A stretch of DNA of 64,000 nucleotides from Mycobacterium sp. GTDB taxonomy: Bacteria; Actinomycetota; Actinomycetes; Mycobacteriales; Mycobacteriaceae. Numbering within the stretch: the first letter of the stretch is position 1; each line of letters begins with the position of its first letter. This document shows, one piece after another, positions 1 to 64,000 of this stretch. The notes beneath the pieces were generated by a model. That model worked only from the letters and a program-made list of their open reading frames with translations, searched no databases and had not been told where the DNA came from. The translations under genes and the position numbers were made by a program. Location: contig NZ_DATJPU010000216.1 of the NCBI RefSeq assembly GCF_035506235.1, positions 1,974 through 65,973 on the forward strand, given 5' to 3'.

Positions 1-226
1 TCATGCCACGCAGTTTCTGCAGCTCGCTGAGCGGCTCGCGCAGTTCGTCGAACTCGGGTCCGAGGTCCTGGCGCAGCTGGGTCGTCATGCCGCTGAGGTA
101 GTCACGTGCCTGCCGGAGCGCGTTCGACGTCCACCGGATCGCGCCCGGGAGCCGCTCGGGCCCAAGGATCACCAGCCCGACCACGACGAGGACCAGGATG
201 TGCTCCCAGCTCAGATTCGCGAACAC
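1..226 (-). CDS. tatB: Sec-independent translocase TatB (5' part; runs off the window edge)
   Basis: Reverse strand reads [34 protein letters not shown]...; GPERLP motif; directly downstream of htrA as in Rv1223-Rv1224. Confidence 0.9.
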
Positions 227-1789
<1,563 letters not shown>

Positions 1790-1888
1790 TTACCGGGCGC
1801 TTTGCGCCGCGCCCGCATTGCCGTGTCCACCCTAGTATCCACGGTGCGGGATTGGTCGGCACGAACGCGCGGCGGCGATGCCGGCAAG

Positions 1889-2293
1889 CTACCGGCGCTT
1901 ACGCTGATCGCGCGCGTCGCGGTCGCGAGAACGGTCCGGGGCCTCCGGAGCGGTCTCGTCGTCGGACGACGGGTAATGCGGAATCTCGGACAGCAGCCCC
2001 AGCAGGTTGCTGGGGATGCGGATCGGGTGGGAATCACGCAACGCCGCACGCGCCCGGCTCTGGTCCTCGACCTCGGCCGCGCATTCCGGGCACAGCGAGA
2101 GGTGGTGGGCCGCGCGCAGGTGTGCGTTCATCCGCAGCTCACCGTCGACGAACGCGGCGATCGCCTCGATGGACAGGTGCTCGGTGGAACGGAACCGGCG
2201 CGGCGCGCCGACGGGCGCGTCGCTCTGGGAGGCGAACTGCGCGGGCAACCAGGAGAACGCGCGGCGAAACACCTCTCCTCGGTCCGCCATCAC
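1889..2293 (-). CDS. rseA: Anti-sigma-E factor RseA
   Basis: ZAS motif HLSLCPEC (HxxxCxxC); start set at GTG/ATG 2293/2290 behind an AAGGAA RBS. Confidence 0.9.
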   Translation of the reverse strand: MMADRGEVFRRAFSWLPAQFASQSDAPVGAPRRFRSTEHLSIEAIAAFVDGELRMNAHLRAAHHLSLCPECAAEVEDQSRARAALRDSHPIRIPSNLLGLLSEIPHYPSSDDETAPEAPDRSRDRDARDQRKRR

Positions 2294-2430
2294 CAATTCC
2301 TTTCTTACCGCCCATCCACGAATGTAGCGCGAGGTCGCGCCCATACCGCGCCTACAGCGCGGAAAGCCGTTGGGTTCTTGCGTCCAACGGTGTTATTCGG
2401 CTGTGGATAAGCCGTTCGGCGGCCGTGCCG

Positions 2431-3207
2431 CTACGCCGGCTCGGCGTGCAGCCCGTGCTCGGGATGCGCGGCCAGATAGTCGCGCAGCGCCTGACGCCCG
2501 CGGTGGATGCGGCTGCGCACGGTGCCCAGCTTGACACCGAGGGTGGCGCCGATCTCCTCGTAGGACAGGCCCTCGATGTCACACAGCACGACCGCGGCGC
2601 GAAACTCCGGCGGCAGCGAATCCAACGCGGCCTGCAGGTCGGGCCCCAGCCGCGCATCGTGATAGATCTGCTCGGGGTTGGGCTCGTCGGCGGGCACCCG
2701 GTCGTAATCCTCGGGCAGCGCCTCCATGCGGATGCGGGCGCGCCGACGCACCATGTCGAGAAAGAGGTTGGTGGTGATGCGGTGCAGCCAGCCCTCGAAG
2801 GTCCCGGGCTGGTAGTTCTGGACCGACCGGAACACCCGGATGAAGGTTTCCTGGGTCAGATCCTCGGCGTCCTGCTGGTTGCCGGAGAGTCGGTAGGCCA
2901 ACCGGTACACCCGATCGGCGTGCTGGCGCACCAACTCGTCCCACGACGGCATCGTCGCCTTGTCCCCGGTCGCGTCGAACACCGCGGTGCCCTGCAACGC
3001 GTCCGTCTTCTCCACCCATTCGTCGTCCCGGCAGTCCTGGGCGTGAGACATGGTAGTCGGGCTCAAAAGCGACGTGATGATTGAATCCTCCGGGTTTTCC
3101 CTGCTGCCGAAGCCTGACAGCTCGTCGACCGCGTCAACGCGAAGCTGCCAGTGTGTATTCCCAATCCGGTGATTTGTATTCCCGGTCCCCCGCCCACCGC
3201 GTTCCAT
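2431..3207 (-). CDS. sigE: ECF sigma factor SigE
   Basis: Region 2 [14 protein letters not shown] and region 4 [11 protein letters not shown]; start placed at MERGG (3207), shorter ATG isoform possible at 3051. Confidence 0.95.
3135..3162 (-). promoter_or_regulatory. SigH/SigE-type promoter inside the sigE 5' coding region
   Basis: Minus strand GGGAAT-N17-CGTTG matches the mycobacterial SigH consensus; an internal SigH promoter of sigE is known in M. tuberculosis. Confidence 0.75.
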
Positions 3208-3251
3208 ACGCATACCGTCGCCCATCGGCGTATGCGCGACATAGGAGCAAT

Positions 3252-3268
3252 CTGAGGTTTGGCTGAGA
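3252..3268 (-). promoter_or_regulatory. MprA box upstream of sigE
   Basis: Minus strand TCTCAG-ccaaa-CCTCAG matches the MprA direct repeat TCTCAG-N5-TCTCAG. Confidence 0.75.
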
Positions 3269-3409
3269 AACCAGATCGTTACCTGCGTTGAACTGGGCCA
3301 ATGCCCGGGGGAGTGAGTTGCGTCGCTCCGCGGGATCCGGGCGTGTCGGCCCGGTTCTATTCAGGCGCGCCTGCCCGGCCTGGCGGCAAATTGGAATACG
3401 CTGCGGGTC

Positions 3410-4078
3410 ATGGACGGCACCGACGCAGCAGCCCCCGGCCAGACGGCTCCCAGTCGAGCCGAGTCACTCTGCGCGCACGCCGAGGGGTCGATCTCTGAGG
3501 ACGCGCTGCTGGCCGCGGCCCGCGAACGCGCCGTGGAGATCGGCGCCGGCGCCGTGACACCGGCGGTCGGTGCGCTGTTGAGCCTGCTGGCCAAGCTCAG
3601 CGGCGGCAAGGCCGTCGCCGAGGTGGGTACCGGCGCGGGGGTCAGCGGGCTCTGGCTGTTGTCGGGCATGGGCGACGACGGCGTGTTGACCACGATCGAC
3701 AACGAGCCCGAGTACCTGCGGCTCGCCAAGCAGTCCTTCTCCGACGCCGGCATCGGACCCTCGCGCACCCGGCTGATCAGCGGGCGCGCCCAAGAGGTGC
3801 TCACCCGGCTCGCCGACGAGTCCTACGACCTGGTGTTCATCGACGCCGACCCGATCGACCAGCCCGACTACGTCGTCGAGGGCGTGCGGCTGCTGCGATC
3901 CGGGGGCGTCATCGTGGTGCACCGCGCGGCGCTGGGGGGCCGGGCGGGTGATCCCGCCGCGGGCGATGCGGAGGTGACCGCGGTGCGCGAGGCGGCCCGG
4001 CTCATCGCCGAGGACGAGCGGCTCAGCCCGGCGCTGGTGCCGCTGGGCGACGGGCTGCTGGCCGCAGTCCGGGACTAG
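3410..4078 (+). CDS. SAM-dependent O-methyltransferase (Rv1220c-like)
   Basis: EVGTGAG motif I, DLVFIDAD; TACGCT -10 box 7 nt before ATG (leaderless). Confidence 0.9.
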
Positions 4079-4388
4079 TTCGGGCGCAAGCGCGGCGTAG
4101 CCCGGCGCTGGGGTCGCCACCATCGACCTATTTCGTGAGTCGTTAACGCGTTGCCACTAGTGGGCGTTGACGATCGCCCCGCCGGGACGCTTCCACCGCG
4201 CCGAGCGTGGACTGGTTGCGAGTTTCTGGCCAAAATTTCGCGGTGAGCGCACGTTCGGTGATGTTGCCCGGGTCGCTCCCAAATCTGATTAAGAATCATG
4301 ACTTACGAGACCAGGCGTTATGCCGGGTTAGGAATCCGGATTGTCCGTTGCCCGCGTCAAACCCACCCGAAACTCTGGGCGCGCCCCC

Positions 4389-4435
4389 TTGACGGTCGGC
4401 TGAACGCACGTTTAGCGTACTGAACATGCGTTCAG
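4389..4435 (+). promoter_or_regulatory. Leaderless promoter of the raaS operon with two tandem palindromic operators
   Basis: TTGACG (4389)-N18-TAGCGT (4413)-N7-ATG; CTGAAC-GCAC-GTTTAG (4400-4415) and perfect CTGAAC-ATGC-GTTCAG (4420-4435) over the start codon. Confidence 0.75.
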
Positions 4436-5064
4436 CCGACCTGACCGCCGCAGCCCGGATCCGCGAGGCGGCGATCGAGCAGTTCGGCGAGCGCGGCTTC
4501 GACGTGGGGCTGCGCGCGATCGCCGAGGCGGCGGGGGTGAGCGCCGCGCTGGTCATCCACCATTTCGGCTCCAAGGAAGGCCTGCGCAAGGCTTGCGACG
4601 ACTACGTCGCCGAACAGATCCGCGAGACCAAGGCGGAGGCGCTGCAATCCAATGACCCGGCCGTTTGGTTCGCGCAACTGGCCGAGATCGAGGAATTCGC
4701 CCCGATGACCGCCTACCTGTTGCGCAGCATGCAGACCGGCGGCGACCTGGCGAAAATGTTGTGGCAGAGGATGATCGAGAACGCCCAGGAATACCTCGAA
4801 GCCGGCGTGCGGGCCGGGACGATCAAACCCAGCCGCGATCCGCAAGCCAGGGCCAAGTATCTGGGCATCACCGGGGGCGGCGGGCTCCTGCTCTATCTGC
4901 AAATGCACGACAACCCAAACGATCTGCGCGCGGTGCTCCGCGACTATTCGCGTGACATGATCCTGCCCGCCCTCGAGATCTACACCGAAGGCCTGATGGT
5001 GGACCGCACCATGTACGACGCATTCCTGGCCGCCGACGATCAAGGAGGATCCCATGCCAGCTGA
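4426..5064 (+). CDS. raaS: TetR-family regulator RaaS (Rv1219c-like)
   Basis: N-terminal [25 protein letters not shown]; first gene of the ABC operon. Confidence 0.88.
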
Positions 5065-5980
5065 CCACGTCGCGCCCATCGAAATCCGCGACCTGACGAA
5101 GAATTTCGGTGCGGTGCGGGCGCTGGACGGCCTCGATTTGACGGTGCGCGAAGGAGAGGTGCACGGGTTTCTCGGGCCCAACGGTGCAGGCAAGTCGACG
5201 ACCATCCGCGTCCTGCTGGGACTGGTGAAAGCCGACGGGGGAACCGCCCGGTTGCTGGGTGGCGACCCGTGGACCGACGCGGTCGCGCTGCACCGCCACA
5301 TCGCCTACGTGCCGGGCGATGTGACCCTGTGGCCCTCACTGACCGGCGGCGAGACCATCGACCTGCTGGCCCGCATGCGCGGCGGCATCGACGAACGCCG
5401 GCGCGCCGAGCTGATCGAGCGGTTCGACCTCGACCCGCACAAGAAGGCGCGCACCTACTCGAAGGGCAACCGGCAGAAGGTCTCCCTGATCTCCGCCTTC
5501 TCGTCACACGCCAGGCTGCTGCTCTTGGACGAGCCCAGCAGCGGGCTGGACCCGTTGATGGAGAACGTGTTTCAGCAGTGCGTCGGCGAGGCGCGCGACC
5601 GCGGTACGACGGTGTTGCTGTCCAGCCACATCCTGGCCGAAACCGAAGCGCTGTGCGAACGGGTGACCATCATCCGCGCCGGCAGGAGCGTCGAGAGTGG
5701 CTCGCTGGAGTCCATGCGCCACCTCAGCCGCACCTCGATCAAGGCCGAACTGATCGGCGACCCCGGCGACATCGCGGGCATCAGGGGCGTCGAGGACGTC
5801 AGCATCGAGGGCACCACGCTGCGCGCCCAGGTCGACAGCGAAAGCCTGGGCGAACTCATCCGGGCGCTCGGCGCCGCCGGCGTGCGCAGCCTCGTCAGCC
5901 AGCCCCCGACGCTCGAGGAACTGTTCCTGCGCCACTACGACGGCACAGACGCCGCCAGCGACGCGAAGGTGTCGGCATGA
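5054..5980 (+). CDS. ABC transporter ATP-binding protein (Rv1218c-like)
   Basis: Walker [14 protein letters not shown] signature, LLLLDEP Walker B. Confidence 0.95.
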
Positions 5981-7617
5981 GCACCGCGACGCTGGATCGG
6001 GCCCGCCCCGAGCAACCGGCGCCGCGGGCGGGTTCCCACATCTCCGGCACGCCGGGCATGCTGCGGCTCTACGTGCGCCGGGACCGGGTCTCGTTGCCGC
6101 TGTGGGTGCTGCTGCTGTCGGTGCCGCTGGCCACGGTGTACATCGGCAGCATCGAGAAGGTCTACCCGACCCAAGCGGCCCGCGCCGGGTTCGCGGCGTC
6201 GATCACGGCCAGCCCGGCCCAGCGCGCGCTCTACGGCCAGGTCTACAACGACAGCCTTGGCGCCGTTGGCATTTGGAAGGCCGGGATGTTCCACCTGCTG
6301 ATTGCGGTGGCCGTCATCCTCACCGTGATCCGGCACACCCGCGCCGACGAGGAGACCGGCCGGACCGAGCTGGTGGACTCGACCGCGATCGGCCGCTACG
6401 CCAGCCTGACCGCGGCGCTGCTGTTGTCCTTCGGGGCCTCGATCGCCACCGGCGCGATCGGGGCGGCGGGATTGCTGACGACCGACGTCCCGGCCGGCGG
6501 GTCGCTGGCGTTCGGGGCGGCGCTGGCCTGCTCCGGCCTGGTCTTCACCGCGGTCGCCGCGGTGACCGCGCAGCTGTCGCCGAGCGCCCGGTTCGCCCGC
6601 GGCGCCGCGTTCGCCGTGCTGGGGGCCGCGTTCACGCTGCGCGCCATCGGCGACGCGGGTGGCGGCGCGCTGTCGTGGCTCTCGCCGCTGGGGTGGTCGC
6701 TGCAGGTCCGGCCGTACGCGGGCGACCGCTGGTGGGTTCTCCTGCTGCACCTGGTGACGACGGCCGTGCTCACCCTGGTGGCCTATCGACTGCTCGCCGG
6801 CCGCGACGTGGGCGCCGGCCTCATCGCCGAACGCGCCGGTCCCGGCGCCGCCGGAAGCCGGCTGAGCGGCGTCGACGGCCTGACGTGGCGGCTCGACCGC
6901 GGCGCGCTGCTGCTGTGGACGGTGGGCCTGTGCCTGTATGGCCTGCTGATGGGCAGCGTCGTGCACGGCATCGGCGACGAGCTGGGCGGCAGCACCGTCG
7001 TGCGCGACATCGTCGCGCGGATGGGCGGCACCAGCGCCCTGGAGGAGGCCTTCATCGCGGTGGCCTACGCCATGATGGGCATGGTGGCCGCCGCGTTCGC
7101 GATCTCGCTCACCCTGCGCTTGCATCAGGAGGAATCCGGCCAGCGCGCCGACACGACGCTGGCCGGCGCCGTCTCCCGAACTCACTGGCTGGCAAGCCAT
7201 TTGGCCGCCGCACTGATCGGATCCGCGGTCGCGATGCTGGTCAGCGGCGTGGCCGGCGGGCTGGTCTACGGCGTCGCGGCCGGCGACGTCGGCGGCAAGC
7301 TGGCCGTCGTGGTCGGCACCGCGGCCGCCCAGCTGCCCGCCGTCTGGCTGCTCGCCGCCGTCACTGTCGCGTTGTTCGGTGCGGCACCGCGGTTCACGCC
7401 GTTGGCGTGGGGCGTGCTGGTCGGGTTCGTCGCCGTCTACCTGATCGGCGAGTTGGCCCGGTTCCCGCAGTGGCTGCTCGACCTGGAACCGTTCGCGCAC
7501 ACCCCGCGGGTCGGCGCCGACTTCACCGCCGTGCCGCTGCTGTGGCTACTGGCCATCGACGCGGCGCTGATTATCTTGGGCGCCATGGCTTTCCGACGTC
7601 GCGATCTGTGTTGTTAG
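5977..7617 (+). CDS. ABC transporter permease (Rv1217c-like)
   Basis: ATG overlaps ATPase stop (ATGA); many TM helices; two DEE/QEESG repeats. Confidence 0.9.
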
Positions 7618-7624
7618 GAGCACC

Positions 7625-8299
7625 ATGAAACTCGCTGCCCGGCTGACGTTGTCCTCGATCCTCGGGCTGGCCTTCTACGGCCTGATCCTGTTCGGACCGG
7701 CCGGCACGTTCGACTATTGGCAGGCCTGGGTTTTCATCGCCGTGTTCACGGCGTCGACGATCGTCCCCACGATCTATCTGGCCCGGAACAACCCGGCGGC
7801 GCTGCAGCGCCGCATGCGGGCCGGGCCGAGGGCCGAAACCCGAACGGCCCAGAAAATCATCATCACCGGCTCGTTCCTGGACCTCTTCGCGATGATGGCG
7901 TTCAGCGCCCTCGATCATCGGATGGGCTGGTCGACGGTGCCCGTGTGGCTGTGCGTGCTCGGTGACGTCCTGGTCGCGACCGGGCTGACGATCGCCATGC
8001 TGGTGATCATCGAGAATTCCTACGCCGCCGCCACCGTCACGGTGGAGGCCGGCCAGCGGGTGGCCTCCGGCGGCCTCTACAAGTTCGTCAGGCACCCGAT
8101 GTATGTCGGCGACGTGATCATGATGGTGGGCATACCTTTGGCGCTCGGCTCCTACTGGGGACTGCTCTTCGTGATCCCGGGCGTCGCGGTGCTCGTCTTC
8201 CGCATCCGCGACGAGGAGAAGCTGCTCACCCAGCAGTTGCCGGGATACCGGGAGTACGCGCAGCGCGTGCGCTATCGCCTGGTGCCCGCCGTGTGGTAG
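7625..8299 (+). CDS. Isoprenylcysteine carboxyl methyltransferase-family membrane protein (Rv1216c-like)
   Basis: GLYKFVRHPMYVG and RIRDEEKLL motifs. Confidence 0.88.
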   Translation: MKLAARLTLSSILGLAFYGLILFGPAGTFDYWQAWVFIAVFTASTIVPTIYLARNNPAALQRRMRAGPRAETRTAQKIIITGSFLDLFAMMAFSALDHRMGWSTVPVWLCVLGDVLVATGLTIAMLVIIENSYAAATVTVEAGQRVASGGLYKFVRHPMYVGDVIMMVGIPLALGSYWGLLFVIPGVAVLVFRIRDEEKLLTQQLPGYREYAQRVRYRLVPAVW

Positions 8300-8329
8300 C
8301 GGCCCGGCTGAACTGCTTAAGGTAGCGGC

Positions 8330-10012
8330 GTGGCGCGAAATTCGGCACCCGCGCTGGACCGGCCCTGGCGACGCCCCGGCGGCCTGCGGTACGCGCTGGT
8401 CAGGCTCCGCGGCATCGCCAAACCCCCGATCACGATCACCCCTGCCCCACCGGACGTCTTCGTCGAGCATGATGTCGCCGTCCCGACGCGCGACGGGACG
8501 GTGTTGCGGATCAACGTCTACCGGAAGTCCGACGACGTTCCGCGGCCGGTCATCCTGAGCATCCACCCCTACGGCAAGGACAACCTGCCGAGGCGACGGC
8601 GCGGGAGGTGGACGTTCTCGGTGCAATACCGGGTCTTGCGTCAGCCGCGACCGGTGACCTTCTCGGCGCTGACCGGTTGGGAGGCGCCGGACCCGGCGTG
8701 GTGGACCGCGCGGGGCTTCACCGTGGTGAATGCCGACTCGCGGGGGTGCGGCCACTCCGACGGCACCGGAAACCTGCTGTCGCGGCGGGAGGCCGAGGAC
8801 ACCTACGACCTGGTGCAGTGGATCGCCGGCCGGCCGTGGAGCGACGGCCGCATCGTCATGCTCGGGGTCTCCTACCTGGCCATCACCCAGTACGCGGTCG
8901 CCGCCCTGAAGCCGCCGGCGCTGCGGGCGATCTGCCCTTGGGAGGGCTTCACCGACGCGTATCGCGACCTGACCTTTCCCGGCGGCGTTCGCGAGACCGG
9001 ATTTACCCGGCTGTGGTCGCACAACCTGCGTCGCGACACCCGGCAGGCCTACGACCTCGCGCGGATGCAGGAGGGCCACCCGCTGCGTGACGACTTCTGG
9101 CGCTCGGTGGTGCCCGACCTGTCGGCGATCGAGGTCCCCATGCTCGTCTGCGGCAGCTTCTCGGACAACAACCTGCACAGCCGCGGGTCGATGCGCGCTT
9201 TCACGCGCGCCGGTTCCGCCCACGCCCGCCTCTACACCCATCGGGGCGGCAAATGGGCGACCTTCTACTCCGAGGCCGCGCTGGCCGAGCAGCTGACGTT
9301 CTTCCGGGGCGTGCTCGACGGAGCGGCGCCTTCCCGTAGCGTCCGCCTCGAGGTGCGCGAGGACCGCGATACCGTCGCCGCGGTGCGCGAGGAGGCCGAG
9401 TGGCCGCTGGCCCGCACCCGCTGGCGGCCTTTATATCTGGATGGGCCCGGGCTGCTGGCGCCCGAGCGGCCGGCTAGCGCCGGCAGCATCGCGTTCGAAA
9501 CACGTTCCACCGCAGCGGCCTTCAGCTGGACGGTGCCCGCCGACCTCGAGCTGACCGGCCCGATGGCCGCCCGGCTGTGGGTGGCGCTGGATGGCTGCGA
9601 CGACGCCAACCTGTTCGTGGGCGTGGAGAAGTGGCGTGCGGGCCGGTTCGTCGCCTTCGAGGGGTCCTACGGCTACGGCCGCGACCGGGTGACCACCGGG
9701 TGGCAGCGGGTCTCGCTGCGGGCGCTAGACCCCGAGCTGTCGCGGCCGTGGGAGCCCGTGCCGTTGTGCGCCGAGCCGCAACCGGTTTCCGCGGGCGAGG
9801 TGGTCGCGGTCGACGTCGCGCTGGGCCCGTCGGCCACGCTGTTCCGGGCCGGCGAGCAGCTACGGCTCGTGGTCGCCGGGCGGTGGCTGTGCCCGACCAA
9901 TCCGCTGATCGGTCAGATGCCCGCCGCCTATGAGAGCTCGCCCCACGGCCGCGTCGCCCTGCACTGGGGCCCGCGCTATGACGCGCACCTGCTGATCCCC
10001 GAGGTCCCCTAA
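8330..10012 (+). CDS. CocE/NonD-family hydrolase (Rv1215c-like)
   Basis: GVSYLA nucleophile motif, DSRGCGHSDG; TAAGGT -10 box 6 nt before GTG. Confidence 0.88.
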   Translation: MARNSAPALDRPWRRPGGLRYALVRLRGIAKPPITITPAPPDVFVEHDVAVPTRDGTVLRINVYRKSDDVPRPVILSIHPYGKDNLPRRRRGRWTFSVQYRVLRQPRPVTFSALTGWEAPDPAWWTARGFTVVNADSRGCGHSDGTGNLLSRREAEDTYDLVQWIAGRPWSDGRIVMLGVSYLAITQYAVAALKPPALRAICPWEGFTDAYRDLTFPGGVRETGFTRLWSHNLRRDTRQAYDLARMQEGHPLRDDFWRSVVPDLSAIEVPMLVCGSFSDNNLHSRGSMRAFTRAGSAHARLYTHRGGKWATFYSEAALAEQLTFFRGVLDGAAPSRSVRLEVREDRDTVAAVREEAEWPLARTRWRPLYLDGPGLLAPERPASAGSIAFETRSTAAAFSWTVPADLELTGPMAARLWVALDGCDDANLFVGVEKWRAGRFVAFEGSYGYGRDRVTTGWQRVSLRALDPELSRPWEPVPLCAEPQPVSAGEVVAVDVALGPSATLFRAGEQLRLVVAGRWLCPTNPLIGQMPAAYESSPHGRVALHWGPRYDAHLLIPEVP

Positions 10013-10025
10013 TTAGCCGAGCCGG

Positions 10026-11240
10026 CTAAATCCAGACGCCCTTGCCGACCGCGACCACGCCGCCGGCGCTGATCGCGAAGCGCTCGCGGTCCTTTTCCAG
10101 ATCGACCCCGACCATCTCGCCGGGCCCGACGACGACGTTCTTGTCGAGGATCGCGTGGCGCACCACCGCGCCGCGGCCGACCCGGGCGCCCGGCATGATC
10201 ACGCTGCCCTCCACGATAGCGCCGTCGTCGACCACGACGTTGGACGACAGCACCGAGTTGCGCACCGATGCCGCCGAGATGATGCTGCCGGCGCCCACCA
10301 CCGACTCCTGCGCCGAGCCGCCGTTGACGAACTTGGCCGGCGCCAGGTTCTCCGACTCGCCCCGAATCGGCCAGCGCTTGTTGTACAGGTTGAACACCGG
10401 ATGCACCGAGACCAGGTCCATGTGCGCGTCGTAGAACGCGTCCAGCGTTCCCACGTCGCGCCAGTAGCCGCGGTCGCGGTCGGTGGCGCCGGGCACCTCG
10501 TTGTCGGAGAAGTCGTAAACCGCGGCCATCCCGTCCTCGACCAACCGCGGGATGATGTCGCCGCCCATGTCGTGATCGGAGTGGTCGTCGTCGGCGTCGG
10601 CCCGGATCGCGTCGATGAGCACCTTGGTGGTGAAGATGTAGTTGCCCATTGAAACGAACGTCGACGAGGGGTCATCGGGAGTTCCGGGCGGCTCGAACGG
10701 CTTCTCCACGAAGGCGCGGATGCGGCGGGAGTCGTCGGCGTCGATGCAGCCGAACGCCGAGGCATCGCTGCGCGGAACCCTGATGCCGGCCACGGTCGCG
10801 CCGGCCCCGCTGTCGATGTGGTGACGGACCATCTGTTCGGGGTCCATCCGGTACACGTGGTCGGCGCCGAAAACGACTATGTAGTCGGGATCTTCGTCGT
10901 AGATCAGGTTGAGCGACTGATAGATCGCGTCGGCGGAGCCCGTGTACCAGCGCGGTCCGAGGCGCTGTTGCGCGGGCACCGGCGTGATGTATTCGCCGGC
11001 CAGGCCGGACAAGCGCCAGTTCTGCGAAATGTGACGGTCGAGTGAATGCGACTTGTACTGGGTGAGAACGCAGATCCTCAGATAGCGGGCATTGACCAGG
11101 TTGGAAAGCACGAAGTCGATCAGCCGGTAGGCGCCACCGAAGGGAACCGCGGGTTTGGCCCGGTCCGCGGTCAGCGGGTATAACCGCTTGCCCTCACCGC
11201 CGGCCAGGACAATGCCCAGCACGTGTGGCGCTTCCCTCAT
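10026..11240 (-). CDS. glgC: Glucose-1-phosphate adenylyltransferase
   Basis: [27 protein letters not shown] motifs. Confidence 0.97.
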
Positions 11241-11490
11241 GGCTCCCAAACTATCGGCCGCCGCCAACCGCTGCCAGGGGGAATCCCGGTGGCCGCCGTT
11301 CTGACGGACTGCCTGTCAGGGTATTTGGCTCAATTCTCGCCAGGTTTCACAACCCGATACCGTCCATTATTGCTCAGGCCCACTCAAGGGCCGTGCAATC
11401 ACCGCGCCGTGACCGAGCGGAAACCGAATTCTCCGAATTCCTCACCGCCCGACTCGCGGGCGGCGGCGTCGCCGAACTACGGTGCGGAGT

Positions 11491-12654
11491 ATGCGGGTGG
11501 CGATGATGACTCGGGAGTACCCACCGGACGTCTACGGCGGGGCCGGGGTACACGTCACCGAACTCGTCGCGCAACTGCGCCTGCTGTGCGCGGTCGACGT
11601 GCACTGCATCGGTGCGCCCCGCCCGGATGCCTTCGCGCAGCAACCCGACCCGCGCATGCACGGCGCCAACCCCGCGCTGTCCGCCCTGTCCGCGGACCTG
11701 ATGATGGTCAACGCCGCGTCGGCGGCCACGGTCGTGCATTCGCACACCTGGTACACCGGTCTGGCCGGGCACCTGACCGCGTTGCTCTACGACGTTCCCC
11801 ACGTCCTGACCGCGCATTCGCTGGAACCGCTGCGGCCGTGGAAGGCCGAACAGCTCGGCGGCGGCTACCGGGTGTCGACGTGGGTGGAGCGGACCGCGGT
11901 GCTGGCCGCCGATGCCGTCATCGCGGTCAGCGCCGCGATGCGCGAAGACATCCTGCGCGTCTACCCCACGCTCGATCCGAGCCTGGTGCACGTCATTCGC
12001 AACGGCGTCGACACCAACGTCTGGTATCCCGCCGGCCCGCTGCAAACCGGGTCGGTGCTCGCCGAACTCGGCGTCGACACCAGCCGGCCCATCGTGGCGT
12101 TCGTCGGGCGCATCACCCGGCAGAAGGGCGTCGCGCACCTGTTGGCCGCCGCGCACCGGTTCCGCCCCGAGGCGCAGGTGGTGCTGTGCGCCAGTGCTCC
12201 CGACACCCCGGAGCTGGCCGAGGAGATTCGGGCCGCGGTGGCGGAGTTGGTCCTCGACCGCGATGGGGTGTACTGGATCAGGGAGATGCTGCCCGTCGGC
12301 GAGCTACGCGAAATACTTTCGGCAGCAACGGTTTTCGTATGCCCATCGGTGTACGAACCGTTGGGGATCGTCAACCTCGAGGCGATGGCGTGCGCCACCG
12401 CCGTGGTGGCCTCCGATGTCGGCGGGATACCCGAGGTGGTCAGGGACGGGATCACCGGGTCGCTGGTTCATTACGACCCCGACGATCCGACCGGCTTCCA
12501 GGCCGGGCTGGCCGAAGCGGTCAATGAGCTGGTCGCCGATCCCGACAAGGCTAAGCGCTATGGCGAGGCGGGACGCCAGCGCTGCATCGAGGACTTCTCC
12601 TGGGCCCACGTGGCCGAGCAGACGCTGGAGATCTACCGGAAGGTGACGGCGTAA
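11491..12654 (+). CDS. glgA: GT4 glycosyltransferase GlgA/GlgM (maltose-1-phosphate synthase)
   Basis: REYPPDVYGGAGVHV, EPLGIVNLEA; divergent from glgC; TACGGT -10 box 7 nt before ATG 11491. Confidence 0.93.
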   Translation: MRVAMMTREYPPDVYGGAGVHVTELVAQLRLLCAVDVHCIGAPRPDAFAQQPDPRMHGANPALSALSADLMMVNAASAATVVHSHTWYTGLAGHLTALLYDVPHVLTAHSLEPLRPWKAEQLGGGYRVSTWVERTAVLAADAVIAVSAAMREDILRVYPTLDPSLVHVIRNGVDTNVWYPAGPLQTGSVLAELGVDTSRPIVAFVGRITRQKGVAHLLAAAHRFRPEAQVVLCASAPDTPELAEEIRAAVAELVLDRDGVYWIREMLPVGELREILSAATVFVCPSVYEPLGIVNLEAMACATAVVASDVGGIPEVVRDGITGSLVHYDPDDPTGFQAGLAEAVNELVADPDKAKRYGEAGRQRCIEDFSWAHVAEQTLEIYRKVTA

Positions 12655-12660
12655 GCCGGC

Positions 12661-12888
12661 TCAGCTGGTAACGCCCTTGAGTTCGTCACCCAGGGCGGCG
12701 GCTTCGTCGGGCGTCAGCTCGACGACCAGTCGGCCGCCACCCTCGAGCGGTACTCGCATAACGATGCCGCGCCCCTCCTTGGTTGCCTCCAAAGGACCGT
12801 CTCCGGTGCGGGGCTTCATCGCCGCCATCGAGTGCTCCCTCCAGATTCGAGCTGGCCCGGCGTCGCGGACCTGGTCGGCGCCGAGCAT
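12661..12888 (-). CDS. DUF3117-family small protein (Rv1211-like)
   Basis: MAAMKPRTGDGPLEATKEGRGIVMRVPLEGGGRLVVEL; true start may be ATG 12828. Confidence 0.88.
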   Translation of the reverse strand: MLGADQVRDAGPARIWREHSMAAMKPRTGDGPLEATKEGRGIVMRVPLEGGGRLVVELTPDEAAALGDELKGVTS

Positions 12889-13006
12889 GCCCCGCCAGTG
12901 GATTTCCAGCCGTACCCGACATTGAACTGCCAAATCACGCCTCCATTGTTCCCTATTGGGGGCGGCAGTTACACCAAGACCCGCCTCTGACCCCTCACAG
13001 AGGCCC

Positions 13007-31629: not shown

Positions 31630-33876
31630 CTACGCGTTCAGCGGCCGCTCGCCGATGACCCGCTCGGCGCGCAGGGCGGCCAGCTCGTCGTCGGAAAGGC
31701 CGAGCCCGCGCAGGATCTCGTCGTTGTGCCGGCCCAGCGTCGGCGGGGCGCTGCGGTGGTGGCGCGCCGGGCCGGGGGTGATGCGAAACGGCCACCCGGG
31801 ATAGCGGTGCGCTCCGGTGACGGGATGTACGAGCTCCTCGTAATATCCGCGCGCGTCGAGCTGAGCCATGTCATACATCCGGTCACCGGCGATCACCTCT
31901 TCGGCCGGGATGCCCTGGGCAGCAAGGGTTTCCACGATCGCCTCCGGCGCCTGGGTGCGGGTCCAGGCGGCAACCGAGTCGTCGAATGCGTCGTGGTCGA
32001 CGTCCGGGTCCTCGGGCAGTGACAGCGCCACCCATACTCCTTCCGCGTTCGTCGGGTAGACGCCCTGCAGGTAACCACGCCGGCGATTGCCCTCCCGCGC
32101 GCGCACGACGCCGTTCATCGAGTACTCGATCACCGGCTCGGCAGTCACGCACGCAGCGACCTCGATCTGGGCGATCTCGATGAGCTGGCCCTCCCCGGTG
32201 CGGCTCCGGTGCTCGAGCGCGGCCAGCAGCGCGACCCCGGCGTGCACGCCGACGATCGGATCGGCCGGCCCCTGCGGGTTGCACGGCGGCCCGTCGGCGT
32301 AACCGGTGACCGCCGACATCCCCGAGGTCTGCTCGAAGTTCAGCGCCCAGCCGACGTAGTCACGCCAGGGGCCGTGCAGCCCGTATCCCGGCATCCGCAC
32401 GGCGATCACGTCGGGCTTCAGCGCCACCAGCGAGTCGTAGTCCAAGCCGAACTGCTCGACCACTCGCGGTGAGAAGTTCTCCACGACGACGTCGGCCCGC
32501 GCGGCCAGCCGGCGGGCGATGTCCAGGCCCCGCTGCGTGGTCAGGTCGAGCGTGAGACCGCGCTTGTTGAGGTTGGTGCCCTGCCAAATGGGGCTGCGCT
32601 CGTACCAGTCGTCGCCCTCGTAGGCGAACGCGCCCGAATAGCGATGCCCGTCCGGCCGCTGGATCGACTCGACCTTGACGATGTCGGCGCCGAACGCGCC
32701 CAGGTAGCAGGTGAGATACGCCCCGGCCCAGAACGTGGTCAGATCGAGCACCTTTAGTCCCCCAAAGGGTTCCGGCCGCGAGTGTGACGCCATGGTGATT
32801 TCCGGCGCGGAATTTCGCCGTGGCGTTACGCTCGCGCCCAACCGGAACGGCGTGCCGGGACGTTGAAATCCGCCGCCATCGATGAAGAATCCCCGCTTGG
32901 CGTACTGCGGACAGTCCAGCACGGTGGCGCCGTCGTTGACCGGGGCGGCCGGAATGCGCAGCGCCTGGCCGAGTTCCACGATCTCGGAGACGGTCTGCGC
33001 GGCGAGCAACGGTCGCGCCTTCGCGAAGAATTCGTCCCGCTCGGGGCCGCCCATCATGATCGCGAGCTGCTGCTCGCCGTACTCGGGCAGGCCGAGCATC
33101 GCGCACACGTCGAGCCAGTGCTGGCCGGTCAGGCAGTTGATCCCGACCCACCCGTCGGCGGCCCGCACGACCCCCAGCATCGGGGCCGACCTCAGGTTCG
33201 CGGGCAGGCCCAGGCGCTGCATCCGCTGCGCCATCAGCATCGGGTACGGCAGCGTCGACAGCAGCGCTTCCAACTGGGAGACGTCGACCTGCCTGACACC
33301 GCCGGCGGGTCCCAGCCGCAGCGCGGTCAGCGCACCCAGCGCGGCGTAGCCGCCCGCGACGTACTCCGAGATGCGGGCGCCGACCTGGACCGGTGGGCGC
33401 CCCGGGTCCCTGGCGCTGATCCACCCCGATGCCGCCTGCAGGGTCAGCGGCGTGGCCGGCCGATGGCGCCACGGCCCGGTCTGGCCGAAGGCGGAAATGC
33501 GAAGCAGCACCAGGTTCGGGTTGAGCCGGCCCAGGGTGTCGGGGTCCAGTCCCCAGCCCTCCAGCGTCCCGGGCCCGAAATCCTCGACCACCACCTGCGC
33601 CCCCGCGATCAGCTCGCGGGCGGCCGCCAGGTCGTCGGGCCGGGCCAAATCCAGTGTGGCGGCGCGTTTTCCGGCGTTGAGGTACTCGAACAGGCCGCAG
33701 CGCTGCGGGTCGCGAACCCCGCCGGGGAACGGGCCCCAGCGGCGCAGCGGGTCGCCGGCGGGAGGCTCGATCTTGGTGACCGCGGCGCCGAGGTCGGCGA
33801 AAAGCTTTGCGGCGTAAGGGCCCGCAATCTCGTGGGCGAATTCGACGACGTGGATCCCGGCGAGGGGACCCGTCAT
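31630..33876 (-). CDS. Double-domain CaiB/BaiF (family III) CoA transferase
   Basis: Two tandem N-terminal-type motifs: PLAGIHVVEF..AGPYAAKLFADLGA and FGGLKVLDL..AGAYLTCYLGAFGAD. Confidence 0.9.
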   Translation of the reverse strand: MTGPLAGIHVVEFAHEIAGPYAAKLFADLGAAVTKIEPPAGDPLRRWGPFPGGVRDPQRCGLFEYLNAGKRAATLDLARPDDLAAARELIAGAQVVVEDFGPGTLEGWGLDPDTLGRLNPNLVLLRISAFGQTGPWRHRPATPLTLQAASGWISARDPGRPPVQVGARISEYVAGGYAALGALTALRLGPAGGVRQVDVSQLEALLSTLPYPMLMAQRMQRLGLPANLRSAPMLGVVRAADGWVGINCLTGQHWLDVCAMLGLPEYGEQQLAIMMGGPERDEFFAKARPLLAAQTVSEIVELGQALRIPAAPVNDGATVLDCPQYAKRGFFIDGGGFQRPGTPFRLGASVTPRRNSAPEITMASHSRPEPFGGLKVLDLTTFWAGAYLTCYLGAFGADIVKVESIQRPDGHRYSGAFAYEGDDWYERSPIWQGTNLNKRGLTLDLTTQRGLDIARRLAARADVVVENFSPRVVEQFGLDYDSLVALKPDVIAVRMPGYGLHGPWRDYVGWALNFEQTSGMSAVTGYADGPPCNPQGPADPIVGVHAGVALLAALEHRSRTGEGQLIEIAQIEVAACVTAEPVIEYSMNGVVRAREGNRRRGYLQGVYPTNAEGVWVALSLPEDPDVDHDAFDDSVAAWTRTQAPEAIVETLAAQGIPAEEVIAGDRMYDMAQLDARGYYEELVHPVTGAHRYPGWPFRITPGPARHHRSAPPTLGRHNDEILRGLGLSDDELAALRAERVIGERPLNA

Positions 33877-35369
33877 GCGGGAATCCCGATGGCCTTCATC
33901 TCCATGTACTGGTGCAGGCCGACGACTCCGCCGCTCTCCCGGCCGAACCCGCTCAGCTTGAAGCCGCCGAACGGCGCGTCACCGGGGCCGACGCCGTTGA
34001 CCGCGACCTGGCCGGTGCGGATGCGCCGTGCTACGCCGACGGCCCGTTCCACGTCGGCTGCCCACACGGCCCCGGAGAGCCCGTAGCGCGAGTTGTTGGC
34101 GATCGCGATCGCGTCGTCGTCGTCGGAGTAGCGCAGCACCGACAGCACGGGCCCGAAGACTTCCTCCTGGGCGATCGTCGAATCCGGGTCGACGTCGGTG
34201 AGGATCGTCGGCTCGAAGTAGAACCCTACGTCCAGGCCGGCCGGACGGCCGCCGCCGGTCGCGAGCTTGGCCCCGTCGTTGACCGCCCCGTCGACGTGGG
34301 CCTGGACGCGGTCCCGCTGCGCCGCGCTGATCAGCGGCCCCATCTGCGCCCCGGGGTCCCTGGGGTCGCCGACTTTCACGTCGCGGGCGAGCGCGACGAG
34401 CCGGTCGACGAGGTCGTCGTGCAGCGAGTCGGGAACCAGGAGCCGGCTGTGCAGGATGCAGGCCTGCCCGGCGTGCAGCGAGCAGCAGTCGAACAGCATC
34501 TGCCGCAGCATCTCGTCGGTCACCTGCGCGTCGTCGAGCACGATGCTCGCCGACTTTCCGCCGCACTCCAGCAACAGCCGCTTCATGGCGTCGCCCGCGG
34601 CGCGCATGACCTCGCAGCCGACGGCCGAGCTGCCGGTGAAGCTGACCATGTCGACGCGCGGGTCGGTGGTGAGCAGCCGCGCGGCCTCGAGTCCCGACGG
34701 CGTGACGACGTTGACCACCCCGCGCGGGATGTCGGTCTCCTCGTCGATGACGCGCGCGAGCGCCAGCCCTGCGAGCGGCGTCAGCGGCGAGGGCTTGAGC
34801 ACGACGGTATTGCCGGCCGCCAAGGCGTTGTTCACCTTCATGACGTTGAGGCAGTGCGGGAAGTTCCACGGCGTCAGGATGGATACGACGCCGAGCGGCT
34901 CGCGCCGCAGCAGCGTCGTTCCCGCGCCGACGCCGCTGACCGGCTCGTCGGTCAACTTGGTGGCGAGCTGGGCCGCGTGCATGGACATGTATCCGGCGCC
35001 GTCGATCTGCATCATCCGCTCGTTTTCGACGCAGCCCCACTCCGCCTGCGACAGCGCGAAGAACTCGTCGGCGTGCCTGCCCAGGGCTTCGCCGAGTTGG
35101 TTGAGGCAGGCGGCCCGCTCTTCGGGGCCGGTGGTCGCCCACGGCCCACTGTCGAAGGCCCGGCGCGCCGCGGCGATCGCCTCGCCGACCTGCGCGACGC
35201 TGGCGTCGGGCGCGGCGGCGATGGTCTGTTCGGTGGCGGGGTCGATGTCGTCGTAGCGACCGCCCTCCGGTTCGACCCAGCTGCCGTCGATGTAGAGCTG
35301 GTAGGAGTCGGCAAGTGGTCCCGGAGGTTGCAGCTCGGCCATGTGCGTCCTTACCCGAATGTCGGTCAT
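33873..35369 (-). CDS. NAD(P)-dependent aldehyde dehydrogenase
   Basis: TPWNFP, FTGSSAVG, LECGGKS (Glu), AGQAC (Cys), EEVFGPV. Confidence 0.95.
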   Translation of the reverse strand: MTDIRVRTHMAELQPPGPLADSYQLYIDGSWVEPEGGRYDDIDPATEQTIAAAPDASVAQVGEAIAAARRAFDSGPWATTGPEERAACLNQLGEALGRHADEFFALSQAEWGCVENERMMQIDGAGYMSMHAAQLATKLTDEPVSGVGAGTTLLRREPLGVVSILTPWNFPHCLNVMKVNNALAAGNTVVLKPSPLTPLAGLALARVIDEETDIPRGVVNVVTPSGLEAARLLTTDPRVDMVSFTGSSAVGCEVMRAAGDAMKRLLLECGGKSASIVLDDAQVTDEMLRQMLFDCCSLHAGQACILHSRLLVPDSLHDDLVDRLVALARDVKVGDPRDPGAQMGPLISAAQRDRVQAHVDGAVNDGAKLATGGGRPAGLDVGFYFEPTILTDVDPDSTIAQEEVFGPVLSVLRYSDDDDAIAIANNSRYGLSGAVWAADVERAVGVARRIRTGQVAVNGVGPGDAPFGGFKLSGFGRESGGVVGLHQYMEMKAIGIPA

Positions 35370-35497
35370 CTAGAGAGCCAGTGTTCACCCCCCGCGTCCC
35401 CGCCGTCAATCATCAATACGGCGAATTTCCCTCTATTTCATGGCGTTGCGAACGTGTTGACAGCCGCGGCCATGCCAGAGTAGACACAACGTCGCAA

Positions 35498-35518
35498 GAC
35501 ACATTGCCTCGATGTGTC
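35498..35518. promoter_or_regulatory. Candidate operator palindrome in the divergent ALDH/P450 promoter
   Basis: GACACAT-N7-ATGTGTC downstream of TTGACA (35457). Confidence 0.4.
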
Positions 35519-35543
35519 GGATCGCCGTTCAGGGAGGCCGGCC

Positions 35544-36734
35544 GTGCGGACTACTTTTCCCGCTTCTCTGTTGCACTCCCCCGACTTCTACGCCGGCGAC
35601 CCGTACCCGGCGTACCGGGAGTTGCGCGCGGCGTCGCCGGTGTGCTGGAACGACGTCACCAACTTCTGGGCGCTGCTGAAGTACGAGGACATCCGTTTCG
35701 TGTCGGGCAACCCGGCGCTGTTCTCGTCCACCCGGGGCATCACCATCCCCGACCCGAACATGCCGAGCCCGGTCCAGCCGGGCAGCCTGATCTTCACCGA
35801 CCCGCCGCGGCACCGGCAGATGCGCAAGCTGATCAACTCGGGGTTCACCCGGCGGCGGGTGGCCGTGTTGGAGCCGAAGATCCGCGAGATCGTGCGGGGC
35901 ATCCTCGACGGCGTCCAGCCCGACTCCGCCCACGAGTTCGCCGAGGAGATCGCCGCGCCGCTGCCCACCCGGATGATCGCCGAGCTCATCGGCGCCCCGC
36001 CCGACGACTGGGAGCAATTCCGGGCCTGGTCGGACGCCGCCACCGGGACCGCCGACCCGGAGATCGAGCTCGACCCGCTGGTGGCCATGGGGCAGCTGTT
36101 CGAGTACTTCCAGAAGCTGATCGCGGCCCGGCGCGTCGACGCCCGCGACGACCTGCTGTCGGTTCTGGCCGGAGCGGAGATCGACGGGGTCCGCCTCACC
36201 GATGAGGACCTGCTGAACTTCGCGTTCCTGCTGCTGGTCGCCGGCAACGAAACCACCCGCAACCTCATCGCTTTGGGCACCTTGGCGCTGATCGCGCACC
36301 CCGACCAGTGCCGGCTGCTGGTCGAGGACCGGTCGCTGATCCCGGGCGCGGTCGAGGAGATGTTGCGCTGGAACAGCCCGGTGGTGCACATGGCGCGCAC
36401 CGCAACGGCCGACGTCGAGATTCGCGGGCAGCTGATCGCCGAAGGCGACACGGTGGTGATGCTGTACGGGTCGGCCAACCGCGACGAGGACATCTTCGGC
36501 GTGGACTCCGAGGAGTTCGAGGTGACCCGCCACCCGAATCCGCACATCGCGTTCGGCTGCGGTGAACACTCTTGCGTCGGTGCGCAATTGGCACGACTGG
36601 AGGCCACGGTCATGTTCGACGAGCTGCTGCGGCGGTTCCCCAGGCTGGAGCTGGTCGGCGCGGTCGACCGGATGCGCGCCACGATGGTGCCCGGCGTCAA
36701 GCGGATGCCGGTGCGGCTCGGGACGGCGGGGTGA
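35544..36734 (+). CDS. Cytochrome P450 (CYP125/CYP142-like)
   Basis: VAGNETT I-helix, EEMLR, FGCGEHSCVG heme motif; GGAGG RBS before GTG 35544. Confidence 0.93.
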   Translation: MRTTFPASLLHSPDFYAGDPYPAYRELRAASPVCWNDVTNFWALLKYEDIRFVSGNPALFSSTRGITIPDPNMPSPVQPGSLIFTDPPRHRQMRKLINSGFTRRRVAVLEPKIREIVRGILDGVQPDSAHEFAEEIAAPLPTRMIAELIGAPPDDWEQFRAWSDAATGTADPEIELDPLVAMGQLFEYFQKLIAARRVDARDDLLSVLAGAEIDGVRLTDEDLLNFAFLLLVAGNETTRNLIALGTLALIAHPDQCRLLVEDRSLIPGAVEEMLRWNSPVVHMARTATADVEIRGQLIAEGDTVVMLYGSANRDEDIFGVDSEEFEVTRHPNPHIAFGCGEHSCVGAQLARLEATVMFDELLRRFPRLELVGAVDRMRATMVPGVKRMPVRLGTAG

Positions 36735-37933
36735 TGGAACTCGACTACACGCCCGGGCAACAGCGGCTGCGCGCCGAGATCCGCGCCGCGTTGGAGAAGG
36801 TGATGACGCCCGAACGCACCATGGCGCTCGGTGCACGCATGGAGGGCGGCCCCGAGGTGCGCGAATGCGTACGCGCCCTGGCTGCGGCCAAGCTGCTGGG
36901 TGTCGGTTGGCCCAAAGAGTATGGCGGACGGGGATTCTCGGCGATCGAGCAGTTCATCTTCGCCGAGGAGGCGCAGCGGGTCGGCGCCCCGATCCCGCTG
37001 GTGACGCTCAACACCGTCGGGCCGACGCTCATGCAGTACGGCACCGAGGAGCAGAAGCGGACGTTTCTGCCGGCGATCCTCGACGGCAGCGTGGAGTTCG
37101 CGATCGGCTACTCGGAGCCCGGGGCGGGCAGCGACCTGGCGTCGCTGCGGACCACGGCGGTGCGCGACGGCCCGGATTACGTGATCAACGGCCAGAAGAT
37201 GTTCACCAGCGGCGCCGCGTACGCCGACTACATCTGGCTGGCGGCACGCACCGATCCGAACGCGAAGAAGCACAAGGGCATTTCCATCTTCATCGTGCCG
37301 ACCTCGTCGCCCGGACTCTCCTGGCAGCCGCTGCACACCATGCCGGGCATCTCCACCTTCTACACGTTCTACGACGACGTGCGTGTCCCGGCGAGCGCGA
37401 TCGTGGCCGGCGAAAACCACGGGTGGCAACTGATCACCACCCAGTTGAACTTCGAACGCGCCGCCCTGGGCAACCTCGGCGCGCTCGAGCCGCTGTTCGA
37501 GAAGACCCTGGACTGGGCCACCGCCACCGAGCTCGACGGCGGGCGCGTCATCGACCGGCCATGGGTGCGGCTCGCGCTGGCCCGGGTCGAAGCGCAGGTC
37601 GCCGCGTACAAACTCGTCAACGCGCGAGTCAACGCGGCCATGACCAAGGGCGCGCTGAACATGGGAGAAGCGTCGGCCGCCAAGGTTTTCGGCACCGAGC
37701 TCACCCAGCAGGTCGCCCGTCAGCTGCTGGAAGTGCTCGACGGCAACGGGGTCCGCCGCGGCGACGATGCACCCTTGCGCGGCGCCCTGGAATCCGCATA
37801 TCGCTGGGCGGTCATCAACACGTTCGGGGGCGGCGCCAACGAGATTCAGCGTGACATCATTGCCATGGCCGGATTGGGCATGCCGAGGGCACCCCGAGAC
37901 CTTCGGGCCCCAGACAAATCAGGAGGATCGTGA
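36734..37933 (+). CDS. Acyl-CoA dehydrogenase, catalytic subunit (FadE29/ChsE2-like)
   Basis: GYSEPGAGSDLASL, INGQKMFTS, FGGGANEIQR. Confidence 0.9.
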   Translation: MELDYTPGQQRLRAEIRAALEKVMTPERTMALGARMEGGPEVRECVRALAAAKLLGVGWPKEYGGRGFSAIEQFIFAEEAQRVGAPIPLVTLNTVGPTLMQYGTEEQKRTFLPAILDGSVEFAIGYSEPGAGSDLASLRTTAVRDGPDYVINGQKMFTSGAAYADYIWLAARTDPNAKKHKGISIFIVPTSSPGLSWQPLHTMPGISTFYTFYDDVRVPASAIVAGENHGWQLITTQLNFERAALGNLGALEPLFEKTLDWATATELDGGRVIDRPWVRLALARVEAQVAAYKLVNARVNAAMTKGALNMGEASAAKVFGTELTQQVARQLLEVLDGNGVRRGDDAPLRGALESAYRWAVINTFGGGANEIQRDIIAMAGLGMPRAPRDLRAPDKSGGS

Positions 37934-38478
37934 CCGATCAAGACTCCGAGGTGCTTGCGAAGCTGCGCGAGCTCGTCGGCAAGCCCACCGGCGGGACCGG
38001 AAAGCCCTCGGTGGCACCGGATCCGGTCAACCAGCCGATGATCCGGCACTGGGCCCACGCGCTCGACGACATGAACCCCGTCTACCTCGATCCGGAGTTC
38101 GCGGCGTCGTCGCGGTTCGGCGGCATCGTGTCGCCGCCGGTCATGCTGCAGACCTGGACGATGCCGTCCCCGAAGCTGGATGGTATCGGCGACCGGGGCG
38201 GCGCTCCCGTCGAAATCCTCAGCAACCCAACGGCATTCCTCGACGAGGCCGGGTACACCAGCACGGTGGCGACCAACTCGGAGTTCGAGATCGAACGCTA
38301 TCCCCGGCTGGGCGATGTCATCAGCGCGACGTCGGTGTTCGAGGACGTCTCCGACGAGAAGAAGACGGCGCTGGGCACCGGCTTCTTTTTGACCTGGGTG
38401 ATCACCTACACCGACCAGAACGGCGAGGTGCTGGGGCGACAGCGGTTCCGCGTGCTGCGATTCAGGCCGGCGCGCTGA
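37930..38478 (+). CDS. MaoC/hot-dog dehydratase subunit (ChsH2 N-terminal-like)
   Basis: PVNQPMIRHW, NPVY, PPVMLQTWTM, VATNSEFE. Confidence 0.88.
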   Translation: MTDQDSEVLAKLRELVGKPTGGTGKPSVAPDPVNQPMIRHWAHALDDMNPVYLDPEFAASSRFGGIVSPPVMLQTWTMPSPKLDGIGDRGGAPVEILSNPTAFLDEAGYTSTVATNSEFEIERYPRLGDVISATSVFEDVSDEKKTALGTGFFLTWVITYTDQNGEVLGRQRFRVLRFRPAR

Positions 38479-38876
38479 TGGCCCCCCGCCTGGCGCCGGC
38501 GATCAGTCCGGACACCGAATTCTTCTGGAGCGGGCTGCGCGAGCACAAGCTGCTGATCCAGCGGTGCAGCGGTTGCGGGGCGCTGCGCCACCCGCCGCGG
38601 CCCATGTGTCCGAAATGCCGCTCCCTGCAGTGGGAGGAGATCGAGTCGTCGGGTCGCGGCACCGTCTACAGCTACGTGATGCCGCACGAACCCCGCTTCC
38701 CCTTCTTCGACTATCCGTACATCGTGGCGCTGGTCCAGCTCGACGAAGGGGTGCGGCTGGTGTCGAATCTGTGCGGCATCGACCCGGCCGACGTCACGGT
38801 CGGGATGCCGGTCGAGGTCTACTACCAGGCTTTCGATAACGACCTGGTGCTGCACCAGTTCCGGCCTCGTCAGTAG
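38478..38876 (+). CDS. DUF35 Zn-ribbon/OB-fold protein (ChsH2 C-terminal-like)
   Basis: QRCSGCG..HPPRPMCPKC, GTVYSY, GVRLVSN. Confidence 0.9.
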   Translation: MAPRLAPAISPDTEFFWSGLREHKLLIQRCSGCGALRHPPRPMCPKCRSLQWEEIESSGRGTVYSYVMPHEPRFPFFDYPYIVALVQLDEGVRLVSNLCGIDPADVTVGMPVEVYYQAFDNDLVLHQFRPRQ

Positions 38877-38884
38877 GTGGCACA

Positions 38885-40000
38885 ATGGATTTCACCTTCA
38901 CCGAAGAGCAGGAGGCGATCGCCGAACTCGCCCGCGAGATCTTCGAGCGCCGGGCCACCCCCGAACGGCTGACCGAACTGGAGGCGGGCGAGACCCGGTT
39001 TGACGCGGCGCTGTGGCGGGAGCTCGCGGCCGCCGACCTGTTGGGCACGGCGCTGCCGGAGGCGGTCGGCGGGACAGGCGGCGGCTTCGTGGAACTCGGG
39101 GTGCTGCTGGCCGAGGTGGGCTGGAGCGTCGCGCCGGTGCCCGCGTATGCGACGCTGGTGCTCGGCGCCGACCCGATCGCCCGGCACGGCACCCCGGAGC
39201 AACGGCGACGGTTTTTGCCGGGCGTCATCGCGGGAACCCGCATCCTGAGCGCGGGCCTGCAAGAGCCGGGCCGCTCCGACCCGCTGAGGCCGTCTTGTAC
39301 CGCGCGCCGTGACGGCCCGAACTGGCGGCTGGACGGTGCCAAGGAGCTGGTGCCGGCCGCCCAAATCGCCGACACCATTGTGGTTCCGGCCGCTACCGAC
39401 GACGGTGGTGCGAGGCTGTTCCTGCTGCCCACCGACGCCCACGGCATCGAGGTCCGGCCGGTCGCGACCACCAACGGAGAACCGCACGCGGACGTATTCC
39501 TCAACGGCGCAACAGTTTCCGAGGACGACCGGCTCGACGGGCCGATCGAGTCGCTCTACACGCGCGCCCTGGTCGGCCTGTGCGCGATCCAGCTCGGCGT
39601 CTCCGACCGGGCGTTGCGCATCGCGGCCGACTACACCAGCGGGCGTGAGCAATTCGGGCGACCTATCGGCAGCTTTCAGGCGGTGCAGCAGCGGATGGCC
39701 GACGCCTTCATCGACGTCGAGGCGATCCGGTGGACCACCTGGCATGCGGCCTGGCTCGTCGCGCGGGGACGGCCCTTGGAAGAGGCCCGGCGGGCGGCCC
39801 GCATCGCGAAGTTCTGGGCCGCCGAGGCCGGCGCCCGGGTCGCCGCCACCACCCAACACGTCCACGGCGGCATCGGGATCGACGTCACCTATCCGCTGCA
39901 CCGCTACTTCCTGTGGGCCAAACACAACGAGCTCACCCTCGGTCCCGCCAGTGCCCAGCTGGCCGGTATCGGCAGCACCTATCCGGAAGGAAACCGATGA
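38885..40000 (+). CDS. Acyl-CoA dehydrogenase, partner subunit (FadE28/ChsE1-like)
   Basis: REQFGRPIGSFQAV, QHVHGGIGID; lacks the GGxxEI catalytic motif. Confidence 0.88.
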   Translation: MDFTFTEEQEAIAELAREIFERRATPERLTELEAGETRFDAALWRELAAADLLGTALPEAVGGTGGGFVELGVLLAEVGWSVAPVPAYATLVLGADPIARHGTPEQRRRFLPGVIAGTRILSAGLQEPGRSDPLRPSCTARRDGPNWRLDGAKELVPAAQIADTIVVPAATDDGGARLFLLPTDAHGIEVRPVATTNGEPHADVFLNGATVSEDDRLDGPIESLYTRALVGLCAIQLGVSDRALRIAADYTSGREQFGRPIGSFQAVQQRMADAFIDVEAIRWTTWHAAWLVARGRPLEEARRAARIAKFWAAEAGARVAATTQHVHGGIGIDVTYPLHRYFLWAKHNELTLGPASAQLAGIGSTYPEGNR

Positions 40001-40004
40001 CCCT

Positions 40005-40457
40005 ATGACAGCAGCCAAGCCCCGCTCGACACTCAAGTGGGCCGACATCGATGTCGGGGACGAGGTGACCACCCTCGAAATCCCCATCACCACAACGATG
40101 ATCGTCGCCGGCGCGATCGCCTCGCGGGACTTCATGCCGGTGCACCACGACCGCGACTACGCCAACAAGCAGGGCTCCCCGAACCTGTTCATGAACATCC
40201 TGACCACCAACGGGTATTGCGTGCGCTTCCTCACCGACTGGGCCGGACCCGAGGCGATGGTGAAGAACCTGTCGATCCGCCTCGGCGTGCCGTGCTTCCC
40301 CGATGACCCGCTGCGCTTCACCGGCAGCGTGACTTCTAAAACCGAAGGTTCGGACGGGGAGAACTTCGTCGAGGTGACGTTCAGGGGCTCCAACAGCCTC
40401 GGCGACCACGTCTCCGGCACCGCGGTGCTCAGCCTGCTCGACGGGGCCGGCGCGTGA
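40005..40457 (+). CDS. MaoC hydratase catalytic subunit (ChsH1-like)
   Basis: ASRDFMPVHHD (Asp/His dyad), FMNILTT, IRLGVPCF. Confidence 0.9.
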   Translation: MTAAKPRSTLKWADIDVGDEVTTLEIPITTTMIVAGAIASRDFMPVHHDRDYANKQGSPNLFMNILTTNGYCVRFLTDWAGPEAMVKNLSIRLGVPCFPDDPLRFTGSVTSKTEGSDGENFVEVTFRGSNSLGDHVSGTAVLSLLDGAGA

Positions 40458-41623
40458 GCTCCTCGCTGCCCGGCAGCTGCGCCATCGTCGGGATCGGCCA
40501 GACCGAGTTCTCCAAGGAGTCCGGGCGTAGCGAGCTCCAATTGGCTTGTGAGGCAGTCAGTGCCGCGCTAGACGATGCCGGCCTGGCACCCGGTGACGTC
40601 GAGGGCATGGTCACCTTCACCATGGACGCCAGCGACGAGATCGACGTGGCGCGCAGCGTCGGCATCGGCGACCTGAGCTTCTTCTCCCGGGTGCCGCACG
40701 GCGGTGGTGCGGCGGCCGGCACGGTGGTGCACGCGGCGATGGCCGTCGCGACCGGCGTTGCCGATGTGGTGGTGTGCTACCGCGCGTTCAATGAGCGGTC
40801 CGGCATGCGGTTCGGCGGCAGCGGACGCACCAGCGCCGAGACCCCGCTGTTCATGGCGCATTACGCGCCGTTCGGGCTGCTCACCCCCGCGGCCTGGGTC
40901 GCGCTGCACGCCCAGCGCTACATGTCGACCTACGGGGTGACCAACGAGGACTTCGGCCGCATCGCCGTCGTCGACCGGGCGCACGCGGCGAACAATCCCG
41001 ACGCCTGGTTCTACCGGCGCCCGATCACGCTGGAGGACCACCAGAATTCGCGCTGGATCATCGAACCCGTGCTGCGCCTGCTGGATTGCTGCCAGGAGAG
41101 CGACGGCGGGGTCGCTCTGGTGGTGACCAGCGCCGAACGCGCCCGGGATCTTCGGCAGCCGCCGGCGGTGATCACCGCGGCCGCCCAGGGCGCGGCCCGC
41201 GAGGGCGAGATGATGACCAGCTACTACCGCGAGGACATCACCGGTCTCCCGGAGATGGGGGTAGTCGCCAACCAGCTGTGGCGCGATTCGGGCCTCAAGC
41301 CCCAAGACATCCAAACCGCCTTCATCTACGACCATTTCACGCCGTTCGTGTTCACGCAGCTCGAGGAGCTCGGCTTCTGCGGGCGCGGTGAGGCCAAGGA
41401 CTTCGCCACCGTCGAGCGGCTGTCGCTCGGCGGGGAATTTCCGATCAACACCAACGGCGGGCTGCTCGGCGAGGCGTACATCCACGGCATGAACGGCATC
41501 ACCGAGGGCGTGCGGCAGGTGCGCGGGACCTCCCCCAACCAGGTCGAGGGCGTCGAGCACGTGCTCGTCACGTCGGGAACCGGCGTGCCCACCAGCGGAC
41601 TTATCCTCGCGCCAGCGGACTGA
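40454..41623 (+). CDS. ltp2: Thiolase-fold aldolase (Ltp2-like)
   Basis: GIGQTEFSKESGRSE, YDHF motif, NTNGGLLGEAYIHG. Confidence 0.88.
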   Translation: MSSSLPGSCAIVGIGQTEFSKESGRSELQLACEAVSAALDDAGLAPGDVEGMVTFTMDASDEIDVARSVGIGDLSFFSRVPHGGGAAAGTVVHAAMAVATGVADVVVCYRAFNERSGMRFGGSGRTSAETPLFMAHYAPFGLLTPAAWVALHAQRYMSTYGVTNEDFGRIAVVDRAHAANNPDAWFYRRPITLEDHQNSRWIIEPVLRLLDCCQESDGGVALVVTSAERARDLRQPPAVITAAAQGAAREGEMMTSYYREDITGLPEMGVVANQLWRDSGLKPQDIQTAFIYDHFTPFVFTQLEELGFCGRGEAKDFATVERLSLGGEFPINTNGGLLGEAYIHGMNGITEGVRQVRGTSPNQVEGVEHVLVTSGTGVPTSGLILAPAD

Positions 41624-41632
41624 GGGGGACCC

Positions 41633-42703
41633 ATGCCCAAGCTCGCGGTGTTGACCGCGCCCGGGGGGCCGATCGAGCTGGCCGAATTCCCGCTCACCGC
41701 GCCCGCGCCGGGAACCGCGGCGCTCAAGCTGCGGATGGCCGGGATCTGCGGATCCGACCTGCACATCTTTCGCGGCGAGCTGCCATTGCCGTGCCCCTTC
41801 GCCCTGGGCCACGAAATGGTCGGCGAGATAGCCGAACTCGGCGAGGGGCTGACCACCGACGCGACCGGCAAGCCGCTCGCCGCCGGCGATCGCGTCGTCA
41901 CCCCGTACTTCTGGACCTGCGGGCAGTGCCACGCCTGCGCGCGGGGCCGCTCCCACGCGTGCCAGAACCTGATGGCCGGCGAATACCGGACCCACGAGCA
42001 GGAGCCGCACTTCGTCGCCGCGCACGGCGAGTACTACTACACCAGCCGGCGGCAGCCGTTGTACAAGGTGCCCGAGGACCTCCCCGACGAAGCCGTCGCC
42101 CCGCTGAATTGCGCCTTGGCCCAGGTCTTGTTCGCGCTGCGTGATGTGCGCCTGGGCGACACGGTCGTCATCCAGGGCGCGGGTGGGCTGGGCATCAACG
42201 CCGCCGCCGTGGCGCGCACCGCGGGTGCGGCTGAAGTCATCGTCATCGACAAGATCGCTGAAAGGCTCGATGTCGCGTCCGATCTCGGCGCCACCGTCTG
42301 CATCGACGCCAGCGGCATCTCCACTTTCGAGGTGACGGAGCGGGTCCGCCGGCACACCGACGGCATCGGCGCCGACTGGGCGCTCGAGGTCGTCGGGGTG
42401 CCGGGCGTCATCCCCGACGGTGTCGGCTTTCTCAACAACGGTGGCACGCTGCTCGAGGTCGGCAATATCGGGATGGGGCGCACGTTCGAGCTCGACCCGA
42501 GCGTCCTGGTCTACGGCAACAAGTCCGTGCGCGGCGTCATGCTCTACGACCCGGCCACGCTGGCGGTCGGCCTGTCCTTTTTGCAGCACACCGACTTTCC
42601 GTTCGGCCGGCTGATGCCCAGGCCGTTACATCTCGCCGACGTCAATGCCGCCTACGCCGCAGCCGACGCCGGGCTGGTGCCCAGGGGGGCGCTGGTGCCG
42701 TGA
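41633..42703 (+). CDS. Zn-dependent alcohol dehydrogenase (MDR)
   Basis: GICGSDLH, GHE, CGQCHACARG..AC, QGAGGLG. Confidence 0.93.
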   Translation: MPKLAVLTAPGGPIELAEFPLTAPAPGTAALKLRMAGICGSDLHIFRGELPLPCPFALGHEMVGEIAELGEGLTTDATGKPLAAGDRVVTPYFWTCGQCHACARGRSHACQNLMAGEYRTHEQEPHFVAAHGEYYYTSRRQPLYKVPEDLPDEAVAPLNCALAQVLFALRDVRLGDTVVIQGAGGLGINAAAVARTAGAAEVIVIDKIAERLDVASDLGATVCIDASGISTFEVTERVRRHTDGIGADWALEVVGVPGVIPDGVGFLNNGGTLLEVGNIGMGRTFELDPSVLVYGNKSVRGVMLYDPATLAVGLSFLQHTDFPFGRLMPRPLHLADVNAAYAAADAGLVPRGALVP

Positions 42704-43320
42704 CTCAGGCCTCGGCTTTCACCCCGGCGACCGACACCCGCGAGCTCATCGTGGAGTCCGCGTATGCCTGCTTCCGCAGACAGGGGCTGCAGAAGGCGAC
42801 GATCGTCGACATCGCCCGGACGGCCGGCGTTTCGCGCAGCACCGTCTACGAGTACTTCAGCGACAAGGCCGCCATCATCGAGGCGTGCGCCGAACACGCC
42901 TCCGAGCGGTTCTACCGCGAGATGTCCAAGGCGATGGACCAGGGCAGCTCGCTGGAGGACAAGCTGAGCCGCGCTGCGGTGTTCGTGACCCAGGCGCGGC
43001 GGGTCATCGCCTCCGAGAAGTACTTTGATGAGGACGCGATCAGCCTGCTGCTGACCAAGGACGCCGCGGTGCTGCTGCGCGAGTGCGTCGATTTCTTCGC
43101 GCCCTACCTTTCCGCCGCCAGGCTCACCGGCGAGGTCCGCAAGGACCTCGACGTCGAGGCCGCCGGAGAATGGTTTGCGCGCATACTCTTTTCGCTCTTC
43201 AGCACGCCGTCGTCGACGCTGGACATGGACGACCCCGAGGTGGCGGCGGAATTCGTGCGCGCTCACGTGGTCCGCGGATTCGCCCGGGACCGCCCCAGAA
43301 ATAGGCGCGCAGCAGGCTAG
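42700..43320 (+). CDS. TetR-family regulator
   Basis: TIVDIARTAGVSRSTVYEYF. Confidence 0.92.
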   Translation: MTQASAFTPATDTRELIVESAYACFRRQGLQKATIVDIARTAGVSRSTVYEYFSDKAAIIEACAEHASERFYREMSKAMDQGSSLEDKLSRAAVFVTQARRVIASEKYFDEDAISLLLTKDAAVLLRECVDFFAPYLSAARLTGEVRKDLDVEAAGEWFARILFSLFSTPSSTLDMDDPEVAAEFVRAHVVRGFARDRPRNRRAAG

Positions 43321-43331
43321 GCAACTCTTGG

Positions 43332-44534
43332 TCAGGCCGGGTCGAAGTAGACCGGAAGCGAGTCGGGGCCGCGCAGCGTCGTCACCGTCTGACTGGTGAT
43401 CCGCGCGCCTTCCGCCGCCCCCGCGGCCAGGCGCAGGTTCGGGAGCCTGTCCAGTAGGGCACGCAGCGCCGTGACGAGTTCGGTAAATGCCAGCCAGTTT
43501 CCAATGCAGCTGTGTGGGCCCTGGCCGAACGCGACGAGCGGCGTCGCGCGCCGGGTGATGTCGAATGTGTGCGGGTCCGGGTAGACGGCCGGATCCCGGT
43601 TGGCGGCGTTGATCGCGAAGATCATCGGCGTCCGGGCCGGGATGTTGATGCCGCGCCAGGCGACCGCCTGCGGGCAAACCCGGGGCAGCAGACCCACCGG
43701 CGGCTCCCAGCGCAGCGCCTCCCATATCGCCCACGGCAGGTGTTCGTCGACGTCGGAGCGCAACAGCGCCAGCTGCCCCGGGTGGGTGAGCAGCGCGGCC
43801 AGCACGTTGCCCATCGCCAGCATCGTGGTGTCGGCCCCCACCGGGTACAGCAGCCGCACGAACGACAACACCTGCTCGTCACCGAGTCGCTCGCCGTCGT
43901 CGGTGGTTTCCGTGACGATGCGCGAAATCATGTCGTCGCCGGGCTCGCGCCGGCGCGCCGCGATGATCGGCAACACGTACTCCGAAAGCTCCCGGGCGCA
44001 CCGTGTGGCCTCCGCCGGATCGATGGCGTAGTGCAACAGGCCCTGAGCCCACCCGTAGACCGTGTCTTCGTCCTTGATGGGAATCCCGAGCATCCGGTTG
44101 TTGATCAGCAGCGAGAACCGTTGGGTGAACTCGGAAACCAGGTCCGCCCGGCCCCGAGACGCAAACCGGTCGATCAACTCGTCGATGACCGGCGCGATGA
44201 TCGGCTCGGCGTAGCGGTCTACGAAGCTACGGCGCAGCGGGGTCGACACGATCGCGCGGTTGACGCGGTGTTCCCTGCCGGTCATGCACTGAATGGTGTG
44301 TCCCCACACCGGTTTCGTGGTCAACGAATACGCGGCCCACGACGGGAAAGTCTCCTCGTCGCGGAATCCGGCAGCCACCAGCTCCTGGGTCAACAGCAGG
44401 ACCGCTTTGGCGCCCGCGAACGGCACGATCGCATGATCACGACGCCGCCGCAGGCCCGCCAGCACCTCGTGCAGATCGGGCTGGTCGTCCAGCGCGAAAT
44501 CGATGCCCTCGATGTCGGCCCGGGGCAATGCCAT
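43332..44534 (-). CDS. Cytochrome P450 (divergent family)
   Basis: VGADTT I-helix, EALRWEPP, FGQGPHSCIG. Confidence 0.92.
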   Translation of the reverse strand: MALPRADIEGIDFALDDQPDLHEVLAGLRRRRDHAIVPFAGAKAVLLLTQELVAAGFRDEETFPSWAAYSLTTKPVWGHTIQCMTGREHRVNRAIVSTPLRRSFVDRYAEPIIAPVIDELIDRFASRGRADLVSEFTQRFSLLINNRMLGIPIKDEDTVYGWAQGLLHYAIDPAEATRCARELSEYVLPIIAARRREPGDDMISRIVTETTDDGERLGDEQVLSFVRLLYPVGADTTMLAMGNVLAALLTHPGQLALLRSDVDEHLPWAIWEALRWEPPVGLLPRVCPQAVAWRGINIPARTPMIFAINAANRDPAVYPDPHTFDITRRATPLVAFGQGPHSCIGNWLAFTELVTALRALLDRLPNLRLAAGAAEGARITSQTVTTLRGPDSLPVYFDPA

Positions 44535-44554
44535 TGGGTTCACTTCAGTCCTCG

Positions 44555-44592
44555 ATGCGATTATTCGTATAGCATAGTGCGATTATCCGCCT
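44555..44592. promoter_or_regulatory. Tandem candidate IclR operators in the P450/IclR divergent spacer
   Basis: ATGCG-ATTATT-CGTAT and GTGCG-ATTATC-CGCCT, 22-bp period, similar to GTNCG-N5/6-CGNAC IclR/PcaU-type sites. Confidence 0.55.
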
Positions 44593-44617
44593 AGGCAGTT
44601 CACTGTACGGAGAGGCC

Positions 44618-45508
44618 ATGCAGACTGGCAAGCCCCGCGCCGGGTCGCCGTCCCCGCCGACGCTGCGGGTGATCTCGGTCGTCGAGTTCCTGACCCTCCG
44701 CGAGCGGCCGCAGTCCTCGGCGCAGATCGCCGACGGCCTCGGCCTCAGCAGATCGACCGTGGGCGCCATTCTCGCCGCGCTCGATGACCAGGGCTGGGTC
44801 ACTCGTCTACCCGATCTGACCTACCGCCTGGGTCCGGGCCTGATCGCGATCAGCGAGCGGGCCCGGCCCGCTCTGCCTCGCCCCAACGTGGTGGACGCCG
44901 AGCTCGAACGCCTCGCCGACAGCGTCGGCTGCGCGGTCGGCCTGAGTACGGTCCATCGCCGACAGTTGATCATCGTCGCGGTCACCGCGCTTCGCGGCCA
45001 CGTTCCCGCCGGCATCTCCTCCGGTACGCGGCTGCCGCTGGCGCCGCCGGCCGGCGCGTCGATCATCGCCCACGCCGACAAGACCGCGCAGCGCGACTGG
45101 CTCGGGCGCGGAAAACCCAAGGAAATCAAACGGTTACGGCGCACGCTCGAGGTGATCCGGGAAACCGGAATCGGTGTATGGGGTGCCGGAGCCGCCGTCG
45201 AAACGGTCGATGTAATCGCCGACGTTGTGAGCTTCCTGTCGGAGGACCCCAGCAGCGCGCAACTGCGCAACCGGGTCGTAGCACTGCTGGGTAGCCTCAA
45301 CGGCACCGCGTATGAACCCGAGCAGCTGGCCATCGATGATGAATTGCCGGTCAGCGTGCTGACCGCGCCCGTCTTCGACAGCGACGGCACCGCGCGATGG
45401 GAATTGCAGATCGGACCGTTCCGGCCGGCGGTTTCACGGCCGCAGCGGCAGCGCTACATCGACGAATTGCGTCATACCGCAGACCGGCTCAACGGGGCCC
45501 GACCCTAG
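44618..45508 (+). CDS. IclR-family regulator
   Basis: HTH LGLSRSTVGAIL, YRLGP, APVFD effector domain. Confidence 0.9.
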   Translation: MQTGKPRAGSPSPPTLRVISVVEFLTLRERPQSSAQIADGLGLSRSTVGAILAALDDQGWVTRLPDLTYRLGPGLIAISERARPALPRPNVVDAELERLADSVGCAVGLSTVHRRQLIIVAVTALRGHVPAGISSGTRLPLAPPAGASIIAHADKTAQRDWLGRGKPKEIKRLRRTLEVIRETGIGVWGAGAAVETVDVIADVVSFLSEDPSSAQLRNRVVALLGSLNGTAYEPEQLAIDDELPVSVLTAPVFDSDGTARWELQIGPFRPAVSRPQRQRYIDELRHTADRLNGARP

Positions 45509-45557
45509 CCCGGCCCAGTCCGATCTCAGTGGCCGCACTGCGGAATACCGCTGGAAT

Positions 45558-46304
45558 TCATCGGCGTTGCTCGGGCCACACGGTATCGCCGGCGTGAACC
45601 GGTCTGCCATGGCCCGGCAGCAGGTGGGCGACCGGTAGTTCTTCAAGTTGCTTGCGGGTGACGGCGGCGCTGACCGCGTCGACGATTTCCGGTGTGTGCC
45701 ATACCTTGCCGCGAACTGTCAGCACGGCGTCACCCGACAGCAGCGTGCGCGTCGTCGGATTCCACAGCGCGATGCTGTCATCGGTGTGTCCGCTCGCATT
45801 GACCACGGCCCAATCCGGGGCGCCGGGCAGCGGCTGGCCATCGGCAAGGCCACCGCCAGGGGGTGGTCCGGTCCAGCGCATACCGGCCGGCGTGCCGTAT
45901 CCGGCCACCCGGGCACCGCTGAGGAGCCCGGTCACGCCGAGTCGATCCAGCGGCTGGTCGATCATGGTGGGCCAGATACGCGCGGCCCGGGCCGGGGTCG
46001 GGGTGCGCGGTTTCACCCCGTCGAGGTAGGTAAGTGTGTTCTCGGGCAACCAGATTGGCGCGCCGTGACGCATGGCCAACTCCGCCGCACCGGCGACGTG
46101 GTCGCTGTGTCCGTGGGTCGCCACCACGGCGTGCAGGGTTCCGCCGAGGCGATCCAGGACGGCTGAGAGATCGCTGGCGACCCGCGGCAATCCGGCGTCG
46201 ACCACCACCGCGCCGTCACCGCTTCGCAGGACGTAACAGTTGAAGATCCAGCGCGAAAGCCGGGTGATACCGAGGTCGGGCATCTCGTCGATAACCAGGC
46301 TCAT
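45558..46304 (-). CDS. Metallo-beta-lactamase-fold hydrolase
   Basis: VVDAG, THGHSDHVAG (HxHxDH), GHT, SGD, PGHG; start ATG 46304. Confidence 0.9.
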   Translation of the reverse strand: MSLVIDEMPDLGITRLSRWIFNCYVLRSGDGAVVVDAGLPRVASDLSAVLDRLGGTLHAVVATHGHSDHVAGAAELAMRHGAPIWLPENTLTYLDGVKPRTPTPARAARIWPTMIDQPLDRLGVTGLLSGARVAGYGTPAGMRWTGPPPGGGLADGQPLPGAPDWAVVNASGHTDDSIALWNPTTRTLLSGDAVLTVRGKVWHTPEIVDAVSAAVTRKQLEELPVAHLLPGHGRPVHAGDTVWPEQRR

Positions 46305-46335
46305 AGCCGAGACGCTACGCCCGCGACTCCGATCG

Positions 46336-46545
46336 CTAGCCCGCCGGTGGCACCGGGATCGGGAACTCCACGGGCGGCGACCACGGCTGGGGCTCAGGCG
46401 ACGGCGGCGGCGGCGGGCCCCATGGTTGCCCGGGCGCCGGAGGTGGTGGCGGGTCGGCGTGTGCCACGCCGACGCCGATACCGAGTGCAACCACCCCCAG
46501 CGCAGCGGCGACGGCGGATCCGGCCAACAGCTGCTTGACATGCAT
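46336..46545 (-). CDS. Small secreted proline-rich protein
   Basis: Signal peptide ending AHA-DP followed by Pro-rich PW repeats. Confidence 0.7.
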   Translation of the reverse strand: MHVKQLLAGSAVAAALGVVALGIGVGVAHADPPPPPAPGQPWGPPPPPSPEPQPWSPPVEFPIPVPPAG

Positions 46546-46691
46546 GGCGCGAATCTACTTGGCGCGCCGGGCCCGCGCGGTGTTCGCTTTCCACGGATCG
46601 CGGTACAGTGCTCCTGCCGGCTGGTCGAAGTCGGCGGGACGACGGCTCGGTCGGCATGGCTTATTGGCCATGACGCATCGAGGGGTGCCAG

Positions 46692-48077
46692 GCGTCCTTT
46701 CTCATCACAGCCCCGGAGACATTGACCGCGGTCGCAACGGATTTGGCGAGTATCGGTTCGGCACTCACCGCGGCCAACGCGTCGGCGGCGGCGCCGACGA
46801 TAGGCGTGGTGGCCGCGGGCGCCGATGAGGTGTCGGCGGCGATCGCGGCGGTGTTCGGCGGCCACGCCCAGGACTACCAGGCTCTCAGCGCCCAGGCCGC
46901 GTCATATCATGACCAGTTCGTGCAGGCGCTCAACGCGGGCGTGAACGCGTATGCGAGTACCGAGGCCGCGAGCGTTTCGCCCCTGCAGGAGGTGCTCGAC
47001 CAGATCAACGCGCCGACCTTGGCGGTATTGGGTCGCCCGTTGATCGGCAACGGCGCCAACGGCGCCCCGGGTACCGGGGCGAACGGCGGGGCCGGCGGAA
47101 TATTGTTCGGCAACGGCGGGGCGGGCGGGTCGGGCGGCATCGGCCAGAACGGCGGGTCCGGCGGAGCCGCCGGACTATTCGGCAACGGCGGTGCCGGCGG
47201 AGACGGTGGGATCTCAGCGGGCACGGCCGGCGCTGGCGGAGCCGGCGGGCACGGTGGCATCTTGGTCGGCAACGGGGGCAACGGTGGCACCGGCGGGTTC
47301 TCAGGGGGCAACACCGGGGGGACCGGCGGGGCCGGCGGCGCCTCCGGACTGTTCGGCTTCGCCGGGACCGGCGGCGCGGGTGGCCTGGGCGCTACCGGCG
47401 GTATCGGCGGGGCGGGCGGGGCCGCGGGATTGTTCGGCGCGGCGGGAGCCGGCGGCGTCGGCGGCAACGGCGGCCTCGGGGGCGCCGGCGGGGCCGGCGG
47501 GACGGCGGGATTGTTCGGCGCGGCGGGAGCCGGCGGAACCGGTGGCACGGGCGGCGTCTTCGGCGGTGGCGCCGGCGGCGCCGGCGGCAGCGGCGGCCTG
47601 TTCGCGTCGGGCGGCGCCGGCGGTGCGGGCGGTCTCAGCACCCAGGGTTCGAATGGCGTCGGCGGAGCCGGGGGCGCCGGCGGCAATGGCGGCATCATCT
47701 TCGGTTCCGGCGGTACCGGCGGCATTGGCGCCTACGGCGATCACGGCGGGGGTGCCGGCGGGGCGGGCGGCAATGCCGGCATGCTCGCCGGTTCCGGCGG
47801 CGCTGGCGGCACCGGCGGTGTCGGCCTTAACTTCGTCGGTGGAGCCGGCGGGGCCGGCGGCAAGGCGGGGCTGATCGGCAATGGTGGCGCCGGCGGCGCC
47901 GGCGGGATTTCCTTTCACGGGGTAGGCAGCCAGGGCGGACCGGGCGGCAATGCCGTGCTGATCGGTAGCGGCGGCAACGGCGGCAACAGCGGGCCGGGAA
48001 CTTCCAACGGCACGCCCGGCGCCGGCGGCACCGGCGGTCTGCTGCTCGGCCTCAACGGGATCGACGGGATGTCTTAG
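46692..48077 (+). CDS. PE_PGRS family protein; canonical start position reads GCG (possible pseudogene or N-truncated form from TTG 46722)
   Basis: In frame (A)[18 protein letters not shown]..., [22 protein letters not shown], then GGAGG/GNGG repeats. Confidence 0.85.
47424..47536 (+). repeat. Perfect 32-bp direct repeat (81-bp period) inside PGRS
   Basis: GCGGGATTGTTCGGCGCGGCGGGAGCCGGCGG at 47424-47455 and 47505-47536. Confidence 0.85.
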
Positions 48078-48113
48078 CCCGCGTGTGCAACGTGGGCTTC
48101 GAGCGTGCGGGGT

Positions 48114-49076
48114 TCACGCCCGGTGCGCCAGCGCCCGCAGGAAGAACTTCAGGTTGGCCGGTCGCTCGGCCAACCGCCGCACGAAGTACCCGTACCACTG
48201 GGTGCCGAACGGCACGTACACCCGCACGCGGTCGCCGGAGCCGGCGAGCCGGCGCTGCTCCCCCTCGCGGATGCCATAAAGCATCTGATATTCGAAATCG
48301 TCGACGCCGCGCCCCGATTCGCGGGCCATACCGGGAACCGCCTCGATCACCGCCGGATCGTGCGAGGCCACCATCGGATACCCGTTGCCCGCCATCAACA
48401 CTGCAAGGCATCGCAGGTACGAGTCGGTGACCTCGGTGTCGTCCCGGTAGGCCACGGACGCGGGTTCGTCGTAGGCGCCCTTGCACAACCGGATCCGCGC
48501 GCCGGACGCGGCGAATTCCTCGCAATCCCCGCGCGTGCGGCGCAGGTAGGCCTGGAGAACCGTTCCAAGCCATGGGAAGTCGGCCCGCAGGTCACGCACG
48601 ATCGACAGCGTCGAATCGGTGGTGGTGTGGTCCTCGGCGTCCACCGTCACCCACACACCGGCCCGACGCGCCGCGTCGCAGATCGCAAAGGCGTTCTCGC
48701 GGGCGATCTTCTCGCCGTCGCGGTCCAGCGCCCGCCCCAGCGCGGACAGCTTCAGCGACACTTCCAGCGGCCGAACCCCGTCGCCCTCGTCACGGAACTG
48801 GGCCAGCCTGCCGATCAGATCGACGTATACCCGCACGGCCGCGTCGGCGTCATCGGAGTCGGTGACGTCCTCGCCCAGGTAGTCAATGCTGACGAGGCGG
48901 CCCGAATCACGAAGCGCAGCAACGCTGCCCAGCGCGCAATCGATCGTCTCGCCAGGTACGAACCGCCCGACCACCGTGCGCGTGACCGGCATCCGCTCGG
49001 CCGTGCGGCGCAATCCCTCCCACCGGCCGGCCGCCAGGATCGCCGGGCGCACGGTGTGGGCGAACAATCCGGCCAT
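48114..49076 (-). CDS. pruB: Proline dehydrogenase
   Basis: RFVPGE, VTVDAE, RLCKGAY, VASHD, YQMLYG, VYVPFG; start ATG 49076. Confidence 0.95.
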   Translation of the reverse strand: MAGLFAHTVRPAILAAGRWEGLRRTAERMPVTRTVVGRFVPGETIDCALGSVAALRDSGRLVSIDYLGEDVTDSDDADAAVRVYVDLIGRLAQFRDEGDGVRPLEVSLKLSALGRALDRDGEKIARENAFAICDAARRAGVWVTVDAEDHTTTDSTLSIVRDLRADFPWLGTVLQAYLRRTRGDCEEFAASGARIRLCKGAYDEPASVAYRDDTEVTDSYLRCLAVLMAGNGYPMVASHDPAVIEAVPGMARESGRGVDDFEYQMLYGIREGEQRRLAGSGDRVRVYVPFGTQWYGYFVRRLAERPANLKFFLRALAHRA

Positions 49077-50707
49077 CAGCCGGCCGCCATGTGCGGGTAG
49101 GTGTGGTCGGTGGCCGGAACGAACGTCTCCTTGATCGTGCGGGCCGACGTCCAGCGCAGCAGATTCAGCGCCGAACCGGCCTTGTCGTTGGTGCCGGAAC
49201 CGCGCGAGCCGCCGAACGGCTGACGACCGACCACCGCGCCGGTCGGCTTGTCGTTGACGTAGAAATTCCCTGCGGCGAACCGCAGCCGGTCCTGGGCGGT
49301 CAGCACGGCCGCTCGGTCGTCGGCGACGACGGCGCCGGTCAGGGCGTAGCGTGACCCGGTGTCGATGACATCCAGGACTTGTTCGTACTGGTCGTCGGGG
49401 TAGACGTGCGCCGACAGGACCGGGCCGAAATATTCCGTCGCCAAGGACTCGTCGGTCGGATCGTCGGACAGCAGCACAGTGGGCCGCACGAAATAGCCGA
49501 CGCTGTCGTCGTATTCGCCGCCGACCGCGATCGTGACGCCGGGCGCGCCCTTCGCCCGCTCGATGGCGTCGACGTTCTTGAGGAAGGCCCGCCTGTCGAT
49601 CAGCGCGCCGCCGAAGTTGGTGAGGTCGGTGATGTCGCCGTAGCGCAGCGCGGCGGTCTCGCCCAGGAAGGTGTCGCCCATGCGCTGCCACACCGAGTGC
49701 GCGATGAACACCCGTGACGCGGCGGAGCACTTCTGGCCCTGGTAGTCGAAGGCCCCGCGAATCAGCGCCGTGCACAACACCTCCGGCCGCGCCGAGGCGT
49801 GCGCGACGACGAAGTCCTTGCCGCCGGTCTCGCCGACCAGGCGCGGGTAGCTGAGGTAGCGGCCGATATTGGCGCCCACCCGCTGCCACAGGTGCTGGAA
49901 GGTGGCGGTCGACCCGGTGAAGTGGATGCCGGCCAGCCGGGGATCATCCAGGGCCACATCGGAAACCGCGTAGCCGTCGCCGGTGAGCAGGTTGATCACG
50001 CCGGGCGGCAGGCCCGCCGCCTCGAGCAGTTGCATCGTCAGATATGCCGACAGGGTTTGGGTGATCGACGGCTTCCACACCACGGTGTTGCCCATCAGCG
50101 CGGGCGCGGTCGGCAGGTTGCCGGCGATCGAGGTGAAGTTGAACGGCGTGATCGCGTAGACGAAGCCGTCCAGCGGGCGGTAGTCGCTGCGGTTCCACTC
50201 GCCGGGTCCACTGATCGGCTGCTGCGCCAGGATCTGACGGGCGAACGCCACGTTGAACCGCCAGAAGTCGACCTGCTCGCACGGCGAGTCGATCTCGGCC
50301 TGATACGCGGACTTTGATTGCCCGAGCATCGTTGCGGCCGCGATCTTTTCGCGCCACGGCCCGGCCAGCAGGTCGGCGGCCCGCAGGAACACCGCGGCGC
50401 GCTCGTCGAAAGGCATTGCCGCCCAGTCTTTCTTCGCGGCCATCGCCGCGTCGATCGCCGCCGTCGCGTCGGCGTGCGTGGCGTTGGTAAGGGTGCCCAG
50501 CTTCGCGGCATGCCGGTGCGGCTGGACGACGTCGACCCGATCACCCGCACCCATCCGGTGCTCGCCGCCGATGACGTGCGGGAGGTCGACCGCGTGGTCG
50601 GCCAGGGCGCTCAACTCGGCGAGCAGGCGAGCGCGTTCGGGGGATTGCGGCGCATAGTCGTGGACCGGCTCGTTAGCCGGGACCGGTACCTGGGTGATCG
50701 CGTCCAT
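49076..50707 (-). CDS. pruA: 1-pyrroline-5-carboxylate dehydrogenase
   Basis: PFNFTSI, GETGGKD, YQGQKCSA, GSGTNDK; start ATG 50707. Confidence 0.95.
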   Translation of the reverse strand: MDAITQVPVPANEPVHDYAPQSPERARLLAELSALADHAVDLPHVIGGEHRMGAGDRVDVVQPHRHAAKLGTLTNATHADATAAIDAAMAAKKDWAAMPFDERAAVFLRAADLLAGPWREKIAAATMLGQSKSAYQAEIDSPCEQVDFWRFNVAFARQILAQQPISGPGEWNRSDYRPLDGFVYAITPFNFTSIAGNLPTAPALMGNTVVWKPSITQTLSAYLTMQLLEAAGLPPGVINLLTGDGYAVSDVALDDPRLAGIHFTGSTATFQHLWQRVGANIGRYLSYPRLVGETGGKDFVVAHASARPEVLCTALIRGAFDYQGQKCSAASRVFIAHSVWQRMGDTFLGETAALRYGDITDLTNFGGALIDRRAFLKNVDAIERAKGAPGVTIAVGGEYDDSVGYFVRPTVLLSDDPTDESLATEYFGPVLSAHVYPDDQYEQVLDVIDTGSRYALTGAVVADDRAAVLTAQDRLRFAAGNFYVNDKPTGAVVGRQPFGGSRGSGTNDKAGSALNLLRWTSARTIKETFVPATDHTYPHMAAG

Positions 50708-50791
50708 GCTGCCGATGATCCCCGGCGCGGACCCTGATCTTGTTGGCCGATTGGACAAGGTTGGGGGTTCTGGCTAGTAGAATCGGACAAC

Positions 50792-52369
50792 ATGCGAGTG
50801 GCGGGTATCGGTCTGGGTCAGATGTTGCTCGCGCTGGACGCAACGCTGGTCAGCCTGGTCGACGCCCCGCGCGGCCTGGACCTTCCGGTGGCGTCGGCGG
50901 CGCTGATCGATTCCGACGACGTGCGGCTGGGCCTTGCCGCGCCGGCGGGTTTGGCCGACGTCTTCTTCCTGCTGGGCGTGACCGAGGACGAAGCGCTGCG
51001 ATGGCTCGACGGACGGACGTGCGCACCGGCGGCGATCTTCGTCAAGGGGCCGTCGGATGCCCTGGTGGCGGCGGCGGTCGCGGCCGGGTCGGCGGTGGTG
51101 GCGGTGGAGCCGAGGGCCCGTTGGGAGCGGCTCTATCAGTTGGTCAATCACGTGCTGGAACATCACCGGGACCGCGGCGACCCGGTCGATGACTCGGGCA
51201 CCGACCTGTTCGGCCTGGCGCAGTCGCTGGCCGACCGCATCCACGGCATGGTCAGCATCGAAAACGCCCAGTCGCACGTGCTCGCCTATTCGGCTTCCAA
51301 CGACGAGGCCGACGAGTTGCGCCGCCTTTCCATCCTGGGGCGCGCCGGGCCGCCCGAGCATCTGGAGTGGATCGGCCAGTGGGGCATCTTCGACGCGCTG
51401 CGCTCCAGCGGCGAGGTGGTGCGTGTCGCCGAGCGCCCGGAATTGGGTCTGCGCCCGCGGCTGGCCATCGGCATCCGCCAGCCCCCGGCCGGTGCGCGCC
51501 GACCGCCGGTGTTCGCCGGCGCCATTTGGGTGCAGCAAGGCTCGCAGACCCTGGCCGACGACGCCGAGGACATGCTGCGGGGCGCGGCCGTCCTGGCCGC
51601 GCGAATCATGGTGCGGCTGGCCGCCCGGCCGTCCACGCATGCGCGGCGCATGCAGCAACTTCTCGGGCTCACGGACGAACCCGCTGACGCGGCTGCCGTC
51701 GCCCACGAACTCGGCCTGCCCGCCGACGGCGCCGCCGCGCTGATCGGTTGGGACACCATCGGGACTGCGCATCCGCGCCTCGCCGACGTCCTGGCGTTGA
51801 GCGCCAGCGCTTTTCGCCGCGACGCCCAGGTCGCGTCGCATGCATCCCGGATCTACGTGCTGCTGCCACAGACGCAGACGCGGTCGGTCAGCTCATGGGC
51901 GCGCGGCACGATCGGCTCCCTGCGCGCCGAACTCGGCGTCGAGCTGCGGGCCGCCATCGCCGCGCCGGTCGCCGGTCTGGCGGAAGTCGCGGCGGCGCGC
52001 TCGGAGGTCGACCGCGTCCTTGACAGCGCTGAGCGACACCCGGTTTTAGGCCAGGTGACCACGCTGGCCGAAGCCCGCACCACCGTCCTGCTCGACGAGA
52101 TCGTCACCCTGGTCGGCGCGGACCAGCGGCTGGTCGATCCGCGGATACGCGACCTGCGCGCCCAAGATCCGGTGCTGGTCGAGACGCTGCGGGCCTACCT
52201 GGACAGCTTCGGCGACATCGGCGCCGCCGCCCGGGTGCTGCAGGTGCATCCCAACACCGTTCGGTACCGGGTGCGACGGATCGAGAAGCTGTTGTCGACG
52301 TCGCTGTCGGATCCCGAGGTGCGGCTGCTGTTTTCGCTGGGATTGCGGGTGACCGAGCGCTCGGCTTGA
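50792..52369 (+). CDS. pruC: PucR-family regulator of proline utilisation
   Basis: C-terminal HTH LQVHPNTVRYRVRR; divergent from pruAB; TAGAAT -10 box just upstream. Confidence 0.92.
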   Translation: MRVAGIGLGQMLLALDATLVSLVDAPRGLDLPVASAALIDSDDVRLGLAAPAGLADVFFLLGVTEDEALRWLDGRTCAPAAIFVKGPSDALVAAAVAAGSAVVAVEPRARWERLYQLVNHVLEHHRDRGDPVDDSGTDLFGLAQSLADRIHGMVSIENAQSHVLAYSASNDEADELRRLSILGRAGPPEHLEWIGQWGIFDALRSSGEVVRVAERPELGLRPRLAIGIRQPPAGARRPPVFAGAIWVQQGSQTLADDAEDMLRGAAVLAARIMVRLAARPSTHARRMQQLLGLTDEPADAAAVAHELGLPADGAAALIGWDTIGTAHPRLADVLALSASAFRRDAQVASHASRIYVLLPQTQTRSVSSWARGTIGSLRAELGVELRAAIAAPVAGLAEVAAARSEVDRVLDSAERHPVLGQVTTLAEARTTVLLDEIVTLVGADQRLVDPRIRDLRAQDPVLVETLRAYLDSFGDIGAAARVLQVHPNTVRYRVRRIEKLLSTSLSDPEVRLLFSLGLRVTERSA

Positions 52370-52384
52370 CCAAGGGGCCTGTTG

Positions 52385-52894
52385 TCATCGAATCGGGCGG
52401 CCACCACCGACTTCCGCTGCAGCGCTCTGGATCGCCGCGACCCGATCGCGATCGATACCCCAGGGCTCGTCAACGCCGACGCGTTGGTCGAGATCCCATA
52501 GGACACAGTGCTCGCCCGGTGTTGCGACGAGCGACCATGCGAGAACCGTTCTGCGCAAATGCTCATCGGCTGAATCGAACGCGCCACGAACGTCGTCCGG
52601 TGCGCCGCCCTCCGGGTAGTGATGCAGAAACTCCCCATACGCCTGCCTGCAGAACTTCGCATACTGGACCGTGCACAGGATCAGGCCGTGCCACGCCTCA
52701 TCGACTGCACGCGAAGGCATCCCGATCACCCGATGGTCCCGCAGCGCGGGCGCGCAGCAGCGCAGCCATTGCCGCAACCCGCTGTCGACAAGCGGTCTCG
52801 GCTGCCACGGAGAGGTTTTGAACACCGCCGCGGGAAGCTCCAGCCGCGCGACCGCGGAGTTCGCCCGATCGAACCGACCGCCGCGCCAACGCAT
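52385..52894 (-). CDS. Stand-alone glycine-rich-domain protein (GRDP/DUF1399)-like protein, 169 aa
   Basis: MPSRAVDEAWHGLILCTVQYAKFCRQAYGEFLHHYP matches the PSxxVDxxWHxxILxTxxYxxFC...FxHHxP signature; ATG 10 nt after upstream stop. The longer ORF-track start only reads through the neighbour's Gly tail. Confidence 0.75.
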   Translation of the reverse strand: MRWRGGRFDRANSAVARLELPAAVFKTSPWQPRPLVDSGLRQWLRCCAPALRDHRVIGMPSRAVDEAWHGLILCTVQYAKFCRQAYGEFLHHYPEGGAPDDVRGAFDSADEHLRRTVLAWSLVATPGEHCVLWDLDQRVGVDEPWGIDRDRVAAIQSAAAEVGGGRPIR

Positions 52895-52904
52895 TTTCGG
52901 TATG

Positions 52905-53744
52905 TCAATGCCCCCCGCCACCACAGCCGCCTCCGCCGCAGCCGGATCCTCCGCCGCAACCGCCGTGACCGCCGCCGCAGCCGCTGTGCCCGCCGCTGCA
53001 CCCGGAACCGCCGCCCCCGTCGCCGCCCCCGCCCGTCGCCCAATAGCGATGACGGCGTCTGTTGCGGGTTTGCAGATGTCGAACCACATAGGCGACAGCC
53101 ATCACCACGGGTATGACGAAAAACGCAATGCCCATCCAGTCCGGCGCGGGGCCGTCCAGTCGAACGAAGTGGCCCAGAAAACGCAGCCCGGCTCCGCCGC
53201 CGGCGAGGAGGACGAATAAGAGTAAATACCAAACCCAAAAGCTACTGAATACAGAGCTGACGACGTCAGAAATCCTGCGGCCCGAGCCCTGGGGACCCGC
53301 GGCATGCGTCGTGGGAACCCGGCCGATGGGCAGCTGCGGAGCCGCGCCCGTTCTGAGTTGTTGCTCAACGAGATCGAGAAACGCATCGACCTCGTCTTCG
53401 TTGTACCCGCGTCTTCCGATCGGTGGCCTCGCGAATGACACGTCGTGCACGTGCTCTGACATCAGAGCGTGTCCCGTGGGGTCTACCAGCGCCGACTCGA
53501 TGAGGTCCAGAAACGCGTCGACCTCGTCTTGGTTGTAGCCGGACTTTCCGATGGGTGGCTTGGAGAAAGCCACGCTGCGAACCTGTTCTGCACTAAGGCA
53601 ATCGCCCGTCGGTGACGCAAATCTGTTGACCTTCCATTTTTGTCGCCCGGCCGCGCCGTGGGTGGCGGTCAGGCGCTTTTGCTCGGCCAGCTGGCTTTCC
53701 AGCTCGGCGATGCGTTTCTCGGGGTCGTCCTGGTTGATCTCCAT
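52905..53744 (-). CDS. Tandem DivIVA-domain, two-TM protein with Gly/Cys/His-rich C-terminal tail
   Basis: AGGAAA RBS, ATG 53744; coiled coil [13 protein letters not shown]; two [21 protein letters not shown] repeats; two TM helices; tail [35 protein letters not shown]. Confidence 0.82.
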
Positions 53745-54064
53745 GGCGTTTCCTGTCGCTGCGGTCAGGCGAGAGATTACTGCGGGGCATTTGCGAAATT
53801 CTTGCGTCACTCTCGCGTCAACCCGGTTGGTACAAGCGCCGGCCAGACGCCAATTCCCCGATCCGAGCGGAGCAAGTACACGTCACTTAGGGGGCCTGCC
53901 CTTGGGTAATTGCCATCTCCGTGCCAGGTCACCGCGCCGAAAAGCAAGAAGCGGGCGCGGCGACGCCGACACCCAGTGCCGAGGTGGTGTTCATGTGGCG
54001 CTCCACTTGTCTGACCTCGGTGACAATCATGACGGGCTCCGGCCGACGGCGGAAGGGCGAAAGC

Positions 54065-54212
54065 GCCAATCACATGCTTGAACATCACGGGGCCGCGACG
54101 ACCCGGTTGATGCCTCGGGCAGCGGCTTGTCCGGCCTGGCGCGGTCTGCGGCCGCGGTCCACAGATAACAGAACGTATTGGCGCTGAGCCCCAGCGCTTT
54201 CCGCCGCGACGC
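54065..54212 (+). pseudogene. Decayed, internally deleted second copy of pruC
   Basis: 54065-54162 aligns to pruC 51143-51244 (NHMLEHH.. vs NHVLEHH..); 54172-54212 matches pruC 51785-51825 at 35/41 nt ([14 protein letters not shown] vs DVLALSASAFRRDA). Confidence 0.75.
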
Positions 54213-54283
54213 GGCACTTATCCACAGTTGGGACTTGGTCCACAGACTCCGTTGTCGTGGCGTGCCTGCGTCGGGGGCCGCAT

Positions 54284-54304
54284 TAGAATCGAAAGCATGT
54301 TCGA
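54284..54304 (+). promoter_or_regulatory. -10 box plus LexA (SOS) box over the start of the 13E12/HNH gene
   Basis: TAGAAT (54284)-N7-ATG; TCGAAA-GCAT-GTTCGA (54289-54304), one mismatch to TCGAAC-N4-GTTCGA. Confidence 0.75.
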
Positions 54305-55826
54305 ACTGCCGGATGCCGAGGCGCTGCGCGCGGCCGACGACGCGGCGGTGGTGGCCGCGATCACGGAGGGCGCCCGCGCCGAGGCCGCCGCCGCCGCGCG
54401 GCGGCTGGCGGCCATCGCCGAGTTGGTGCGTCGCCGCGCCGACGGGCCGGTCGACCGCGCGTACTGGTCGTGCGACAACTGGGACGCGATGGCCGCCGAA
54501 GTCGCTGCGGCACAGGGCGTCAGCCACGCCATGGCCTCGGGGCAGATGTATCTCGCGGTGGCCCTGCGCGACCGCCTGCCCAAGGTGGCGGCCTTGTTCG
54601 CCGAGGGCACGATCAGCGCGCGGCTGGTCTCGGGGATCGTGTGGCACACGGACCTGATCAAGGACTCCGAGGCGCTGCGGTTGGTCGACGAGACGCTGGC
54701 CCGGGACGCCAGGCACTTCGGGCCGCTGTCATTGGGCAAGACCGCCCAGGCCATCGACGCGGTCGTCGACCGCCACGACCCCGCGGCCCTGCGCCGCAGC
54801 CGCGCCGGCGCGCGCGGGCGCCACGTGACGATCAGCCCCGACGAGCACGACTCGGGCACCGCGGCCCTATGGGGTTCGTTGTACGCGACGGACGCCGCCG
54901 CCCTCGATCGCCGATTGACCGAGATGGCCCAGCAGCTATGCGACGGCGACCCGCGAACGCTCGATCAGCGCCGCGCCGACGCGCTGGGGGCCTTGGCCGC
55001 CGGCGGCGAACACCTCGCGTGTGGCTGCGGCAAGGCCGAGTGCCGGGCCGGCAGCGACTCTCGAGCCGCCGCCGTGGTGGTCCACGTCGTCACCGACGCA
55101 GCTGCCCTCGATGCCCAGCCCGACCCGCACAACTCGGGCGAACGCAAGTCGCGGCCCATCACACCGGACATGACCCTGGACGAGGCGCTGGCCCCCGACC
55201 CCGAACCCGACATCCCGGCGGTGCGGTTGCCCGCGGCCCACCTCACCGGCGGCGGCACCATTCCCGCCTCGATGGTGGCCGAGCTGATCCGCAACGGCGC
55301 CAAAGTCCAACCACTGCACCACCCCGCCGATTCGCCACCCGAGCCGGGTTATCGCCCCTCGGCCCGGCTCGAGCGATTCATCCGCTGCCGCGACATGACG
55401 TGCCGATTTCCCGGCTGTGATCGACCCGCCGAGTTCGCCGACATCGACCACACCATCCCGTACCCGATCGGCCCGACCCACGCCTCGAACCTCAAATGTC
55501 TATGCCGAAAACACCACCTGCTAAAGACTTTCTGGCCGGCATGGCGCGACGAGCAACTGCCGGATGGCACCATCGTGTGGACCTCACCGAGCGGGCACAA
55601 GTACATCACCCGTCCGGGCAGTCGGCTGCTGTTTCCGGCGCTGTGCCTACCCACCGGCGAACTGCTCAGTGTTCCAAAGGATTACGGCGCACCTTCCGGC
55701 GATCGCGGCCTGATGATGCCCACGAGGCGACTAACCCGGCAACAAGACCGCGCCCATCGCATCGACGCTGAACGCGCGCTCAACGCCGACCGCGTCGCCG
55801 AACGCAATCAACCGCCGCCATTTTGA
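54297..55826 (+). mobile_element. 13E12-repeat family DUF222 + HNH endonuclease protein
   Basis: [68 protein letters not shown]. Confidence 0.9.
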
Positions 55827-56374
55827 GACAGTGACGCCACTTCGCCGTCGCGATTTCCTGCCGCAACAGCTTCCGGTGCCTCGAAGCCCGCGCGCTACGA
55901 GCCGCTGGTCACGGTGTGCCTGAACACATGAAAGGAAACCCCTCCGGTGGCGGCGGATCAGTTCCCTCCCAGACGCCGGGCGAAACGTTCCCGTCCCCCA
56001 GACAACGCCGTACCGCTTGCGAGATGCTCGCGTTTGCTCGACCCGACCCGGGCTGCAAAGCCGTGAAGCCAACTCGGGCCGGATGGCCATCAGCAACGCC
56101 GTTGTCGGTGTTTTGAAAGCCCACAAAGTCGCGGCATACGTTTATACATCGTCTGAAAACAAGGCCGGATCTGGCACGCCGGAATGATTTGCGCCGAAGG
56201 CACTGCCTACGAGTACGACAAGTGCGGAAAAAACCCTTCAACAGGCATGATTTTGCGAAGGCCTGTCCGATTAACGCGGTACAAACATTTTGCTCCGAAG
56301 ATGATAATTTTACTCGAACCATGCGCGGACTCAGTAGCCTCTGCGAAAACACCTGGTCATGGAGGTTTGGCGTC

Positions 56375-59017
56375 GTGCAAACGGAGAGCGCGTCGGAGTG
56401 GCCGATAGTAGCCCGCGACGACGAGCTGCGCCGAGCCTTGGCGGCGCTCGCGGATGACGCGGATTTTTGTGGCGTCGCGTTGGTTGGCGACAGCGGGGTG
56501 GGTAAATCGACGCTGGCTCGTTCGCTTGCCGACACACTCGAGTCGGGCGGGGCGACGGTGCGGTATGTGCTGGGCACCCAAACCGGCTCCACGGTGCCGT
56601 TGGGCGCGTTCTATCGATCGTTGACCGTGGAGGCGCCGCAGGAACCGGCCGCCATGCTCGCGGCCGCGATAGGAACCCTGGAGCGAGAGGAGAACCTCGT
56701 CGTCGTCGTCGACGACGCGCAGCTGCTCGATCCGTTGTCGTCGACGCTGGTGCAACAACTCGCGGCCGGCGGCGGTGCGCGATTGATCGTGACGATCCGG
56801 TCCGGCGAGCCGGTACCCGACGCAGTAACCACGCTTTTGAAGGAGCGGTTGTTGCTGGGTCTCCATATCGATGCGTTCACGCCGCAGCAGACCGAGGCGC
56901 TGGCCCGCGCAGTACTCGGCGGCGTCGTCGACACCGGGCTGATCACCGCATTGCACGGCCGGGCGGCGGGCAACCCGCTGCTACTGCGCAGCCTGCTGGG
57001 CGCGGGTCGCGAAAGTGGCGTGCTGGTGTGCACGCGCGCGGGCTGGCAACTCCACGGCGCGCTGCGTGCCGACCGCGAACTCTACGCTCTGCTCGAGTTT
57101 CGACTGCAATCCTTCGCACCGGAGGAGTTGGAGGCCGTAGAAATCCTGGCGGCCGCAGAGGTGCTCGACTGGGAGATCCTGCGTGAGCTCTGCGATCCCG
57201 ACGTGGTGAGCCGCCTAGAGCGACGGGGACTAATCCAGGTGGTCGCCGACGGCTTCCACACCGTGGCGCGGTTGGGTCATCCCGTCTTGGGTGAGGTGGC
57301 GATGCAACGAGCCGGAGTGGTGCGGACGCGGCAGCTCACTACCCAACTGGCACAACAACTTCAGAAGCAGATGCAGACGCAGGAGGAGCGGTCGGGGTCG
57401 CCCGACGTGCGCACCCGGATACGGTTGGCGCAACTCATGACGCGAAGCGACATGCCGCCGGACCTCGACGTGATCGTCGGCGCCGCGGCGAGCGCGGTGA
57501 CCATGTCGGACATCGCGTGCGGAGAGGACTTGGCCCGATTCGCGTTCGAGCGCGGCGGTGGCCTGCCGGCCGCGCTCGTGCTTGCCGAGGCGATCGGCTG
57601 GCAGGGAAGAGGCGCCGAGGTCGAGGCGATGCTCAATGACGTCGATCCCGACGGTGCCGATGAGCGGCTGGTCGTCCAGTGGGGTTGTCTGCGTGCCGCG
57701 AACCTCTTCTTCAGCTGCAGGCAGGTGGAGCCGGCAGGGCTGGCACTCGCTGAAGTGCGGGCGCGCGTCGGTTCTGACGCACTGCTCCCGCTCGTGAGGG
57801 CCATGGAAGCGGCGTTCGCATGCTTTTCCGGTGACGTCCGAACGGCACTCGACCTCGGGTTGGAAGTCTGCAAATCCAGTGTGCCACCGGCGATCAGGAC
57901 GTGGGCTGCCACCTGGACGTGTTGGGCGTTGGCCCTCACCGGCCAGTTCCACGAAGTCCGGCGCGTAGCGGATGCCGGGCGGGCAGCCGTGCTCGATCAA
58001 TCCGGGCCGTGCCGGTTTGCCATGGGCTTGGCCGAGGTCGTGGCGTTGACGTCCGCCGGCGATGACCTGGCGGCCGAGCGGGTGCGCGAGCGCTACGCTT
58101 CCACGACGAGGGTGTGGCCCGCTGCAGACGCCTTCGTGCACGCCATGCTCGGATCGGTGCAGCTTGCCCGGGGCGGGTTGACGCTCGCGTGTTCTGCCTT
58201 TCAGGATTCGATATCGACCATGGCGCGTGGTTTTCCGCCGGGCTGGTTGATGCTGATATCAGCCTGGTCCGCGCAGGCCCAAGGCGCTCGGGGAGACAGC
58301 GCGGCCGCCGCCGCCGCGCTGTGCAGGGCCGACGACGCTTACGGACCGCACGTCGCAGTGTTCCTGCCCGAACTCGAGCTGGCCCGGGCCTGGGAGCGAG
58401 CCTCCGCCGGCCAGACGACGACCGCGCAAGCACACGCGGTCCGCGCCGCGCAGATCGCGCGCCAACGCGGGATGTGGGCCGTCGAGATGCGCGCCCTGCA
58501 CACCGCCGTGCGGTTCGATGACCGCTCCCAAGCCGGGCGGCTGGCGCAGCTGGCGACGACACTCAACACCCCGCTGGCAGACGCGATCGCCCAGCACGCC
58601 CGCGGCCTGGCCGACCACGACGGCGATCTTCTGGACGCCGCCGCCGACCGATTCGCTGACATGGGCGCGATGGCGCTCGCCGCCGACGCGGCGGCCCACG
58701 CCGCCCGCGAACACGCCAGCACCCGCCAGCGTGGCAAGGAGATATCGTCGTCGACCCACGCGCACAGGTTGGCTAAGCAGGGCGGAATACGAACGCCGGC
58801 GGTCGATGCAGCGGCCTCGCCGTTGCCCATCACGGCTCGTGAACGCGAGATCGCGAACTTGGTCACGGCCGGCTTGTCCAACCGGCAGATCGCCCAAAGG
58901 CTGGTCGTCTCGGTGCGGACGGTGGAGGGACACGTTTATCGCATCTTCGGCAAGCTCGGCATCGATGACCGCGAACAGCTGGTCCAGCTGATACGTCTCG
59001 CCTGCCACGAGAATTAA
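56375..59017 (+). CDS. Large ATP-binding LuxR-family (LAL/STAND) regulator
   Basis: GGAGG RBS before GTG 56375; GDSGVGKST, VVVDDAQLLD, GNPL, C-terminal ITAREREIANLVTAGLSNRQIA..SVRTVEGH. Confidence 0.92.
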   Translation: MQTESASEWPIVARDDELRRALAALADDADFCGVALVGDSGVGKSTLARSLADTLESGGATVRYVLGTQTGSTVPLGAFYRSLTVEAPQEPAAMLAAAIGTLEREENLVVVVDDAQLLDPLSSTLVQQLAAGGGARLIVTIRSGEPVPDAVTTLLKERLLLGLHIDAFTPQQTEALARAVLGGVVDTGLITALHGRAAGNPLLLRSLLGAGRESGVLVCTRAGWQLHGALRADRELYALLEFRLQSFAPEELEAVEILAAAEVLDWEILRELCDPDVVSRLERRGLIQVVADGFHTVARLGHPVLGEVAMQRAGVVRTRQLTTQLAQQLQKQMQTQEERSGSPDVRTRIRLAQLMTRSDMPPDLDVIVGAAASAVTMSDIACGEDLARFAFERGGGLPAALVLAEAIGWQGRGAEVEAMLNDVDPDGADERLVVQWGCLRAANLFFSCRQVEPAGLALAEVRARVGSDALLPLVRAMEAAFACFSGDVRTALDLGLEVCKSSVPPAIRTWAATWTCWALALTGQFHEVRRVADAGRAAVLDQSGPCRFAMGLAEVVALTSAGDDLAAERVRERYASTTRVWPAADAFVHAMLGSVQLARGGLTLACSAFQDSISTMARGFPPGWLMLISAWSAQAQGARGDSAAAAAALCRADDAYGPHVAVFLPELELARAWERASAGQTTTAQAHAVRAAQIARQRGMWAVEMRALHTAVRFDDRSQAGRLAQLATTLNTPLADAIAQHARGLADHDGDLLDAAADRFADMGAMALAADAAAHAAREHASTRQRGKEISSSTHAHRLAKQGGIRTPAVDAAASPLPITAREREIANLVTAGLSNRQIAQRLVVSVRTVEGHVYRIFGKLGIDDREQLVQLIRLACHEN

Positions 59018-59072
59018 ACAGGGCAACAAGTATTCGCTTGCACGCCTATCCGGGCGCCGCGGCGGGTTCTCG

Positions 59073-59390
59073 TTAGCGTTGATCGCGTCGCGTTGCCGCC
59101 ATGCGTTTTCGCTGTCGGTGTATCGCGGCCCGGCCGTGTTGTTCGAGCTCTTGGATGTGTTGATCGCAGCCGCACAGTTGGTCACCCGTTTGGTAGGTAG
59201 CTTCTGTCGCGCGGCCGGCTTCGATGCACATGACGCAGAGCGGGACGATGGAACCGTGATCGAGCCGTGTGCTCGTGATCAGGCCGGCTGGGACATCGCA
59301 GGACGGCACGCTGTGACGAACCCTTCGCCTGCTGTAGGGCACAAGTCGCAACATTGGGCGAAGGCGCTCAATGGTGAGGGTGTTCATCAT
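59073..59390 (-). CDS. Putative small Cys/His (Zn-finger-like) protein; start uncertain
   Basis: PLCVMCIEAGRATEATYQTGDQLCGCDQH; GC-rich third positions over the C-terminal two-thirds. Confidence 0.45.
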   Translation of the reverse strand: MMNTLTIERLRPMLRLVPYSRRRVRHSVPSCDVPAGLITSTRLDHGSIVPLCVMCIEAGRATEATYQTGDQLCGCDQHIQELEQHGRAAIHRQRKRMAATRRDQR

Positions 59391-59461
59391 GCCGCCTCGA
59401 CTGTTGATCTCGCCGCTCCACCGGTCCTAACCATCGTCTCAGCGAGTCCCCGGGCGGACAT

Positions 59462-59491
59462 GAGTAGTTGACTACTCGACCACTACTCGAC
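59462..59491. promoter_or_regulatory. Palindrome plus tandem repeat, candidate transcription-factor site
   Basis: GAGTAGT-TG-ACTACTC (59462-59477) and ACTACTCGAC twice (59471, 59482). Confidence 0.55.
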
Positions 59492-59901
59492 TTGTCACGC
59501 AATTAGTCGGCCCCGGTGCGCTCTGTGCCGATTTCCGGCCGGCACAATGGATTCAATCCGTACGGCAAGAACAGCCCGAAGGGCAGGTTCGGACATTGTC
59601 GGCGCAACAAATCGGCTAAGCAAGTCGGCGGTGTGGTCGTCGAAAAGCACCCGGCCCCCCAACCCATTCGAAGAGGCCCAAGGGTGTGTACGCATTGGTC
59701 GACCAGTTCTCCGGCAGGTGTTGACGAAAGCCGCCCACGCCCAACGGATTCGGCGGCACGAAGCGTCGACGCGGCTCGCCGCTGGTTTCCCCGGTCGGCG
59801 CCGGATCATCCGGCGGCCGTCCCGTATCGCGCAATAGCTATGTTCGGCGTGAAGCCAATCGAAGGACTTGCAGGGCGTTTTCCTCCGGTTAGGCTTCCTT
59901 G

Positions 59902-60705
59902 GTGACTGAAAGCCCGTCGTCATATCTGGTGCTGGCTTCTCAGCGCAGCGGCAGCACGCTGCTGGTCGAATCGCTGCGCGCCACCGGCGTGGCCGGCGAG
60001 CCCCAGGAGTTCTTTCAGTACCTGCCCGCCACGAGCCAGGCGCCGCAGCCGCGGCAGTGGTTCGCCGGCGTGGACGACGAGTCGATCCTGCGTTTGCTCG
60101 ATCCCCTGGACGAAGGGACGCCCGACCTGGCGGCGCCCGAGATTTGGCGCGACTACATCCGCACCGTCGGGCGGACGCCGAACGGCGTGTGGGGCGGCAA
60201 GCTGATGTGGAACCAGACGCCGCTGCTGTTGAACCGCGCGAAGGACCTGCCGAATCGGTCCGGCGACGGCCTGCGGGCCGCGATCCGCGATGTCATCGGC
60301 GAGGAACCGTTGCTCATCCACGTGCACCGGCCCGATGTGGTGTCGCAGGCGGTGTCTTTCTGGCGCGCGGTGCAGACGCGGGTGTGGCGCGGCAGGCCCG
60401 ATCCCGCGCGCGACGCGCGCGCCACCTACCACGCCGGCGCGATCGCGCACGTCGTCACCATGCTGCGGACCCAGGAGGAGGGCTGGCGGACCTGGTTCGC
60501 CGAGGAGGGCGTCGAGCCGCTGGAGGTTCCGTATCCGGTGTTGTGGCGCAACCTGACTCAGGTGGTGGCCACCATCCTCGAGGCATTGGGGCTGGACCCG
60601 CTGCTGGCACCCGAGCCGGCGCTGGAGCGCCAGGCCGACCAGCGCTCCGACGAATGGGTGGAGCGCTACCGCGCCGACGCCGAGCGCGACGGGCTACCGA
60701 CCTGA
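59902..60705 (+). CDS. stf0: Trehalose 2-sulfotransferase
   Basis: [18 protein letters not shown] (5'-PSB), [33 protein letters not shown]; TAGGCT -10 box 6 nt before GTG 59902. Confidence 0.93.
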
Positions 60706-60771
60706 GCGCGACCTAAATTCAGCGCGAGCCAATCGCTTGGCCCCCAACGCTGGCCACGCCACCATTGCGTC

Positions 60772-60867
60772 GTGCGACGGTTATCCGAAGATTGGTGGGC
60801 GACACTGCTGGCGGGCGTGATCGTCGCGTTGGCGGTCGCCGGCGCGCTCCCGAAGATTCCCTGGTGA
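60772..60867 (+). CDS. Unannotated 31-aa single-TM peptide
   Basis: [36 protein letters not shown]; ends 4 nt before the YeiH-type gene; CACCAT -10-like box 6 nt upstream. Confidence 0.65.
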
Positions 60868-60871
60868 TGCC

Positions 60872-61999
60872 GTGAGCACGGTCAGCGTCGACTCCCGAGA
60901 ATCTGAGGGAAAGCCGGCGGAAGCCGCCTTCACCAGCAGCCGCCCACTGGACTACGTGCCCGGCATCCTGCTGCTGATCTCCGTCGGCGTGCTCGGCAAA
61001 TACGCCCAAATTTGGTGGAACACACTGGCCAAGCACCACCACTGGACCGTCCCCGACATCGAATATGTGTTGTGGGCCATCGTGATTGGATTGCTCATCA
61101 CCAACACCGTCGGCCTGCATCGAGTATTTCGGCCCGGCGTGCTGACCTACCAGTTCTGGCTCAAGGTCGGGATCGTGGCGCTGGGTTCGCGATTCGTGCT
61201 GGGCGACATCGCCAAGCTCGGCGCCACCAGCCTGGTCCAGATCCTGGTGGACATGGCGGTCGCGGGAACCATCATTCTCATCGTGGCGCGCGCGTTCGGG
61301 CTGTCGGGCAAGCTGGGCTCGCTGCTGGCGATAGGCACCTCGATTTGCGGGGTGTCCGCTATCGTGGCCGCCAAGGGCGCGATCCGGGCCCGCAACGCCG
61401 ACGTCAGCTACGCGATCGCGGCGATCTTGGCGCTGGGCGCGGTCGGGCTGTTCGCGTTGCCGCCGTTGGGGCACCTGATCGGCCTGACGAATTACGAGTT
61501 CGGCCTGTGGGCGGGCCTGGCGGTGGACAACACCGCCGAAACCACCGCCACCGGCTACCTGTTCTCCGATCACGCCGGCAAGATCGCCGTGCTGGTCAAG
61601 TCCACCCGCAACGCGCTGATCGGCTTCGTCGTCCTGGGATTCGCGCTGTACTGGGCCGCCCGAGGGCAGGCCGACGAGATCGCGCCCGGCGCCAAGGCCA
61701 AGGCAGCGTTCGTCTGGGAGAAGTTCCCGAAATTTGTGCTCGGCTTCCTCGCGGTCTCGGCGATCGCGACCGCGCACTGGCTGAGCAAGGGGCAGACCGC
61801 GAACCTGGCCAACGTGTCGAAATGGGCGTTCCTGCTGACCTTCGCCGGCGTCGGCCTGACCACCGACATCCCGCAAATCGCCCGCACCGGGTGGCGTCCG
61901 CTCGTCGTCGCGGTCATCGGGCTGACCGTCGTCGCGTCGGTCTCGCTGGGGCTCGTCCTGCTGACCTCCCGCGTGTTCCATTGGGGCTTAGGCACATAG
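60872..61999 (+). CDS. YeiH / putative sulfate-exporter family membrane protein
   Basis: About 10 TM helices, [19 protein letters not shown]. Confidence 0.88.
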
Positions 62000-62032
62000 G
62001 GGCACCTCGGGCGAGGCTGTAACCTGGCGGCC

Positions 62033-62683
62033 ATGTTGATCACCATCCTGGTGATGGCGATCGCCGTGAGCCTCGAACCGTTCCGGGTCGGCATGACGGT
62101 GCTGATGCTCAACCGGCCCCGACCGATGCTGCAACTGCTGGCATTCCTGGGCGGCGGCTTCGCGATGGGCATGAGCGTGGGCCTGGTCGTCTTGTTCGTC
62201 TTGCGCCGCCGACTGCTGGGGTCGACGTACTTCACGTTGCCCAGGGTGCAAATCCTCATCGGCATGCTCGCGCTGTTGGTCGCCGCCGCGGTCGTCCTCA
62301 AACCGGACACGAGCCGCACCGCCGTGCCCCAGAAGGTGGCGACACACGCCCGGCGACTCCTGAATGGGCGTTCGTTGTGGGTCGCGGGAGTGGCGGGACT
62401 GGGGATCGCGCTGCCGTCGGTGGACTATCTGGCCGCGTTGGCCATCATCCTGGCCTCGGGCGCCGCGGCGGCGACGCAAGTCGGGGCACTGGTGATGTTC
62501 AACGTGGTGGCCTTCGCGCTGGTGGAGCTTCCCCTGCTCGCGTATCTGCTGGCGCCCCGGAGGACGCGGACGTCGATGAGCGCGCTGCACGACTGGATCC
62601 GCTCGCGGCGCCGCGTCGAGGTCGCCACCCTGCTGGCCGCGGTCGGGTGCGTCCTGCTCGTGGTCGGCCTAGCCGGTGCTTGA
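62033..62683 (+). CDS. Gap/Sap-family (glycolipid-addressing) membrane protein
   Basis: AVSLEPFRVG, NRPRPMLQLLAFL, GIALPSVDYLAAL; TAACCT -10 box 7 nt before ATG. Confidence 0.85.
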   Translation: MLITILVMAIAVSLEPFRVGMTVLMLNRPRPMLQLLAFLGGGFAMGMSVGLVVLFVLRRRLLGSTYFTLPRVQILIGMLALLVAAAVVLKPDTSRTAVPQKVATHARRLLNGRSLWVAGVAGLGIALPSVDYLAALAIILASGAAAATQVGALVMFNVVAFALVELPLLAYLLAPRRTRTSMSALHDWIRSRRRVEVATLLAAVGCVLLVVGLAGA

Positions 62684-63928
62684 GGGCTGCGCGATGGCCC
62701 GGCCCGACGCGTACGTCTCGGCAAGGAATTGCTCGACGGCCACCGCGGCGTGTGCCGCGCGCGCCGACCCGAAGATGTCGAAAGCGTGCTGCGCGCAGGG
62801 CAACTCGGCGTATACGACGGGCTGGCGGCTGACCTCGCGCAGGCGCGCGGTGAAGGCGCGGGCCTGTTCGACCGGTATCAGCGAATCGTTGGTGCCGTGC
62901 AGCACGAAAAACGGTGGCGCGTCTTGACAGACGTGGGTGATCGGCGAGGCGACCCGGAACGGCTCACCGATCTCGGCCAGGCTCAGCTTGAATACGCGCT
63001 TGGCCACTATCGGCGCCATCAATGGATGCATCGCTTCCTCTGACCCGAAGTCGTACACCCCGTAGAACGGGACGGCCGCCTGCACGCGGGTGTCGGCGTC
63101 CTCGAAACCCGGCTGGAACAGGGAATCGTTCGGGGTCAGCGCGGCGAGCGACGACAAGTGCCCGCCGGCCGAGCCCCCGGTGATCGCGATCCAGTCGGGG
63201 TCACCGCCGTAATCGGCGATGTGCTCTTTCGTCCACGCGATCGCCCGCTTCACGTCGACGATGTGGTCGGGCCAGGTGGAGCGGGGGCTCAGCCGGTAGT
63301 TGATGGCGACGCAGATCCAGCCGAGCTCGGCCAGGTGGCTCATCAGCGGATGTGCCTGTCCGCGTTTGTTTCCCACCATCCAGGCGCCGCCGGGAACCTG
63401 CAGCAGCACCGGGGCCCGGCCGCCGCGATCCAGATCCGGCCGGCGCCAGATGTCCAGGTGGTTCCGCGAGCCGCACTCGCCGTAGCTGATGTCGCCGTCG
63501 TGCGCGTAGTCGCGGTAGATCCGCAGCATCCGTGCCGCGCCGGGCCTCTTCGCGGTCGCGCCGCCGGTCGGCGGTCGCCGCCAAAGGTCTCCGGACTCGG
63601 TGCGGCGGCCGGGGCCCAGCCCGGCGTCCAGCGCGGTGGTCAGCGGCTCGTTCGCCCTCTGTCCGACGCGGCGCAGGCCCAGCAATCCCAGCCACGACAA
63701 CGCCGAGACCAGCCAGCTGAATCGGCGTGCACGCGGCGGCAGCCGGCGCGACACCGCCGCCACCGCCGCCAGCTGGACGGCAAGGGTTTGCATCGGAAGC
63801 TCGGACGCGAACACGCCGTGGGCGAACGCGATGCCCGACCCGTAGCGGTTCCTCGTCAACGGTCGGTAGCCGTTGGCGGTATACGCCAGACCCGAGAGGG
63901 GCACAACTGCGGCGGCCAGTCGCTTCAC
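62669..63928 (-). CDS. HSL-type esterase/lipase (LipQ/LipO-like)
   Basis: VPGGAW oxyanion loop, GGSAGG, HGTND, HAFD. Confidence 0.9.
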   Translation of the reverse strand: MKRLAAAVVPLSGLAYTANGYRPLTRNRYGSGIAFAHGVFASELPMQTLAVQLAAVAAVSRRLPPRARRFSWLVSALSWLGLLGLRRVGQRANEPLTTALDAGLGPGRRTESGDLWRRPPTGGATAKRPGAARMLRIYRDYAHDGDISYGECGSRNHLDIWRRPDLDRGGRAPVLLQVPGGAWMVGNKRGQAHPLMSHLAELGWICVAINYRLSPRSTWPDHIVDVKRAIAWTKEHIADYGGDPDWIAITGGSAGGHLSSLAALTPNDSLFQPGFEDADTRVQAAVPFYGVYDFGSEEAMHPLMAPIVAKRVFKLSLAEIGEPFRVASPITHVCQDAPPFFVLHGTNDSLIPVEQARAFTARLREVSRQPVVYAELPCAQHAFDIFGSARAAHAAVAVEQFLAETYASGRAIAQPSSTG

Positions 63929-64000
63929 GCCTGAGCCCCGGTTTCGTCGGACTCCGCCGATTCCTCGGCCTTCGCCGGATCGTCGATCACCTGGTACGCC
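63925..64000 (-). CDS. 3' end of an unidentified CDS entering from beyond the window
   Basis: AYQVIDDPAKAEESAESDETGAQA-TGA; stop overlaps the esterase GTG (GTGA). Confidence 0.55.
   Translation of the reverse strand, partial: AYQVIDDPAKAEESAESDETGAQA

What the first reader, a model, noticed from the sequence alone, without database searches (positions are those of the whole stretch)
31630..43320. Self-contained second igr-like side-chain degradation cluster
Seen: a tightly coupled 9-gene operon, mostly with overlapping stop/start codons: P450, FadE29-like, MaoC, DUF35, FadE28-like, ChsH1-like, Ltp2-like, Zn-ADH, TetR. A divergent ALDH plus CoA transferase faces it. Known: the igr operon (cyp125-fadE28-fadE29-chsH2-chsH1-ltp2) removes a propionyl unit from the cholesterol side chain by dehydrogenation, hydration and retro-aldol cleavage. 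Inference: this reordered paralogue also supplies the upstream steps (methyl to alcohol to aldehyde to acid to CoA ester) under its own TetR. It is probably a complete pathway for a different steroid or methyl-branched substrate, inserted where H37Rv has Rv1190/sigI.
Basis: partly seen in the sequence, partly recalled or inferred. Interest (0 to 1): 0.72.

Follow-up and report, generated by a model that had tools for sequence, protein, structure and literature searches.

The report
Second, separately regulated side-chain cleavage cluster
This slow-growing environmental Mycobacterium carries, besides its normal cholesterol "igr" genes, an old and widely conserved sister gene cluster with its own P450, CoA-transferase and repressor that most likely clips a three-carbon unit off some other sterol- or terpene-like molecule; the substrate is unknown.

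Summary
Nine tightly coupled plus-strand genes face a divergent ALDH and a fused double CoA-transferase: P450, ACAD-alpha, MaoC-N, free-standing DUF35, ACAD-beta, MaoC, Ltp2-type aldolase, Zn-ADH and TetR.

It is a paralogue, not a translocated igr. A canonical fadE28-fadE29-chsH2-chsH1-ltp2 set lies on another contig. KstR boxes sit beside those canonical steroid genes, and none sits here.

The ten-gene core (all but the ADH) is syntenic in 63 of 64 orthologous loci. It also occurs in Mycolicibacterium arenosum and a Williamsia MAG, and the ACAD-beta marker is in about 43% of species of the genus. Its Ltp and P450 form separate, strongly supported clades. All genes are under purifying selection.

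The aldolase keeps the Ltp2 catalytic residues, so the chemistry is almost certainly igr-like: dehydrogenation, hydration and retro-aldol release of propionyl-CoA. The ADH is accessory. M. marinum and an M. kansasii-group genome keep only ALDH, hydratase, aldolase and TetR in the same chromosomal slot. Loss on the way to M. tuberculosis therefore fits better than "insertion".

A conserved inverted repeat is the likely TetR operator. The substrate remains unknown. This is a new variant of a known kind, of moderate interest.

The parts
31630..33876 (-). Fused two-domain family III CoA-transferase (748 aa). Each half resembles one subunit of the heteromeric benzylsuccinate CoA-transferase.
   Evidence: Pfam CoA_transf_3, 3 stretches, 525 bits. 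PDB best hits are 9fn0_B for residues 371-623 and 9fn0_A for residues 10-331. Its start overlaps the ALDH stop by 4 nt. Conserved in 67 of 80 loci at a median of 77% identity.
33873..35369 (-). NAD(P)-dependent aldehyde dehydrogenase (498 aa), transcribed divergently from the P450 operon.
   Evidence: Pfam Aldedh, 501 bits, full length. The best NCBIfam model is TIGR04284 (Rv0768-like), below its cut-off. The gene is kept even in the reduced M. marinum and M. kansasii-group loci.
35380..35410 (.). Conserved elements next to the ALDH start. One is a palindrome-like GTGTACAC box (imperfect in the window: CAGTGTTCACC). The other is CGTCAAT, which reads TTGACG on the minus strand. Possibly the ALDH promoter and a second operator.
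   Evidence: Conserved columns in the alignment of 72 intergenic regions. The perfect form GGTGTACACC is seen in M. marinum and the M. kansasii-group genome. The function is inferred only.
35457..35486 (+). Conserved TTGACA (35457-35462), an 18-nt spacer, then TAGACA (35481-35486). Promoter-like, but the second box is not a canonical -10.
   Evidence: Present in 72 of 72 orthologous intergenic regions and in M. marinum, the M. kansasii-group genome and M. arenosum. The E. coli-type scan did not call it.
35498..35518 (.). Inverted repeat GACACAT-N7-ATGTGTC, between the promoter-like boxes and the RBS. Candidate operator of the cluster's TetR.
   Evidence: An IR of this form is found in 72 of 72 orthologous regions. 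In the exact-spacing form, which 51 regions match, the arms are kept while the 7-nt spacer varies. It is also present in M. marinum, the M. kansasii-group genome, M. arenosum and Williamsia.
35544..36734 (+). Cytochrome P450 (396 aa from GTG 35544; the ORF opens at 35514). It is a family of its own, sister to CYP125 + CYP142.
   Evidence: Pfam p450. 45% identity to the reconstructed CYP125MRCA (8vxi), 40% to CYP142A1 and about 34% to canonical igr-linked Cyp125. In the tree, the clade has 100/100 support and is sister (94/94) to the CYP142 + CYP125 assemblage. RBS GGGAGG at 35532-35537.
36734..37933 (+). Catalytic (alpha-type) subunit of a heteromeric steroid-type acyl-CoA dehydrogenase (399 aa).
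   Evidence: Three ACAD Pfam domains. PDB best hits are ChsE4 (4X28_A, 403 bits) and Tcur3483 (382 bits). The catalytic Glu is conserved in the FadE29-E241 column (QLNFERAAL).
37930..38478 (+). MaoC-N-type hot-dog protein (182 aa), the counterpart of the N-terminal half of ChsH2.
   Evidence: Pfam FAS1_DH_region. 39% identity to residues 1-167 of the genome's own ChsH2.
38478..38876 (+). Free-standing DUF35 protein (132 aa): a Cys4 zinc ribbon plus an OB fold. It is the predicted docking partner of the aldolase.
   Evidence: Pfam zf-ChsH2 + OB_ChsH2_C. PDB 6ok1_B, ChsH2(DUF35) of T. curvata, 138 bits and 48% identity. CxxC...CxxC is visible in the sequence. It is a separate ORF in M. marinum, M. 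arenosum and Williamsia too.
38885..40000 (+). Non-catalytic (beta-type) ACAD subunit (371 aa).
   Evidence: ACAD Pfam domains. PDB best hits are Tcur3481 (292 bits) and ChsE5 (4X28_D, 242 bits). It lacks the catalytic Glu column.
40005..40457 (+). MaoC hydratase subunit (150 aa), the ChsH1 counterpart, carrying the D...H motif (SRDFMPVHHD).
   Evidence: Pfam MaoC_dehydratas. 44% identity to the genome's own ChsH1. The motif was read from the translation.
40454..41623 (+). Ltp2-type retro-aldolase (389 aa).
   Evidence: NF005892, 675 bits, above its cut-off. PDB 6ok1_A (TcLtp2), 573 bits, with Tyr294-Asp-His296-Phe and Tyr344 all conserved. 69% identity to TcLtp2 and 67% to the genome's own igr Ltp2. 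Separate clade with 99/100 support.
41633..42703 (+). Zn-dependent alcohol dehydrogenase (356 aa). An accessory member of the cluster.
   Evidence: Pfam ADH_N + ADH_zinc_N. Present between Ltp and TetR in 42 of 75 orthologous loci.
42700..43320 (+). TetR-family regulator (206 aa), last gene of the operon. Not related to KstR or KstR2.
   Evidence: Pfam TetR_N. No paralogue in the genome at E<1e-10. PDB matches cover the HTH domain only. Conserved in 75 of 80 loci and in all variant loci.

Best explanation
This is a conserved, TetR-controlled catabolic module of Mycobacteriales. It is an ancient paralogue of the steroid side-chain 'igr/Chs' machinery.

Proposed pathway:
1. The P450 hydroxylates a terminal methyl of an isopropyl-type (2-methyl-branched) end on a bulky hydrophobic substrate. 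This P450 belongs to a family sister to the steroid C26-monooxygenases CYP125 and CYP142.
2. The alcohol is taken to the acid by the P450 itself, by the accessory Zn-ADH, and by the ALDH.
3. The fused BbsEF-like family III CoA-transferase makes the CoA thioester.
4. The alpha/beta ACAD introduces the 2,3 double bond.
5. The heteromeric MaoC hydratase adds water to give a tertiary 3-hydroxyl.
6. The Ltp2-type aldolase, docked on the free-standing DUF35 protein, cleaves it to propionyl-CoA plus a ketone.

The TetR represses both divergent operons through the conserved GACAnAT-N7-ATnTGTC repeat until a pathway intermediate binds it.

Shown here: the gene content, the catalytic residues, paralogy with the canonical igr, conservation and purifying selection, the lack of KstR boxes, and the conserved repeat.

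Inferred: the order of the steps, the role of the repeat, and the substrate. The substrate is probably not cholesterol handled the canonical way. Candidates are C24-alkyl sterols, C22 steroid alcohols/aldehydes/acids, and other polycyclic terpenoids bearing an isopropyl group.
For: - Domain content and coupling.
- Aldolase: it keeps Y294/H296/Y344 of the characterised T. curvata Ltp2. PMC12329534 describes the YDHF + Tyr pair as typical of Ltp2 enzymes acting on hindered C3 side chains, against YDCY in Sal enzymes.
- ACAD pair: it shows the alpha/beta asymmetry of steroid ACADs, and its best matches are ChsE4-ChsE5 and Tcur3483-3481.
- DUF35: it matches the Ltp2-docking domain of 6OK1.
- P450: it lies in the CYP125/CYP142 neighbourhood but in a clade of its own.
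- Canonical igr: it is present elsewhere in the genome.
- Regulation: KstR boxes flank the canonical genes (C32, C135, C252). None occurs on the window's contig, and none in the 72 orthologous intergenic regions.
- Conservation: the core is conserved in 63 of 64 loci and in other genera and contexts. The ACAD-beta orthologue is in 179 of 401 species of the genus.
- Selection: dN/dS is 0.06-0.33.
- Divergence of the aldolase: there are 21 clade-specific fixed substitutions in the Ltp, several near the catalytic motifs, and a shorter beta4-alpha4 loop.
- Operator: the repeat is conserved across genera.
Against: - There is no expression, binding or activity data.
- In M. marinum and the M. kansasii-group genome the ALDH-hydratase-aldolase-TetR part persists without the P450, ACADs and CoA-transferase. 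The upstream steps are therefore not obligatory, and the ALDH may have another role.
- The ADH is missing from 33 of 75 loci.
- The -10-like box is non-canonical, and the consensus scan did not call it.
- No ferredoxin or reductase partner lies in the cluster.
- A phytosterol transcriptome of a fast-growing Mycobacterium (PMC6593523) lists no such cluster among the induced genes. Whether that strain carries the cluster is unknown.
Confidence: 0.6

Rival explanations
1. Redundant or salvage steroid system. The cluster acts on the same C3-side-chain steroid intermediates as igr. It re-captures C22 by-products of sterol degradation: ADH converts 22-hydroxy-23,24-bisnorchol-4-en-3-one to the 20-carboxaldehyde, ALDH converts that to 3-oxo-4-pregnene-20-carboxylate, the transferase makes the CoA ester, and dehydrogenation, hydration and retro-aldol cleavage then give androstenedione plus propionyl-CoA. 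The P450 would be an add-on.
For: - The Ltp is 69% identical to TcLtp2, which cleaves the steroid C3 side chain, with all catalytic residues kept.
- The enzyme list after the P450 equals the 'second round' of the aldolytic bile-acid pathway (Sad, CoA activation, Scd2, Shy2, Sal2) described in PMC11333196 and PMC12502768.
- Mycobacteria are known to make C22 aldehyde and alcohol by-products.
- The reduced M. marinum form (ALDH + hydratase + aldolase, next to a FadD) fits this reading without any P450.
Against: - There is no KstR box, and the cluster has a separate TetR.
- The Ltp clade has a long stem (0.53) and 21 fixed substitutions around the pocket.
- A dedicated P450 is conserved in 75 of 80 loci, and this route does not need it.
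- The ACADs are closer to the long-side-chain ChsE4-E5 type than to ChsE1-E2.
Confidence: 0.2
2. Sal/Sad-like aldolytic beta-oxidation. The hydratase-aldolase cleaves a secondary 3-hydroxyacyl-CoA to an aldehyde. The ALDH then oxidises that product, so it acts after the aldolase, not before. The CoA-transferase or the neighbouring FadD re-activates the shortened acid.
For: - The ALDH is the one 'upstream' enzyme retained with the hydratase-aldolase in the reduced loci.
- The pairing of aldolase with aldehyde dehydrogenase is the known logic of the Shy-Sal-Sad pathway.
Against: - The aldolase has the Ltp2 signature YDHF + Tyr344, not the Sal signature YDCY + Gln.
- It groups with Ltp2 enzymes in the tree.
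- The hydratase is the two-subunit ChsH1/ChsH2 type.
Confidence: 0.1
3. A decaying or non-functional duplicate of igr with no role of its own.
For: - Some species show erosion: a split P450 in L085, a fragmented CoA-transferase in L086, and partial deletion in L006, M. marinum and the M. kansasii-group genome.
- Earlier first-reader notes describe a dismantled relative (unverified).
Against: - All eleven ORFs are intact here.
- 63 of 64 loci keep all ten core genes.
- dN/dS is 0.06-0.33 for every gene, including the genes left in M. marinum.
- The catalytic residues are intact.
- The regulatory repeat is conserved across genera.
Confidence: 0.03

Closest known systems
Mycobacterium tuberculosis igr operon (cyp125-chsE1/fadE28-chsE2/fadE29-chsH2-chsH1-ltp2)
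   Same: Same six functions: a P450 of the steroid C26-monooxygenase neighbourhood, an alpha/beta ACAD with one catalytic subunit, a two-subunit MaoC hydratase, a DUF35 domain and an Ltp2 aldolase with the YDHF + Tyr catalytic set.
   Different: - It is not orthologous. The genome has its own igr (C252/C135), and the Ltp and P450 fall in separate clades.
- The gene order is interleaved.
- DUF35 is a separate gene.
- Identity to the igr proteins is only 31-48%, apart from 67% for the Ltp.
- It has an added fused CoA-transferase, ALDH, ADH and its own TetR.
- It has no KstR box.
Thermomonospora curvata ChsH1-ChsH2-Ltp2 and the ACAD pair Tcur3481-Tcur3483 (PDB 6OK1, 6WY8/6WY9)
   Same: These are among the best solved-structure matches: Ltp (573 bits, 69% identity, the best match), DUF35 (48% identity, the best match), ACAD-beta (Tcur3481, 292 bits, the best match) and ACAD-alpha (Tcur3483, 382 bits, second to ChsE4). 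The catalytic residues of the aldolase are identical.
   Different: - In T. curvata DUF35 is the C-terminal domain of ChsH2. Here it is free-standing.
- In the tree the T. curvata Ltp2 groups with the canonical Ltp2s, not with this clade.
- The T. curvata gene neighbourhood could not be examined here.
Rhodococcus jostii RHA1 casL-casM-casN-casO-casP (C3 side-chain removal in the cholate pathway)
   Same: It is a second, substrate-dedicated copy of the ACAD/hydratase/aldolase set beside the cholesterol set in one genome. The roles are named in PMC12502768. By the lettering, the order appears to be the same interleaved ACAD-hydratase-ACAD-hydratase-aldolase.
   Different: - The cas genes sit in a large cholate cluster with ring-degradation genes, and they need no P450.
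- This cluster has a P450, ALDH and CoA-transferase, and no ring genes.
- Orthology to the cas genes was not tested, because no RHA1 sequences were at hand.
Proteobacterial Shy-Sal-Sad and the M. smegmatis HBC operon (msShy-msSal-ACAD-msRed)
   Same: Hydratase/DUF35 plus a thiolase-fold aldolase, plus an aldehyde-handling enzyme, acting on steroid side chains.
   Different: - Those aldolases are the Sal type (YDCY, C5 side chain, aldehyde product). This one is the Ltp2 type.
- The HBC operon has a fused double ACAD and a Rossmann reductase, not an ALDH.
Benzylsuccinate CoA-transferase BbsEF (PDB 9FN0)
   Same: The two halves of the 748-aa transferase best match the two different Bbs subunits. 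It looks like a covalently fused heterodimer of family III.
   Different: - Identity is low (138-150 bits).
- The pathway context is different.
- The donor and acceptor are unknown.

Membership tests
igr/Chs-type steroid C3 side-chain cleavage module | Heteromeric ACAD: one subunit has the catalytic Glu and the partner lacks it. | tested here: met
   ACADa has Glu in the FadE29-E241 column. ACADb, the genome's own FadE28 and the FadE27-like protein lack it. The best PDB matches are ChsE4/ChsE5 and Tcur3483/3481.
igr/Chs-type steroid C3 side-chain cleavage module | Two-subunit MaoC hydratase (ChsH1 with the D/H motif, ChsH2 N-terminal hot-dog without it). | tested here: met
   Pfam MaoC_dehydratas on 40005-40457, with SRDFMPVHHD matching the genome's own ChsH1 TRDFQDVHHD. 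FAS1_DH_region on 37930-38478. Sequence level only.
igr/Chs-type steroid C3 side-chain cleavage module | DUF35 (Zn ribbon + OB fold) fused to the C-terminus of ChsH2. | tested here: not met
   DUF35 is a separate 132-aa ORF that overlaps the MaoC-N stop by 1 nt. The genome's canonical ChsH2 is fused (314 aa). The domain itself is present and matches 6ok1_B.
Ltp2-type steroid aldolase | YDHF motif (catalytic Tyr294, His296) and a second catalytic Tyr344. No thiolase cysteines. | tested here: met
   The alignment to 6ok1_A shows YDHF and EAYIHG conserved. The defining residues are taken from PMC12329534. No Cys is seen at the thiolase nucleophile region (GGGAAAG) in the translation.
Ltp2-type steroid aldolase | [quoted passage not shown] | not testable with these tools
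   This needs an enzyme assay. The clade-specific substitutions near the pocket leave the specificity open.
KstR regulon (cholesterol catabolism) | KstR operator TnnAACnnGTTnnA in the promoter region. | tested here: not met
   There are 47 matches in the genome, clustered at the canonical steroid genes (C32, C135, C252). There is none on contig C216 and none in the 72 orthologous intergenic regions.
Orthologue of the mycobacterial igr operon | Groups with the igr genes of relatives in phylogeny and is the only copy in the genome. | tested here: not met
   The Ltp forms a separate clade with 99/100 support. The genome's C252 Ltp2 groups with the igr Ltp2 of relatives. The P450 is outside the CYP125 clade that holds the igr-linked cyp125 genes.
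CYP125 family (40% identity rule) | At least 40% identity to CYP125 members. | tested here: inconclusive
   45% identity to the reconstructed CYP125MRCA, but about 34% to extant igr-linked Cyp125 and 40% to CYP142A1. The tree places it as sister to CYP142 + CYP125.
Family III CoA-transferase | CoA_transf_3 fold forming an interlocked dimer. | tested here: met
   Two complete CoA_transf_3 domains in one chain, each matching a different BbsE/F subunit. Catalytic residues and activity were not examined.

The most novel reading that the evidence does not exclude
The cluster is a dedicated 'de-isopropylation' pathway of environmental mycobacteria. Its substrates would be sterols or triterpenoids that cholesterol enzymes handle poorly. 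Examples are C24-alkyl plant or fungal sterols, where hydration at C24 gives a tertiary alcohol that only an aldolase can cleave, and hopanoid- or lupane-type compounds with an isopropyl group on a ring. Its stepwise loss would then track the shift from soil and plant lipids to host cholesterol: the full cluster in many non-tuberculous species, hydratase-aldolase-ALDH only in M. marinum and the M. kansasii-group genome, and, by recalled annotation not tested here, nothing in M. tuberculosis.
Probability: 0.15. Interest if true: 0.75.

Novelty: new variant of a known kind. Interest (0 to 1): 0.5.

Why it matters
Steroid side-chain cleavage by ACAD, hydratase and Ltp2 is central to mycobacterial cholesterol use, is a drug-target area, and underlies industrial steroid production.

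This report defines a second, separately regulated Ltp2-type module that has four notable properties:
- It is present in about 43% of sampled Mycobacterium species.
- It is under purifying selection.
- It carries its own P450 family, a fused CoA-transferase and a TetR with a recognisable operator.
- It is trimmed in M. marinum and the M. kansasii-group genome.

This gives a defined set of genes and a defined DNA site with which to look for a new substrate class for these enzymes. It also offers a marker of gene loss on the lineage leading to M. tuberculosis.

If the module turns out to be merely redundant, it still explains part of the P450 and Ltp paralogy in non-tuberculous mycobacteria.

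Tried and rejected
- KstR control: a KstR-like core (AACGTGTT) occurs in the window's intergenic region. It lacks the T/A flanks and is found in only 2 of 72 orthologous regions, so it was rejected.
- Racemase idea: I asked whether one half of the double CoA-transferase, or the single-domain paralogue next to the Williamsia cluster, is an alpha-methylacyl-CoA racemase. The PDB matches favour true CoA-transferases (BbsE/F, formyl-CoA transferase) over the racemase Far. Dropped.
- Plasmid carriage: there is no orthologue on 72,556 plasmids (best 46% identity).
- CYP name: two protein searches gave only generic 'cytochrome P450' names.
- Literature: searches for a described second igr-like cluster in mycobacteria found nothing relevant. 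A phytosterol transcriptome paper lists no such cluster.
- Consensus promoter scan: it did not call the conserved TTGACA-N18-TAGACA boxes.
- TetR relatives: only HTH-level matches were found, and none to KstR or KstR2.
- The second P450 at 43332-44543: it is not part of the conserved cluster (32-39% matches only).

Full report
**What is there**

The window has 65-75% G+C throughout, with no compositional break.

On the minus strand:
- An ALDH (33873-35369).
- A 748-aa protein with two complete family III CoA-transferase domains (31630-33876). Its start overlaps the ALDH stop by 4 nt.

On the plus strand:
- A P450.
- An ACAD (36734-37933).
- A MaoC-N hot-dog protein (37930-38478).
- A free-standing DUF35 protein (38478-38876).
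- A second ACAD (38885-40000).
- A MaoC protein (40005-40457).
- A thiolase-fold Ltp (40454-41623). It hits NF005892 at 675 bits against a cut-off of 469.
- A Zn-ADH (41633-42703).
- A TetR (42700-43320).

Five of the eight plus-strand junctions are 1- or 4-nt overlaps. The other three are gaps of 4-9 nt. The P450 ORF opens at 35514, but the RBS GGGAGG (35532-35537) and the lengths of the orthologues point to GTG 35544 as the start.

**Paralogue, not translocation**

The whole genome (6.09 Mb, 322 contigs) holds a second set on contig C252. That set has the canonical order fadE28-fadE29-chsH2 (with DUF35 fused, 314 aa)-chsH1-ltp2.

Identity between the two sets:

| Protein | Identity |
|---|---|
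| Ltp | 67% |
| ACAD-alpha | 48% |
| DUF35 | 45% |
| MaoC | 44% |
| MaoC-N | 39% |
| ACAD-beta | 31% |

The canonical cyp125 is on contig C135 by phylogeny. In relatives, the arrangement cyp125-fadE28-fadE29-chsH2-chsH1-ltp2 is seen intact (L092 and L093).

The window Ltp, the genome's igr Ltp2 and T. curvata Ltp2 are about equidistant (67-70%). In a maximum-likelihood tree the Ltps of this cluster type form their own clade with 99/100 support and a stem length of 0.53. That clade is separate from the canonical Ltp2s of mycobacteria, of other families and of T. curvata. The duplication is therefore old.

**The parts look functional and igr-like in chemistry**

- Aldolase: it aligns over its full length with TcLtp2 (6OK1_A, 573 bits). 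It keeps Tyr294-Asp-His296-Phe and Tyr344. According to PMC12329534, this set distinguishes Ltp2 enzymes from Sal enzymes. Ltp2 enzymes act on hindered C3 side chains with a tertiary alcohol. Sal enzymes carry YDCY and give an aldehyde product.
- DUF35: it matches the Ltp2-docking domain 6OK1_B (48% identity) and has the CxxC...CxxC ribbon.
- ACAD-alpha: it has the catalytic Glu in the FadE29-E241 column, and ACAD-beta lacks it. This is the asymmetry of steroid alpha2beta2 ACADs.
- The ACAD pair is closer to ChsE4-ChsE5 (4X28) and Tcur3483-Tcur3481 (6WY8) than to the FadE28/29 pair.
- The small MaoC protein carries the D...H hydratase motif, as ChsH1 does.
- The double CoA-transferase looks like a fused heterodimer. 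Its two halves best match the two subunits of benzylsuccinate CoA-transferase.

**The P450**

It scores best against the reconstructed CYP125 ancestor (45% identity). It is only about 34% identical to extant igr-linked Cyp125 and 40% to CYP142A1.

In a tree with the genome's own P450s, its clade has 100/100 support. That clade is sister (94/94) to the assemblage that holds CYP142 and CYP125. It therefore belongs to the neighbourhood of terminal-methyl hydroxylases of sterols and branched lipids, but to neither named family.

**Distribution and variants**

A genome-collection scan found more than 520 relatives of ACAD-beta. The best 80 are all Mycobacterium or uncultured Actinomycetota, and include M. 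terramassiliense, M. asiaticum, M. nebraskense, M. colombiense, M. scrofulaceum, M. szulgai and M. paraffinicum.

- Of 64 loci that span the whole cluster, 63 have all ten core genes in the same order.
- The ADH lies between Ltp and TetR in only 42 of 75 loci.
- The second P450 at 43332-44543 is not conserved.
- An ACAD-beta orthologue (E <= 1e-100) is present in 179 of 401 sampled species of the genus. It occurs in two identity tiers (about 77-88% and 68-76%), and some genomes have both.
- The same ten-gene core occurs in Mycolicibacterium arenosum and in a Williamsia MAG in unrelated surroundings. It also occurs in four further genomes.
- No copy is plasmid-borne in PLSDB.
- dN/dS against six orthologous loci is 0.06-0.33 for every gene.

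**Reduced forms and chromosomal position**

In M. marinum and in an M. kansasii-group genome the locus is ALDH <> MaoC-N-DUF35-MaoC-Ltp-TetR. There is no P450, no ACAD, no CoA-transferase and no ADH. The locus lies between two alpha/beta-hydrolases plus a FadD on one side and Pro_dh plus a P5C-dehydrogenase-like ALDH on the other.

The window has the same flanks:
- A FadD at 29176-30585.
- A hydrolase at 30608-31516.
- Pro_dh at 48114-49100.
- An ALDH at 49076-50758.
- A PucR-type regulator at 50792-52369.

Four extra genes separate TetR from Pro_dh.

The reduced forms nest inside the full slow-grower clade, and their remaining genes are under purifying selection. They arose by deletion.

From my recollection of the H37Rv annotation (not tested here), this slot corresponds to Rv1193-Rv1187, and M. 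tuberculosis has only one ltp2. If so, the history is progressive loss rather than insertion. Signs of erosion also appear elsewhere: a split P450 in L085, a fragmented CoA-transferase in L086 and a partial deletion in L006.

**Regulation**

The strict KstR motif TnnAACnnGTTnnA occurs 47 times in the genome. Six copies are on the contig with the fadE26/27-like genes and cyp142, one is upstream of the canonical cyp125, and two are on the igr contig. None is on the window's contig, and none is in the 72 orthologous intergenic regions.

All 72 regions instead share TTGACA-N18-TAGACA and an inverted repeat GACAnAT-N7-ATnTGTC (window 35498-35518). The arms of the repeat are conserved while its spacer varies. 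The repeat is also present in M. marinum, the M. kansasii-group genome, M. arenosum and Williamsia.

I read this repeat as the operator of the cluster's TetR. The TetR has no paralogue in the genome and no close solved relative. The function of the repeat is inferred, and the consensus promoter scan did not call the boxes.

**Mechanism and substrate**

The enzymology that follows from the families is:
1. Terminal-methyl hydroxylation.
2. Oxidation to the acid.
3. CoA transfer.
4. 2,3-dehydrogenation.
5. Hydration to a tertiary alcohol.
6. Retro-aldol release of propionyl-CoA and a ketone.

Steps 4 to 6 are well supported by the catalytic residues. Steps 1 to 3 are inferred from gene linkage only.

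The substrate is open. Three observations argue for a substrate other than cholesterol processed the canonical way:
- The regulation is separate from KstR.
- The P450 forms its own clade.
- The aldolase has 21 clade-specific fixed substitutions (including L302F, H336N and Q339L near the catalytic motifs) and a shorter beta4-alpha4 loop.

Candidates consistent with the chemistry:
- C24-alkyl sterols. The ACADs are ChsE4/5-like. Hydration at C24 would give a tertiary alcohol. PMC12100521 reports that extant CYP125s stop at the alcohol with sitosterol, which would give the ADH and ALDH a job.
- C22 steroid alcohol, aldehyde or acid by-products.
- Ring-isopropyl terpenoids.

None of these could be tested.

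**Verdict**

The cluster is a new architectural variant of a known kind of system (igr, cas, T. curvata Chs). Its features are a free DUF35, its own P450 family, a fused CoA-transferase, an ALDH and a TetR with a recognisable operator. It is widely conserved in non-tuberculous mycobacteria and trimmed in the relatives of M. tuberculosis. A specialist would find it useful and testable rather than startling.

Noticed in passing
window 43332-48077: Four genes lie between the cluster's TetR and the conserved Pro_dh/rocA flank. They are a second P450 (43332-44543, minus strand), an IclR/MarR-like regulator (44618-45508), a metallo-beta-lactamase-fold protein (45558-46865) and a PE-PGRS gene (46722-48077). 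In M. marinum and the M. kansasii-group genome, TetR is followed directly by Pro_dh. None of the 80 orthologous loci has a close match to this P450.
   Followed up: partly
genome contigs G000:C103:1383-13014, C233:1169-13902, C140:123757-133369, C88:19622-22012: The genome holds at least four more fused double CoA-transferases (37-40% identical to the one here). They lie next to further ALDH, P450, MaoC-pair or Ltp+DUF35 genes. The triad of P450 + ALDH + fused CoA-transferase may be a recurring activation module for different hydrophobic substrates.
   Followed up: partly
genome contigs C308:8285-9475, C248:80355-81545, C135:648-1844, C32:24798-25955: The genome has three CYP125A-type genes plus a CYP142 orthologue. 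About 50 tblastn segments match either cluster P450 at E<=1e-10, some contigs holding several. This is a very P450-rich slow grower.
   Followed up: partly
L085:3428-4625; L086:2-1967; L006: There are signs of decay of the cluster in some species. The P450 is split into two frames in L085, the CoA-transferase is in four fragments in L086, and the P450, ACAD-alpha and MaoC-N are missing in L006.
   Followed up: no
L083:168-1124 and 1-155; L088:3603-4556; L084:11847-13067; L085:10179-12880: In fast-grower and Williamsia contexts the cluster is repeatedly flanked by luciferase-like monooxygenases, SDRs, a DapB/DAP_DH_C-like oxidoreductase, a further P450 and a single-domain family III CoA-transferase. 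These are possible accessory steps (for example ketone oxidation).
   Followed up: partly
window 35380-35389: A second palindrome sits close to the ALDH start codon. It reads GGTGTACACC in M. marinum and the M. kansasii-group genome, and is imperfect in the window. It overlaps a possible minus-strand -10 and shares the GTGT/ACAC half-site with the main repeat.
   Followed up: no
window 20423-23617 and 56189-59017: Two large signalling proteins flank the region. One is an adenylate/guanylate cyclase fused to an AAA_16 ATPase (1064 aa, minus strand). The other is an AAA/NACHT-LuxR regulator (942 aa, plus strand).
   Followed up: no
window 23559-25307 and 54228-55826: A GH5 cellulase-family glycoside hydrolase (582 aa) and a DUF222 protein (532 aa) are present. 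The latter suggests a mobile-element-associated insertion between the PucR-type regulator and stf0.
   Followed up: no

Follow-up and report, generated by a model that had tools for sequence, protein, structure and literature searches.

Adjacent mycobacterial genes for a DivIVA-type membrane protein with a Cys/Gly tail and a tail-less PF27765-type domain protein

The two genes and their products

The window, a 64,000-nucleotide stretch of a Mycobacterium sp. contig, carries two neighbouring genes on its minus strand. Gene 1 encodes a membrane protein with a C-terminal tail rich in Cys, Gly and His, and gene 2 encodes a helical domain protein that has no such tail. Their features are as follows.

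52905..53744, minus strand: gene 1, a 279-aa membrane protein, stop codon at 52905-52907 (ORF, translation, family scans, and homologues of like start and architecture)
53490..53597, minus strand: DivIVA domain 1, residues 72-107 of the 301-aa ORF translation (best TIGR03544 stretch)
53352..53453, minus strand: DivIVA domain 2, residues 120-153 of the 301-aa ORF translation (NF050102 Wag31 stretch 120-153, Pfam DivIVA stretch 133-152)
53172..53264, minus strand: transmembrane (TM) segment 1, residues 161-191 of 279 (Kyte-Doolittle 19-residue window >=1.6)
53082..53138, minus strand: TM segment 2, residues 203-221 of 279 (Kyte-Doolittle window 2.36)
53031..53081, minus strand: juxtamembrane polybasic stretch and W-x-[AST]-G motif (sequence)
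52908..53030, minus strand: Cys/Gly/His tail with 5 Cys and 3 His in poly-Gly (translation)
52895..52904, minus strand: spacer of 10 nt from the gene 1 stop to the gene 2 ATG (sequence)
52385..52894, minus strand: gene 2, 169 aa, tail-less and all-helical (translation, homologues, AF2, hhalign)
52613..52720, minus strand: signature core MPSxxVDxxWH...C...HHxP, residues 59-94 of gene 2 (three alignments)

The open reading frame of gene 1 covers 52905..53810 (minus strand) and translates into 301 aa. Since homologues begin at the residues encoded from the ATG at 53744, we place the start there, in agreement with the first-pass annotation, and the protein proper has 279 aa. From the N- to the C-terminus, it consists of a short conserved helix-like stretch, two DivIVA domains, two TM helices, the polybasic stretch, and the tail. 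We found that TIGR03544 matches gene 1 in two stretches (E=3.2e-23, 81.1 bits vs a cut-off of 22) and that the Pfam DivIVA model PF05103 matches at 30.5 bits (cut-off 28). Gene 1 falls far below the Wag31 equivalog NF050102 (113.3 bits vs 260), which matches only through its short N-terminal domain, twice, and it scores 35.7 bits with TIGR03543 (cut-off 154 bits). Gene 1 resembles DivIVA/Wag31 and the DivIVA-repeat proteins in that the DivIVA lipid-binding domain (~34 residues) occurs twice, but it is without their long coiled-coil body and instead has a pair of TM helices plus the Cys/Gly tail. Two close relatives, P0292 and P0297, share the N-terminal half and have no tail.

The five Cys of the tail are separated by 6, 6, 5, and 4 residues, and the basic stretch C-terminal to TM segment 2 has a net charge of +6. 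Hence, by the positive-inside rule, the C-terminus of gene 1 is predicted to be cytoplasmic. The first-pass annotation had described the two DivIVA motifs, the two TM helices, the basic stretch, and the 5-Cys/3-His poly-Gly tail, all of which were borne out by the TIGR03544 and Pfam scans, hydropathy, and translation, as were its Cys spacings; the sequence likewise agrees with its placing of gene 2, with the signature core, 10 nt past the stop codon of gene 1.

Gene 2 contains MPSRAVDEAWHGLILCTVQYAKFCRQAYGEFLHHYP. The near-invariant positions of its signature core are S61, D65, W68, H69, Y78, C82, G87, H91, H92, and P94, and seven polar residues (S61/D65/H69/C82/H91/H92/D136) are near-invariant across phyla within a domain of ~130 residues. 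The protein ends in ...AAEVGGGRPIR, i.e. with no Cys/Gly tail, and the tail is also missing in all 30 mycobacterial homologues aligned (30/30). Gene 2 has no membrane helix, and AF2 predicts an all-helical protein (pLDDT 93.4) whose fold had no match in the PDB.

A domain usually fused to its tail

No model of the local Pfam-A and NCBIfam copies matched gene 2 (no Pfam hit at E<=1), and a six-frame search of the whole 6.09-Mb genome with PF07173 gave 0 matches (gathering cut-off 22.7 bits). Instead, the relatives of gene 2 carry PF27765, a newer Pfam family, with 1336 close homologues so assigned; the assignment is precomputed (PF27765.1, a model outside the local Pfam copy) and applies to the protein cluster of gene 2 itself and to 120/120 among the homologues listed. 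The gene 2 profile matches 4079 cluster representatives (50% identity). One match, P0239 (E=5e-15), passes PF07173 (26.8 vs 22.7 bits), and hhalign aligns the gene 2 family with it over 125 columns (95% probability, E 3.7e-8). These alignments indicate that gene 2 is a distant relative of the GRDP-like PF07173 superfamily. Hence, the first-pass label of GRDP/DUF1399-like holds at the level of the superfamily, and membership in PF07173 itself does not by direct HMM scan; the relatives are assigned to PF27765.

The GRDP-like/DUF1399 proteins (PF07173; plant GRDP1 and GRDP2, PMC4299439) share with gene 2 the core motif VDxxWHxHIL...C...LHHxP, and their domain is repeatedly tied to a glycine-rich segment, as in the gene 2 family. 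However, the shared motif overlaps only the C-terminal ~50 positions of the PF07173 model. The plant proteins GRDP1 and GRDP2 are soluble and related to stress and auxin. For PF27765, we found no published function, and the sources all label its members 'hypothetical protein'.

The same domain followed by a C-terminal Cys/Gly tail in one protein occurs in >590 species loci, with taxa that include beta- and gammaproteobacteria, Planctomycetes, Gaiellaceae, and cyanobacteria. Nearly all of 80 such fused (cis) loci that were inspected have Cys/Gly ends, and distant profile matches of gene 2 combine the domain with a GGGCGGGGCGG-type tail. Many tails have no His and only 2-3 Cys. In the AF2 model of a cis form, the tail is disordered (pLDDT 43-51) and is not docked on the domain. 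Gene 2 shares with these PF27765 proteins both the domain and the signature MPSxxVDxxWHxFIL...Y..FC...G..LHHxP, but it has neither a tail nor a membrane helix of its own, and the tail is on its neighbour, gene 1. Comparison of the mycobacterial (trans) family with the proteobacterial cis forms by hhalign gave 99.7% (E 4.6e-26), and in the tree the tail-less proteins of mycobacteria are monophyletic (support 99/98), their clade being nested among tailed forms. Hundreds of other bacterial species make domain and tail as a single fused protein, so the separate domain and tail almost certainly work together. The earlier reading that the domain normally carries its tail in cis, and that the two are here split in trans, thus agrees with how most relatives are built and describes a conserved mycobacterial arrangement. 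We rate the pair as a variant of the catalogued PF27765 family.

Pairing with tail genes and conservation of the tail

A Cys/Gly-tailed protein lies <=1.5 kb from the gene 2 homologue in 53/80 mycobacterial species loci by a strict rule and in ~63/80 by looser rules, leaving ~17-27/80 loci with no adjacent tail by the rules used. We counted 62 tails over the 272 kb around gene 2 and 0 over 364 kb of outer flanks. The 6.09-Mb genome has one gene 2 homologue and one true Cys/Gly-tail ORF, side by side; the pairing of gene 1 and gene 2 is far beyond chance. Counted with a strict DNA pattern for the tail (a looser second pattern was too noisy), tails occur in 14-15/25 genomes with gene 2 vs 1-2/20 genomes of the same genus that have no gene 2. 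In genome G273, the domain gene and the tail are both there, unlinked.

The tail carriers are DivIVA-type proteins, GPP34-type proteins (PF05719, E=3e-23), and mostly small one-helix proteins, so the DivIVA carrier is in the minority. Since most carriers are small one-helix proteins, the pole-localised scaffold that was first suggested does not extend to a general theme. Two to three tail genes are present at 8 loci, carriers occur unlinked elsewhere, and they can be on the same strand as gene 2 or on the opposite one. The basic...Wx[AST]G motif was found in 49/68 tail carriers from other loci. The tail amino acids are kept across different carriers through many synonymous changes, including Ser encoded as TCC vs AGC; these codon comparisons show that the tail sequence is under purifying selection. 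A literature search for Gly/Cys-rich bacterial tails gave only gecko, LIM, and tick proteins.

Clustering of the neighbours in 80 trans and 80 cis loci revealed no third conserved neighbour. A PrrAB-like two-component system is present in ~18/80 mycobacterial loci, which looks like local synteny, and a sigma-54 activator is present in 12/80 cis loci.

What domain and tail may do together

We propose, with somewhat better than even confidence, that gene 1 and gene 2 each supply half of a functional unit, which is a single protein in most bacteria and in which a proposed centre of the domain binds the tail or acts on it. The usual form would be a membrane-anchored, cytoplasm-facing helical PF27765 domain with a disordered Cys/Gly tail at its C-terminal end. 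Within one lineage of mycobacteria, this domain would have lost its tail to become a soluble protein (gene 2), and the tail would now be on separate membrane proteins encoded next door: here the DivIVA two-helix membrane protein (gene 1), elsewhere a small one-helix or GPP34-domain protein. Hydropathy and the positive-inside rule predict that domain and tail are both cytoplasmic, consistent with the earlier suggestion of a cytoplasmic tail on which gene 2 could act.

The seven polar residues may form a catalytic or metal centre. One turn of helix separates D65 from H69, and C82 and H91/H92 are on the next helix and loop, with clustering judged from helix positions only. Such a centre would bind the thiol-rich flexible tail at the inner membrane face, or act on it chemically, with the tail serving like a swinging arm; metal transfer or sensing, thiol redox, and covalent Cys modification are candidate chemistries. 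A His/Asp/Cys centre that acts on or binds the thiol-rich tail is our best guess.

More tentatively, the PF27765/GRDP-like domain could represent a type of metal-dependent enzyme that has so far gone unrecognised and whose fold the PDB does not contain. It would modify Cys/Gly tails post-translationally or pass metal or redox equivalents through them, and in mycobacteria it would stand alone and serve the tails of DivIVA-type, GPP34-type, and small one-helix scaffolds in trans. If so, this would be a protein-level system for thiol-tail modification at the inner membrane face. Several points count against the proposed unit: an enzyme of multiple turnover would not usually be built as one copy of a domain joined to its own tail, ~17-27/80 loci show no adjacent tail by the rules used, AF2 does not place the cis tail on the domain, and neither metal-homeostasis nor redox genes recur near the trans or cis loci.

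The domain family is very large and spans many bacterial phyla, with plant relatives GRDP1/2. The mycobacterial split is a natural two-component version, in which the 'enzyme or binder' and the tail can be separately expressed, mutated, and mixed; hence, the role of GRDP/DUF1399-type domains becomes directly testable. The split also flags small Cys/Gly-tailed membrane proteins of environmental mycobacteria that are unannotated or 'hypothetical', and indicates that DivIVA- and GPP34-type membrane modules can bear a Cys/Gly tail.

An unlikely alternative is that the tail is a passive buffer, i.e. a membrane-tethered, metallothionein-like sponge for Cu, Zn, or Cd, with gene 2 serving just as the metallochaperone or sensor for its loading or unloading. 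The flexible, predicted cytoplasmic tail with its 5 Cys and 3 His and the richness of the invariant domain residues in His, Asp, and Cys are compatible with this. However, the many tails with so few Cys and no His fit it poorly, and metallothioneins have CxC/CxxC clusters, unlike the tail, in which 4-6 Gly separate the Cys. Bufferins contain Cys-derived copper chelators (PMC12452194), which speaks for a buffer, but metal-homeostasis genes (Cu, Zn, and As regulators, P-type ATPases, and others) do not recur in the 160 loci (80 trans and 80 cis).

We consider it improbable that the tail is a RiPP- or microcin-like precursor segment, recruited or modified by the domain (e.g. through Cys heterocycles) and then cleaved and released or exported. 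Gly/Cys-rich C-termini resemble known modified peptides, and TIGR04222 membrane proteins, whose low-complexity Cys/Gly/Ser ends recall the tail of gene 1, have been put forward as MNIO substrates (PMC12452194); one cyanobacterial member, P0397 (84.2 bits), also contains a GRDP-like domain and has GGCGCGC as its last residues. The parallel with TIGR04222 drawn by the first-pass annotation is thus sound for the tails, one of them being fused to a GRDP-like domain, and fails for gene 1, which contains no TIGR04222 domain (no match at E<=1; family cut-off 43 bits). There is also no TIGR04222 match in the 6.09-Mb genome with the model that matched P0397, and TIGR04222 tails are predicted to be periplasmic, whereas that of gene 1 is predicted to be cytoplasmic. 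MctA of the Mcc1229 cluster, a hypothetical protein that is needed for microcin activity, has a cysteine-rich C-terminal region and adjoins an ABC transporter (PMC8853679); however, the ABC transporter, cupin protein, and immunity genes of that cluster have no counterpart at the gene 1/gene 2 locus. Genes for a peptidase, an ABC exporter, YcaO, radical-SAM, or MNIO proteins do not recur near the 80 trans and 80 cis loci, and MNIO (PF05114) has 0 matches in the 6.09-Mb genome, with Caulobacter matched as the positive control. In addition, the tails are anchored to integral membrane proteins, on the predicted cytoplasmic side, and their carriers are proteins of full size that bring other domains (DivIVA, GPP34).

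Gene 2 might also be a non-catalytic adaptor, whose docking on Cys/Gly tails would bring it to DivIVA-, GPP34-, and small-TM scaffolds, its conserved polar residues being structural. We doubt this. One domain gene can face several carriers, as at the loci with several tail genes and with the unlinked carriers, and DivIVA and GPP34 are membrane-organising modules, but seven near-invariant polar residues would sooner be expected at an active or metal site, and AF2 does not confidently dock the tail of a cis form.

That there is no functional link, the tail being low-complexity sequence drifting from GC-rich repeats beside gene 2 by accident of adjacency and frame, or the real product being a gene 1-gene 2 frameshift fusion, is hardly credible: the frame of gene 2 is open across the entire tail-coding region (ORF 52385..53089), but the residues of the Cys/Gly frame are those kept through synonymous changes in different carriers, and tails concentrate near gene 2 against 1 per 6 Mb genome-wide. 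Since a carrier can be on the strand of gene 2 or on the other one, fusion cannot account for the loci in general. P0276, a 467-aa protein from a MAG, reads through DivIVA, TM, an Ala-rich segment, and gene 2 as one fusion. As a Rosetta-stone fusion, we rejected it, since a frameshifted MAG gene call fits better: the locus (L006) has the Cys/Gly tail intact in another frame, as a single-base indel would give, and we take P0276 to be a probable assembly error.

The gene pair and its tail

Genes 1 and 2 are co-directional on the minus strand, in the following setting.

49076-50758: aldehyde dehydrogenase-family gene, flanking the pair
50792-52369: PucR-type regulator, flanking the pair
52385-52894, minus strand: gene 2, 169 aa, beginning 10 nt past the stop of gene 1
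52905-53810, minus strand: ORF of gene 1, encoding 279 aa from its real start, ATG 53744
54228-55826, plus strand: DUF222 protein (PF02720, E = 3e-62) with a putative HNH-like C-terminal region
56189-59017: large LuxR-type regulator, flanking the pair

The gene 1 start was placed at ATG 53744 because the N-termini of homologues begin there. We found that gene 1 has a short, conserved, helix-like stretch at its N-terminus, two DivIVA domains (TIGR03544 in two stretches, 81.1 bits vs a cut-off of 22, E 3.2e-23; Pfam DivIVA, 30.5 vs a cut-off of 28), two hydrophobic segments, at residues 161-191 and at 203-221, a juxtamembrane stretch of 17 residues and, behind it, a 41-residue tail with three His and five Cys, the gaps between successive Cys being 6, 6, 5 and 4 residues. 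Gene 2 carries MPSRAVDEAWHGLILCTVQYAKFCRQAYGEFLHHYP. What the first-pass annotation had read from the sequence of both genes (DivIVA, membrane helices, tail, spacer and gene 2 motif) was correct throughout. GC content is 0.61-0.64 and 0.58 around the DUF222 gene (53000-54000, 56000-56500) vs ~0.69 elsewhere. The segment with the pair, next to the proline-utilisation genes, may be variable or acquired.

Across DivIVA-type and small one-helix carriers (the tail-bearing proteins), the tail consensus opens with H-S-G-C-G-G-G-[HS]-[SG] and closes with [HN], and its codons vary freely from carrier to carrier (GGC/GGT/GGA/GGG, TGC/TGT, and TCC or AGC for Ser) while the consensus stays fixed, which argues against alternative frames. 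Judged by these codons, the tail is shown to be a selected sequence under purifying selection and not the outcome of drift. The gene 2 frame runs without a stop through the whole tail-coding DNA of gene 1 (ORF 52385-53089, minus strand), and a frameshift product reading the gene 1 region into gene 2 is conceivable. At locus L006, a MAG gene call (P0276, 467 aa) gives an apparent fusion of DivIVA, membrane, Ala-rich and gene 2 segments; since a different frame there still encodes an unbroken Cys/Gly tail, the fusion was set aside as an indel artefact, probably the gain or loss of one base within a run of G. A candidate tail at G174:C17:38763-38857 was likewise discarded as a repeat: five tandem 14-nt units (TGCGGCGGCGGGTG) match the tail pattern, with a period of 14 that is out of frame.

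Domain and tail on separate proteins in mycobacteria

As trans loci we used the best 80 of 434 species loci with gene 2 relatives. Where named below phylum, their taxa are all mycobacterial bar one MAG labelled Sericytochromatia; the remaining loci are labelled just uncultured Actinomycetota or Actinomycetes. Cys/Gly-tail ORFs were sought in all six frames. A strict rule called for an ORF of 60 aa or more, with 3 or more Cys and 9 or more Gly among its last 20 residues; by this rule, 53 of the 80 loci had a total of 62 tails in the 272 kb lying no further than 1.5 kb from gene 2, and the 364 kb of outer flanks of the same loci had none. Looser rules gave tails in ~63 of the 80. Upstream of the gene 2 homologue, the tail gene is more often divergent; otherwise it is the immediate upstream neighbour in the same orientation. 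In eight loci, two or three such genes are present. In the genome of the window (6.09 Mb), the gene 2 homologue and the true Cys/Gly-tail ORF each occur exactly once, next to each other, and a strict tail DNA pattern occurs in 14-15 of 25 gene 2-bearing genomes vs 1-2 of 20 genomes of the same genus without gene 2. Domain and tail are shown to be an evolutionarily coupled pair, and the split in trans that the first-pass annotation had proposed is established for mycobacteria. In one genome (G273), the gene 2 homologue and a canonical small carrier (L166:1035-1400, G273:C76; a membrane helix, RRRRR, RIWAAGAAG and CGGGG repeats) are on different contigs. Hence, linkage of the two genes is not obligatory.

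The carriers are diverse. The commonest are short (80-150 residues) and, besides the tail, contain a single membrane helix, a polybasic stretch and a W-x-[AST]-G motif; others, like gene 1, combine DivIVA with two membrane helices (L001, L002, L040). A third, unexpected type is the GPP34 (Golgi phosphoprotein 3-like) carrier (PF05719, E 3e-23; L012:~3240-3963, L074:~3390-3993), which is without a membrane helix, ends in a (CGG)n tail and is encoded immediately before the gene 2 homologue. Polar targeting through DivIVA, as first suggested, would thus suit a minority of carriers, most being small one-helix proteins.

Gene 2 is patchily distributed: of the 301 genomes sampled from the GTDB family, 26 have it, never in more than one copy, and these fall in 4 of 34 genera. 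In a maximum-likelihood tree, the mycobacterial tail-less proteins all group in a single clade (support 99/98) that lies within the tailed forms, a topology consistent with a single split or tail loss. We found no other conserved neighbour of the trans pair in the 80 mycobacterial loci. In ~18 of the 80 (e.g. L077:2373-3164, L029:1200-2555), a two-component system that by eye resembles PrrA/PrrB (OmpR-family response regulator, HAMP histidine kinase) is encoded upstream of the gene 2 homologue, at a distance of 1.2-1.8 kb; this looks like local synteny.

Relation to GRDP and the cis form

Gene 2 had no match in the local Pfam-A and NCBIfam libraries, and a PF07173 (GRDP-like) search of the whole genome found nothing. 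In precomputed data, its 1336 close homologues are all assigned to the newer Pfam family PF27765, and all sources name them 'hypothetical protein'. Searching 1.84 billion representatives with a profile of 30 gene 2 homologues, we found 4079 proteins at E<=0.001; the more distant matches have 200-300 residues and end in a Cys/Gly tail behind the domain, often with a membrane helix at the N-terminus. One of these (P0239) exceeds the PF07173 gathering cut-off (26.8 vs 22.7 bits) and aligns with the gene 2 family (hhalign, 95% probability, E 3.7e-8, 125 columns). Hence, by profile comparison, gene 2 is a remote GRDP/DUF1399 relative outside PF07173 as defined, so the relation first proposed stands at this remote level.

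Domain and tail usually share one protein, the cis form. Scanning a cis-form alignment against one genome per species gave at least 590 such loci, in beta- and gammaproteobacteria, Planctomycetes, Gaiellaceae, other actinomycetes and cyanobacteria. Almost all of 80 inspected cis loci (L082-L161) share one layout of N-terminal membrane helix, basic stretch, FIxxYxFP, domain, linker and tail, the tail ending in GCGGGCGGGD or similar. The gammaproteobacterial linker has the motif YCASHIGCxSGC; as YCASHIGC(S/G)SGC it directly follows the domain (columns ~260-363 of alignment A4; modelled pLDDT ~80), and in these gammaproteobacterial forms the C-terminal end, GCGGGD, is almost fixed. The mycobacterial tail-less family matches the cis forms at 99.7% probability (hhalign, E 4.6e-26), and S61, D65, W68, H69, Y78, C82, G87, H91, H92, P94 and D136 (gene 2 numbering) are near-invariant in both. 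No conserved neighbour of the cis form was found in the 80 cis loci. Hence, domain and tail form a self-contained unit.

Topology, mechanism and precedents

The gene 1 segment past the second membrane helix has a net charge of +6, vs 0 and +1 elsewhere, so the tail is predicted to be cytoplasmic by the positive-inside rule; with two helices, the DivIVA domains are therefore predicted to be cytoplasmic too. A membrane-like segment occurs in 63 of 68 carriers, and in 51 of these 63 the tail-side flank is the more positive. The basic stretch of cis forms sits after the N-terminal helix, and gene 2 has no hydrophobic N-terminus. Hence, domain and tail are predicted to meet at the cytoplasmic face.

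AlphaFold2 modelled gene 2 (65-sequence alignment) as all-helical (mean pLDDT 93.4, pTM 0.88). Foldseek found no match to this model in the PDB (best E 1.5, TM <= 0.23), and a profile search of PDB sequences matched solely Gly-Ser linkers. A cis form from Methylobacter marinus was modelled equally well as far as residue ~190, with disorder in the tail (197-224; pLDDT 43-51), and this model too had no PDB match. At the level of these models, the domain is shown to have a fold without a PDB counterpart.

Seven near-invariant polar residues may form a metal or catalytic centre: a single helical turn separates D65 from H69, the next helix carries C82, the loop after it carries H91/H92, and S61 and D136 would complete the set, clustered as the modelled helix positions suggest. 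This putative centre would bind or act on the flexible, thiol-rich tail. No metal, redox, peptidase, exporter or maturase gene recurs near the inspected loci, and the genome has no MNIO enzyme. Of the initial interpretation, the split and the GRDP relation are kept, and RiPP-like modification and metal buffering are still speculative.

Database families already cover the components: PF27765 and PF07173 in Pfam and, for the tail-bearing membrane proteins, TIGR04222 in NCBIfam. New here is that the domain stands alone, without a tail, and is matched in trans by membrane carriers of several types, the one in this genome having DivIVA domains. This pairing is genuine, highly conserved and open to experiment. 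The literature holds no published biochemical function, with the possible exception of MctA of microcin Mcc1229, whose C-terminus is described as Cys-rich (PMC8853679); papers on plant GRDP1/2 give phenotypes only (PMC4299439). Tails of TIGR04222 proteins were proposed to be periplasmic (PMC12452194), whereas that of gene 1 is predicted to be cytoplasmic. A plasmid of the cyanobacterium Gloeothece verrucosa PCC 7822 (NC_014534.1; L163) has two overlapping genes, at 329616-330935 and 328961-329626. One encodes P0397, in which a GRDP-like domain at the N-terminus is fused to a membrane domain of the TIGR04222 type (84 bits) and the end is GGCGCGC. The next gene encodes a thiopurine-S-methyltransferase/TehB-like methyltransferase, a partner seen in none of the mycobacterial loci; for P0397, this neighbour hints at thiol-directed chemistry.
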